The notes beneath the pieces were generated by a model. That model made no database searches and had not been told where the DNA came from. It saw nothing but the letters and a program-made list of their open reading frames with translations. The translations under genes and the position numbers were made by a program. A DNA stretch of 64,000 bases from Eledone cirrhosa (Eukaryota), in NCBI GenBank assembly GCA_964016885.1, contig OZ024744.1, forward strand, positions 25,730,001 through 25,794,000, read 5' to 3'. This document shows, piece by piece, positions 1 through 64,000 of the stretch; within the stretch, counting starts at the first letter, position 1; each line of letters starts with the position of its first letter.

Positions 1-199
1 GGTTGTTAGTGGTTGTTAGTAGTTGTTAGTGGTGGTTAGTATTTGTTAACGTTTGATAATGGTTGGTAGTGGTTGTTAGTGGTTGTTAGTAGTTGTTAGT
101 GGTTGTTAGTGGTTGTTAGTGGTTGTTATTGGTTGTTAGTGGTTGTTAGTGGTTGTTAGTGGTTGTTAGATGTTGTTAGTGGTTGTTAGTGGTTGTTAG

Positions 200-3100
200 T
201 GGTTGTTAGTGGTTGTTAGTGGTTGTTAACGGTTGTTAGTGGCTGTTAGTGTTGTTAGAGGTTGTTAGTGGTTGTTACTAGTTGTTAGTAGTTGTTAGAA
301 CTTGGTAGTGGTTGTTAGTGGTTGTTAGTGGTTGTTAGTAGTTGTTAGTGGTTGTCATTGGTTGTTAGTGGTTGCTAGTGGTTGTTAGTGGTTGTTAGAT
401 GTTGTTAGTGGTTGTTAGTGGTTGTTAGTGGTTGTTATTAGTTGTTAGTGGTTGGCAGTGGTTGCTTGTGGTTGTTAGTGGTTGTTACTAGTTGTTCGTG
501 GTTGTTAGTGTTTGTTAGTGGTTGTTAGTGGTTATTAGTGGTTGTTTGTGGTTGTTACTGGTTGTTAGTGGTTGTTAGAGCTTGGTAGTGGTTCTTAGTG
601 GTTGTTAGTGGTTGTTAGCAATTGTTAGTGGTTGTTAGTGGTTGTTAGTGATTGTTAGTGTTTGTTAGTGGATGTTAGTAGTTGTTAATGGTTGTTAGTG
701 GTTGTTAGTGGTTGTTAGTAGTTGTTAGTGGTTGTTAGTATTTGTTAACGTTTGATAATGGTTGGTAGTGGTTGTTAGTGGTTGTTAGTAGTTGTTAGTG
801 GTTGTTAGTGGTTGTTTGTGGTTGTTAGTAGTTGTTAGTGATTGTTAGTGGTTGTTAGTGGATGTTAGTAGTTGTTAATGGTTGTTAGTGGTTGTTAGTG
901 GTTGTTAGTAGTTGTTAGTGGTTGTTAGTATTTGTTAACGTTTGATAATGGTTGGTAGTGGTTGTTAGTGGTTGTTAGTAGTTGTTAGTGGTTGTTAGTG
1001 GTTGTTTGTGGTTGTTAGTAGTTGTTAGTGGTTGTTAGTAGTTGTTAATGTTTGATAATGTTTGTTAGTAGTTGTTAGTGGCTGTTAGTGGTTGTTAGTG
1101 GTTGTTAGTGGTTGTTAATGGTTGTTAGTGGTTGTTAGTATTTGTTAGTGGTTGTTAGTGGTTGTTAATGGTTGTTATTGGTTGTTAGTAGTTGTTAGTT
1201 GTTGTTAGTTGTTGTTAGTCGTTGTTAGTGGTTGTTAGTGGTTGTTAGTAGTTGTTAGTGGTTGTTATTGGTTGTTAGTGGTTCTTAGTGTTTGTTAGTC
1301 GTTGTTAGCGCTTGTTAGCGATTGTTAGTGTTGTTAGTGGTTGTTAGGGGTTGTTAGTAGTTGTTAGTAGTTGTTAGAGGTTGTTAGTGGTTGTTAGTGG
1401 TTGTTAGTGGTTGTTAGTTGTTGTTAGTGGTTGTTAGTAGTTGTTATTGGTCGTTACTGGTTGCTAATGATTATTAGTAGTTGTTAGTGGTTGTTAGTGG
1501 TTGGTAGTGGTTGTTAGTGGTTGTTAGTGGTTGTTAGTGGTTGTTAGTGGTTGTTAGTGGTTGTTAGTGGTTGTTAGTAGTTGTTAGTGGTTGTTAGTGG
1601 TTGTTACTGATTGTCAGTGGTTGTTAGTGGTTGTTAGTAATTGTTATTGGTCGTTAGTGGTTGTTAATGTTTGTTAGTAGTTGTTACTGGTTGTTCGTGG
1701 TTGTTAGTGGTTGTTAGTGGTTGTTAGTGGTTGTTAGTGGTTGTTAGCAGTTGTTATTGGTTTTTAGTATTGTTAGTGGTTGTTAGTGGTTGTTAGTGGT
1801 TGTTAGTAGTTGTTAGAACTTGTTAGTGGTTGTTAATGGTTGTTAATGGTTGTTAGTGGTTGTTAGTGGTTGTTAGTAGTTGTTAGTGGTTGTTAGTTGT
1901 TGTTTGTGGTTGTTAGTGGTTGTTAGTGACGATTAGTGTTGTTAGTGATTGTTAGTGGTTGTTAGTGGTTGTTAGTGGTTGTTAGTGGTTGTTAGTGGTT
2001 GTTAGTGGATGTTAGTAGTTGTTAATGGTTGTTAGTGGTTGTTAGTGGTTGGTAGTAATTGTTAATGCTTGATAATGGTTGTTAGTTGTTGTTAGTGGTT
2101 GATAGTAGTTGTTAGTGGTTGTTAGTAGATGTAAGTTGTTAGTGGATGTTAGTGGATGTTAGTAGTTGTTGATGGTTGTTAGTGGTTGTTAGTGGTTGTT
2201 AGTGGTTGTTAGCGGTTGTTAGTGGCTGTTAGTGTTGTTAGAGGTTGTTAGCGGTTGTTACTGGTTGTTAGTAGTTGTTAGAACTTGGTAGTGGTTGTTA
2301 GTGGTTGTTAGTGGTTGTTAGTAGTTGTTAGTGGTTGTCATTGTTTTGTTAGTGGTTGCTAGTGGTTGTTAGTGGTTGTTAGATGTTGTTAGTGGTTGTT
2401 AGTGGTTGTTAGTGGTTGTTAGTAGTTGTTAGTGGTTGTTAGTGGTTGTTTGTGGTTGTTAGTGGTTGTTGCTAGTTGTTCGTGGTTGTTAGTGTTTGTT
2501 AGTGGTTGTTAGTGGTTATTAGTGGTTGTTTGTGGTTGTTACTGGTTGTTAGTGGTTGTTAGAGCTTGGTAGTGGTTGTTAGTGGTTGTTAGTGGTTGTT
2601 AGTAATTGTTAGTGGTTGTTAGTGGTTGTTAGTGGTTGTTAGTGGTTGTTAGTGGATGTTAGTAGTTGTTAATGGTTGTTAGTGGTTGTTAGTGGTTGTT
2701 AGTAGTTGTTAGTGGTTGTTAGTATTTGTTAACGTTTGATAATGGTTGTTAGTGGTTGTTAGTGGTTGTTAGTAGTTGTTAGTGGTTGTTAGTGGTTGTT
2801 TGTGGATGTTAGTAGTTGTTAGTGGTTGTTAGTAGTTGTTAATGTTTGATAATGTTTGTTAGTAGTTGTTAGTGGTTGTTAGTGGTTGTTAGTGGTTGTT
2901 AGTGGTTGTTAATGGTTGTTAGTGGTTGTTAGTATTTGTTAGTGGTTGTTAGTGGTTGTTAATGGTTGTTATTGGTTGTTAGTAGTTGTTAGTTGTTGTT
3001 AGTTGTTGTTAGTGGTTGTTAGTGGTTGTTAGTGGTTGTTAGTAGTTGTTAGTGGTTGTTATTGGTTGTTAGTGGTTCTTAGTGTTTGTTAGTCGTTGTT

Positions 3101-6100
3101 AGCGCTTGTTAGTGATTGTTAGTGTTGTTAGTGGTTGTTAGTGGTTGTTAGAGCTTGGTAGTGGTTGTTAGTGGTTGTTAGTGGTTGTTAGTAGTTGTTA
3201 GTAGTTGTTAGAGGTTGTTAGTGGTTGTTAGTGGTTGTTAGTGGTTGTTAGTTGTTGTTAGTGGTTGTTAGTAGTTGTTATTGGTCGTTAGTGGTTGCTA
3301 ATGATTATTAGTAGTTGTTAGTGGTTGTTAGTGGTTGGTAGTGGTTGTTATTGGTTGTTAGTGGTTGTTAGTAGTTGTTAGTGGTTGTCAATGTTTGTTA
3401 GTGGTTGCTAGTGGTTGTTAGTGGTTGTTAGATGTTGTTAGTGGTTGTTAGTGGTTGTTAGTGGTTGTTAGTAGTTGTTAGTGGTTGTTAGTGGTTGTTT
3501 GTGGTTGTTAGTGGTTGTTAGTGGTTGTTAGTGGTTGTTAGTGGTTGTTAGTGGTTGTTATTGGTTGTTACTGTTTGTTAGTGGTTGTTAGAGCTTGGTA
3601 GTGGTTGTTAGTGGTTGTTAGTGGTTGTTAGTTGTTGTTAGTGGTTGTTAGTGGTTGTTAGTGGTTGTTAGAGGTTGTTAGTGGTTGTTAGTGGATGTTA
3701 GTAGTTGTTAATGGTTGTTAGTGGTTGTTAGTAGTTGTTAATGTTTGATAATGGTTGTTAGTGGTTGTTAGTGGTTGTTAGTAGTTGTTAGTGGTTGTTA
3801 GTGGTTGTTTGTGGTTGTTAGTAGTTGTTAGTGGTTGTTAGTAGTTGTTAATGTTTGATAATGGTTGTTAGTAGTTGTTAGTGGTTGTTAGTGGTTGTTA
3901 GTGGTTGTTAGTGGTTGTTAGTGGTTGTTAATGGTTGTTAGTGGTTGTTAGTAGTTGTTAGTGCTTGTTATTGGTTGTTAGTGGTTCTTAGTGTTTGTTA
4001 GTCGTTGTTAGCGCTTGTTAGTGATTGTTAGTGTTGTTAGTGGTTGTTAGTGGTTGTTAGTAGTTGTTAGTAGTTGTTAGTGGTTGTTAGTAGTTGTTAT
4101 TGGTCGGTAGTGGTTGCTAATGATTATTAGTAGTTGTTACTGGTTGTTAGTGGTTGGTAGTGGTTGTTAGTGGTTCTTAGTGGTTCTTAGTGGTTGTTAG
4201 TGGTTGTTAGTGGTTGTTGGTAGTTGTTAGTGGTTGTTAGTGGTTGTTATTGATTGTCAGTGGTTGTTAGTGGTTGTTAGTAATTGTTATTGGTCGTTAG
4301 TGGTTGTTAATGTTTATTAGTAGTTGTTACTGATTGTTCGTGGTTGTTAGTGGTTGTTAGTGGTTGTTAGTGGTTGTTAGTGGTTGTTAGCGGTTGTTAA
4401 TGGTTGTTAGTGGTTGTTAGTGGTTGTTAGTGGTTGTTAGCGGTTGTTAGGGTTGTTAGTGGTTGTTAGTGTTGTTAGTGGTTGTTAGTGGTTGTTAGTA
4501 GTTGTTAGTGGTTGTTAGTGGTTGTTAGTAGTTGTTAGTGGTTGTTAGTGTTTGTTAGTGGTTGTTAGAGGTTGTTAATGGTTGTTAGTAGTTGTTAGTG
4601 GTTGTTAGTGGTTGTTTGTAGTTGTTAGTGGTTGTTAGTGGTTGTTAGTGGTTGTTAGTGGTTGAAATGGTCGTTAGTGTTTGTTAATGGTTGTTAGTAG
4701 TTGTTAGTGGTTGTTAATGGTTGTTAGTGGTTGTTAGTGGTTGTTAGTGGTTGTTAGTAATTGTTATTGGTCGTTAGTGGTTGTTAATGGTTGTTAGTAG
4801 TTGTTGGTGGTTGTTAGTGGTTGTTAGTGTTTGTTAGTGGTTGTTAGTGGTTGTTAGTAGTTGTTAGTGATTGTTAGTGGTTGTTAGTGGTTGTTTGTGG
4901 TTGTTAATGGTTGTTAGTGGTTGTTAGTGGTTCTAGTGTTGTTAGTGGTTGTTAGTGGGTGTGATTGGTTGTTAGTGGTTGTTAGCAGTTGTTAGTGGTT
5001 GTTAGTGTTGTTAGGGGTTGTTAGTGGTTGTTAGTAGTTGTTAGTGGTTGTTTGTAGTTGTTAGTGGTTGTTAGTAGTTGTTAGTGGTTGTTAGTGGTTG
5101 TTAGTGGTTGTTAGTAATTGTTATTGGTCGTTAGTGGTGGTTAGTGGTTGTTAGTGGTTGTCAGTGGTTGTTAGTAGTTGTTAGTGGTTGTTAGCTGTTT
5201 GTTAGTGGTTGTTAGTGATTGTTTGTTGTTGTTAATGGTTATTAGTGGTTGTTAGTAGTTGTTAGTGGTTGTTAGTGGTTGTTAGTGGTTGTGAGTGGTT
5301 GTTAGTAATTGTTATTTGTCGTTAGTGGTTGTTAATGTTTGTTAGTAGTTGTTAGTGGTTGTTAGTGGTTGTTAGTGGTTGTTAGTGGTTGTTAGCGGTT
5401 GTTAGTGGTTGTTAGTGTTGTTAGTGGTTGTTAGTGGTTATTACTGGTTGTTAGTATTTGTTAGAGCTTGGTGGTGGTTGTTAGTGGTTGTTAGTGGTGT
5501 TAGTAGTTGTTAGTGGTTGTTATTGGTTGTTAGTGGTTGTTAGTGGTTGTTAGTGGTTGTTAGATGTTGTTAATGGTTGTTAGTGGTTGTTAGTGGTTGT
5601 TAGTAATATTTAGTGGTTGTTAGTGGTTGTTAGTGGTTGTTAGTGGTTGTTAGTAGTTGTTCGTGGTTGTTAGTGGTTGTTAGTAGTTGTTATTGGTTGT
5701 TATTGGTTGTTAGTGGTTGTTAGTGGTTGTTAGATGTTGTTAGTGGTTGTTAGTGATTGTTAGTGGTTGTTAGTGGTTGTTAGTGGTTGTTAGCGGTTGT
5801 TAGTGGCTGTTAGTGTTGTTAGTGGCTGTTAGTGGTTGTTAGTGATTGTTAGCGGTTGTTAGTGGTTGTTGGTGTTGTTAGTGGTTGTTAGTGGTTGTTA
5901 CTGGTTGTTAGTAGTTGTTACAGCTTGGTAGTGGTTGTTAGTGGATTGTTAGTGGTTGTTAGTTGTTGTTAGTGGTTGTTAGTGGTTGTTAGTGGTTGTT
6001 AGTGGTTGCTAGTAGTTGTTAGTGGTTGTTATTGGTTGTTAGTGGTTGTTAGTGGTTTTTAATAGTTGTTCGTGATTGTTAGTGGTTGTTAGTGGTTGTT

Positions 6101-9100
6101 AGTGGTTGTTAGTGGTTCTTAGTTGTTGTTAGTGGTTGTTAGTGGTTGTTAGTGGTTGTTAGTAGTTGTTAGTGGTTGTTAGTGGTTGTTAGTGGTTGTT
6201 AGTGGTTGTTAGTGGTTGTTAGTAGGTGTTAGTTGTTGTTAGTGGTTATTAGTGGTTGTTAATATTTGTTAATGTTTGATAATCGTTGTTAATGGTTGTT
6301 AGTGGTTGTTAGTGGTTGTTAGTGGCTGTTAGTGGACGTTAGTGTATGTTAGTGGATGTTAGTAGTTGTTAATGGTTGTTAGTGGTTGATAGTGGTTGTT
6401 GTTGGTTGTTAGTGGTTGTTAGTGATTGTCAGTGGTTGTTAGTTGTTGTTAGTAATTGTTATTGGTCGTTAGTGGTTGTTAATGTTTGTTAGTAGTTGTT
6501 AGTAGTTGTTAGTGGTTGTTAGTGTTTGTTAGTGGTTGTTAGTAGTTGTTAGTGGTTGTTAGTGGTTGTTAGTAATTGTTATTGGTCGTTAGTGGTTGTT
6601 AATTGTTGTTAGTATTTGTTAGTGGTTGTTAGTGGTTGTTAGTGGTTGTTAGTTGTTGTTACTAGTTGTTAGTGGTTGTTAGTGGTTGTTAGTGGTTGTT
6701 AGTGTTGTTAGTGGTTGTTAGTGGTTGTTAGTGGTTGTTAGTGGTTGTTAACGGTTGTTAGTGGCTGTTAGTGTTGTTAGAGGTTGTTAGTGGTTGTTAC
6801 TAGTTGTTAGTAGTTGTTAGAACTTGGTAGTGGTTGTTAGTGGTTGTTAGTGGTTGTTAGTAGTTGTTAGTGGTTGTCATTGGTTGTTAGTGGTTGCTAG
6901 TGGTTGTTAGTGGTTGTTAGATGTTGTTAGTGGTTGTTAGTGGTTGTTAGTGGTTGTTATTAGTTGTTAGTGGTTGGCAGTGGTTGCTTGTGGTTGTTAG
7001 TGGTTGTTACTAGTTGTTCGTGGTTGTTAGTGTTTGTTAGTGGTTGTTAGTGGTTATTAGTGGTTGTTTGTGGTTGTTACTGGTTGTTAGTGGTTGTTAG
7101 AGCTTGGTAGTGGTTCTTAGTGGTTGTTAGTGGTTGTTAGCAATTGTTAGTGGTTGTTAGTGGTTGTTAGTGATTGTTAGTGGTTGTTAGTGGATGTTAG
7201 TAGTTGTTAATGGTTGTTAGTGGTTGTTAGTGGTTGTTAGTAGTTGTTAGTGGTTGTTAGTATTTGTTAACGTTTGATAATGGTTGGTAGTGGTTGTTAG
7301 TGGTTGTTAGTAGTTGTTAGTGGTTGTTAGTGGTTGTTTGTGGTTGTTAGTAGTTGTTAGTGATTGTTAGTGGTTGTTAGTGGATGTTAGTAGTTGTTAA
7401 TGGTTGTTAGTGGTTGTTAGTGGTTGTTAGTAGTTGTTAGTGGTTGTTAGTATTTGTTAACGTTTGATAATGGTTGGTAGTGGTTGTTAGTGGTTGTTAG
7501 TAGTTGTTAGTGGTTGTTAGTGGTTGTTTGTGGTTGTTAGTAGTTGTTAGTGGTTGTTAGTAGTTGTTAATGTTTGATAATGTTTGTTAGTAGTTGTTAG
7601 TGGCTGTTAGTGGTTGTTAGTGGTTGTTAGTGGTTGTTAATGGTTGTTAGTGGTTGTTAGTATTTGTTAGTGGTTGTTAGTGGTTGTTAATGGTTGTTAT
7701 TGGTTGTTAGTAGTTGTTAGTTGTTGTTAGTTGTTGTTAGTCGTTGTTAGTGGTTGTTAGTTGTTGTTAGTAGTTGTTAGTGGTTGTTATTGGTTGTTAG
7801 TGGTTCTTAGTGTTTGTTAGTCGTTGTTAGCGCTTGTTAGCGATTGTTAGTGTTGTTAGTGGTTGTTAGGGGTTGTTAGTAGTTGTTAGTAGTTGTTAGA
7901 GGTTGTTAGTGGTTGTTAGTGGTTGTTAGTGGTTGTTAGTTGTTGTTAGTGGTTGTTAGTAGTTGTTATTGGTCGTTAGTGGTTGCTAATGATTATTAGT
8001 AGTTGTTAGTGGTTGTTAGTGGTTGGTAGTGGTTGTTAGTGGTTGTTAGTGGTTGTTAGTGGTTGTTAGTGGTTGTTAGTGGTTGTTAGTGGTTGTTAGT
8101 AGTTGTTAGTGGTTGTTAGTGGTTGTTACTGATTGTCAGTGGTTGTTAGTGGTTGTTAGTAATTGTTATTGGTCGTTAGTGGTTGTTAATGTTTGTTAGT
8201 AGTTGTTACTGGTTGTTCGTGGTTGTTAGTGGTTGTTAGTGGTTGTTAGTGGTTGTTAGTGGTTGTTAGCAGTTGTTATTGGTTTTTAGTATTGTTAGTG
8301 GTTGTTAGTGGTTGTTAGTGGTTGTTAGTAGTTGTTAGAACTTGTTAGTGGTTGTTAATGGTTGTTAATGGTTGTTAGTGGTTGTTAGTGGTTGTTAGTA
8401 GTTGTTAGTGGTTGTTAGTTGTTGTTTGTGGTTGTTAGTGGTTGTTAGTGACGATTAGTGTTGTTAGTGATTGTTAGTGGTTGTTAGTGGTTGTTAGTGG
8501 TTGTTAGTGGTTGTTAGTGGTTGTTAGTGGATGTTAGTAGTTGTTAATGGTTGTTAGTGGTTGTTAGTGGTTGGTAGTAGTTGTTAATGCTTGATAATGG
8601 TTGTTAGTTGTTGTTAGTGGTTGATAGTAGTTGTTAGTGGTTGTTAGTAGATGTAAGTTGTTAGTGGATGTTAGTGGATGTTAGTAGTTGTTGATGGTTG
8701 TTAGTGGTTGTTAGTGGTTGTTAGTGGTTGTTAGCGGTTGTTAGTGGCTGTTAGTGTTGTTAGAGGTTGTTAGCGGTTGTTACTGGTTGTTAGTAGTTGT
8801 TAGAACTTGGTAGTGGTTGTTAGTGGTTGTTAGTGGTTGTTAGTAGTTGTTAGTGGTTGTCATTGTTTTGTTAGTGGTTGCTAGTGGTTGTTAGTGGTTG
8901 TTAGATGTTGTTAGTGGTTGTTAGTGGTTGTTAGTGGTTGTTAGTAGTTGTTAGTGGTTGTTAGTGGTTGTTTGTGGTTGTTAGTGGTTGTTGCTAGTTG
9001 TTCGTGGTTGTTAGTGTTTGTTAGTGGTTGTTAGTGGTTATTAGTGGTTGTTTGTGGTTGTTACTGGTTGTTAGTGGTTGTTAGAGCTTGGTAGTGGTTG

Positions 9101-12100
9101 TTAGTGGTTGTTAGTGGTTGTTAGTAATTGTTAGTGGTTGTTAGTGGTTGTTAGTGGTTGTTAGTGGTTGTTAGTGGATGTTAGTAGTTGTTAATGGTTG
9201 TTAGTGGTTGTTAGTGGTTGTTAGTAGTTGTTAGTGGTTGTTAGTATTTGTTAACGTTTGATAATGGTTGTTAGTGGTTGTTAGTGGTTGTTAGTAGTTG
9301 TTAGTGGTTGTTAGTGGTTGTTTGTGGTTGTTAGTAGTTGTTAGTGGTTGTTAGTAGTTGTTAATGTTTGATAATGTTTGTTAGTAGTTGTTAGTGGTTG
9401 TTAGTGGTTGTTAGTGGTTGATAGTGGTTGTTAATGGTTGTTAGTGGTTGTTAGTATTTGTTAGTGGTTGTTAGTGGTTGTTAATGGTTGTTATTGGTTG
9501 TTAGTAGTTGTTAGTTGTTGTTAGTTGTTGTTAGTGGTTGTTAGTGGTTGTTAGTGGTTGTTAGTAGTTGTTAGTGGTTGCTATTGGTTGTTAGTGGTTC
9601 TTAGTGTTTGTTAGTCGTTGTTAGCGCTTGTTAGTGATTGTTAGTGTTGTTAGTGGTTGTTAGTGGTTGTTAGAGCTTGGTAGTGGTTGTTAGTGGTTGT
9701 TAGTGGTTGTTAGTAGTTGTTAGTAGTTGTTAGAGGTTGTTAGTGGTTGTTAGTGGTTGTTAGTGGTTGTTAGTTGTTGTTAGTGGTTGTTAGTAGTTGT
9801 TATTGGTCGTTAGTGGTTGCTAATGATTATTAGTAGTTGTTAGTGGTTGTTAGTGGTTGGTAGTGGTTGTTAGTGGTTGTTAGTGGTTGTTAGTAGTTGT
9901 TAGTGGTTGTCAATGTTTGTTAGTGGTTGCTAGTGGTTGTTAGTGGTTGTTAGATGTTGTTAGTGGTTGTTAGTGGTTTTTAGTGGTTGTTAGTAGTTGT
10001 TAGTGGTTGTTAGTGGTTGTTTGTGGTTGTTAGTGGTTGTTGCTAGTTGTTCGTGGTTGTTAGTGTTTGTTAGTGGTTGTTAGTGGTTATTAGTGGTTGT
10101 TTGTGGTTGTTACTGGTTGTTAGTGGTTGTTAGAGCTTGGTAGTGGTTGTTAGTGGTTGTTAGTGGTTGTTAGTAATTGTTAGTGGTTGTTAGTGGTTGT
10201 TAGTGGTTGTTAGTGGTTGTTAGTGGATGTTAGTAGTTGTTAATGGTTGTTAGTGGTTGTTAGTGGTTGTTAGTAGTTGTTAGTGGTTGTTAGTATTTGT
10301 TAACGTTTGATAATGGTTGTTAGTGGTTGTTAGTGGTTGTTAGTAGTTGTTAGTGGTTGTTAGTGGTTGTTTGTGGTTGTTAGTAGTTGTTAGTGGTTGT
10401 TAGTAGTTGTTAATGTTTGATAATGTTTGTTAGTAGTTGTTAGTGGTTGTTAGTGGTTGTTAGTGGTTGTTAGTGGTTGTCAATGGTTGTTAGTGGTTGT
10501 TAGTATTTGTTAGTGGTTGTTAGTGGTTGTTAATGGTTGTTATTGGTTGTTAGTAGTTGTTAGTTGTTGTTAGTTGTTGTTAGTGGTTGTTAGTGGTTGT
10601 TAGTGGTTGTTAGTAGTTGTTAGTGGTTGTTATTGGTTGTTAGTGGTTCTTAGTGTTTGTTAGTCGTTGTTAGCGCTTGTTAGTGATTGTTAGTGTTGTT
10701 AGTGGTTGTTAGTGGTTGTTAGAGCTTGGTAGTGGTTGTTAGTGGTTGTTAGTGGTTGTTAGTAGTTGTTAGTAGTTGTTAGAGGTTGTTAGTGGTTGTT
10801 AGTGGTTGTTAGTGGTTGTTAGTTGTTGTTAGTGGTTGTTAGTAGTTGTTATTGGTCGTTAGTGGTTGCTAATGATTATTAGTAGTTGTTAGTGGTTGTT
10901 AGTGGTTGGTAGTGGTTGTTAGTGGTTGTTAGTGGTTGTTAGTAGTTGTTAGTGGTTGTCAATGTTTGTTAGTGGTTGCTAGTGGTTGTTAGTGGTTGTT
11001 AGATGTTGTTAGTGGTTGTTAGTGGTTGTTAGTGGTTGTTAGTAGTTGTTAGTGGTTGTTAGTGGTTGTTTGTGGTTGTTAGTGGTTGTTAGTGGTTGTT
11101 AGTGGTTGTTAGTGCTTGTTAGTGGTTGTTATTGGTTGTTACTGTTTGTTAGTGGTTGTTAGAGCTTGGTAGTGGTTGTTAGTGGTTGTTAGTGGTTGTT
11201 AGTTGTTGTTAGTGGTTGTTAGTGGTTGTTAGTGGTTGTTAGAGGTTGTTAGTGGTTGTTAGTGGATGTTAGTAGTTGTTAATGGTTGTTAGTGGTTGTT
11301 AGTAGTTGTTAATGTTTGATAATGGTTGTTAGTGGTTGTTAGTGGTTGTTAGTATTTGTTAGTGGTTGTTAGTGGTTGTTTGTGGTTGTTAGTAGTTGTT
11401 AGTGGTTGTTAGTAGTTGTTAATGTTTGATAATGGTTGTTAGTAGTTGTTAGTGGTTGTTAGTGGTTGTTAGTGGTTGTTAGTGGTTGTTAGTGGTTGTT
11501 AATGGTTGTTAGTGGTTGTTAGTATTTGTTAGTGGTTGTTAGTGGTTGTTAATGGTTGTTAGTGTTTGTTAGTAGTTGTAAGTGGTTGTTAGTGGTTGTT
11601 AGTGATTTTTAGTGGTTGTTAGTCGTTGTTAGTAGTTGTTAGTGCTTGTTATTGGTTGTTAGTGGTTCTTAGTGTTTGTTAGTCGTTGTTAGCGCTTGTT
11701 AGTGATTGTTAGTGTTGTTAGTGGTTGTTAGTGGTTGTTAGTAGTTGTTAGTAGTTGTTAGTGGTTGTTAGTAGTTGTTATTGGTCGGTAGTGGTTGCTA
11801 ATGATTATTAGTAGTTGTTACTGGTTGTTAGTGGTTGGTAGCGGTTGTTAGTGGTTCTTAGTGGTTCTTAGTGGTTGTTAGTGGTTGTTAGTGGTTGTTG
11901 GTAGTTGTTAGTGGTTGTTAGTGGTTGTTATTGATTGTCAGTGGTTGTTAGTGGTTGTTAGTAATTGTTATTGGTCGTTAGTGGTTGTTAATGTTTATTA
12001 GTAGTTGTTACTGGTTGTTCGTGGTTGTTAGTGGTTGTTAGTGGTTGTTAGTGGTTGTTAGTGGTTGTTAGCGGTTGTTAATGGTTGTTAGTGGTTGTTA

Positions 12101-15100
12101 GTGGTTGTTAGTGGTTGTTAGCGGTTGTTAGGGTTGTTAGTGGTTGTTAGTGTTGTTAGTGGTTGTTAGTGGTTGTTAGTAGTTGTTAGTGGTTGTTAGT
12201 GGTTGTTAGTAGTTGTTAGTGGTTGTTAGTGTTTGTTAGTGGTTGTTAGAGGTTGTTAATGGTTGTTAGTAGTTGTTAGTGGTTGTTAGTGGTTGTTTGT
12301 AGTTGTTAGTGGTTGTTAGTGGTTGTTAGTGGTTGTTAGTGGTTGAAATGGTCGTTAGTGTTTGTTAATGGTTGTTAGTAGTTGTTAGTGGTTGTTAATG
12401 GTTGTTAGTGGTTGTTAGTGGTTGTTAGTGGTTGTTAGTAATTGTTATTGGTCGTTAGTGGTTGTTAATGGTTGTTAGTAGTTGTTGGTGGTTGTTAGTG
12501 GTTGTTAGTGTTTGTTAGTGGTTGTTAGTGGTTGTTAGTAGTTGTTAGTGATTGTTAGTGGTTGTTAGTGGTTGTTTGTGGTTGTTAATGGTTGTTAGTG
12601 GTTGTTAGTGGTTCTAGTGTTGTTAGTGGTTGTTAGTGGTTGTGATTGGTTGTTAGTGGTTGTTAGCAGTTGTTAGTGGTTGTTAGTGTTGTTAGGGGTT
12701 GTTAGTGGTTGTTAGTAGTTGTTAGTGGTTCTTTGTAGTTGTTAGTGGTTGTTAGTAGTTGTTAGTGGTTGTTAGTGGTTGTTAGTGGTTGTTAGTAGTT
12801 GTTAGTGGTTGTTAGTGGTTGTTAGTGGTTGTGAGTGGTTGTTAGTAATTGTTATTTGTCGTTAGTAATTGTTATTGGTCGTTTGTGGTGGTTAGTGGTT
12901 GTTAGTGGTTGTCAGTGGTTGTTAGTAGTTGTTAGTGGTTGTTAGCTGTTTGTTAGTGGTTGTTAGTGATTGTTTGTTGTTGTTAATGGTTATTAGTGGT
13001 TGTTAGTAGTTGTTAGTGGTTGTTAGTGGTTGTTAGTGGTTGTGAGTGGTTGTTAGTAATTGTTATTTGTCGTTAGTGGTTGTTAATGTTTGTTAGTAGT
13101 TGTTAGTGGTTGTTAGTGGTTGTTAGTGGTTGTTAGTGGTTGTTAGCGGTTGTTAGTGGTTGTTAGTGTTGTTAGTGGTTGTTAGTGGTTATTACTGGTT
13201 GTTAGTATTTGTTAGAGCTTGGTGGTGGTTGTTAGTGGTTGTTAGTGGTGTTAGTAGTTGTTAGTGGTTGTTATTGGTTGTTAGTGGTTGTTAGTGGTTG
13301 TTAGTGGTTGTTAGATGTTGTTAATGGTTGTTAGTGGTTGTTAGTGGTTGTTAGTAATATTTAGTGGTTGTTAGTGGTTGTTAGTGGTTGTTAGTGGTTG
13401 TTAGTAGTTGTTCGTGGTTGTTAGTGGTTGTTAGTAGTTGTTATTGGTTGTTATTGGTTGTTAGTGGTTGTTAGTGGTTGTTAGATGTTGTTAGTGGTTG
13501 TTAGTGATTGTTAGTGGTTGTTAGTGGTTGTTAGTGGTTGTTAGCTGTTGTTAGTGGCTGTTAGTGTTGTTAGTGGCTGTTAGTGGTTGTTAGTGATTGT
13601 TAGCGGTTGTTAGTGGTTCTTGGTGTTGTTAGTGGTTGTTAGTGGGTGTTACTGGTTGTTAGTAGTTGTTACAGCTTGGTAGTGGTTGTTAGTGGATTGT
13701 TAGTGGTTGTTAGTTGTTGTTAGTGGTTGTTAGTGGTTGTTAGTGGTTGTTAGTGGTTGCTAGTAGTTGTTAGTGGTTGTTATTGGTTGTTAGTGGTTGT
13801 TAGTGGTTTTTAATAGTTGTTCGTGATTGTTAGTGGTTGTTAGTGGTTGTTAGTGGTTGTTAGTGGTTCTTAGTTGTTGTTAGTGGTTGTTAGTGGTTGT
13901 TAGTGGTTGTTAATATTTGTTAATGTTTGATAATCGTTGTTAATGGTTGTTAGTGGTTGTTAGTGGTTGTTAGTGGTTGTTAGTGGATGTTAGTGTATGT
14001 TAGTGGATGTTAGTAGTTGTTAATGGTTGTTAGTGGTTGATAGTGGTTGTTGTTGGTTGTTAGTGGTTGTTAGTGATTGTCAGTGGTTGTTAGTTGTTGT
14101 TAGTAATTGTTATTGGTCGTTAGTGGTTGTTAATGTTTGTTAGTAGTTGTTAGTAGTTGTTAGTGGTTGTTAGTGTTTGTTAGTGGTTGTTAGTAGTTGT
14201 TAGTGGTTGTTAGTGGTTGTTAGTAATTGTTATTGGTCGTTAGTGGTTGTTAATTGTTGTTAGTATTTGTTAGTGGTTGTTAGTGGTTGTTAGTGGTTGT
14301 TAGTTGTTGTTACTAGTTGTTAGTGGTTGTTAGTGGTTGTTTGTGGTTGTTAGTGTTGTTAGTGGTTGTTAGTGGTTGTTAGTGGTTGTTAGTGGATGGT
14401 AGTGGTTGTTAGTGGTTGTTAGTAGTTGTTAGTGGTTGTTAGTGGTTGTTAGTGGTTGTTAATGGTTGGAAGTGGTTGTTAGTAGTTGTTAGTGGTTGTT
14501 AGTGTTTGTTAGTGGTTGTTAATGGTTGTTAGTAGTTGTTAGTAGTTGTCAGAGGTTGTTAGTGGTTGTTAGTGGTTGTTAGTGGTTGTTAGTTGTTGTT
14601 AGTGGTTGTTAGTAGTTGTTATTGGTCGTTAGTGGTTGCTAATGATTATTAGTAGTTGTTAGTGGTTGTTAGTGGTTGGTAGTGGTTGTTAGTGGTTGTT
14701 AGTGGTTGTTAGTGGTTGTTAGTGGTTGTTAGTGGTTGTTAGTGGTTGTTAGTAGTTGTTAGTGGTTGTTAGTGGTTGTTACTGATTGTCAGTGGTTGTT
14801 AGTGGTTGTTAGTAATTGTTATTGGTCGTTAGTGGTTGTTAATGTTTGTTAGTAGTTGTTACTGGTTGTTCGTGGTTGTTAGTGGTTGTTAGTGGTTGTT
14901 AGTGGTTGTTAGTGGTTGTTAGCAGTTGTTATTGGTTTTTAGTATTGTTAGTGGTTGTTAGTGGTTGTTAGTGGTTGTTAGTAGTTGTTAGAACTTGTTA
15001 GTGGTTGTTAATGGTTGTTAATGGTTGTTAGTGGTTGTTAGTGGTTGTTAGTAGTTGTTAGTGGTTGTTAGTTGTTGTTTGTGGTTGTTAGTGGTTGTTA

Positions 15101-18100
15101 GTGACGATTAGTGTTGTTAGTGATTGTTAGTGGTTGTTAGTGGTTGTTAGTGGTTGTTAGTGGTTGTTAGTGGTTGTTAGTGGATGTTAGTAGTTGTTAA
15201 TGGTTGTTAGTGGTTGTTAGTGGTTGGTAGTAGTTGTTAATGCTTGATAATGGTTGTTAGTTGTTGTTAGTGGTTGATAGTAGTTGTTAGTGGTTGTTAG
15301 TAGATGTAAGTTGTTAGTGGATGTTAGTGGATGTTAGTAGTTGTTGATGGTTGTTAGTGGTTGTTAGTGGTTGTTAGTGGTTGTTAGCGGTTGTTAGTGG
15401 CTGTTAGTGTTGTTAGAGGTTGTTAGCGGTTGTTACTGGTTGTTAGTAGTTGTTAGAACTTGGTAGTGGTTGTTAGTGGTTGTTAGTGGTTGTTAGTAGT
15501 TGTTAGTGGTTGTCATTGTTTTGTTAGTGGTTGCTAGTGGTTGTTAGTGGTTGTTAGATGTTGTTAGTGGTTGTTAGTGGTTGTTAGTGGTTGTTAGTAG
15601 TTGTTAGTGGTTGTTAGTGGTTGTTTGTGGTTGTTAGTGGTTGTTGCTAGTTGTTCGTGGTTGTTAGTGTTTGTTAGTGGTTGTTAGTGGTTATTAGTGG
15701 TTGTTTGTGGTTGTTACTGGTTGTTAGTGGTTGTTAGAGCTTGGTAGTGGTTGTTAGTGGTTGTTAGTGGTTGTTAGTAATTGTTAGTGGTTGTTAGTGG
15801 TTGTTAGTGGTCGTTAGTGGTTGTTAGTGGATGTTAGTAGTTGTTAATTGTTGTTAGTGGTTGTTAGTGGTTGTTAGTAGTTGTTAGTGGTTGTTAGTAT
15901 TTGTTAACGTTTGATAATGGTTGTTAGTGGTTGTTAGTGGTTGTTAGTAGTTGTAAGTGGTTGTTAGTGGTTGTTTGTGGTTGTTAGTAGTTGTTAGTGG
16001 TTGTTAGTAGTTGTTAATGTTTGATAATGTTTGTTAGTAGTTGTTAGTGGTTGTTAGTGGTTGTTAGTGGTTGTTAGTGGTTGTTAATGGTTGTTAGTGG
16101 TTGTTAGTATTTGTTAGTGGTTGTTAGTGGTTGTTAATGGTTGTTATAGGTTGTTAGTAGTTGTTAGTTGTTGTTAGTTGTTGTTAGTGGTTGTTAGTGG
16201 TTGTTAGTGGTTGTTAGTAGTTGTTAGTGGTTGTTATTGGTTGTTAGTGGTTCTTAGTGTTTGTTAGTCGTTGTTAGCGCTTGTTAGTGATTGTTAGTGT
16301 TGTTAGTGGTTGTTAGTGGTTGTTAGAGCTTGGTAGTGGTTGTTAGTGATTGTTAGTGGTTGTTAGTAGTTGTTAGTAGTTGTTAGAGGTTGTTAGTGGT
16401 TGTTAGTGGTTGTTAGTGGTTGTTAGTTGTTGTTAGTGGTTGTTAGTAGTTGTTATTGGTCGTTAGTGGTTGCTAATGATTATTAGTAGTTGTTAGTGGT
16501 TGTTAGTGGTTGGTAGTGGTTGTTAGTGGTTGTTAGTGGTTGTTAGTGGTTGTTAGTGGTTGTCAATGTTTGTTAGTGGTTGCTAGTGGTTGTTAGTGGT
16601 TGTTAGATGTTGTTAGTGGTTGTTAGTGGTTTTTAGTGGTTGTTAGTAGTTGTTAGTGGTTGTTAGTGGTTGTTTGTGGTTGTTAGTGGTTGTTGCTAGT
16701 TGTTCGTGGTTGTTAGTGTTTGTTAGTGGTTGTTAGTGGTTATTAGTGGTTGTTTGTGGTTGTTACTGGTTGTTAGTGGTTGTTAGAGCTTGGTAGTGGT
16801 TGTTAGTGGTTGTTAGTGGTTGTTAGTAATTGTTAGTGGTTGTTAGTGGTTGTTAGTGGTTGTTAGTGGTTGTTAGTGGATGTTAGTAGTTGTTAATGGT
16901 TGTTAGTGGTTGTTAGTGGTTGTTAGTAGTTGTTAGTGGTTGTTAGTATTTGTTAACGTTTGATAATGGTTGTTAGTGGTTGTTAGTGGTTGTTAGTAGT
17001 TGTTAGTGGTTGTTAGTGGTTGTTTGTGGTTGTTAGTAGTTGTTAGTGGTTGTTAGTAGTTGTTAATGTTTGATAATGTTTGTTAGTAGTTGTTAGTGGT
17101 TGTTAGTGGTTGTTAGTGGTTGTTAGTGGTTGTCAATGGTTGTTAGTGGTTGTTAGTATTTGTTAGTGGTTGTTAGTGGTTGTTAATGGTTGTTATTGGT
17201 TGTTAGTAGTTGTTAGTTGTTGTTAGTTGTTGTTAGTGGTTGTTAGTGGTTGTTAGTGGTTGTTAGTAGTTGTTAGTGGTTGTTATTGGTTGTTAGTGGT
17301 TCTTAGTGTTTGTTAGTCGTTGTTAGCGCTTGTTAGTGATTGTTAGTGTTGTTAGTGGTTGTTAGTGGTTGTTAGAGCTTGGTAGTGGTTGTTAGTGGTT
17401 GTTAGTGGTTGTTAGTAGTTGTTAGTAGTTGTTAGAGGTTGTTAGTGGTTGTTAGTGGTTGTTAGTGGTTGTTAGTTGTTGTTAGTGGTTGTTAGTAGTT
17501 GTTATTGGTCGTTAGTGGTTGCTAATGATTATTAGTAGTTGTTAGTGGTTGTTAGTGGTTGGTAGTGGTTGTTAGTGGTTGTTAGTGGTTGTTAGTAGTT
17601 GTTAGTGGTTGTCAATGTTTGTTAGTGTTTGCTAGTGGTTGTTAGTGGTTGTTAGATGTTGTTAGTGGTTGTTAGTGGTTGTTAGTGGTTGTTAGTAGTT
17701 GTTAGTGGTTGTTAGTGGTTGTTTGTGGTTGTTAGTGGTTGTTAGTGGTTGTTAGTGGTTGTTAGTGGTTGTTAGTGGTTGTTATTGGTTGTTACTGTTT
17801 GTTAGTGGTTGTTAGAGCTTGGTAGTGGTTGTTAGTGGTTGTTAGTGGTTGTTAGTTGTTGTTAGTGGTTGTTAGTGGTTGTTAGTGGTTGTTAGAGGTT
17901 GTTAGTGGTTGTTAGTGGATGTTAGTAGTTGTTAATGGTTGTTAGTGGTTGTTAGTAGTTGTTAATGTTTGATAATGGTTGTTAGTGGTTGTTAGTGGTT
18001 GTTAGTATTTGTTAGTGGTTGTTAGTGGTTGTTTGTGGTTGTTAGTAGTTGTTAGTGGTTGTTAGTAGTTGTTAATGTTTGATAATGGTTGTTAGTAGTT

Positions 18101-21100
18101 GTTAGTGGTTGTTAGTGGTTGTTAGTGGTTGTTAGTGGTTGTTAGTGGTTGTTAATGGTTGTTAGTGGTTGTTAGTATTTGTTAGTGGTTGTTAGTGGTT
18201 GTTAATGGTTGTTAGTGTTTGTTAGTAGTTGTAAGTGGTTGTTAGTGGTTGTTAGTGATTTTTAGTGGTTGTTAGTCGTTGTTAGTAGTTGTTAGTGCTT
18301 GTTATTGGTTGTTAGTGGTTCTTAGTGTTTGTTAGTCGTTGTTAGCGCTTGTTAGTGATTGTTAGTGTTGTTAGTGGTTGTTAGTGGTTGTTAGTAGTTG
18401 TTAGTAGTTGTTAGTGGTTGTTAGTAGTTGTTATTGGTCGGTAGTGGTTGCTAATGATTATTAGTAGTTGTTACTGGTTGTTAGTGGTTGGTAGTGGTTG
18501 TTAGTGGTTCTTAGTGGTTCTTAGTGGTTGTTAGTGGTTGTTAGTGGTTGTTGGTAGTTGTTAGTGGTTGTTAGTGGTTGTTATTGATTGTCAGTGGTTG
18601 TTAGTGGTTGTTAGTAATTGTTATTGGTCGTTAGTGATTGTTAATGTTTATTAGTAGTTGTTACTGGTTGTTCGTGGTTGTTAGTGGTTGTTAGTGGTTG
18701 TTAGTGGTTGTTAGTGGTTGTTAGCGGTTGTTAATGGTTGTTAGTGGTTGTTAGTGGTTGTTAGTGGTTGTTAGCGGTTGTTAGGGTTGTTAGTGGTTGT
18801 TAGTGTTGTTAGTGGTTGTTAGTGGTTGTTAGTAGTTGTTAGTGGTTGTTAGTGGTTGTTAGTAGTTGTTAGTGGTTGTTAGTGTTTGTTAGTGGTTGTT
18901 AGAGGTTGTTAATGGTTGTTAGTAGTTGTTAGTGGTTGTTAGTGGTTGTTTGTAGTTGTTAGTGGTTGTTAGTGGTTGTTAGTGGTTGTTAGTGGTTGAA
19001 ATGGTCGTTAGTGTTTGTTAATGGTTGTTAGTAGTTGTTAGTGGTTGTTAATGGTTGTTAGTGGTTGTTAGTGGTTGTTAGTGGTTGTTAGTAATTGTTA
19101 TTGGTCGTTAGTGGTTGTTAATGGTTGTTAGTAGTTGTTGGTGGTTGTTAGTGGTTGTTAGTGTTTGTTAGTGGTTGTTAGTGGTTGTTAGTAGTTGTTA
19201 GTGCTTGTTATTGGTTGTTAGTGGTTCTTAGTGTTTGTTAGTCGTTGTTAGCGCTTGTTAGTGATTGTTAGTGTTGTTAGTGGTTGTTAGTGGTTGTTAG
19301 TAGTTGTTAGTAGTTGTTAGTGGTTGTTAGTAGTTGTTATTGGTCGGTAGTGGTTGCTAATGATTATTAGTAGTTGTTACTGGTTGTTAGTGGTTGGTAG
19401 TGGTTGTTAGTGGTTCTTAGTGGTTCTTAGTGGTTGTTAGTGGTTGTTAGTGGTTGTTGGTAGTTGTTAGTGGTTGTTAGTGGTTGTTATTGATTGTCAG
19501 TGGTTGTTAGTGGTTGTTAGTAATTGTTATTGGTCGTTAGTGGTTGTTAATGTTTATTAGTAGTTGTTACTGGTTGTTCGTGGTTGTTAGTGGTTGTTAG
19601 TGGTTGTTAGTGGTTGTTAGTGGTTGTTAGCGGTTGTTAATGGTTGTTAGTGGTTGTTAGTGGTTGTTAGTGGTTGTTAGCGGTTGTTAGGGTTGTTAGT
19701 GGTTGTTAGTGTTGTTAGTGGTTGTTAGTGGTTGTTAGTAGTTGTTAGTGGTTGTTAGTGGTTGTTAGTAGTTGTTAGTGGTTGTTAGTGTTTGTTAGTG
19801 GTTGTTAGAGGTTGTTAATGGTTGTTAGTAGTTGTTAGTGGTTGTTAGTGGTTGTTTGTAGTTGTTAGTGGTTGTTAGTGGTTGTTAGTGGTTGTTAGTG
19901 GTTGAAATGGTCGTTAGTGTTTGTTAATGGTTGTTAGTAGTTGTTAGTGGTTGTTAATGGTTGTTAGTGGTTGTTAGTGGTTGTTAGTGGTTGTTAGTAA
20001 TTGTTATTGGTCGTTAGTGGTTGTTAATGGTTGTTAGTAGTTGTTGGTGGTTGTTAGTGGTTGTTAGTGTTTGTTAGTGGTTGTTAGTGGTTGTTAGTAG
20101 TTGTTAGTGATTGTTAGTGGTTGTTAGTGGTTGTTTGTGGTTGTTAATGGTTGTTAGTGGTTGTTAGTGGTTCTAGTGTTGTTAGTGGTTGTTAGTGGTT
20201 GTGATTGGTTGTTAGTGGTTGTTAGCAGTTGTTAGTGGTTGTTAGTGTTGTTAGGGGTTGTTAGTGGTTGTTAGTAGTTGTTAGTGGTTCTTTGTAGTTG
20301 TTAGTGGTTGTTAGTAGTTGTTAGTGGTTGTTAGTGGTTGTTAGTGGTTGTTAGTAGTTGTTAGTGGTTGTTAGTGGTTGTTAGTGGTTGTGAGTGGTTG
20401 TTAGTAATTGTTATTTGTCGTTAGTAATTGTTATTGGTCGTTTGTGGTGGTTAGTGGTTGTTAGTGGTTGTCAGTGGTTGTTAGTAGTTGTTAGTGGTTG
20501 TTAGCTGTTTGTTAGTGGTTGTTAGTGATTGTTTGTTGTTGTTAATGGTTATTAGTGGTTGTTAGTAGTTGTTAGTGGTTGTTAGTGGTTGTTAGTGGTT
20601 GTGAGTGGTTGTTAGTAATTGTTATTTGTCGTTAGTGGTTGTTAATGTTTGTTAGTAGTTGTTAGTGGTTGTTAGTGGTTGTTAGTGGTTGTTAGTGGTT
20701 GTTAGCGGTTGTTAGTGGTTGTTAGTGTTGTTAGTGGTTGTTAGTGGTTATTACTGGTTGTTAGTATTTGTTAGAGCTTGGTGGTGGTTGTTAGTGGTTG
20801 TTAGTGGTGTTAGTAGTTGTTAGTGGTTGTTATTGGTTGTTAGTGGTTGTTAGTGGTTGTTAGTGGTTGTTAGATGTTGTTAATGGTTGTTAGTGGTTGT
20901 TAGTGGTTGTTAGTAATATTTAGTGGTTGTTAGTGGTTGTTAGTGGTTGTTAGTGGTTGTTAGTAGTTGTTCGTGGTTGTTAGTGGTTGTTAGTAGTTGT
21001 TATTGGTTGTTATTGGTTGTTAGTGGTTGTTAGTGGTTGTTAGATGTTGTTAGTGGTTGTTAGTGATTGTTAGTGGTTGTTAGTGGTTGTTAGTGGTTGT

Positions 21101-22080
21101 TAGCGGTTGTTAGTGGCTGTTAGTGTTGTTAGTGGCTGTTAGTGGTTGTTAGTGATTGTTAGCGGTTGTTAGTGGTTCTTGGTGTTGTTAGTGGTTGTTA
21201 GTGGTTGTTACTGGTTGTTAGTAGTTGTTACAGCTTGGTAGTGGTTGTTAGTGGATTGTTAGTGGTTGTTAGTTGTTGTTAGTGGTTGTTAGTGGTTGTT
21301 AGTGGTTGTTAGTGGTTGCTAGTAGTTGTTAGTGGTTGTTATTGGTTGTTAGTGGTTGTTCGTGGTTTTTAATAGTTGTTCGTGATTGTTAGTGGTTGTT
21401 AGTGGTTGTTAGTGGTTGTTAGTGGTTCTTAGTTGTTGTTAGTGGTTGTTAGTGGTTGTTAGTGGTTGTTAATATTTGTTAATGTTTGATAATCGTTGTT
21501 AATGGTTGTTAGTGGTTGTTAGTGGTTGTTAGTGGTTGTTAGTGGATGTTAGTGTATGTTAGTGGATGTTAGTAGTTGTTAATGGTTGTTAGTGGTTGAT
21601 AGTGGTTGTTGTTGGTTGTTAGTGGTTGTTAGTGATTGTCAGTGGTTGTTAGTTGTTGTTAGTAATTGTTATTGGTCGTTAGTGGTTGTTAATGTTTGTT
21701 AGTAGTTGTTAGTAGTTGTTAGTGGTTGTTAGTGTTTGTTAGTGGTTGTTAGTAGTTGTTAGTGGTTGTTAGTGGTTGTTAGTAATTGTTATTGGTCGTT
21801 AGTGGTTGTTAATTGTTGTTAGTATTTGTTAGTGGTTGTTAGTGGTTGTTAGTGGTTGTTAGTTGTTGTTACTAGTTGTTAGTGGTTGTTAGTGGTTGTT
21901 TGTGGTTGTTAGTGTTGTTAGTGGTTGTTAGTGGTTGTTAGTGGTTGTTAGTGGATGGTAGTGGTTGTTAGTGGTTGTTAGTGGTTGTTAGTGGTTGTTA
22001 ATGGTTGGAAGTGGTTGTTAGTAGTTGTTAGTGGTTGTTAGTGTTTGTTAGTGGTTGTTAATGGTTGTTAGTAGTTGTTA
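200..22080 (+). repeat. Higher-order repeat (about 6.5-7.7 kb, about 3 copies) within the 10-mer satellite
   Basis: Rare variants recur at fixed offsets: GACGATTAG at 1928/8450/15103 and GTAAG (in AGATGTAAG) at 2131/8653/15306 (offsets 6522, 6653); GAAATGG at 4664/12345/18998; CAGCTTGG at 5921/13672/21231. Boundaries approximate. Confidence 0.9.
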
Positions 22081-25000
22081 GTAGTTGTCAGAGATTGTTA
22101 GTGGTTGTTAGTGGTTGTTAGCAGTTGTTAGTGATTGTTAGTGTTGTTAGTGGTTGTTAGTGGTTGTTAGTAGTTGTTAGTGGTTGTTAGTGTTTGTTAG
22201 TGGTCGTTAGTGGTTGTTAGTGGTTGTTAGCGGTTGTTAGTGTTTGTTAGTGTTGTTAGTGGTTGTTAGTGGTTGTTAGTAGTTGTTAGAGGTAGTTAAT
22301 GGTGGTTAGTGGTTGTTAGTGGTTGTTAGTGGTTTTTAGTGGTTGTTAGTAGTTGTTAGTAGTTGTTAGAGGTTGTTAGTGATTGTTAGTGGTTGTTAAT
22401 GATTATTAGTAGTTGTTCGTGGTTGTTAGTGGTTGTTAGTAGTTGTTAGTGGTTGTTAGTGGTTGTTATTGATTGTCAGCGGTTGTTAGTGGTTGTTAGT
22501 AATTGTTATTGGTCGTTAGTGGTTGTTAATGTTTGTTAGTAGTTGTTAGTGGTTGTTAGTGGTTGTTAGTGGTTGTTAGTAGTTGTTAGAGGTTGTTAGT
22601 CGTGGTTAGTGGTTGTTAGTGGTTGTTAGTGGTTTTTAGTGGTTGTTAGTAGTTGTTAGTAGTTGTTAGAGGTTGTTAGTGGTTGTTAGTGGTTGTTAGC
22701 GGTTGTTAGTGATTGTTAGTGTTGTTAGTGGTTGTTAGTGACTGCTTGTTAGTAGTTGTTAGTAGTTGTTAGAGGTTGTTAGTGGTTGTTAGTGGTTGTT
22801 AGTGGCTGTTAGAGGTTGTTAGTGGTTTTTAGTAGTTGTTAGTGGCTGTTAGTAATTGTTAGTGGTTGTTAGTAGTTGTTAATGATTATTAGTAGTTGTT
22901 CGTGGTTGTTAGTGGTTGTTAGTGGTTGTTAGTGGTTGTTAGTGGTTGTTAGTGGTTGTTAGTAGTTGTTAGTGGTTGTTAGTGGATGTTATTGATTGTC
23001 AGCGGTTGTCAGTGGTTGTTAGTAATTGTTATTAGTCGTTAGTGGTTGTTAATTTTTCTTAGTAGTTGTTAGTGGTTGTTAGTGGTTGTTAGTGGTTGTT
23101 AGTGGTTGTTAGTAGTTGTTAGTGATTGTTAGTGGTTGTTAGTGGGTGTTAGTGGTTGGTAGTGATTGGTAGTGGTTGTTAGTGTTGTTAGTGGTTGTTA
23201 GTGGTTGTTATTAGTTGTTAGTGGTTGTTACTGGTTGTTAGTGGTTGTTAGTGTTTGTTAGTGGTTGTGAGTGGTTGTTAGTGGATGTTACTCGTTGTTA
23301 GTGGTTGTTAGTGGTTGTTAGTGATTATTAGTTGTTGTTAATGTTTGTTAATTGTTGTTAGCGGTTGTTAGTGGTTGTTAGTGGTTGTTAGTGTTTGTTA
23401 GTGGTTGTTAGTGGTTGTTAGTAGTTGTTAGTGATTGTTAGTGGTTGTTAGTGGTTGTTTGTGGTTGTTAATGTGTGTTAGTGGTTGTTAGTAGTTGTTA
23501 GTGGTTGTTTGTGGTTGTTAGTGGTTCTAGTGTTGTTAGTGCTTGTTAGTGGTTGTTAGTGGTTGTTAGTGGTTGTTAGTGGTTGTTAGTGGTAGTTAGC
23601 GGTTGTTAGTGGTTGTTAGTGTTGTTAGTGGTTGTTAGTGGTTGTTAGTAGTTGTTAGTGGTTGTTAGTAGTTGTTAGTGGTTGTTAGTGTTTGTTAGTA
23701 GTTGTTAGTGGTTGTTAGTAGTTGTTAGTGGTTGTTAGTAATTGATATTGGTCGTAAGTGGTTGTTAATGGTTGTTAGTAGTGGTTAGTGGTTGTTAGTG
23801 GTCGTTAGTGATTGTTAGTGGTTGTTAGTGGTTGTTAGTAGTTGTCAGTGGTTGTTAGTGTTTGTTAGTGGTTGTTAGTGGTTGTTTGTGGTTGTTAGTG
23901 GTTATTATTGGTTGTTAGTAGTTGTTAGTGGTTGTTAGTGTTTGTTAGTGGTTGTTAGTAATTGTTATTGGTCGTTAGGGGTTGATAATGGTTGTTAGTA
24001 GTTGTTAGTGGTTGTTAGTGGTTGTTAGTAATTGTTATTGGTCGTTAGTGGTTGTTAATTGTTGTTAGTATTTGTTAGTGGTTGTTAGTGGTTGTTAGTG
24101 GTTGTTAGTTGTTGTTAGTAGTTGTTAGTGGTTGTTAGTGGTTGTTAGTGGTTGTTAGTGGTTGTTAATGGTTGGAAGTGGTTGTTAGTAGTTGTTAGTG
24201 ATTGTTATTGGTTGTTCGTGGTTGTTAGTGGTTGTTAGTGGTTGTTAGTGTTGTGAGTGGTTGTTAGTGGTTGTTAGTGGTTGTTAGTGGTTGTTAATGG
24301 CTGCTAGTGGTTGTTAGTGCTTGTTAGTAGTTGTTAGTGATTGCTAGGGTTTGTTAGTGGTTGTTAGTGGTTGGTAGTGATTGGTAGTGGTTGTTAGTGT
24401 TGTTAGTGGTTGTTAGTGGTTGTTATTAGTTGTTAGTGGTTGTTAGTGGTTGTTAGTGGTTGTTAGTGGTTGTTAGTGGTTGTGAGTGGTTGTTAGTGGA
24501 TGTTAATCGTTGTTAGTGGTTGTTAGTGGTTGTTAGTGATTGTTAATGGTTATAAATGTTTGTTAGTAGTTGTTAGTGGTTGTTAATGTTTGTCAGTGTT
24601 TGTTAGTGGTTGTTAGTGGTTGATCGTGTTTGTTAGTGGTTGCTAGTGGTTGTTAGTGGATGTTAATCGTTGTTAGTGGTTTTTAGTAGTTGTTAGTGGT
24701 TGGTAGTGATTGTTAGTGTTGTTAGTGGTTGTAGTGGTTGTTAGTAGTTGTTAGTGGTTGTTAGTGGTTGTTAATGTTTGTTAGTGCTTGTTAGTGTTTG
24801 TTAGTGGTTGTTAGTGGTTGTTAGTAGTTGTTAGAGATTGTTAGTGGTTGTTAGTGGTTGTTAGCGGTTGTTAGTGATTGTTAGTGTTGTTAGTGGTTGT
24901 TAGTGACTGCTTGTTAGTAGTTGTTAGTAGTTGTTAGAGGTTGTTAGTGGTTGTTAGTGGTTGTTAGTGGCTGTTAGAGGTTGTTAGTGGTTTTTAGTAG

Positions 25001-28000
25001 TTGTTAGTGGTTGTTAGTGGTTGTTAATGATTATTAGTAGTTGTTCGTGGTTGTTAGTGGTTGTTACTGGTTGTTAGTGGTTGTTAGTGGTTGTTAGTGG
25101 TTGTTAGTAGTTGTTAGTGGTTGTTAGTGGTTGTTATTGATTGTCAGCGGTTGTTAGTGGTTGTTAGTAATTGTTATTGGTGGTTAGTGGTTGTTAATGT
25201 TTGTTAGTAGTTGTTAGTGGTTGTTAGTGGTTGTTAATGGTTGTTAGTGGTTGTTAGTAGTTATTAGTGATTGTTAGTGGTTGTTAGTGGGTGTTAGTGG
25301 TTGGTAGTGATTGGTAGTGGTTGTTAGTGTTGTTAGTGGTTGTTAGTGGTTGTTATTAGTTGTTAGTGGTTGTTACTGGTTGTTAGTGGTTGTTAGTGAT
25401 TGTTAGTGGTTGTGAGTGGTTGTTAGTGGATGTTACTCGTTGTTAGTGGTTGTTAGTGGTTGTTAGTGATTATTAGTGGTTGTTAATGTTTGTTAATTGT
25501 TGCTAGTGGTTGTTAATGGTTGTTAGTGGTTGTTAGTGGTCGTTAGTAATTGTTATTGGTCGTTAGTTGTCGTTAATGGTTGTTAGAAGTTGTTAGTGGT
25601 TGTTAGTGGTTGTTAGTGGTTGTTAGTGTTTGTTAGTGGTTGTTAGTGGTTGTTAGTAGTTGTTAGTGATTGTTAGTGGTTGTTAGTGGTTGTTTGTGGT
25701 CGTTAATGTTTGTTAGTGGTTGTTAGTAGTTGTTAGTGGTTGTTTGTGGTTGTTAGTGGTTGTTAGTGGTTGTTAGTGGTTCTAGTGTTGTTAGTGCTTG
25801 ATAGTGGTTGTTAGTGGTTGTTAGTGGTTGTTAGTGGTTGATAGTGGTTGTTAGCGGTTGTTAGTGGTTGTTAGTGTTGTTAGTGGTTGTTAGTGGTTGT
25901 TAGTAGTTGTTAGTGGTTGTTAGTAGTTGTTAGTGGTTGTTAGTGGTTGTTAGTAGTTGTTAGTGGTTGTTAGTAGTTGTTAGTGGTTGTTAGTAATTGT
26001 TATTGGTCGTTAGTGGTTGTTAATGTTTGTTAGTAGTGGTTAGTGGTTGTTAGTGGTCGTTAGTGATTGTTAGTGGTTGTTAGTGGTTGTTAGTAGTTGT
26101 CAGTGGTTGTTAGTGTTTGTTAGTGGTTGTTAATGGTTGTTTGTGGTTGTTAATGGTTATTATTGGTTGTTAGTAGTTGTTAGTGGTTGTTAGTGGTTGT
26201 TTGTGGTTGTTAGTAATTGTTATTGGTCGTTAGGGGTTGTTAATGGTTGTTAGTAGTTGTTAGTGGTTGTTAGTGGTTGTTAGTAATTGTTATTGGTCGT
26301 TAGTGGTTGTTAATTGTTGTTAGTATTTGTTAGTGGTTGTTAGTGGTTGTTAGTGGTTGTTAGTTGTTGTTAGTAGTTGTTAGTGGTTGTTAGTGGTTGT
26401 TAGTGGTTGTTAGTGTTGTTAGTGGTTGTTAGTGGTTGTTAGTGGTTGTTAGTGGATGTTAGTGGTTGTTAGTGGTTGTTAGTAGTTGTTAGTGGTTGTA
26501 AGTGGTTGTTTGTGGTTGTTAATGGTTGGAAGTGGTTGTTAGTAGTTGTTAGTGATTGTTATTGGTTGTTAGTGGTTGTTAGTGGTTGTTAGTGGTTGTT
26601 AGTGTTGTTAGTGGTTGTTAGTGGTTGTTAGTGGTTGTTAGTGGTTGTTAGTGGTTGTTAGTGGCTGCTAGTGGTTGTTAGTGGTTGTTAGTAGTTGTTA
26701 GTGATTGCTAGTGTTTGTTAGTGGTTGTTAGTGGTTGTTAGTGGTTGTTAGTGGTTGTTAGTGGTTGTTAGTGGTTGTGAGTGGTTGTTAGTGGATGTTA
26801 ATCGTTGTTAGTGGTTGTTAGTGGTTGTTAGTGATTATTAGTGGTTGTTAATGTTTGTTAATTGTTGTTAGTGGTTGTTAGTGGTTGTTAGTGATTGTTA
26901 ATGGTTATAAATGGTTGTTAGTAGTTGTTAGTGGTTGTTAATGTTTGTTAGTGTTTGTTAGTGGTTGTTAGTGGTTGATCGTGTTTGTTAGTGGTTGCTA
27001 GTGGTTGTTAGTGGATGTTAATCGTTGTTAGTGGTTTTTAGTAGTTGTTAGTGGTTGTTAGTAGTTGTTAGTGGTTGTTAGTGGTTTTTAATGATTATTA
27101 GTAGTTGTTCGTGGTTGTTAGTGGTTGTTAGTGGTTGTTAGTGGTTGTTAGTGGTTGTTAGTGGTTGTTATTGATTGTCAGTGGTTGTTAGTGGTTGTTA
27201 GTAATTGTTATTGGTCGTTAGTGGTTGTTAGTGGTTGTTAGTGGTTGTTAGTGGTTGTTAGTGGTTGTTAGTAGTTGTTAGTGATTGTTAGTGGTTGTTA
27301 GTGGGTGTTAGTGGTTGGTAGTGATTGGTAGTGGTTGTTAGTGTTGTTAGTGGTTGTTAGTGGTTTTTATTAGTTGTTAGTGGTTGTTACTGGTTGTTAG
27401 TGGTTGTTAGTGTTTGTTAGTGGTTGTGAGTGGTTGTTAGTGGATGTTACTCGTTGTTAGTGGTTGTTAGTGGTTGTTAGTGATTATTATTGGTTGTTAA
27501 TGTTTGTTAATTGTTGTTAGTGGTTGTTAGTGGTTGTTAGTGGTTGTTAGTGGTCGTTAGTAATTGTTATTGGTCGTTAGTGGTTGTTAATGGTTGTTAG
27601 AAGTTGTTAGTGGTTGTTAGTGGTTGTTAGTGGTTGTTAGTGGTTGTTAGTGGTTGTTAGTAGTTGTTATTGATTGTTAGTGGTTGTTAGTGGTTGTTTG
27701 TGGTTGTTAATGTTTGTTAGTGGTTGTTAGTAGTTGTTAGTGGTTGTTAGTGGTTGTTAGTGGTTGTTAGTGGTTGTTAGTGGTTCTAGTGTTGTTAGTG
27801 GTTGTTAGTGGTTGTTAGTGGTTGTTAGTGGTTGTTAGTGGTTGTTAGCGGTTGTTAGTGGTTGTTAGTGTTGTTAGTGGTTGTTTGTGGCTGTTAGTAG
27901 TTGTTAGTGGTTGTTAGTAGTTGTTAGTGGTTGTTAGTGGTTGTTAGTAGTTGTTAGTGGTTGTTAGTGGTTGTTAGTGGTTGTTAGTATTTGTTATTGG

Positions 28001-28148
28001 TCGTTAGTTGTTGTTAATGGTTGTTAGTAGTGGTTAGTGGTTGTTAGTGGTCGTTAGTGATTGTTAGTGGTTGTTAGTGGTTGTCAATAGTTGTCAGTGG
28101 TTGTTAGTGTTTGTTAGTGGTTGTTAGTGGTTGTTTGTGGTTGTTAAT
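22080..28148 (+). repeat. Junction-proximal sub-array of the 10-mer with a looser 2.0-2.4 kb higher-order period
   Basis: ACTGCTTG at 22741/24906; CTCG (in TTACTCGTT) at 23291/25436/27450; TATAAATG at 24551/26906. These markers were not seen in 1-22000. Confidence 0.75.
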
Positions 28149-28178
28149 ATCTCCCTACTAACACTCTCTCCCCTATAT
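28035..28178 (+). repeat. Direct repeat copy 1 (144 bp): about 11 10-mer units joined to one 28-mer unit
   Basis: Matches 32927-33070 at offset 4892 with 2 mismatches (28042 T/32934 C; 28085 C/32977 T), including the junction GGTTGTTAATATCTCCCTACTAACACTCTCTCCCCTATAT. Confidence 0.93.
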
Positions 28179-28575
28179 ATTGGTCACTCTGTGACAGTTT
28201 TGCAGTCGAGGGCGTAGCAGTATTAGTTCTTGGCTCCCCTCCCTACTCACCACCATCGGCACAGCGTTGGTTACCCGCAGGTTTGAGCATCGCGAGCCGG
28301 AATGGCTCTTCCAACACCTCTCCCTCACCATGTTCCGGGGGAAACGCCTTCTCTATTCTGTCCGCCGGGGCAATGGGACGCCATTTGCTCATAATAGTGA
28401 GAGATGGGGAGGGCGGGAGAGACGGAGTGGGAATTTGGTTCTTCTGTGTTCGAAGACTATTTTCTTACCAATTAATAACTGATACGAGGCTTGTTGTAAT
28501 GAGAGATATTACTTTTATTTGGGGGCAGGCGCGAGGGTAGAGTGTTTGAAGCACTAACATTTGGTTTCCTTAACA
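28179..28575. other. Unique CpG-rich stretch, possible promoter/first-exon region
   Basis: High-complexity sequence with many CpGs (e.g. ATCGCGAGCCGG, TCCGCCGG, GGCGCGAG) compared with the CpG-poor arrays; GC-box-like GGGCGGG at 28411-28417. Function is inferred only. Confidence 0.45.
28243..28392 (-). CDS. Candidate short ORF/first coding exon (49 aa, MSKWRPIAPADRIEKAFPPEHGEGEVLEEPFRLAMLKPAGNQRCADGGE) with a G|GTGAGT donor at 28250-28245
   Basis: Hand translation: ATG at 28392, TAG at 28245-28243, consensus 5' splice donor just before the stop. Not in the supplied ORF track (shorter than the ORFs listed). No homology established. Confidence 0.2.
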   Translation of the reverse strand: MSKWRPIAPADRIEKAFPPEHGEGEVLEEPFRLAMLKPAGNQRCADGGE

Positions 28576-28970
28576 AGTTAGAAACAAAACAAACAAACAA
28601 ACAAAAAGAAAAACGAAATAAAAAATAAAATAAATAAAAATAAAAAAGTAAAGAATAAGGAATAAGAATAAAGGAAAAAAAATCATGAAACGATAGAAAA
28701 AGAAGAAAACAATGTCAAATGCAAAAGTGTAAAAGGAAGAAAAAAGAAAGATAGAAAGAGAGAAATAAATAAAGATAGAAAGGGAGAGAAAGAAAGAAAG
28801 ACAGAAAGAGAGGAAGAAAGAGAGAAAGAGAGGAAGAGAGAAAGAGAGAAATGAATAAATGAATAAATAAAGAGAAAAAGAAAGAAAGAGACAAAGCGGG
28901 GAAGAAAAGAAGGGGTAAAAGAGAAAACAAAGTGAAAGAAAATGTTATTAGCTGCAGAAGAAGCAATGAA
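28576..28970 (+). repeat. A-rich/GA-rich low-complexity purine tract (AAAC, AAAT, AAAG, AG motifs)
   Basis: Direct reading; explains the spurious F/L/S-rich ORF 28715-28966(-). Confidence 0.85.
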
Positions 28971-28980
28971 GCGTGATGGG

Positions 28981-29195
28981 TCTCTCTCTCTGGTGATTTT
29001 CTCTCTCTCTCTCTACTGATAGTCCTCTCTCTCTCTCTCTACTGCATGTCCTGTCTCTCTCTCTCCCTCTCTACTGATTGTCCTCTCTCTCCCTCTCTAC
29101 TGATTGTCCTCTCTCTCTCTCTCACTCTTTCTACTAATTGTTCCCCCTCTCTCTCTCTCTACTGATTGTCCCCTCTCTCTCTATCTCTACTGATT

Positions 29196-29238
<43 letters not shown>

Positions 29239-29480
29239 CGATTGTCCTGTCTCTCTCTCTCTCCTTCTCTACTGATTGTTCTCTCTCTCTAATGATTGTC
29301 CTCTCTCACTCTCTCTCTCTACTGCATGTGCTGTCTCTCTCTCTATCTCTATCTCTCACTCTCTACTGATTGTCCTCTCTCTCTCTCTCTACTGATTGTC
29401 CTCTCTCTCTCTCTCTCTCTACTGATTGTCCTCTCTCTCTCTCTCTACTGATTGCCCTCTCTCTCTCTCTACTGATTGTC

Positions 29481-29524
<44 letters not shown>

Positions 29525-29839
29525 ACTAATTGTTCCCCCCCCCCCTCTCTCTCTCTCTCTCTACTGATTGTCCTATCTCTATCTTTATCTCTACTGATTG
29601 TCCACTCTCTCTCTCTACCGATTGTCCTGTCTCTCTCTCTCTCCCTCTCTACTGATTGTTCTCTCTCTCTAATGATTGTCCTCTCTCACTCTCTCTCTCT
29701 ACTGCATGTGCTGTCTCTCTCTCTCTCGACTGATTGTCCTCTCTCTCTCTCTCTCTCTCTCTCGACTGATTGTCCTCTCTCTCTCTCTCTCTCTCTCTAC
29801 TGATTGTCCTGTTTCTCTCTCTCTCCCTCTCTACTGATT

Positions 29840-29930
<91 letters not shown>

Positions 29931-30070
29931 ACTGATTGTCCTGTTTCTCTCTCTCTCCTGATGGCCTGTCTCTCTCCCTCTCTACTTGTTGTCCTCTCTC
30001 TTTCTCTCTACTGATTTCCTGTCTCTCTCTCTCTCTACTGATTGACCTCTCTCTCTCTCTCTCTACTGAT
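28981..30070 (+). repeat. Compound minisatellite: CTACTGATTGTC core plus variable (CT)n, roughly 35 units
   Basis: Repeated ACTGATTGTC cores separated by CT runs of variable length. Internal ~380-bp duplication (ACCGATTGTC...AATGATTGTC...ACTGCATGTGC starting at 29237 and 29617). Confidence 0.93.
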
Positions 30071-30320
30071 TAACGAATGGCGGATACGGTGAAATAAATA
30101 ATGCACTGCTTTAAACATTGGCTGTTTATTTTGAGCAACGACCAAAAATACAGCTTATGACATGAGTGCGCATGAGTGCTTATCCAATAGAGCAACAGCA
30201 CACTTTGATAACCACAGACCATCATAGCGGCTAAGTAACAATTATAAAGGAATGCTAAAAACTCTTCAACCGATAGAACAGACATATATAGGAAGAGAAG
30301 AACAACATTAAGAAAACGAT
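30071..30320. other. Short unique AT-rich spacer, no recognisable product
   Basis: Non-repetitive apart from CATGAGTGC x2 (30161-30179). ORF 30070-30285(-) has no recognisable motif. Confidence 0.5.
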
Positions 30321-30324
30321 AAGA

Positions 30325-30351
30325 GGGGGGGGGGGGTGAGGGGGGGGGGGG
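30325..30351 (+). repeat. G12-TGA-G12 homopolymer pair, potential G-quadruplex
   Basis: Direct reading of two 12-G runs; G4 potential is inferred from run length. Confidence 0.75.
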
Positions 30352-30371
30352 AGACGAAGAATGATAATAAG

Positions 30372-30830
30372 AAGAACAACAACAACATTAACAACAACAA
30401 CAGCAAGAGCAACAACAACAACAGCAAGAGCAACAACAACATCAGCTACAGTAACAACAACAGTAACAGCAACAACAACAACAACATCAGCAACAGCAAC
30501 AGTAACAACAACAACATCAACAGCAACAACAACACCACCACCACCACCAACAACAACAACAGCAACAGCAGCAACAACAACAACAACAAGAGTAACAACA
30601 ACAACAAAACCACCACTATCACCACCAACAACAACAACAACAGTGACAGCAACACCACCGCCAACATCAACAACAACAACAGCAACACCACCACCAACAC
30701 CGCCCCCTACACCAGCAGCAACAACAACAACAACAGTAACAACAACAAAAGCAACACCACCACCACCACTACCACCACAGCAGCAACAACAACAACAGTA
30801 ACAACAACAACAACAGCCGCAGCAGCAATA
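30372..30830 (+). repeat. Imperfect trinucleotide microsatellite (AAC)n with AGC/ACC/AGT interruptions
   Basis: Direct reading; produces the poly-N, poly-T and poly-L/V ORFs in three frames. Confidence 0.95.
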
Positions 30831-30981
30831 GTTGACAATAAGATATTGAGAATTGTGTTAAATACTTTAAAATGTAAAAAGTTTCTCTTTTACTGGACAC
30901 TGGAAATATTGTTGAGGTGTATGTGTTGAGTAGAAGAAGGAGTAGATGAGGTTTAAGGAGGGGAGAGGAGGAGGAGAAGTG

Positions 30982-32926
30982 TATCTCTTTCGCACTCTCC
31001 TATATCTCCTACTATCTCTCTCTCCCCTATATCTTCCTACTAACTCCCCCTCTCCCCTATATCTCCCTACTAACTCATTCTCTCCCTATATCTCCCTACT
31101 AACTCTCTCTCCCCTATATCTCCCTACTAACTCTCTCTCCACTATATCTCCTTACTAACTCTCTCCCCTATATCTCCCTACTAAATCTCTCTCCCCTATA
31201 TCTCCCTACTAACTCTCTCTCTCCCTATATCTCCTACTAACTCTCTCTCCTCTATATCTCCCTACAAACTCTCTCTCTCACCTATATCTCCCTACTAAAT
31301 CTCTCTCCCCTATATCTCCCTACTAACTCTCTCTCCCCTATATCTCCCTACTAAATCTCTCTCCCCTATATCTCCCTACTAAATCTCTCTCCCCTATATC
31401 TTCCTACTAACTCTCTCTCCCCTATATCTCCCTACTAACACTCTCTCCCCTATATCTCCCTACTAACTCTCTCTCCCCTATATCTCCCTACTAACTCTCT
31501 CTCACCTATATCTCCCTACTAACTCTCTCTCTCCCCTATATCTCCCTACTAACGCTCTCCCCACTATATCTCCCTACTAACTCTCTCTCCACTATATCTC
31601 CCTACTAACACTCTCTTCCCTACATCTTCCTACTAACTCTCTCTCCCCTATATCACCCTACTAACTCTCCCTCTCCCCTATATCTCCCTACTAACTCTCT
31701 CTCTCCCTATATCTCCCTACTAACTCTCTCTCTCCCTATATCTCCCTACTAACTCTCTCTCTCCACTATATCTCCTTACTAACTCTCTCTCCCCTATATC
31801 TCCCAACTAACTCTCTCTCCCCTATATCTCCCTACTAACTCCCTCTCCCCTATATCTCCCAACTAACTCTCTCTCCCCTATATCTCCCTACTACTCTCTC
31901 TCCCCTATATCTCCCTACTAACTCTCTCTCTCCCCTATATCTCCCTACTAACTCTCTCTCTCCCCTATATCTCCCTACTAACTCTCTCTCTCCCCTATAT
32001 CTCCCTATTAACTCTCTCTCCACTATATCTCCTACTAACTCTCTCTCCCCTATATCTCCCTACTAACTCTCTCTCTCCCCTATATCTCCCTACTAACTCT
32101 CTCTCTCTCCCCTATATCTCCCTACTAACTCTCTCTCCACTATATCTCCCTACTAACTCTCTCTCCCCTATATCTCCCTACTAACTCTCTCTCTCCCCTA
32201 TATCTACCTACTAACGCTCTCTCCACTATATCTCCCTACTAACTCTCTCTCCCCTATATCTCCCTACTAACTCTCTCTCTCCCCTATATCTACCTACTAA
32301 CGCTCTCTCCACTATATCTCCCTACTAACTCTCTCTCCACTATATCTCCCTACTAACACTCTCTTCCCTACATCTTCCTACTAAATCTCTCTCCCCTATA
32401 TCTCCCTACTAACTCTATCTCCCCTATATCTCACTACTAACTCTCTCTCCCCTATATGTCTCTACTAACTCTCTCTCCCCTTATATCTCCCTACTAACGC
32501 TCTCTCCCTTATATCTCCCTACCTACTCTCTCTCCCCTATATCTCCCTACTAACTTTCTCTCTCCACTATATCTCCTTACTAACTCTCTCCCCTATATCT
32601 CCCTACTAAATCTCTCTCCCCTATATCTCCCTACTAACTCTCTCTCTCCCTATTTCTCCTACTAACTCTCTCTCCCCTATATCTCCCTACAAACTCTCTC
32701 TCTCACCTATATCTCCCTACTAACTCCCTCTCTCCCCTATATGTCCCTACTAAGTTTCTCTCTCCCCTATATCTCCCTACTAACACTCTCTCCCCTATAT
32801 CTCACTACTAACTCCCTCTCTCCCCTATATCTCCCTACTAAGTTTCTCTCTCCCCTCTATCTCCCTCCTAACTCTCTCTCTCCCCTATATCTCCCTACTA
32901 ACTCTCTCTCCCCTATATCTCCCTAC
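30982..32926 (+). repeat. 28-bp C/T-rich satellite, proximal block (about 68 units)
   Basis: Same consensus as the main array, starts with degenerate units at about 30982-31030. Own variants: CTACAAAC at 31262/32687 and CTCTTCCCTACATCTTCC at about 31613/32361. Confidence 0.93.
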
Positions 32927-33070
32927 TAGTGGTCGTTAGTGGTCGTTAGTGATTGTTAGTGGTTGTTAGTGGTTGTTAATAGTTGTCAGTGGTTGTTAGT
33001 GTTTGTTAGTGGTTGTTAGTGGTTGTTTGTGGTTGTTAATATCTCCCTACTAACACTCTCTCCCCTATAT
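32927..33070 (+). repeat. Direct repeat copy 2 (144 bp): 10-mer island (32927-33040) embedded in the 28-mer array plus junction unit
   Basis: Same variant order as 28035-28178 (GGTCG, GATTG, AATAGTTGTCAG, GTTTG, TTTGTGG, AATATCTCCC). Confidence 0.93.
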
Positions 33071-36000
33071 CTCCCTACTAACTCTCTCCCCTATATCTCC
33101 CTACTAACTCTCTCTCTCCTATATCTCCCTACTAACTCTCTCTCCCCTATATCTCCCTACTAACTCTCTCTCCCCTATATCTCCCTACTAAATCTCTCTA
33201 CCCTATATCTCCCTACTAACTCTCTCTCCTCTATATCTACATACTAACTCTCTTTCCCCTATATATCCCTACCTACTCTCTCTACCCTATATCTCCCTAC
33301 TAACTCTCTCTCACCTATATCTCCCTACTAACTCTCTCTCCCCTATATCTTCCTACTAACTCTCTCTCCCCTATATCTCCCTACTAACACTCTCTCCACT
33401 ATATCTATCTACTAACTCTCTCTCCCCTATATCTCCCTACTAACTCTCTCTCCTCTATATCTCCGTACCAACACTCTCTCACCTATATCCCCAACTAACT
33501 CTCTCCCCCTATATCTCCCTAGTAACACTATCTCCCCTATATCTCCCTACAAAAAATCTCTCCCCTATATCTCCCTACTAACTCCCTCTCCCCTATATCT
33601 CCCTACTAACACTCTCTTTCCTATATCTCCCTCCTAACTCTCTCTCTCCTTTATATCTCCCTACTATCCCTCCCTCCCCTTTATCTCCCTACTAACTCTC
33701 TCTTCCCTATATCTCCTTACTAACTCCCTCTCCCCTATATCTCCCTACTAACTCCCTCTACCCTATATCTCCCTACCTACTCTCTCTCTCCTATATCTCC
33801 CTACTAACTCTCTCTCCACTATATCTCCTTACTAACTTTCTCTCTCCTATATCTCCCTACTAACCCTCTCTCTCCCCTATAACTCCCTAGTAACTCTCTC
33901 TCCCCTATATCTCCCTAGTAACACTATCTCCCCTATATCTCCCTACTAATTAATTCTCCCCTATATTTCCCTACTAAGTCTCTCTCCCCTATATCTCCCT
34001 ACTAACTCTCCCTCCCTATATCTCCCAACTAACTCTCTCTCTCCCCTATATCTCTTTACTAAGTCTCTCTCCAATATATCTCCATACTAACTCTCTCTCC
34101 CCTATTTCTCCCTACTAACTCTCTCTCCCTCTATATCTCCCTGCTAACTCTCTCTGTCCCCTATATCTCCCAACTAACTCTCTCTCTCCCCTATATCTCC
34201 CTACTAACTCTCTCTCCCCTATATCTCCCTACTAACTCTCTCCCCTATATCTCCCTACTAACTCTCTCTCCCATATATCTCCCTACTAACTCCCTCTCTT
34301 CCCTATATATCCCTACTAACTCTCACTCTCCCCTATATCTCCCTACTAACACTCTCTCCCGTATATCTCCCTACTAAGTCTCTCTGCCCTATATCTCCCT
34401 ACTAACTCTTTCCTTCCTATATCTCCCTACTAACTCTCTCTCCCCTATATCTCCCTACTAAATCTCTCTCCCCTATATCTCGCTACTAACTCTCTCTCAC
34501 CCCTAAATCTCCCTACTAACTCTCTCTCTCTCCCCTATATCTCCCTACTAACTCTCTCCCCTATATCTACCTACTAACTCTCTCTCCCCTATACTTCCCT
34601 ACTAACTCTCTCTCTCCTATATCTCCCTACTAACTCCCTCTCTCACCTATATCTCCCTACTAAAACTCTCTCCCATATATCTCCCTACTAACACTCTCTC
34701 CCCTATGTCTTCTTCCTAAATCTCTCTCCCCTATATCTCCCTACTAACACTCTCTCCCCTATATCTCCCTACTAACTCTCTCTCCCCTATATTTCCCTAC
34801 TAAATCTCTCACCCCTATATCTCTCTACTAACATTCTCTCCTCTATATCTCCCTACCAACTCTCCCTCCTCTATATCTCCCTACTAACTCTCTCTCCCCT
34901 ATATCTCCCTACTAACTCTCTCTCCCCTATATCTCCCTACTAACACTCTCTCCCCTATATCTCCTACTAACTTTCTCTCCACTATATCTCCCTACTAACT
35001 CTCTCTCCCCTATATCTCCCTACTAACCCTCTCTCTCCCCTATATCTCCCTAGTAACTCTCTCTCCCCTATATCTCCATAGTAACACTATCTCCCCTATA
35101 TCTCCCTACTAATTAATTCTCCCCTATATCTCCCTACTAACTCTCTCTCCCGTATATCTCCCTACTAAGTCTCTCTCCCCTATATCTCCCTACTAACTCT
35201 CTCTCCCCTATATCTCCCAACTAACTCTCTCTCTCCCCTATATCTCTTTACTAAGTCTCTCTCCACTATATCTCCCTACTAACTCTCTCTCCCCTATATC
35301 TCCCTACTAACTCTCTCTCCCCCTATATCTCCCTGCTAACTCTCTCTCTCCCCTATATCTCCCAACTAACTCTCTCTCTCCCATATATCTCCCTACTAAC
35401 TCCCTCTCTTCCCTATATATCCCTACTAACTCTCACTCTCCCCTATATCTCCCTACTAACACTCTCTCCCGTATATCTCCCTTCTAAGTCTCTCTCCCCT
35501 ATATCTCCCTACTGACTCTTTCGCTCCTATATCCCCCTACTAACTCTCTCTCCCCTATATCTCCCTACTAAATCTCTCTCCCCTATATCTCGCTACTAAC
35601 TCTCTCTCTCCCCTATATGTCCCTACTAACTCTCTCTCACCCCTAAATCTCCCTACTAACTCTCTCTCTCCCCTATATCTCACTACTAACTCTCTCCCCT
35701 ATATCTACCTACTAACTCTCTCTCCCCTATACTTCCCAACTAACTCTCTCTCTCCTATATCTCCCTACTAACTCCCTATCTCCCCTATATCTCCCTACTA
35801 ACACTCTCTCCCCTATATCTCCCTACTAACTCTCTCTCCCCTATATCTCCCTACTAACTCTCTCTCCCCTATATCTCCCTACCTATTCTCTCCCCTATAT
35901 CTACCTACTAACTCCCTCTCTCCTTTATATCTCCCTACCTACTCTCTCTCCCCTATATCTCCCTACCAACTCTCTCTCCCCTATATCTCTCTACTAACTC

Positions 36001-39000
36001 TCTCTCCCCTATATCTCCCTACTAACGCTCTCTCCCCAATATCTCCCTACCTACTCTCTCTCCCCTATATCTCCCTACTAACACTCTGTCCCCTATATCT
36101 ACCTACTAACTCCCTCTCTCCTTTATATCTCCCTACCTACTCTCTCTCCCCTATATCTCCCTACCAACTCTCTCTCCCCTATATCTCTCTACTAACTCTC
36201 TCTCCCCGATATCTCCCTACTAACGCTCTCTCCCCAATATCTCCCTACCTACTCTCTCTCCCCTATATCTCCCTACTAACACTCTCTCCCCTATATCTCC
36301 TACTAAATTTTCTCTCCCCTATATCTCCCTACTAACTCTCTCTCCGCTATATCTCCCTACTAACTCTCTCTCCACTATATCTCCCTACTAACTCTCTCTC
36401 TCCTATATCTCCCAACTAACTCTCTCTCTCCCCTATATCTCCCTACTAACCCTCTCTCTCCTCTATATCTCCCTAGTAACTCTCTCTCCCCTATATCTCC
36501 CTAGTAACATTCTCTCTCCCCTATATCTCCCCCCTATATCAACCAACTAACTCTCTCTCTCCCCTATATCTCCCTACTAACTCTCTCTCCCCTATATCTC
36601 CCTACTAACTCTCTCTCCCATATATCTCCCTACTAACTCCCTCTTTACCCTAAATATCCCTACTAACTCTCTCTCTCCCCTATATCTCCCTACTAACACT
36701 CTCCCCCGTATATCTCCCTACTAACTCTCTCCCCTATATCTCCCTACTAACTCTTTCGCTCCTATATCTCCCTACTAACTCTCTCTCCACTATATCTCCC
36801 TAATAATTCTCTCTCCCCTATATCTCCCTACTAAATCTCTCTCTCCTATATCTCCATTCTAACTCTCTCTCACCCCTAAATCTCCCTACTAAATCTCTCT
36901 CTCCCCTATATCTCCCTACTAACTCTCTCCCGCCTATACTTCCCTACTAACTCTCTCTCTCCTATATCTCCCTACTAACTCTCTCTCCCCTATATCTCCC
37001 TACTAACACTCTCTCCCCTATATCTCCCTTCTAACTCTCTCTCCACTATATCTCCCTACTAAACTCTCTCTCCCCTATATCTCCCTAGTAACTCTCTCTC
37101 CCCTATATCTCCCTAGTAACACTATCTCCCGTATATCTCCCTACTAAGTCTCTCTCCCCTATATCTCCCAACTAACTCTCTCTCCCCTATATCTCCCTAC
37201 TAACTCTCTCTCCCCCCTATATCAACCAACTAACTCTCTCTCTCCCCTATATCTCCCTACTAACTCTCTCTCCCCTATATCTCCCTACTAACTCTCTCTC
37301 CCATATATCTCCCTACTAACTCCCTCTTTACCCTATATATCCCTACTAACTCTCTCTCTCCCCTATATCTCCCTACTAACACTCTCCCCCGTATATCTCC
37401 CTACTAACTCTCTCCCCTATATCTCCCTACTAACTCTTTCGCTCCTATATCTCCCTACTAACTCTCTCTCCACTATATCTCCCTAATAACTCTCTCTCCC
37501 CTATATCTCCCTACTAAATCTCTCTCTCCTATATCACCATTCTAACTCTCTCTCACCCCTAAATCTCCCTACTAACTCTCTCTCTCCCATATATCTCCCT
37601 ACTAACTCTCTCCCGCCTATACTTCCCTACTAACTCTCTCTCTCCTATATCTCCCTACTAACTCTCTCTCCCCTATATCTCCCTACTAACACTCTCTCCC
37701 CTATATCTTCCTACTAAATCTCTCTCTCCCCTATATCTCCCTACTTATTCTCTCCCCCCCCTATATCTCCCTACTAACACTCTCTCCCCTATATCTCCTA
37801 CTAACACTCTCTCCACTATATCTATCTACTAACTCTCTCTCCACTATATCTCCCTACTAACTCTCTCTCCCCTATATCTCCCTACTAACTCTCTCTCCCC
37901 TATATCTCCCTACTAACGCTCTCTCCCCTATATCTCCCTACTAACTCTCTCTCCCCTATATCTCCCTACTAACTCTCTATCCCCTATATCTCCCTACCAA
38001 CTCTCTCTACCCTATATCTCCCTACTAAATCTCTCTCCTCTATATCTACCTACTAACTCTCTCTCCCCTATATCTCCCTACCTACTCTCTCTCCCCTATA
38101 TCTTCCTACTAACTCTCTCTCCCTATATCTCCCTACTAACTATCTCTCCCCCCCTATATCTCCCTACTAACTCTCTCTCCCATATATATCCCTAACTACT
38201 CTCTCTCCCCTATATCTTCCTACTAAATCTCTCTCTCCCCTATATCTCCCTACATATTCTCTCCCCTCCTATATCTCCCTACTAAATCTCTCTCCCCTAT
38301 ATCTCCCTACTAAAACACTCTCCCCTATATCTCCCTACTAACTCCCTCTCTCCTATATCTCCCAACTAACTGTCTCTCTCCCCTATATCTCCCTACTAAC
38401 TCTCTCTCCCCTATATCTCCCTACTAACACTCTCTCCCTTATATCTCCCTGCTAACACTCTCTCTCCCCTATGTCTCCCTACTAACTCTCTCTCTCACCT
38501 ATAGCTCCCTACTAACTCTCTCACCCCTATATCTCCCTACCAACTCTCTCTCCCCTATATCTCCTAACTAACTCCCTCTCTCCCCTATATCTCCCTACTA
38601 ACTCTCTCTCTCCCCTATATCTCCCTACTAACAATCTCTCCCCTATATCTCCCTACTAAATCTCTCTCCCCTATATCTCCCTACTAACTCTCTCACCATA
38701 TATCTACCTACTAACTCTCTCTCCCCTATATCTCCCTACTAACTCTCTCTCCTCTATATCTCCCTACCTACTCTCTCTCTCCTATATCTCCCTACTAACT
38801 CTCTCTCCCCTATATCTCGCTAATAACGCTCTCTCCCCTATATCTCCCTACTAACACTCTCTCCCCTATATCTCCTACTAAATTTTCTCTCCCCTATATC
38901 TCCCTACTAACTCTCTCTCCGCTATATCTCCCTACTAACTCTCTCTCCACTATATCTCCCTACTAACTCTCTCTCTCCTATATTTCCCAACTAACTCTCT

Positions 39001-42000
39001 CTCTCCCCTATATCTCCCTACTAACCCTCTCTCTCCTCTATATCTCCCTAGTAACTCTCTCTCACCTATATCTCCCTAGTAACATTCTCTCTCCCCTATA
39101 TCTCTTTACTAACTCTCTCTCCACTATATCTCCCTACTAACTCTCTCTCCCCTATATCTCCCTACTAACATCTCTCCCCTATATCACCCTACCAACTCTC
39201 CCTCCTCTATATCTCCCTACTAACTCTCTCTCCCCTATATCTCCCTACTAACTCTCTCTCCCGTATATCTCCCTACTACGTCTCTCTCCCCTATATCTCC
39301 CAACTAACTCTCTCTCCCCTATATCTCGCTACTAACTCTCTCTCCACTATATCTCCCTAGTAACTCTCTCTCCCCTATTTCTCCCTACTAACTCTCTCTC
39401 CCCTATATCTCCTTACTAACTCTCTCTCCCCTATATCTCCCTACTAACGCTCTCTCCCCTATATCTCCCTACTAACTCTCTCTCCCCTATATCTCCCTAC
39501 TAACTCTCTATCCCCTATATCTCCCTACCAACTCTCTCTACCCTATATCTCCCTACTAAATCTCTCTCCTCTATATCTACCTACTAACTCTCTCTCCCCT
39601 ATATCTCCCTACCTACTCTCTCTCCCCTATATCTTCCTACTAACTCTCTCTCCCTATATCTCCCTACTAACTATCTCTCCCCCCCTATATCTCCCTACTA
39701 ACTCTCTCTCCCATATATATCCCTAACTACTCTCTCTCCCCTATATCTTCCTACTAAATCTCTCTCTCCCCTATATCTCCCTACATATTCTCTCCCCTCC
39801 TATATCTCCCTACTAAATCTCTCTCCCCTATATCTCCCTACTAACACTCTCTCCCCTATATCTCCCTACTAACTCTCTCTCCCATATATCTCCCTACTAA
39901 CTCCCTCTTTACCCTAAATATCCCTACTAACTCTCTCCCCTATATCTCCCTACTAACTCTTTCGCTCCTATATCTCCCTACTAACTCTCTCTCCACTATA
40001 TCTCCCTAATAATTCTCTCTCCCCTATATCTCCCTACTAAATCTCTCTCTCCTATATCTCCATTCTAACTCTCTCTCACCCCTAAATCTCCCTACTAACT
40101 CTCTCTCTCTCCCCTATATCTCCCTACTAACTCTCTCCCGCCTATACTTCCGTACTAACTCTCTCTCTCCTATATCTCCCTACTAACTCTCTCTCCCCTA
40201 TATCTCCCTACTAACACTCTCTCCCCGACATCTCCCTTCTAACTCTCTCTCCACTATATCTCCCTACTAACCTCTCTCTCCCCTATATCTCCCTAGTAAC
40301 TCTCTCTCCCCTATATCTCCCTAGTAACACTATCTCCCGTATATCTCCCTACTAAGTCTCTCTCCCCTATATCTCCCAACTAACTCTCTCTCCCCTATAT
40401 CTCCCTACTAACTCTCTCTCCCCCCTATATCAACCAACTAACTCTCTCTCTCCCCTATATCTCCCTACTAACTCTCTCTCCCCTATATCTCCCTACTAAC
40501 TCTCTCTCCCATATATCTCCCTACTAACTCCCTCTTTACCCTATATATCCCTACTAACTCTCTCTCTCCCCTATATCTCCCTACTAACACTCTCCCCCGT
40601 ATATCTCCCTACTAACTCTCTCCCCTATATCTCCCTACTAACTCTTTCGCTCCTATATCTCCCTACTAACTCTCTCTCCACTATATCTCCCTAATAACTC
40701 TCTCTCCCCTATATCTCCCTACTAAATCTCTCTCTCCTATATCTCCATTATAACTCTCTCTCACCCCTAAATATCCCTACTAACTCTCTCTCTCCTCTAT
40801 ATCTCCCTACTAACTCTCTCTCCCCTATATCTCGCTAATAACGCTCTCTCCTCTATATCTCCCTACTAACTCTCTCTCCCCTATATCTCCCTACTAACAC
40901 TCTCTCCCCTATATCTCCTACTAAATTTTCTCTCCCCTATATCTCCCTACTAACTCTCTCTCCGCTATATCTCCCTACTAACTCTCTCTCCACTATATCT
41001 CCCTACTAACTCTCTCTCTCCTATATTTCCCAACTAACTCTCTCTCGCCCCTATATCTCCCTACTAACCCTCTCTCTCCTCTATATCTCCCTAGTAACTC
41101 TCTCTCACCTATATCTCCCTAGTAACATTCTCTCTCCCCTATATCTCTTTACTAACTCTCTCTCCACTATATCTCCCTACTAACTCTCTCTCCCCTATAT
41201 CTCCCTACTAACATCTCTCCCCTATATCACCCTACCAACTCTCCCTCCTCTATATCTCCCTACTAACTCTCTCTCCCCTATATCTCCCTACTAACTCTCT
41301 CTCCCGTATATCTCCCTACTACGTCTCTCTCCCCTATATCTCCCAACTAACTCTCTCTCTCCCCTATATCTCCCTACTAACCCTCTCTCTCCTCTATATC
41401 TCCCTAGTAACTCTCTCTCCCCTATATCTCCCTAGTAACATTCTCTCTCCCCTATATCTCTTTACTAACTCTCTCTCCACTATATCTCCCTACTAACTCT
41501 CTCTCCCCTATATCTCCCTACTAACATCTCTCCCCTATATCACCCTACCAACTCTCCCTCCTCTATATCTCCCTACTAACATCTCTCCCCAATATCACCC
41601 TACCAACTCTCCCTCCTCTATTTCTCCCTACTAACTCTCTCCCCTATATCTCCCTACTAACTCTCTCTCCCCTATATCTCGCTACTAACTCTCTCTCCAC
41701 TATATCTCCCTAGTAACTCTCTCTCCCCTATTTCTCCCTACTAACTCTCTCTCCCCTATATCTCCTTACTAACTCTCTCTCCCCTATATCTCCCTACTAA
41801 CGCTCTCTCCCCTATATCTCCCTACTAACACTCTCTCCCCTATATCTCCCTACTAACTCTCTATCCCCTATATCTCCCTACCAACTCTCTCTACCCTATA
41901 TCTCCCTACTAAATCTCTCTCCTCTATATCTACCTACTAACTCTCTCTCCCCTATATCTCCCTACCTACTCTCTCTCCCCTATATCTTCCTACTAACTCT

Positions 42001-45000
42001 CTCTCCCTATATCTCCCTACTAACTATCTCTCCCCCCCTATATCTCCCTACTAACTCTCTCTCCCATATATATCCCTAACTACTCTCTCTCCCCTATATC
42101 TTCCTACTAAATCTCTCTCTCCCCTATATCTCCCTACATATTCTCTCCCCTCCTATATCTCCCTACTAAATCTCTCTCCCCTATATCTCCCTACTAACAC
42201 TCTCTCCCCTATATCTCCCTACTAACTGTCTCTCCCATATATCTCCCTACTAACTCCCTCTTTACCCTAAATATCCCTACTAACTCTCTCCCCTATATCT
42301 CCCTACTAACTCTCTCTCCCCTATATCTCCCTACTAACTCTCTCTCCCATATATCTCCCTACTAACTCCCTCTTTACCCTATATATCCCTACTAACTCTC
42401 TCTCTCCCCTATATCTCCCTACTAACACTCTCCCCCGTATATCTCCCTACTAACTCTCTCCCCTATATCTCCCTACTAACTCTTTCGCTCCTATATCTCC
42501 CTACTAACTCTCTCTCCACTATATCTCCCTAATAACTCTCTCTCCCCTATATCTCCCTACTAAATCTCTCTCTCCTATATCTCCATTCTAACTCTCTCCC
42601 ACCCCTAAATCTCCCTACTAACTCTCTCTCTCCCCTATATCTCCCTACTAACTCTCTCCCACCTATACTTCCCTACTAACTCTCTCTCTCCTATATCTCC
42701 CTACTAACTCTCTCTCCCCTATATCTCCCTACTAACACTCTCTCCCCTATATCTTCCTACTAAATCTCTCTCTCCCCTATATCTCCCTACCTATTCTCTC
42801 CCCCCCCTATATCTCCCTACTAACTCTCTCTCCCCTATATCTCCCTACTAACACTCTCTCCCCTATATCTCCTACTAACACCCTCTCCCCTATATCTCCC
42901 TACTAACTCTCTCTCCCCTATATCTCGCTACTAACTCTCTCTCCACTATATCTCCCTAGTAACTCTCTCTCCCCTATTTCTCCCTACTAACTCTCTCTCC
43001 CCTATATCTCCCTACTAACTCTCTCTCCCCTATATCTCCCTACTAACGTTCTCTCCCCTATATCTCCCTACTAACTCTCTATCCCCTATATCTCCCTACC
43101 AACTCTCTCTACCCTATATCTCCTTACTAAATCTCTCTCCTCTATATCTACCTACTAACTCTCTCTCCCCTATATCTCCCTACCTACTCTCTCTCCCCTA
43201 TATCTTCCTACTAACACTCTCTCCCTATATCTCCCTACTAACTATCTCTCCCCCCCCTATATCTCCCTACTAACTCTCTCTCCCATATATATCCCTAACT
43301 ACTCTCTCTCCCCTATATCTTCCTACTAAATCTCTCTCTCCCCTATATCTCCCTACCAACTCTCTCTCCCCTATATCTCCTAACTAACTCCCTCTCTCCC
43401 CTATATCTCCCTACTAACTCTCTCTCTCCCCTATATCTCCCTACTAACAATCTCTCCCCTATATCTCCCTACTAAATCTCTCTCCCCTATATCTCCCTAC
43501 TAACTCTCTCTCCATATATCTACCTACTAACTCTCTCTCCCCTATATCTCCCTACTAACTCTCTCTCCCCTATATCTCCCTACTAACTCTCTCTCCCCTA
43601 TACTTCCCTACTAACTCTCTCTCTCTCCTATATCTCCCTACTAACTCCCTCTCTCACATATATCTCCCTACTAACTCTCTCTCCATATATCTACCTACTA
43701 ACTCTCTCTCCCCTATATCTCCCTACTAACTCTCTCTCCTCTATATCTCCCTACCTACTCTCTCTCTCCTATATCTCCCTACTAACTCTCTCTCCCCTAT
43801 ATCTCGCTAATAACGCTCTCTCCTCTATATCTCCCTACTAACTCTCTCTCCCCTATATCTCCCTACTAACACTCTCTCCCCTATATCTCCTACTAAATTT
43901 TCTCTCCCCTATATCTCCCTACTAACTCTCTCTCCGCTATATCTCCCTACTAACTCTCTCTCCACTATATCTCCCTACTAACTCTCTCTCTCCTATATTT
44001 CCCAACTAACTCTCTCTCTCCCCTATATCTCCCTACTAACCCTCTCTCTCCTCTATATCTCCCTAGTAACTCTCTCTCACCTATATCTCCCTAGTAACAT
44101 TCTCTCTCCCCTATATCTCTTTACTAACTCTCTCTCCACTAGATCTCCCTACTAACTCTCTCTCCCCTATATCTCCCTACTAACATCTCTCCCCTATATC
44201 ACCCTACCAACTCTCCCTCCTCTATATCTCCCTACTAACTCTCTCTCCCCTATATCTCCCTACTAACTCTCTCTCCCGTATATCTCCCTACTACGTCTCT
44301 CTCCCCTATATCTCCCAACTAACTCTCTCTCTCCCCTATATCTCCCTACTAACCCTCTCTCTCCTCTATATCTCCCTAGTAACTCTCTCTCCCCTATATC
44401 TCCCTAGTAACATTCTCTCTCCCCTATATCTCCCTACTAACTCTCTCTACCCTATATCTCCCTACTAACATCTCTCCTCTATATCACCCTACCAACTCTC
44501 CCTCCTCTATATCTCCCTACTAACGTCTCTCCCCTATATCACCCTACCAACTCTCCCTCCTCTAAATCTCCCTACTAACTCTCTCCCCTATATCACCCTA
44601 CTAACTCTCTCTCCCCTATATCTCGCTACTAACTCTCTCTCCACTATATCTTCCTAGTAACTCTCTCTCCCCTATTTCTCCCTACTAACTCTCTCTCCCC
44701 TATATCTCCTTACTAACTCTCTCTCCCCTATATCTCCCTACTAACGCTCTCTCCCCTATATCTCCCTACTAACTCTCTCTCCCCTATATCTCCCTACTAA
44801 CTCTCTCTCCTCTATATCTCCCTACCTACTCTCTCTCTCCTATATCTCCCTACTAACTCTCTCTCCCCTATATCTCGCTAATAACGCTCTCTCCTCTATA
44901 TCTCCCTACTAACTCTCTCTCCCCTATATCTCCCTACTAACACTCTCTCCCCTATATCTCCTACTAAATTTTCTCTCCCCTATATCTCCCTACTAACTCT

Positions 45001-48000
45001 CTCTCCGCTATATCTCCCTACTAACTCTCTCTCCACTATATCTCCCTACTAACTCTCTCTCTCCTATATTTCCCAACTAACTCTCTCTCGCCCCTATATC
45101 TCCCTACTAACCCTCTCTCTCCTCTATATCTCCCTAGTAACTCTCTCTCACCTATATTTCCCTAGTAACATTCTCTCTCCCCTATATCTCTTTACTAACT
45201 CTCTCTCCACTATATCTCCCTACTAACTCTCTCTCCCCTATATCTCCCTACTAACATCTCTCCCCTATATCACCCTACCAACTCTCCCTCCTCTATATCT
45301 CCCTACTAACTCTCTCTCCCCTATATCTCCCTACTAACTCTCTCTCCCGTATATCTCCCTACTACGTCTCTCTCCCCTATATCTCCCAACTAACTCTCTC
45401 TCTCCCCTATATCTCCCTACTAACCCTCTCTCTCCTCTATATCTCCCTAGTAACTCTCTCTCCCCTATATCTCCCTAGTAACATTCTCTCTCCCCTATAT
45501 CTCTTTACTAACTCTCTCTCCACTATATCTCCCTACTAACTCTCTCTCCCCTATATCTCCCTACTAACATCTCTCCCCTATATCACCCTACCAACTCTCC
45601 CTCCTCTATATCTCCCTACTAACATCTCTCCCCAATATCACCCTACCAACTCTCCCTCCTCTATTTCTCCCTACTAACTCTCTCCCCTATATCTCCCTAC
45701 TAACTCTCTCTCCCCTATATCTCGCTACTAACTCTCTCTCCACTATATCTCCCTAGTAACTCTCTCTCCCCTATTTCTCCCTACTAACTCTCTCTCCCCT
45801 ATATCTCCTTACTAACTCTCTCTCCCCTATATCTCCCTACTAACGCTCTCTCCCCTATATCTCCCTACTAACACTCTCTCCCCTATATCTCCCTACTAAC
45901 TCTCTATCCCCTATATCTCCCTACCAAATCTCTCTACCCTATATCTCCCTACTAAATCTCTCTCCTCTATATCTACCTACTAACTCTCTCTCCCCTATAT
46001 CTCCCTACCTACTCTCTCTCCCCTATATCTTCCTACTAACTCTCTCTCCCTATATCTCCCTACTAACTATCTCTCCCCCCCTATATCTCCCTACTAACTC
46101 TCTCTCCCATATATATCCCTAACTACTCTCTCTCCCCTATATCTTCCTACTAAATCTCTCTCTCCCCTATATCTCCCTACATATTCTCTCCCCTCCTATA
46201 TCTCCCTACTAAATCTCTCTCCCCTATATCTCCCTACTAACACTCTCTCCCCTATATCTCCCTACTAACTGTCTCTCCCATATATCTCCCTACTAACTCC
46301 CTCTTTACCCTAAATATCCCTACTAACTCTCTCCCCTATATCTCCCTACTAACTCTCTCTCCCCTATATCTCCCTACTAACTCTCTCTCCCATATATCTC
46401 CCTACTAACTCCCTCTTTACCCTATATATCCCTACTAACTCTCTCTCTCCCCTATATCTCCCTACTAACACTCTCCCCCGTATATCTCCCTACTAACTCT
46501 CTCCCCTATATCTCCCTACTAACTCTTTCGCTCCTATATCTCCCTACTAACTCTCTCTCCACTATATCTCCCTAATAACTCTCTCTCCCCTATATCTCCC
46601 TACTAAATCTCTCTCTCCTATATCTCCATTCTAACTCTCTCCCACCCCTAAATCTCCCTACTAACTCTCTCTCTCCCCTATATCTCCCTACTAACTCTCT
46701 CCCACCTATACTTCCCTACTAACTCTCTCTCTCCTATATCTCCCTACTAACTCTCTCTCCCCTATATCTCCCTACTAACACTCTCTCCCCTATATCTTCC
46801 TACTAAATCTCTCTCTCCCCTATATCTCCCTACCTATTCTCTCCCCCCCTATATCTCCCTACTAACTCTCTCTCCCCTATATCTCCCTACTAACACTCTC
46901 TCCCCTATATCTCCTACTAACACCCTCTCCCCTATATCTCCCTACTAACTCTCTCCCCTATATCTCCCTACTAACTCTCTCTCCCCTATATCTCGCTACT
47001 AACTCTCTCTCCACTATATCTCCCTAGTAACTCTCTCTCCCCTATTTCTCCCTACTAACTCTCTCTCCCCTATATCTCCCTACTAACTCTCTCTCCCCTA
47101 TATCTCCCTACTAACGTTCTCTCCCCTATATCTCCCTACTAACTCTCTCTCCCCTATATCTCCCTACTAACTCTCTATCCCCTATATCTCCCTACCAACT
47201 CTCTCTACCCTATATCTCCTTACTAAATCTCTCTCCTCTATATCTACCTACTAACTCTCTCTCCCCTATATCTCCCTACCTACTCTCTCTCCCCTATATC
47301 TTCCTACTAACACTCTCTCCCTATATCTCCCTACTAACTATCTCTCCCCCCCTATATCTCCCTACTAACTCTCTCTCCCATATATATCCCTAACTACTCT
47401 CTCTCCCCTATATCTTCCTACTAAATCTCTCTCTCCCCTATATCTCCCTACCAACTCTCTCTCCCCTATATCTCCTAACTAACTCCCTCTCTCCCCTATA
47501 TCTCCCTACTAACTCTCTCTCTCCCCTATATCTCCCTACTAACAATCTCTCCCCTATATCTCCCTACTAAATCTCTCTCCCCTATATCTCCCTACTAACT
47601 CTCTCTCCATATATCTACCTACTAACTCTCTCTCCCCTATATCTCCCTACTAACTCTCTCTCCCCTATATCTCCCTACTAACTCTCTCTCCCCTATACTT
47701 CCCTACTAACTCTCTCTCCCCTATATCTCCCTACTAACATCTCTCCCCTATATCACCCTACCAACTCTCCCTCCTCTATATCTCCCTACTAACTCTCTCT
47801 CCCCTATATCTCCCTACTAACTCTCTCTCCCGTATATCTCCCTACTACGTCTCTCTCCCCTATATCTCCCAACTAACTCTCTCTCTCCCCTATATCTCCC
47901 TACTAACCCTCTCTCTCCTCTATATCTCCCTAGTAACTCTCTCTCCCCTATATCTCCCTAGTAACATTCTCTCTCCCCTATATCTCTTTACTAACTCTCT

Positions 48001-51000
48001 CTCCACTATATCTCCCTACTAACTCTCTCTCCCCTATATCTCCCTACTAACATCTCTCCCCTATATCACCCTACCAACTCTCCCTCCTCTATATCTCCCT
48101 ACTAACATCTCTCCCCAATATCACCCTACCAACTCTCCCTCCTCTATTTCTCCCTACTAACTCTCTCCCCTATATCTCCCTACTAACTCTCTCTCCCCTA
48201 TATCTCGCTACTAACTCTCTCTCCACTATATCTCCCTAGTAACTCTCTCTCCCCTATTTCTCCCTACTAACTCTCTCTCCCCTATATCTCCTTACTAACT
48301 CTCTCTCCCCTATATCTCCCTACTAACGCTCTCTCCCCTATATCTCCCTACTAACACTCTCTCCCCTATATCTCCCTACTAACTCTCTATCCCCTATATC
48401 TCCCTACCAACTCTCTCTACCCTATATCTCCCTACTAAATCTCTCTCCTCTATATCTACCTACTAACTCTCTCTCCCCTATATCTCCCTACCTACTCTCT
48501 CTACCCTATATCTTCCTACTAACTCTCTCTCCCTATATCTCCCTACTAACTATCTCTCCCCCCCTATATCTCCCTACTAACTCTCTCTCCCATATATATC
48601 CCTAACTACTCTCTCTCCCCTATATCTTCCTACTAAATCTCTCTCTCCCCTATATCTCCCTACATATTCTCTCCCCTCCTATATCTCCCTACTAAATCTC
48701 TCTCCCCTATATCTCCCTACTAACACTCTCTCCCCTATATCTCCCTACTAACTGTCTCTCCCATATATCTCCCTACTAACTCCCTCTTTACCCTAAATAT
48801 CCCTACTAACTCTCTCCCCTATATCTCCCTACTAACTCTCTCTCCCCTATATCTCCCTACTAACTCTCTCTCCCATATATCTCCCTACTAACTCCCTCTA
48901 TACCCTATATATCCCTACTAACTCTCTCTCTCCCCTATATCTCCCTACTAACACTCTCCCCCGTATATCTCCCTACTAACTCTCTCCCCTATATCTCCCT
49001 ACTAACTCTTTCGCTCCTATATCTCCCTACTAACTCTCTCTCCACTATATCTCCCTAATAACTCTCTCTCCCCTATATCTCCCTACTAAATCTCTCTCTC
49101 CTATATCTCCATTCTAACTCTCTCCCACCCCTAAATCTCCCTACTAACTCTCTCTCTCCCCTATATCTCCCTACTAACTCTCTCCCACCTATACTTCCCT
49201 ACTAACTCTCTCTCTCCTATATCTCCCTACTAACTCTCTCTCCCCTATATCTCCCTACTAACACTCTCTCCCCTATATCTTCCTACTAAATCTCTCTCTC
49301 CCCTATATCTCCCTACCTATTCTCTCCCCCCCCTATATCTCCCTACTAACTCTCTCTCCCCTATATCTCCCTACTAACACTCTCTCCCCTATATCTCCTA
49401 CTAACACCCTCTCCCCTATATCTCCCTACTAACTCTCTCCCCTATATCTCCCTACTAACTCTCTCTCCCCTATATCTCGCTACTAACTCTCTCTCCACTA
49501 TATCTCCCTAGTAACTCTCTCTCCCCTATTTCTCCCTACTAACTCTCTCTCCCCTATATCTCCCTACTAACTCTCTCTCCCCTATATCTCCCTACTAACG
49601 TTCTCTCCCCTATATCTCCCTACTAACTCTCTCTCCCCTATATCTCCCTACTAACCCTCTATCCCCTATATCTCCCTACCAACTCTCTCTACCCTATATC
49701 TCCTTACTAAATCTCTCTCCTCTATATCTACCTACTAACTCTCTCTCCCCTATATCTCCCTACCTACTCTCTCTCCCCTATATCTTCCTACTAACACTCT
49801 CTCCCTATATCTCCCTACTAACTATCTCTCCCCCCCTATATCTCCCTACTAACTCTCTCTCCCATATATATCCCTAACTACTCTCTCTCCCCTATATCTT
49901 CCTACTAAATCTCTCTCTCCCCTATATCTCCCTACCAACTCTCTCTCCCCTATATCTCCTAACTAACTCCCTCTCTCCCCTATATCTCCCTACTAACTCT
50001 CTCTCTCCCCTATATCTCCCTACTAACAATCTCTCCCCTATATCTCCCTACTAAATCTCTCTCCCCTATATCTCCCTACTAACTCTCTCTCCATATATCT
50101 ACCTACTAACTCTCTCTCCCCTATATCTCCCTACTAACTCTCTCTCCCCTATATCTCCCTACTAACTCTCTCTCCCCTATACTTCCCTACTAACTCTCTC
50201 TCTCCTATATCTCCCTACTAACTCCCTCTCTCACATATATCTCCCTACTAACTCTCTCTCCATATATCTACCTACTAACTCTCTCTCCCCTATATCTCCC
50301 TACTAACTCTCTCTCCTCTATATCTCCCTACCTACTCTCTCTCTCCTATATCTCCCTACTAACTCTCTCTCCCCTATATCTCGCTAATAACGCTCTCTCC
50401 TCTATATCTCCCTACTAACTCTCTCTCCCCTATATCTCCCTACTAACACTCTCTCCCCTATATCTCCTACTAAATTTTCTCTCCCCTATATCTCCCTACT
50501 AACTCTCTCTCCGCTATATCTCCCTACTAACTCTCTCTCCACTATATCTCCCTACTAACTCTCTCTCTCCTATATTTCCCAACTAACTCTCTCTCTCCCC
50601 TATATCTCCCTACTAACCCTCTCTCTCCTCTATATCTCCCTAGTAACTCTCTCTCACCTATATCTCCCTAGTAACATTCTCTCTCCCCTATATCTCTTTA
50701 CTAACTCTCTCTCCACTAGATCTCCCTACTAACTCTCTCTCCCCTATATCTCCCTACTAACATCTCTCCCCTATATCACCCTACCAACTCTCCCTCCTCT
50801 ATATCTCCCTACTAACTCTCTCTCCCCTATATCTCCCTACTAACTCTCTCTCCCGTATATCTCCCTACTACGTCTCTCTCCCCTATATCTCCCAACTAAC
50901 TCTCTCTCTCCCCTATATCTCCCTACTAACCCTCTCTCTCCTCTATATCTCCCTAGTAACTCTCTCTCCCCTATATCTCCCTAGTAACATTCTCTCTCCC

Positions 51001-54000
51001 CTATATCTCCCTACTAACTCTCTCTCCCCTATATCTCCCTACTAACATCTCTCCTCTATATCACCCTACCAACTCTCCCTCCTCTATATCTCCCTACTAA
51101 CGTCTCTCCCCTATATCACCCTACCAACTCTCCCTCCTCTAAATCTCCCTACTAACTCTCTCCCCTATATCACCCTACTAACTCTCTCTCCCCTATATCT
51201 CGCTACTAACTCTCTCTCCACTATATCTTCCTAGTAACTCTCTCTCCCCTATTTCTCCCTACTAACTCTCTCTCCCCTATATCTCCTTACTAACTCTCTC
51301 TCCCCTATATCTCCCTACTAACGCTCTCTCCCCTATATCTCCCTACTAACTCTCTCTCCCCTATATCTCCCTACTAACTCTCTCTCCTCTATATCTCCCT
51401 ACCTACTCTCTCTCTCCTATATCTCCCTACTAACTCTCTCTCCCCTATATCTCGCTAATAACGCTCTCTCCTCTATATCTCCCTACTAACTCTCTCTCCC
51501 CTATATCTCCCTACTAACACTCTCTCCCCTATATCTCCTACTAAATTTTCTCTCCCCTATATCTCCCTACTAACTCTCTCTCCGCTATATCTCCCTACTA
51601 ACTCTCTCTCCACTATATCTCCCTACTAACTCTCTCTCTCCTATATTTCCCAACTAACTCTCTCTCTCCCCTATATCTCCCTACTAACCCTCTCTCTCCT
51701 CTATATCTCCCTAGTAACTCTCTCTCACCTATATCTCCCTAGTAACATTCTCTCTCCCCTATATCTCTTTACTAACTCTCTCTCCACTATATCTCCCTAC
51801 TAACTCTCTCTCCCCTATATCTCCCTACTAACATCTCTCCCCTATATCACCCTACCAACTCTCCCTCCTCTATATCTCCCTACTAACTCTCTCTCCCCTA
51901 TATCTCCCTACTAACTCTCTCTCCCGTATATCTCCCTACTACGTCTCTCTCCCCTATATCTCCCAACTAACTCTCTCTCTCCCCTATATCTCCCTACTAA
52001 CCCTCTCTCTCCTCTATATCTCCCTAGTAACTCTCTCTCCCCTATATCTCCCTAGTAACATTCTCTCTCCCCTATATCTCCCTACTAACTCTCTCTCCCC
52101 TATATCTCCCTACTAACATCTCTCCTCTATATCACCCTACCAACTCTCCCTCCTCTATATCTCCCTACTAACGTCTCTCCCCTATATCACCCTACCAACT
52201 CTCCCTCCTCTAAATCTCCCTACTAACTCTCTCCCCTATATCTCCCTACTAACTCTCTCTCCCCTATATCTCGCTACTAACTCTCTCTCCACTATATCTC
52301 CCTAGTAACTCTCTCTCCCCTATTTCTCCCTACTAACTCTCTCTCCCCTATATCTCCTTACTAACTCTCTCTCCCCTATATCTCCCTACTAACGCTCTCT
52401 CCCCTATATCTCCCTACTAACACTCTCTCCCCTATATCTCCCTACTAACTCTCTATCCCCTATATCTCCCTACCAACTCTCTCTACCCTATATCTCCCTA
52501 CTAAATCTCTCTCCTCTATATCTACCTACTAACTCTCTCTCCCCTATATCTCCCTACCTACTCTCTCTACCCTATATCTTCCTACTAACTCTCTCTCCCT
52601 ATATCTCCCTACTAACTATCTCTCCCCCCCTATATCTCCCTACTAACTCTCTCTCCCATATATATCCCTAACTACTCTCTCTCCCCTATATCTTCCTACT
52701 AAATCTCTCTCTCCCCTATATCTCCCTACATATTCTCTCCCCTCCTATATCTCCCTACTAAATCTCTCTCCCCTATATCTCCCTACTAACACTCTCTCCC
52801 CTATATCTCCCTACTAACTGTCTCTCCCATATATCTCCCTACTAACTCCCTCTTTACCCTAAATATCCCTACTAACTCTCTCCCCTATATCTCCCTACTA
52901 ACTCTCTCTCCCCTATATCTCCCTACTAACTCTCTCTCCCATATATCTCCCTACTAACTCCCTCTTTACCCTATATATCCCTACTAACTCTCTCTCTCCC
53001 CTATATCTCCCTACTAACACTCTCCCCCGTATATCTCCCTACTAACTCTCTCCCCTATATCTCCCTACTAACTCTTTCGCTCCTATATCTCCCTACTAAC
53101 TCTCTCTCCACTATATCTCCCTAATAACTCTCTCTCCCCTATATCTCCCTACTAAATCTCTCTCTCCTATATCTCCATTCTAACTCTCTCCCACCCCTAA
53201 ATCTCCCTACTAACTCTCTCTCTCCCCTATATCTCCCTACTAACTCTCTCCCACCTATACTTCCCTACTAACTCTCTCTCTCCTATATCTCCCTACTAAC
53301 TCTCTCTCCCCTATATCTCCCTACTAACACTCTCTCCCCTATATCTTCCTACTAAATCTCTCTCTCCCCTATATCTCCCTACCTATTCTCTCCCCCCCCT
53401 ATATCTCCCTACTAACTCTCTCTCCCCTATATCTCCCTACTAACACTCTCTCCCCTATATCTCCTACTAACACCCTCTCCCCTATATCTCCCTACTAACT
53501 CTCTCCCCTATATCTCCCTACTAACTCTCTCTCCCCTATATCTCGCTACTAACTCTCTCTCCACTATATCTCCCTAGTAACTCTCTCTCCCCTATTTCTC
53601 CCTACTAACTCTCTCTCCCCTATATCTCCCTACTAACTCTCTCTCCCCTATATCTCCCTACTAACGTTCTCTCCCCTATATCTCCCTACTAACTCTCTCT
53701 CCCCTATATCTCCCTACTAACCCTCTATCCCCTATATCTCCCTACCAACTCTCTCTACCCTATATCTCCTTACTAAATCTCTCTCCTCTATATCTACCTA
53801 CTAACTCTCTCTCCCCTATATCTCCCTACCTACTCTCTCTCCCCTATATCTTCCTACTAACACTCTCTCCCTATATCTCCCTACTAACTATCTCTCCCCC
53901 CCTATATCTCCCTACTAACTCTCTCTCCCATATATATCCCTAACTACTCTCTCTCCCCTATATCTTCCTACTAAATCTCTCTCTCCCCTATATCTCCCTA

Positions 54001-57000
54001 CCAACTCTCTCTCCCCTATATCTCCTAACTAACTCCCTCTCTCCCCTATATCTCCCTACTAACTCTCTCTCTCCCCTATATCTCCCTACTAACAATCTCT
54101 CCCCTATATCTCCCTACTAAATCTCTCTCCCCTATATCTCCCTACTAACTCTCTCTCCATATATCTACCTACTAACTCTCTCTCCCCTATATCTCCCTAC
54201 TAACTCTCTCTCCCCTATATCTCCCTACTAACTCTCTCTCCCCTATACTTCCCTACTAACTCTCTCTCTCCTATATCTCCCTACTAACTCCCTCTCTCAC
54301 ATATATCTCCCTACTAACTCTCTCTCCATATATCTACCTACTAACTCTCTCTCCCCTATATCTCCCTACTAACTCTCTCTCCTCTATATCTCCCTACCTA
54401 CTCTCTCTCTCCTATATCTCCCTACTAACTCTCTCTCCCCTATATCTCGCTAATAACGCTCTCTCCTCTATATCTCCCTACTAACTCTCTCTCCCCTATA
54501 TCTCCCTACTAACACTCTCTCCCCTATATCTCCTACTAAATTTTCTCTCCCCTATATCTCCCTACTAACTCTCTCTCCGCTATATCTCCCTACTAACTCT
54601 CTCTCCACTATATCTCCCTACTAACTCTCTCTCTCCTATATTTCCCAACTAACTCTCTCTCTCCCCTATATCTCCCTACTAACCCTCTCTCTCCTCTATA
54701 TCTCCCTAGTAACTCTCTCTCACCTATATCTCCCTAGTAACATTCTCTCTCCCCTATATCTCTTTACTAACTCTCTCTCCACTAGATCTCCCTACTAACT
54801 CTCTCTCCCCTATATCTCCCTACTAACATCTCTCCCCTATATCACCCTACCAACTCTCCCTCCTCTATATCTCCCTACTAACTCTCTCTCCCCTATATCT
54901 CCCTACTAACTCTCTCTCCCGTATATCTCCCTACTACGTCTCTCTCCCCTATATCTCCCAACTAACTCTCTCTCTCCCCTATATCTCCCTACTAACCCTC
55001 TCTCTCCTCTATATCTCCCTAGTAACTCTCTCTCCCCTATATCTCCCTAGTAACATTCTCTCTCCCCTATATCTCCCTACTAACTCTCTCTCCCCTATAT
55101 CTCCCTACTAACATCTCTCCTCTATATCACCCTACCAACTCTCCCTCCTCTATATCTCCCTACTAACGTCTCTCCCCTATATCACCCTACCAACTCTCCC
55201 TCCTCTAAATCTCCCTACTAACTCTCTCCCCTATATCACCCTACTAACTCTCTCTCCCCTATATCTCGCTACTAACTCTCTCTCCACTATATCTTCCTAG
55301 TAACTCTCTCTCCCCTATTTCTCCCTACTAACTCTCTCTCCCCTGTAACTCCTTACTAACTCTCTCTCCCCTATATCTCCCTACTAACGCTCTCTCCCCT
55401 ATATCTCCCTACTAACTCTCTCTCCCCTATATCTCCCTACTAACTCTCTCTCCTCTATATCTCCCTACCTACTCTCTCTCTCCTATATCTCCCTACTAAC
55501 TCTCTCTCCCCTATATCTCGCTAATAACGCTCTCTCCTCTATATCTCCCTACTAACTCTCTCTCCCCTATATCTCCCTACTAACACTCTCTCCCCTATAT
55601 CTCCTACTAAATTTTCTCTCCCCTATATCTCCCTACTAACTCTCTCTCCGCTATATCTCCCTACTAACTCTCTCTCCACTATATCTCCCTACTAACTCTC
55701 TCTCTCCTATATTTCCCAACTAACTCTCTCTCTCCCCTATATCTCCCTACTAACCCTCTCTCTCCTCTATATCTCCCTAGTAACTCTCTCTCACCTATAT
55801 CTCCCTAGTAACATTCTCTCTCCCCTATATCTCTTTACTAACTCTCTCTCCACTATATCTCCCTACTAACTCTCTCTCCCCTATATCTCCCTACTAACAT
55901 CTCTCCCCTATATCACCCTACCAACTCTCCCTCCTCTATATCTCCCTACTAACTCTCTCTCCCCTATATCTCCCTACTAACTCTCTCTCCCGTATATCTC
56001 CCTACTACGTCTCTCTCCCCTATATCTCCCAACTAACTCTCTCTCTCCCCTATATCTCCCTACTAACCCTCTCTCTCCTCTATATCTCCCTAGTAACTCT
56101 CTCTCCCCTATATCTCCCTAGTAACATTCTCTCTCCCCTATATCTCCCTACTAACTCTCTCTCCCCTATATCTCCCTACTAACATCTCTCCTCTATATCA
56201 CCCTACCAACTCTCCCTCCTCTATATCTCCCTACTAACGTCTCTCCCCTATATCACCCTACCAACTCTCCCTCCTCTAAATCTCCCTACTAACTCTCTCC
56301 CCTATATCTCCCTACTAACTCTCTCTCCCCTATATCTCGCTACTAACTCTCTCTCCACTATATCTCCCTAGTAACTCTCTCTCCCCTATTTCTCCCTACT
56401 AACTCTCTCTCCCCTATATCTCCTTACTAACTCTCTCTCCCCTATATCTCCCTACTAACGCTCTCTCCCCTATATCTCCCTACTAACTCTCTCTCCCCTA
56501 TATCTCCCTACTAACTCTCTATCCCCTATATCTCCCTACGAACTCTCTCTACCCTATATCTCCCTACTAAATCTCTCTCCTCTATATCTACCTACTAACT
56601 CTCTCTCCCCTATATCTCCCTACCTACTCTCTCTCCCCTATATCTTCCTACTAACTCTCTCTCCCTATATCTCCCTACTAACTATCTCTCCCCCCCTATA
56701 TCTCCCTACTAACTCTCTCTCCCATATATATCCCTAACTACTCTCTCTCCCCTATATCTTCCTACTAAATCTCTCTCTCCCCTATATCTCCCTACATATT
56801 CTCTCCCCTCCTATATCTCCCTACTAAATCTCTCTCCCCTATATCTCCCTACTAACACTCTCTCCCCTATATCTCCCTACTAACTCCCTCTCTCCTATAT
56901 CTCCCAACTAACTGTCTCTCTCCCCTATATCTCCCTACTAACTCTCTCTCCCCTATATCTCCCTACTAACACCTCTCCCTTATATCTCCCTGCTAACACT

Positions 57001-60000
57001 CTCTCTCCCCTATGTCTCCCTACTAACTCTCTCTCTCACCTATAGCTCCCTACTAACTCTCTCTCCCCTATATCTCCCTACCAACTCTCTCTCCCCTATA
57101 TCTCCTAACTAACTCCCTCTCTCCCCTATATCTCCCTACTAACTCTCTCTCTCCCCTATATCTCCCTACTAACAATCTCTCCCCTATATCTCCCTACTAA
57201 CTCTCTCTCCATATATCTACCTACTAACTCTCTCTCCCCTATATCTCCCTACTAACTCTCTCTCCCCTATATCTCCCTACTAACACTCTCTCCCCTATAC
57301 TTCCCTACTAACTCTCTCTCTCCTATATCTCCCTACTAACTCCCTCTCTCACATATATCTCCCTACTAACTCTCTCTCCATATATCTACCTACTAACTCT
57401 CTCTCCCCTATATCTCCCTACTAACTCTCTCTCCTCTATATCTCCCTACCTACTCTCTCTCTCCTATATCTCCCTACTAACTCTCTCTCGCCTATATCTC
57501 GCTAATAACGCTCTCTCCTCTATATCTCCCTACTAACTCTCTCTCCCCTATATCTCCCTACTAACACTCTCTCCCCTATATCTCCTACTAAATTTTCTCT
57601 CCCCTATATCTCCCTACTAACTCTCTCTCCGCTATATCTCCCAACTAACTCTCTCTCCACTATATCTCCCTACTAACTCTCTCTCTCCTATATCTTTCCA
57701 ACTAACTCTCTCTCTCCCTCCCATATATCTCCCTACTAATCCTCTCTCTCCTCTATATCTCCCTAGTAACTCTCTCTCCCCTATATCTCCCTAGTAACAT
57801 TCTCTCTCCCCTATATCTCTTTACTAACTCTCTCTCCACTATATCTCCCTACTAACTCTCTCTCCCCTATATCTCCCTACTAACATCTCTCCCCTATATC
57901 ACCCTACCAACTCTCCCTCCTCTATATCTCCCTACTAACTCTCTCTCCCCTATATCTCCCTACTAACTCTCTCTCCCCTATATCTCCCTACTACGTCTCT
58001 CTCCCCTATATCTCCCAACTAACTCTCTCTCTCCCCTATATCTCCCTACTAACCCTCTCTCTCCTCTATATCTCCCTAGTAACTCTCTCTCCCCTATATC
58101 TCCCTAGTAACATTCTCTCTCCCCTATATGTCTTTACTAAATCTCTCCACTATATGTCCCTACTAACTCTCTCTCCCCTATATCTCCCTACTAACATCTC
58201 TCCCCTATATCACCCTACCAACTCTCCCTCCTCTATATCTCCCTACTAACTCTTTCTCCCCTATATCTCCCTACTAACTCTCTCTCCCCTATATCTCCCT
58301 ACTAACTCTCTCTCTCCCCTATATCTCCCAACTAACTCTCTCTCTCCCCTATATCTCCCTACTATCTCTCTCTCCCCTATATCTCCCTACTAACTCTCTC
58401 TCCCATATATCTCCCTACTAACTCCCTCTCTTCCATATATATCCCTACTAACTCTCACTCTCCCCTATATCTCCCTACTAACACTCTCACCCGTATATCT
58501 CCCAACTAAGTCTCTCTCCCCTATATATCCCTACTAACTCTTTCGCTGCTATATCTCCATACTAAATCTCTCTCCTCTATATCTCCCTACTAATTGTCAC
58601 GCCCCTATATCTCGCTACTAACTCTCTCTCACCCCTAAATCTCCCTACTAACTCTCTCTCTCCCCTATATCTCCCTACTAACTCTCTCTCACCACTAAAT
58701 CTCCCTACTAACTATCTCTCTCCCCTATATCTCCCTACGAACTCTCTACCCTATATCTACCTACTAACTCTCTCTCCCCTATACTTCCCTACTAACTCTC
58801 TCTCTCCTATATCTCCCTACTAACTCCCTCTCTCACATATATCTCCCTACTAACTCTCTCTCCCCTATATCTCCCTACTAACACTCTCTCCCCTATATCT
58901 TCCTACTAAATTTCTCTCCCCTATATCTCCCTACTAACACTCCCTCCCCTATATCTCCCTACTAACTCTCTCTCCCCTATATCTTCCTACTAACTCTCTC
59001 TCCCCTATATCTTCCTACCTATTCTCTCCCCCCAATATCTACCTACTAACTCTCTCTCCCCTATATCTCCCTACTAACTATCTCTCCCCTAAATCTCCGT
59101 ACTAACTCTCTCTCCCCTATATCTCCCTACTAACTCTCTCTCCCCTATATCTCCCTACTAACACTCTCTCCCCTATATCTGCCTACTAACTCTCTCTCCC
59201 CTATATCTCCCTACTAACTCTCTCGCGCCTATACTTCCCTACTAACTCTCTCTCTCCTATATCTCCCTACTAACTCTCTCTCCCCTATATCTCCCTACTA
59301 ACATTCTCTCTCCTATATCTCCCTACTAACTCTCTCTCCCCTATATCTCCCTACTAACTCTCTCTTCCCTATATCTCCCTACTAACCTCTCTCTCCCCTA
59401 TATCTCCCTAGAAACTCTCTCTCCCCTATATCTCCCTAGTAACACTATCTCCCGTATATCTCCCTACTAAGTCTCTCTCCCCTATATCTCCCTACTAACT
59501 CTCTCTCCCCTATATCTCCCTACTAACTCTCTCTCCCCTATATCTCCCTACTAACTCTCTCTCCCATATATCTCCCTACTAACTCCCTCTTTACCCTAAA
59601 TATCCCTACTAACTCTCTCTCTCCCCTATATCTCCCTACTAACACTCTCCCCCGTATATCTCCCTACTAACTCTCTCCCCTATATCTCCCTACTAACTCT
59701 TTCGCTCCTATATCTCCCTACTAACTCTCTCTCCACTATATCTCCCTAATAACTCTCTCTCCCCTATATCTCCCTACTAAATCTCTCTCTCCTATATCTC
59801 CATTCTAACTCTCTCTCACCCCTAAATCTCCCTACTAACTCTCTCCCCTATATCTCCCTACTAACTCTCTCCCGCCTATACTTCCCTACTAACTCTCTCT
59901 CTCCTATATCTCCCTACTAACTCTCTCTCCCTTATATCTCCCTACTAACACTCTCTCCCCTATATCTTCCTACTAAATTTCTCTCCCCTATATCTCCCTA

Positions 60001-63000
60001 CTAACACTCACTGCCCTATATCTCCCTACTAACTCTCTCTCCCCTATATCTTCCTACTAACTCTCTCTCCCCTATATCTTCCTACCTATTCTCTCCCCCC
60101 AATATCTACCTACTAACACTCTCTCCCCTATATCTCCCTACTAACTATCTCTCCCCTAAATCTCCGTACAAACTCTCTCTCCCCTATATCTCCCTACTAA
60201 CTCTCTCTCCCCTATATCTCCCTACTAACACTCTCTCCCCTATATCTCCCTGCTAACACTCTCTCTCCCCTATATCTCCCTACTAACTCTCTCTCTCACC
60301 TATATCTCCCTACTAACTCTCTCTCCGCTACATCTCCCTACTAACTCCCTCTCTCCCCTATATCTCCCTACTAACTCTCTCTCCTATATATCTACCTACT
60401 AACTCTCTCTCCCCTATATCTCCCTACTAACACTCTCTCCCCTATATCTCCTACTAAATTTTCTCTCCCCTATATCTCCCTACAAACTCTCTCTCCGCTA
60501 TATCTCCCTACTAACTCTCTCTCCAATATATCTCCCAACTAACTCTCTCTCTCCCCTATATCTCCCTACTAACCCTCTCTCTCCTCTATATCTCCCTAGT
60601 AACTCTCTCTCCCCTATATCTCCCTAGTAACATTCTCTCTCCCCTATATCTCTTTACTAACTCTCTCTCCACTATATCTCCCTACTAACTCTCTCTCCCC
60701 TATATCTCCCTACTAACATCTCTCCCCTATATCACCCTACCAACTCTCCCTCCTCTATATCTCCCTACTAACTCTCTATCCCCTATATCTCACTACTAAC
60801 TCTCTCTCCCGTATATCTCCAGACTAAGTCTCTCTCCCCTATATCTCCCTACTAATTCTCTCTCCCCTATATCTCCCTACTAACTCTCTCGCTCCTATAT
60901 CTCCCTGCTAACTCTCTCTCTCCCCTATATCTCCCAACTAACTCTCTCTCTCCCCTATATCTCTTTACTAACTCTCTCTCCACTATATCTCCCTACTAAC
61001 TCTCTCTCCACTATATCTCCGTACTAACTCTCTCTCCTCCTATATCTCCCTGCTAACTCTCTCTCTCCCCTATATCTCCCAACTAACTCTCTCTCTCCCC
61101 TATATCTCCCTACTATCTCTCTCTCCCCTATATCTCCCTACTAACTCTCTCTCCCATATATCTCCCTACTAACTCCCTCTCTTCCATATATATCCCTACT
61201 AACTCTCACTCTCCCCTATATCTCCCTACTAACACTCTCACCCGTATATCTCCCAACTAAGTCTCTCTCCCCTATATCTCCCTACTAACTCTTTCGCTGC
61301 TATATCTCCCTACTAACTCTCTCTCCCCTATATCTCCCTACTAAAAGTCTCGCCCCTATATCTCGCTACTAACTCTCTCTCACCCCTAAATCTCCCTACT
61401 AACTCTCTCTCTCCCCTATATCTCCCTACTAACTCTCTCTCACCCCTAAATTTCCCTACTATCTATCTCTCTCCCCTATATCTCCCTACTAACACTCTAC
61501 CCTATATCTACCGACTAACTCTCTCTCCCCTATACTTCCCTACTAACTCTCTCTCTCCTATATCTCCCTACTAACTCCCTCTCTCACATATATCTCCCTA
61601 CTAACTCTCTCTCCCCTATATCTCCCTACTAACACTCTCTCCCCTATATCTCCCTACTAACTCTCTCTCCCCTATATCTTCCTACTAACTCTCTCTCCCC
61701 TATATCTTCCTACCTATTCTCTCCCCCCAATATCTACCTACTAACTCTCTCTCCCCTATATCTCCCTACTAACTATCTCTCCCCTAAATCTCCGTACTAA
61801 CTCTCTCTCCCCTATATCTCCCTACTAACTCTCTCTCCCCTATATCTCCCTGCTAACACTCTCTCTCCCCTATATCTCCCTACTAACTCTCTCTCTCACC
61901 TATATCTCGCTACTAACTCTCTCTCCGCTACATCTCCCTACTAACTCCCTCTCTCCCCTATATCTCCCTACTAACTCTCTCTCCTATATATCTACCTACT
62001 AACTCTCTCTCCCCTATATCTCCATACTAACACTCTCTCCCCTATATCTCCCTCCTAACTCTCTCTCTCCTTTATATGTCCCTACTAACTCTCTCTCTCA
62101 CCTATATCTCCCTACTAACATTCTCTCCCCTATATCTCCCTACTAACTCTCTCTCCCCTATATCTCCCTACTAACTCTCTCTCCACTATATCTCCCTACT
62201 AACCTCTCTCTCCCCTATATCTCCCTAGTAACTCTCTCTCCCCTATATCTCCCTAGTAACACTATCTCCCGTATATCTCCCTACTAAGTCTCTCTCCCCT
62301 ATATCTCCCTACCAACTCTCTCTCCCCTATATCTCCCTACTAACTCTCTCTCCCCCCTATATCAACCAACTAACTCTCTCTCTCCCCTATATCTCCCTAC
62401 TAACTCTCTCTCCCCTATATCTCCCTACTAACTCTCTCTCCCATATATCTCCCTACTAACTCCCTCTTTACTCTATATATCCCTACTAACTCTCTCTCAG
62501 CCCTATATCTCCCTACTAACACTCTCCCCCGTATATCTCCCTACTAACTCTCTCCCCTATATCTCCCTACTAACTCTTTCGCTCCTATATCTCCCTACTA
62601 ACTCTCTCTCCACTATATCTCCCTAATAACTCTCTCTCCCCTATATCTCCCTACTAAATCTCTCTCTCCTATATCTCCATTCTAACTCTCTCTCACCCCT
62701 GAAGCTCCCTACTAACTCTCTCTCTCCCCTATACCTCCCTACTAACTCTTTCCCGCCTATACTTCCCTACTAACTCTCTCTCTCCTATATCTCCCTACTA
62801 ACTCTCTCTCCCCTATAACTCCCTACTAACACTCTCTCCCCTATATCTTCCTACTAAATCTCTCTCTCCCCTATATCTCCCTACTAACACTCTCTCTCCT
62901 ATATCTCCCTACTAACTCTCTCTTCCCTATATCTGCCTACTAACACTCTCTCCCCTATATCTCCTACTAACACCCTCTCCCCTATATCTCCCTACTAACT

Positions 63001-64000
63001 CTCTCCCCTATATCTCCCTACTAACTCTCTCTCCCCTATATCTCCCTACTAACTCTCTCTCCACTATATCTCCCTAGTAACTCTCTCTCCCCTATTTCTC
63101 CCTACTAACTCTCTCTCCCCTATATCTCCCTACTAACTCACTCTCCCCTATATCTCCCTACTAACGCTCTCTCCCCTATATCTCCCTACTAATTCTCTCT
63201 CCCCTATATCTCCCTACTAACTCTCTATCCCCTATATCTCCCTACCAACTCTCTCTACCCTATATCTCCCTACTAAATCTCTCTCCTCTATATCTACCTA
63301 CAAACTCTCTCTCCACTATATCTCCCTACCTACTCTCTCTCCCCTATATCTTCCTACTAACTCTCTCTCCCCTATATCTCCCTACTAACTATCTCTCCCC
63401 CCTATATATCCCTACTAACTCTCTCTCCCACATATATCCCTAACTACTCTCTCTCCCCTATATCTTCCTACTAAATCTCTCTCTCCCCTATATCTCCCTA
63501 CATATTCTCTCCCCTCCTATATCTCCCTACTAAATCTCTCTCCCCTATATGTCCCTACTAACACTCTCTCCCCTATATCTCCCTACTAACTCCCTCTCTC
63601 CTATATCTCCCAACTAACTGTCTCTCTCCCCCATATCTCCCTACTAACTCTCTCTCCCCTATATCTCCCTACTAACACTCTCTCCCTTATATCTCCCTGC
63701 TAACACTCTCTCTCCCCTATGTCTCCCTACTAACTCTCTCTCTCACCTATAGCTCCCTACTAACTCTCTCTCCCCTATATCTCCCAACTAACTCCCTCTC
63801 TCCCCTATATCTCCCTACTAACTCTCTCTCTCCCCTATATCTCCCTACTAACAATCTCTCCCCTATATCTCCCTACTAAGTCTCTCTCCCCTATATCTCC
63901 CTACTAACTCTCTCTCCATATATCTACCTACTAACTCACTCTCCCCTATATCTCCCTACTAACTCTCTCTCCCCTATATCTCCCTACTAACTCTCTCTCC
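33041..64000 (+). repeat. 28-bp tandem satellite, consensus TATATCTCCCTACTAACTCTCTCTCCCC (26-30 bp variants via CT number), about 1,100 units, runs off the right edge
   Basis: TACTAAC recurs every 28 nt (e.g. 37883, 37911); + strand nearly G-free; stop codons recur on both strands. Confidence 0.98.
40800..57000 (+). repeat. Higher-order repeat of about 4.05 kb (about 145 monomers) with a 2.5-kb partial copy in the 28-mer array
   Basis: G of AACTGTCTCTCCCA at 42228/46271/48754/52820 (offsets 4043, 2483, 4066); AGATC at 44141/50718/54784 (offsets 6577, 4066). Boundaries approximate. Confidence 0.85.

What the first reader, a model, noticed from the sequence alone, without database searches (positions are those of the whole stretch)
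28035..33070. The satellite-satellite junction is duplicated, and the two 144-bp copies bracket a 4.75-kb cassette
Seen: the precise 10-mer to 28-mer junction, with about 114 bp of 10-mer and one 28-mer unit, occurs at 28035-28178 and again at 32927-33070 (offset 4892, 2 mismatches). Deleting 4,892 bp gives a clean 10-mer|28-mer fusion. All unique DNA in the window lies between the two copies. Inference: this resembles integration of a circular molecule by single crossover, or a template-switch repair insertion. 144 bp is far longer than usual transposon target-site duplications (about 2-20 bp), and no transposase, RT or terminal inverted repeats are visible. It could be a recombination-mobile cassette that can pop out as a 4.9-kb circle. 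An assembly artefact is possible, although the 2 mismatches argue weakly against it.
Basis: partly seen in the sequence, partly recalled or inferred. Interest (0 to 1): 0.75.

Follow-up and report, generated by a model that had tools for sequence, protein, structure and literature searches.

The report
Repair scar between two satellite arrays
A 144-base join between two neighbouring satellite arrays is present twice, 4.9 kb apart, but the DNA between the copies is likely the old spacer and natural start of one array rather than a mobile cassette, so this is likely an ordinary scar left when broken DNA was repaired by copying short nearby pieces.

Summary
The duplication is real: 144 bp, offset 4,892, 2 mismatches; the junction 26-mer occurs exactly twice in the 3-Gb assembly. 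The copies share one derived base that 8 array paralogues lack, and each has one private change. That makes them true sister copies and argues against misassembly. The 'cassette' reading is not supported. The three non-repeat stretches searched have no second copy in the assembly. 41% of the island is the 28-mer array itself, including what looks like that array's worn natural start. The island's left end abuts an old dispersed repeat lacking about 63 bp. No element ends or coding capacity were seen. Both arrays (140 kb and 69 kb) occur only here. All three new joins carry 2-bp microhomology. Best reading (0.7): two successive break repairs by template switching. The hybrid join formed once, then was copied using homology on one side and microhomology on the other; the order is unresolved. 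This resembles Rsp-like/1.688 hybrid junctions in Drosophila and MMBIR templated insertions. The public runs laid did not hold this locus, so empty alleles and circles are untested. The scan noted similar scars elsewhere in this genome.

The parts
1..28146 (+). 10-mer satellite array (GGTTGTTAGT), right 28 kb of a 140-kb array that starts at window position -111,798; cut off in the middle of a roughly 2-kb higher-order repeat
   Evidence: paralogues at 23786 and 26041 run on as 10-mer at 98% for 200 bp beyond the equivalent point; 37 of 37 genome matches of a 50-mer lie in this array
28035..28178 (+). Copy 1 of the 144-bp repeat: 112 bp of 10-mer (b), junction J with 2-bp microhomology AT, 32 bp of 28-mer (f); private change at 28085
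   Evidence: the 32-bp piece occurs exactly 73 times in the 304 kb
28177..28178 (+). Junction K: 28-mer piece joined to an old dispersed repeat; 2-bp microhomology AT if this copy read like its relatives, with a further imperfect CTCTCC match just upstream
   Evidence: microhomology inferred from 5 relatives that cover the site
28179..28455 (+). Old high-copy dispersed repeat of about 400 bp (SINE-like; family not identified), lacking about 63 bp at its left end
   Evidence: 2,418 candidates, 40 scored, other copies 73-86% identical; full left end in 4 of 18 copies compared with L016
28456..30994 (+). Native spacer: short single-copy stretches between A-rich, TC-minisatellite (28981-30071), G-run and AAC (30375-30815) repeats; open frames only in low-complexity sequence or the short repeat
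   Evidence: single match each for 28452-28575, 30060-30330 and the non-satellite part of 30810-31060
30995..32926 (+). First roughly 69 units of the 28-mer array, beginning with three degenerate units (apparent natural left edge)
   Evidence: unit list; edit cost 2, 3.5, 2.5 for the first three units, then 0
32927..33070 (+). Copy 2 of the 144-bp repeat; entered through junction L (28-mer to 10-mer, 2-bp microhomology TA); private change at 32934
33039..64000 (+). Rest of the 28-mer array; continues to about window 98,300 and fades into a related 51-mer ending near 99,930; young higher-order duplications (99.5-99.9%) start at about 36,500
   Evidence: 167 of 167 genome matches of a 38-mer lie in the fetched region

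Best explanation
The 144-bp repeat is likely a scar of two successive DNA-break repairs by template switching between two neighbouring satellite arrays, and the DNA between the copies is likely the native spacer plus the natural start of the 28-mer array, not an inserted element. Shown: the present order is a-b-f-d-b-f-g (a = 10-mer array, b = its last 112 bp, f = 32 bp of 28-mer, d = island, g = rest of the 28-mer array), with three new joins J (b|f, twice), K (f|d) and L (d|b), each with 2-bp microhomology. Inferred: the ancestor was a-b-c-d-g, where c (the right end of the 10-mer array and whatever followed it) is now lost. J formed once by a microhomology jump and was later copied by a repair that primed on homology at one side and finished by microhomology at the other. 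Two mirror-image orders fit equally well (about half each). Order A: c was deleted with a 32-bp 28-mer patch in the join (J, K); later a break in the 28-mer array used that patch as homology and pulled in 112 bp of 10-mer (L). Order B: 112 bp of 10-mer was first copied into the 28-mer array (L, J); later the 10-mer array's broken end paired with that piece, copied 32 bp past J, let go and joined the old repeat (K), losing c. It likely has no function; it can passively lose the island by recombination.
For: Sister copies with real age: both carry A at piece position 53 where 8 of 8 array paralogues carry G, and each has one private change. The 10-mer array is cut inside a higher-order unit, and copy 1 keeps that unit's left context at 94-97% over 100-200 bp, so b comes from this array end. 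Island stretches have no second copy; both arrays are confined to this locus; no island copy lies in 28 kb left of the 10-mer array. The 28-mer array has one degenerate start, inside the island, and one fading end. K joins a 28-mer piece identical to 72 other current places to a repeat 14-27% diverged from its relatives, so K is young and the repeat is old. Microhomology of 2 bp or more arises in about 7% of random joins between these satellites, so about 0.5% for both J and L. In 2 of 4 settings the first kb after copy 2 ranks 1st of 66 blocks for rare words shared with the island's 28-mer part, and the second kb is in the top 5 in all 4, as expected if the array was continuous across copy 2. 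Precedent: PMC7403614 and PMC8421209 (passages).
Against: The continuity signal is weak. The first kb ranks 4th in one setting and is outside the top 6 in another; the rarity filter penalises recently amplified blocks; a variant-spectrum test ranks it 27th of 69 for the block just before copy 2; BLAST found no uninterrupted paralogue of the site. Microhomologies are only 2 bp, and that at K rests on relatives. The repeat's missing left end is not proof of a cut, because 14 of 18 copies compared also start further in. The templates lie at least 2.8 kb away, beyond the 100 bp described for the yeast events in PMC8421209. No ancestral allele, read or related genome was seen, so the history is reconstructed from one haplotype.
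Confidence: 0.7

Rival explanations
1. Fusion first, island recaptured. A deletion first fused the arrays (a-b-f-g). The island was then copied back in at that join, from a homologue with the old arrangement or from the excised piece, by two template switches (K and L), duplicating 144 bp. This is the first reader's template-switch insertion, with a native rather than foreign insert.
For: It needs the same three joins and two events, and explains the clean fusion on deletion. The continuity tests are weak.
Against: It needs a second template carrying the old arrangement. With a homologue as donor there is no reason for the island's 28-mer end to resemble the DNA just after copy 2, which it modestly does. 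No part of the island's 28-mer stretch is duplicated after copy 2.
Confidence: 0.15
2. Tandem duplication or circle, then trimming. After J and K existed, b-f-d was duplicated head to tail (join L), directly or through a circle, and the second d was then removed by recombination between f and the 28-mer array.
For: L is the type of join that a tandem duplication or circle closure makes; f has 72 other exact copies as partners; circle-mediated duplication is reported (PMC7188851, abstract).
Against: It needs three events or more, and no remnant of a second island or second array start survives.
Confidence: 0.08
3. Assembly artefact: a mis-join or chimeric read duplicated the junction.
For: The region is 210 kb of satellite, and no read support could be obtained.
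Against: The copies differ at 2 sites, each private against 8 paralogues. K and L are non-homologous joins, which overlap-based assembly does not invent (established knowledge). No N was seen in the 264 kb counted or in the 42 kb profiled, which together cover the 304 kb.
Confidence: 0.05
4. A recombination-mobile cassette that uses the 144-bp junction as an attachment site, excises as a 4.9-kb circle and reintegrates.
For: Direct repeats at 98.6% flank the island, and the deletion product is a clean fusion. Satellite circles exist in flies (PMC7403614, passages).
Against: No second copy of the island or of the junction in 3 Gb. No plausible recombinase frame. No terminal inverted repeats among the 25 longest of 39 inverted pairs shown. 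The island carries the array's own edge. Each repeat has its own mutation, which points to long residence.
Confidence: 0.02

Closest known systems
[quoted passage not shown]
   Same: A short block of one satellite sits inside an unrelated one. One junction has microhomology and is shared between copies, and the other end varies. The authors propose that a hybrid join forms once and is then copied through homology of one satellite part, by SDSA with a template switch, FoSTeS/MMBIR or eccDNA.
   Different: There the shared junction is spread over many loci (19 of 31 clusters). Here it has two copies 4.9 kb apart, 2-bp rather than 4-7-bp microhomology, short (10 and 28 bp) units, and an inferred deletion of one array's end.
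MMBIR-type templated insertions, MMB-TI (PMC8421209; 12 of 40 matching passages seen)
   Same: Short copied pieces with microhomology or microhomeology at the borders, several switches in a row, kept as germline variants.
   Different: The yeast events there copy from within 100 bp; here the templates are at least 2.8 kb away. One side of the second copying step is homology-primed.
eccDNA-mediated duplication in the human genome (PMC7188851; abstract and outline only)
   Same: Locally permuted segment order that could be read as circle reintegration.
   Different: There a duplicated fragment is inserted elsewhere; here the island is not duplicated, only 144 bp are.
Integrative elements with attL/attR, and transposons with target-site duplications (recalled, no call)
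   Same: Direct repeats flank a segment, and its loss restores a single site.
   Different: No recombinase or transposase frame, no element ends, no second site, and the segment is native to the locus.

Membership tests
Template-switch repair scar (MMBIR/FoSTeS, aborted SDSA plus microhomology joining) | Inserted piece is a copy of identifiable nearby DNA | tested here: met
   b matches the array end at 2 mismatches and shares a derived base; f matches 72 other places exactly
Template-switch repair scar (MMBIR/FoSTeS, aborted SDSA plus microhomology joining) | Microhomology at the new joins | tested here: met
   2 bp at J and L, chance about 7% each; 2 bp at K inferred from relatives
Template-switch repair scar (MMBIR/FoSTeS, aborted SDSA plus microhomology joining) | Template within about 100 bp, as in the yeast events of PMC8421209 | tested here: not met
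   Nearest 28-mer template for f is 2.8 kb away; b copies are 4,892 bp apart
Template-switch repair scar (MMBIR/FoSTeS, aborted SDSA plus microhomology joining) | Pre-event allele known and pathway dependence shown | not testable with these tools
   No related genome is held, and the runs laid lack the locus
Hybrid satellite junction seeding (Rsp-like/1.688 type) | One shared junction, other end variable | tested here: met
   J twice; K and L different
Hybrid satellite junction seeding (Rsp-like/1.688 type) | Junction spread to distant loci | tested here: not met
   2 exact matches genome-wide, both here; both arrays confined to this locus
Mobile cassette (integrative element or non-autonomous transposon) | Further copies or further target sites in the genome | tested here: not met
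   One match each for three non-repeat stretches; the tool warns that no match does not prove rarity
Mobile cassette (integrative element or non-autonomous transposon) | Recombinase, transposase or RT gene | tested here: not met
   31 stop-to-stop frames of 50 aa or more in 28147-31100, longest 205 aa, the long ones low-complexity; judged by eye and length, no Pfam scan run
Mobile cassette (integrative element or non-autonomous transposon) | Terminal inverted repeats | tested here: inconclusive
   In 28100-31100 the 25 longest of 39 inverted pairs are AG versus TC simple-repeat matches and none starts at 28179; the right end lies in the satellite and was outside the range scanned
Mobile cassette (integrative element or non-autonomous transposon) | Excised circle or empty allele | not testable with these tools
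   4 of 4 runs have zero depth on 28457-28575
Helitron (features recalled) | 3' CTRR preceded by a GC-rich hairpin, no target duplication, dispersed copies | tested here: not met
   CTAG stands at 32925-32928, but the 35 bases before it contain no G; a 144-bp duplication is present; no dispersed copies

The most novel reading that the evidence does not exclude
The hybrid junction acts as a natural attachment site: the 4.9-kb island with its block of 28-mer pops out as a circle and goes back in, so the spacer between two giant satellite arrays switches between present and absent in living animals and its circles reseed the 28-mer array.
Probability: 0.04. Interest if true: 0.55.

Novelty: new member of a known kind. 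Interest (0 to 1): 0.17.

Why it matters
If the best reading holds, it is a tidy base-level record of how two unrelated satellite arrays came to touch and exchange sequence, and how a hybrid join, once made, is copied again. That step was proposed for flies and is seen here at the two-copy stage. It bears on no gene and opens no new question. It would matter more only if circles or empty alleles were shown to be frequent.

Tried and rejected
Public reads. One search gave 5 runs, 2 with a partial share (0.38, 0.20; one sample). Four of the five were laid on 28020-28575. None covers the single-copy part 28457-28575, and depth elsewhere comes from other copies of the repeat and the satellites. 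They say nothing for or against the junctions.

Model 'the 10-mer began inside the 28-mer array and a tandem duplication followed' was rejected: the 10-mer array's left end meets ordinary DNA with no 28-mer and no island copy.

The search for an uninterrupted paralogue of the copy-2 site failed; best hits were 88-92%, the array background. The BLAST resemblance of the island's 28-mer part to the array's far end (96-98 kb) is about 90%, also background. Helitron reading rejected.

The missing left part of the dispersed repeat was not found in the 304 kb; a fragment at -116.9 kb matches its right part. An Rfam scan of 4 loci gave 13 matches, all below gathering score, so the repeat has no family name. 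Four paper searches were run; the listing showed no description of these satellites or this repeat. That is no proof of absence, and no supplements were read. Neither order A nor order B could be favoured from the three variant sites: both need three changes.
Full report
Observation. The window is a 10-mer array (1-28146), a short island, and a 28-mer array (30995-64000) with an 11-unit 10-mer block at 32927-33038. At offset 4,892 the sequence is identical from 28035 to 28178 except at 28042 and 28085. The exact junction 26-mer occurs twice in the 3.0-Gb assembly, both times here, and the reversed control occurs zero times.

Setting. I fetched 140 kb to the left and 100 kb to the right. The 10-mer array is 140 kb long and starts abruptly at window -111,798 after ordinary DNA. 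The 28-mer array runs to about 98,300 and fades into a related 51-mer that ends near 99,930. Both are confined to this place: 37 of 37 matches of a 10-mer pattern and 167 of 167 matches of a 28-mer pattern. Over the 304 kb there are just three switches between the satellites and no inverted units. Young higher-order duplications of about 99.5-99.9% identity fill both arrays but mostly stop short of the junction zone, about 22-36.5 kb.

Are the copies real sisters? Eight other places in the 10-mer array lie within 7 mismatches of the 112-bp piece. All 8 have T, T and G at piece positions 8, 51 and 53. Copy 1 has T, C, A and copy 2 has C, T, A. So the copies share one derived base and each has one of its own. 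The change at position 8 of copy 2 could also be a one-unit stutter at the join. Divergence is 2 of 144 (95% interval 0.2-4.9%), which weakly suggests that the scar is older than the latest array expansions. Paralogues at 23786 and 26041 match the left context of copy 1 at 94-97% and run on as 10-mer where copy 1 turns into 28-mer. The 10-mer array was thus cut inside a higher-order unit, and the duplicated piece belongs to that cut end.

What the island is. Of 4,748 bp, 1,932 are 28-mer array and most of the rest is micro- and minisatellite. The stretches 28452-28575 and 30060-30330 have one candidate each, the window itself. For 30810-31060, 40 of 54 candidates were scored, and in the 150 of 663 rows listed only the self-match covers the non-satellite part. 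The tool warns that no match does not prove rarity. The left end, 28179-28455, is an old dispersed repeat: 2,418 candidates, 40 scored, 73-86% identity. Against one long copy, 4 of 18 others reach the same left end, about 63 bp beyond the point where the window's copy starts; the other 14 start further in. The missing end alone therefore does not prove a cut. The age contrast is stronger: a 32-bp satellite piece identical to 72 other places abuts a repeat about 20% diverged from its family, so that join is young. The 28-mer array begins inside the island with three degenerate units, the usual look of an old array edge (established knowledge). No frame suggests a recombinase, transposase or RT (no Pfam scan), and the long inverted matches are AG against TC repeats. 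The island is best read as the native left flank and start of the 28-mer array.

Joins. Write the present order as a-b-f-d-b-f-g. The new joins are J (b|f, twice), K (f|d) and L (d|b). J has AT and L has TA as microhomology; random joins between the two satellites reach 2 bp or more in 7% of 20,000 trials each. K has AT if this repeat copy read like five relatives, and these also share CTCTCC with the 28-mer just upstream. Since the same jump would hardly be made twice at the same base, J formed once and was copied (inference).

Mechanism. Two two-step histories from an ancestor a-b-c-d-g give the product. In order A, c is deleted with a 32-bp templated patch (J, K), and a later break in the 28-mer array primes on that patch, copies b and joins at L. 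In order B, b is first copied into the 28-mer array (L, J), and a later break lets the 10-mer end pair with it, copy 32 bp past J and join at K. They are mirror images, and the variant sites do not separate them. Both predict that the 28-mer array was continuous across copy 2. Rare shared words support this modestly. The first kb after copy 2 ranks 1st, 1st, 4th and outside the top 6 of 66 blocks in four settings, and the second kb is in the top 5 in all four. A variant-spectrum test did not support it (27th of 69), and no empty-site paralogue was found. The rival in which the arrays fused first and the native island was recaptured stays open at about 0.15.

Reads. The runs found belong to a sample and a species label that lack this locus: zero depth on 28457-28575 in 4 of 4 runs laid. 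Only 28020-28575 was laid. Spanning reads, empty alleles and circles remain untested.

Comparison. It works like the hybrid Rsp-like/1.688 junctions of Drosophila, where a microhomology join is proposed to form once and be copied by homology, with a variable far end (PMC7403614, passages). It fails that case's feature of spread to distant loci. It shares templated pieces and microhomology with MMBIR insertions but not their short range in yeast (PMC8421209, passages). It fails the tests for a mobile cassette and for a Helitron. Earlier notes of this scan describe other template-switch scars and passively duplicated junctions in this genome; these are unchecked leads. None was on file near this window.

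Verdict. Real, well-defined and ordinary: a new example of a known kind of repair scar. Confidence 0.7 in the two-step templated-copy reading, interest 0.17.

Noticed in passing
window -111,798 (L081/L082 region, G000:C28 about 25,618,200): The 140-kb 10-mer array starts abruptly from ordinary DNA with near-consensus units. Both of its ends may therefore be breakpoints, and no worn natural edge is left.
   Followed up: partly
window 76,700-95,000 and 98,280-99,930 (L048-L050): The 28-mer array is mixed with, and ends in, a related 51-mer (with 17-, 64- and 68-bp periods) that shares the TCTCTCTAC core with the island's TC minisatellite; possibly one ancestral motif.
   Followed up: no
window 1-22,000 and 36,500-64,000: Both arrays show layered higher-order duplications (offsets such as 6,522, 6,653, 7,559; 4,043, 4,066, 2,483, 1,071) at 99.5-99.9%, while the junction zone is largely left out.
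   Followed up: partly
L002, L003, L005: Copies of the dispersed repeat carry tandem expansions of about 67-75-bp pieces of the element itself, so this repeat may seed minisatellites.
   Followed up: no
L076-L078 (G000:C28 23.5-24.4 Mb): Three 1-kb samples spread over 0.9 Mb all start with the same other satellite motif, which suggests a megabase array 1.2 Mb to the left.
   Followed up: no
window 28020-28190, runs X1 and X2: A sample that lacks this locus's single-copy DNA still has contigs matching both the 10-mer and the 28-mer at 90%, so both satellites may be older than this arrangement.
   Followed up: no
left flank near window -112,100 to -114,200: AT/AC microsatellite-rich DNA with a repeat motif that I recall from octopus SINEs (recalled, no call); earlier notes also guess an octopus-type genome.
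   Followed up: no
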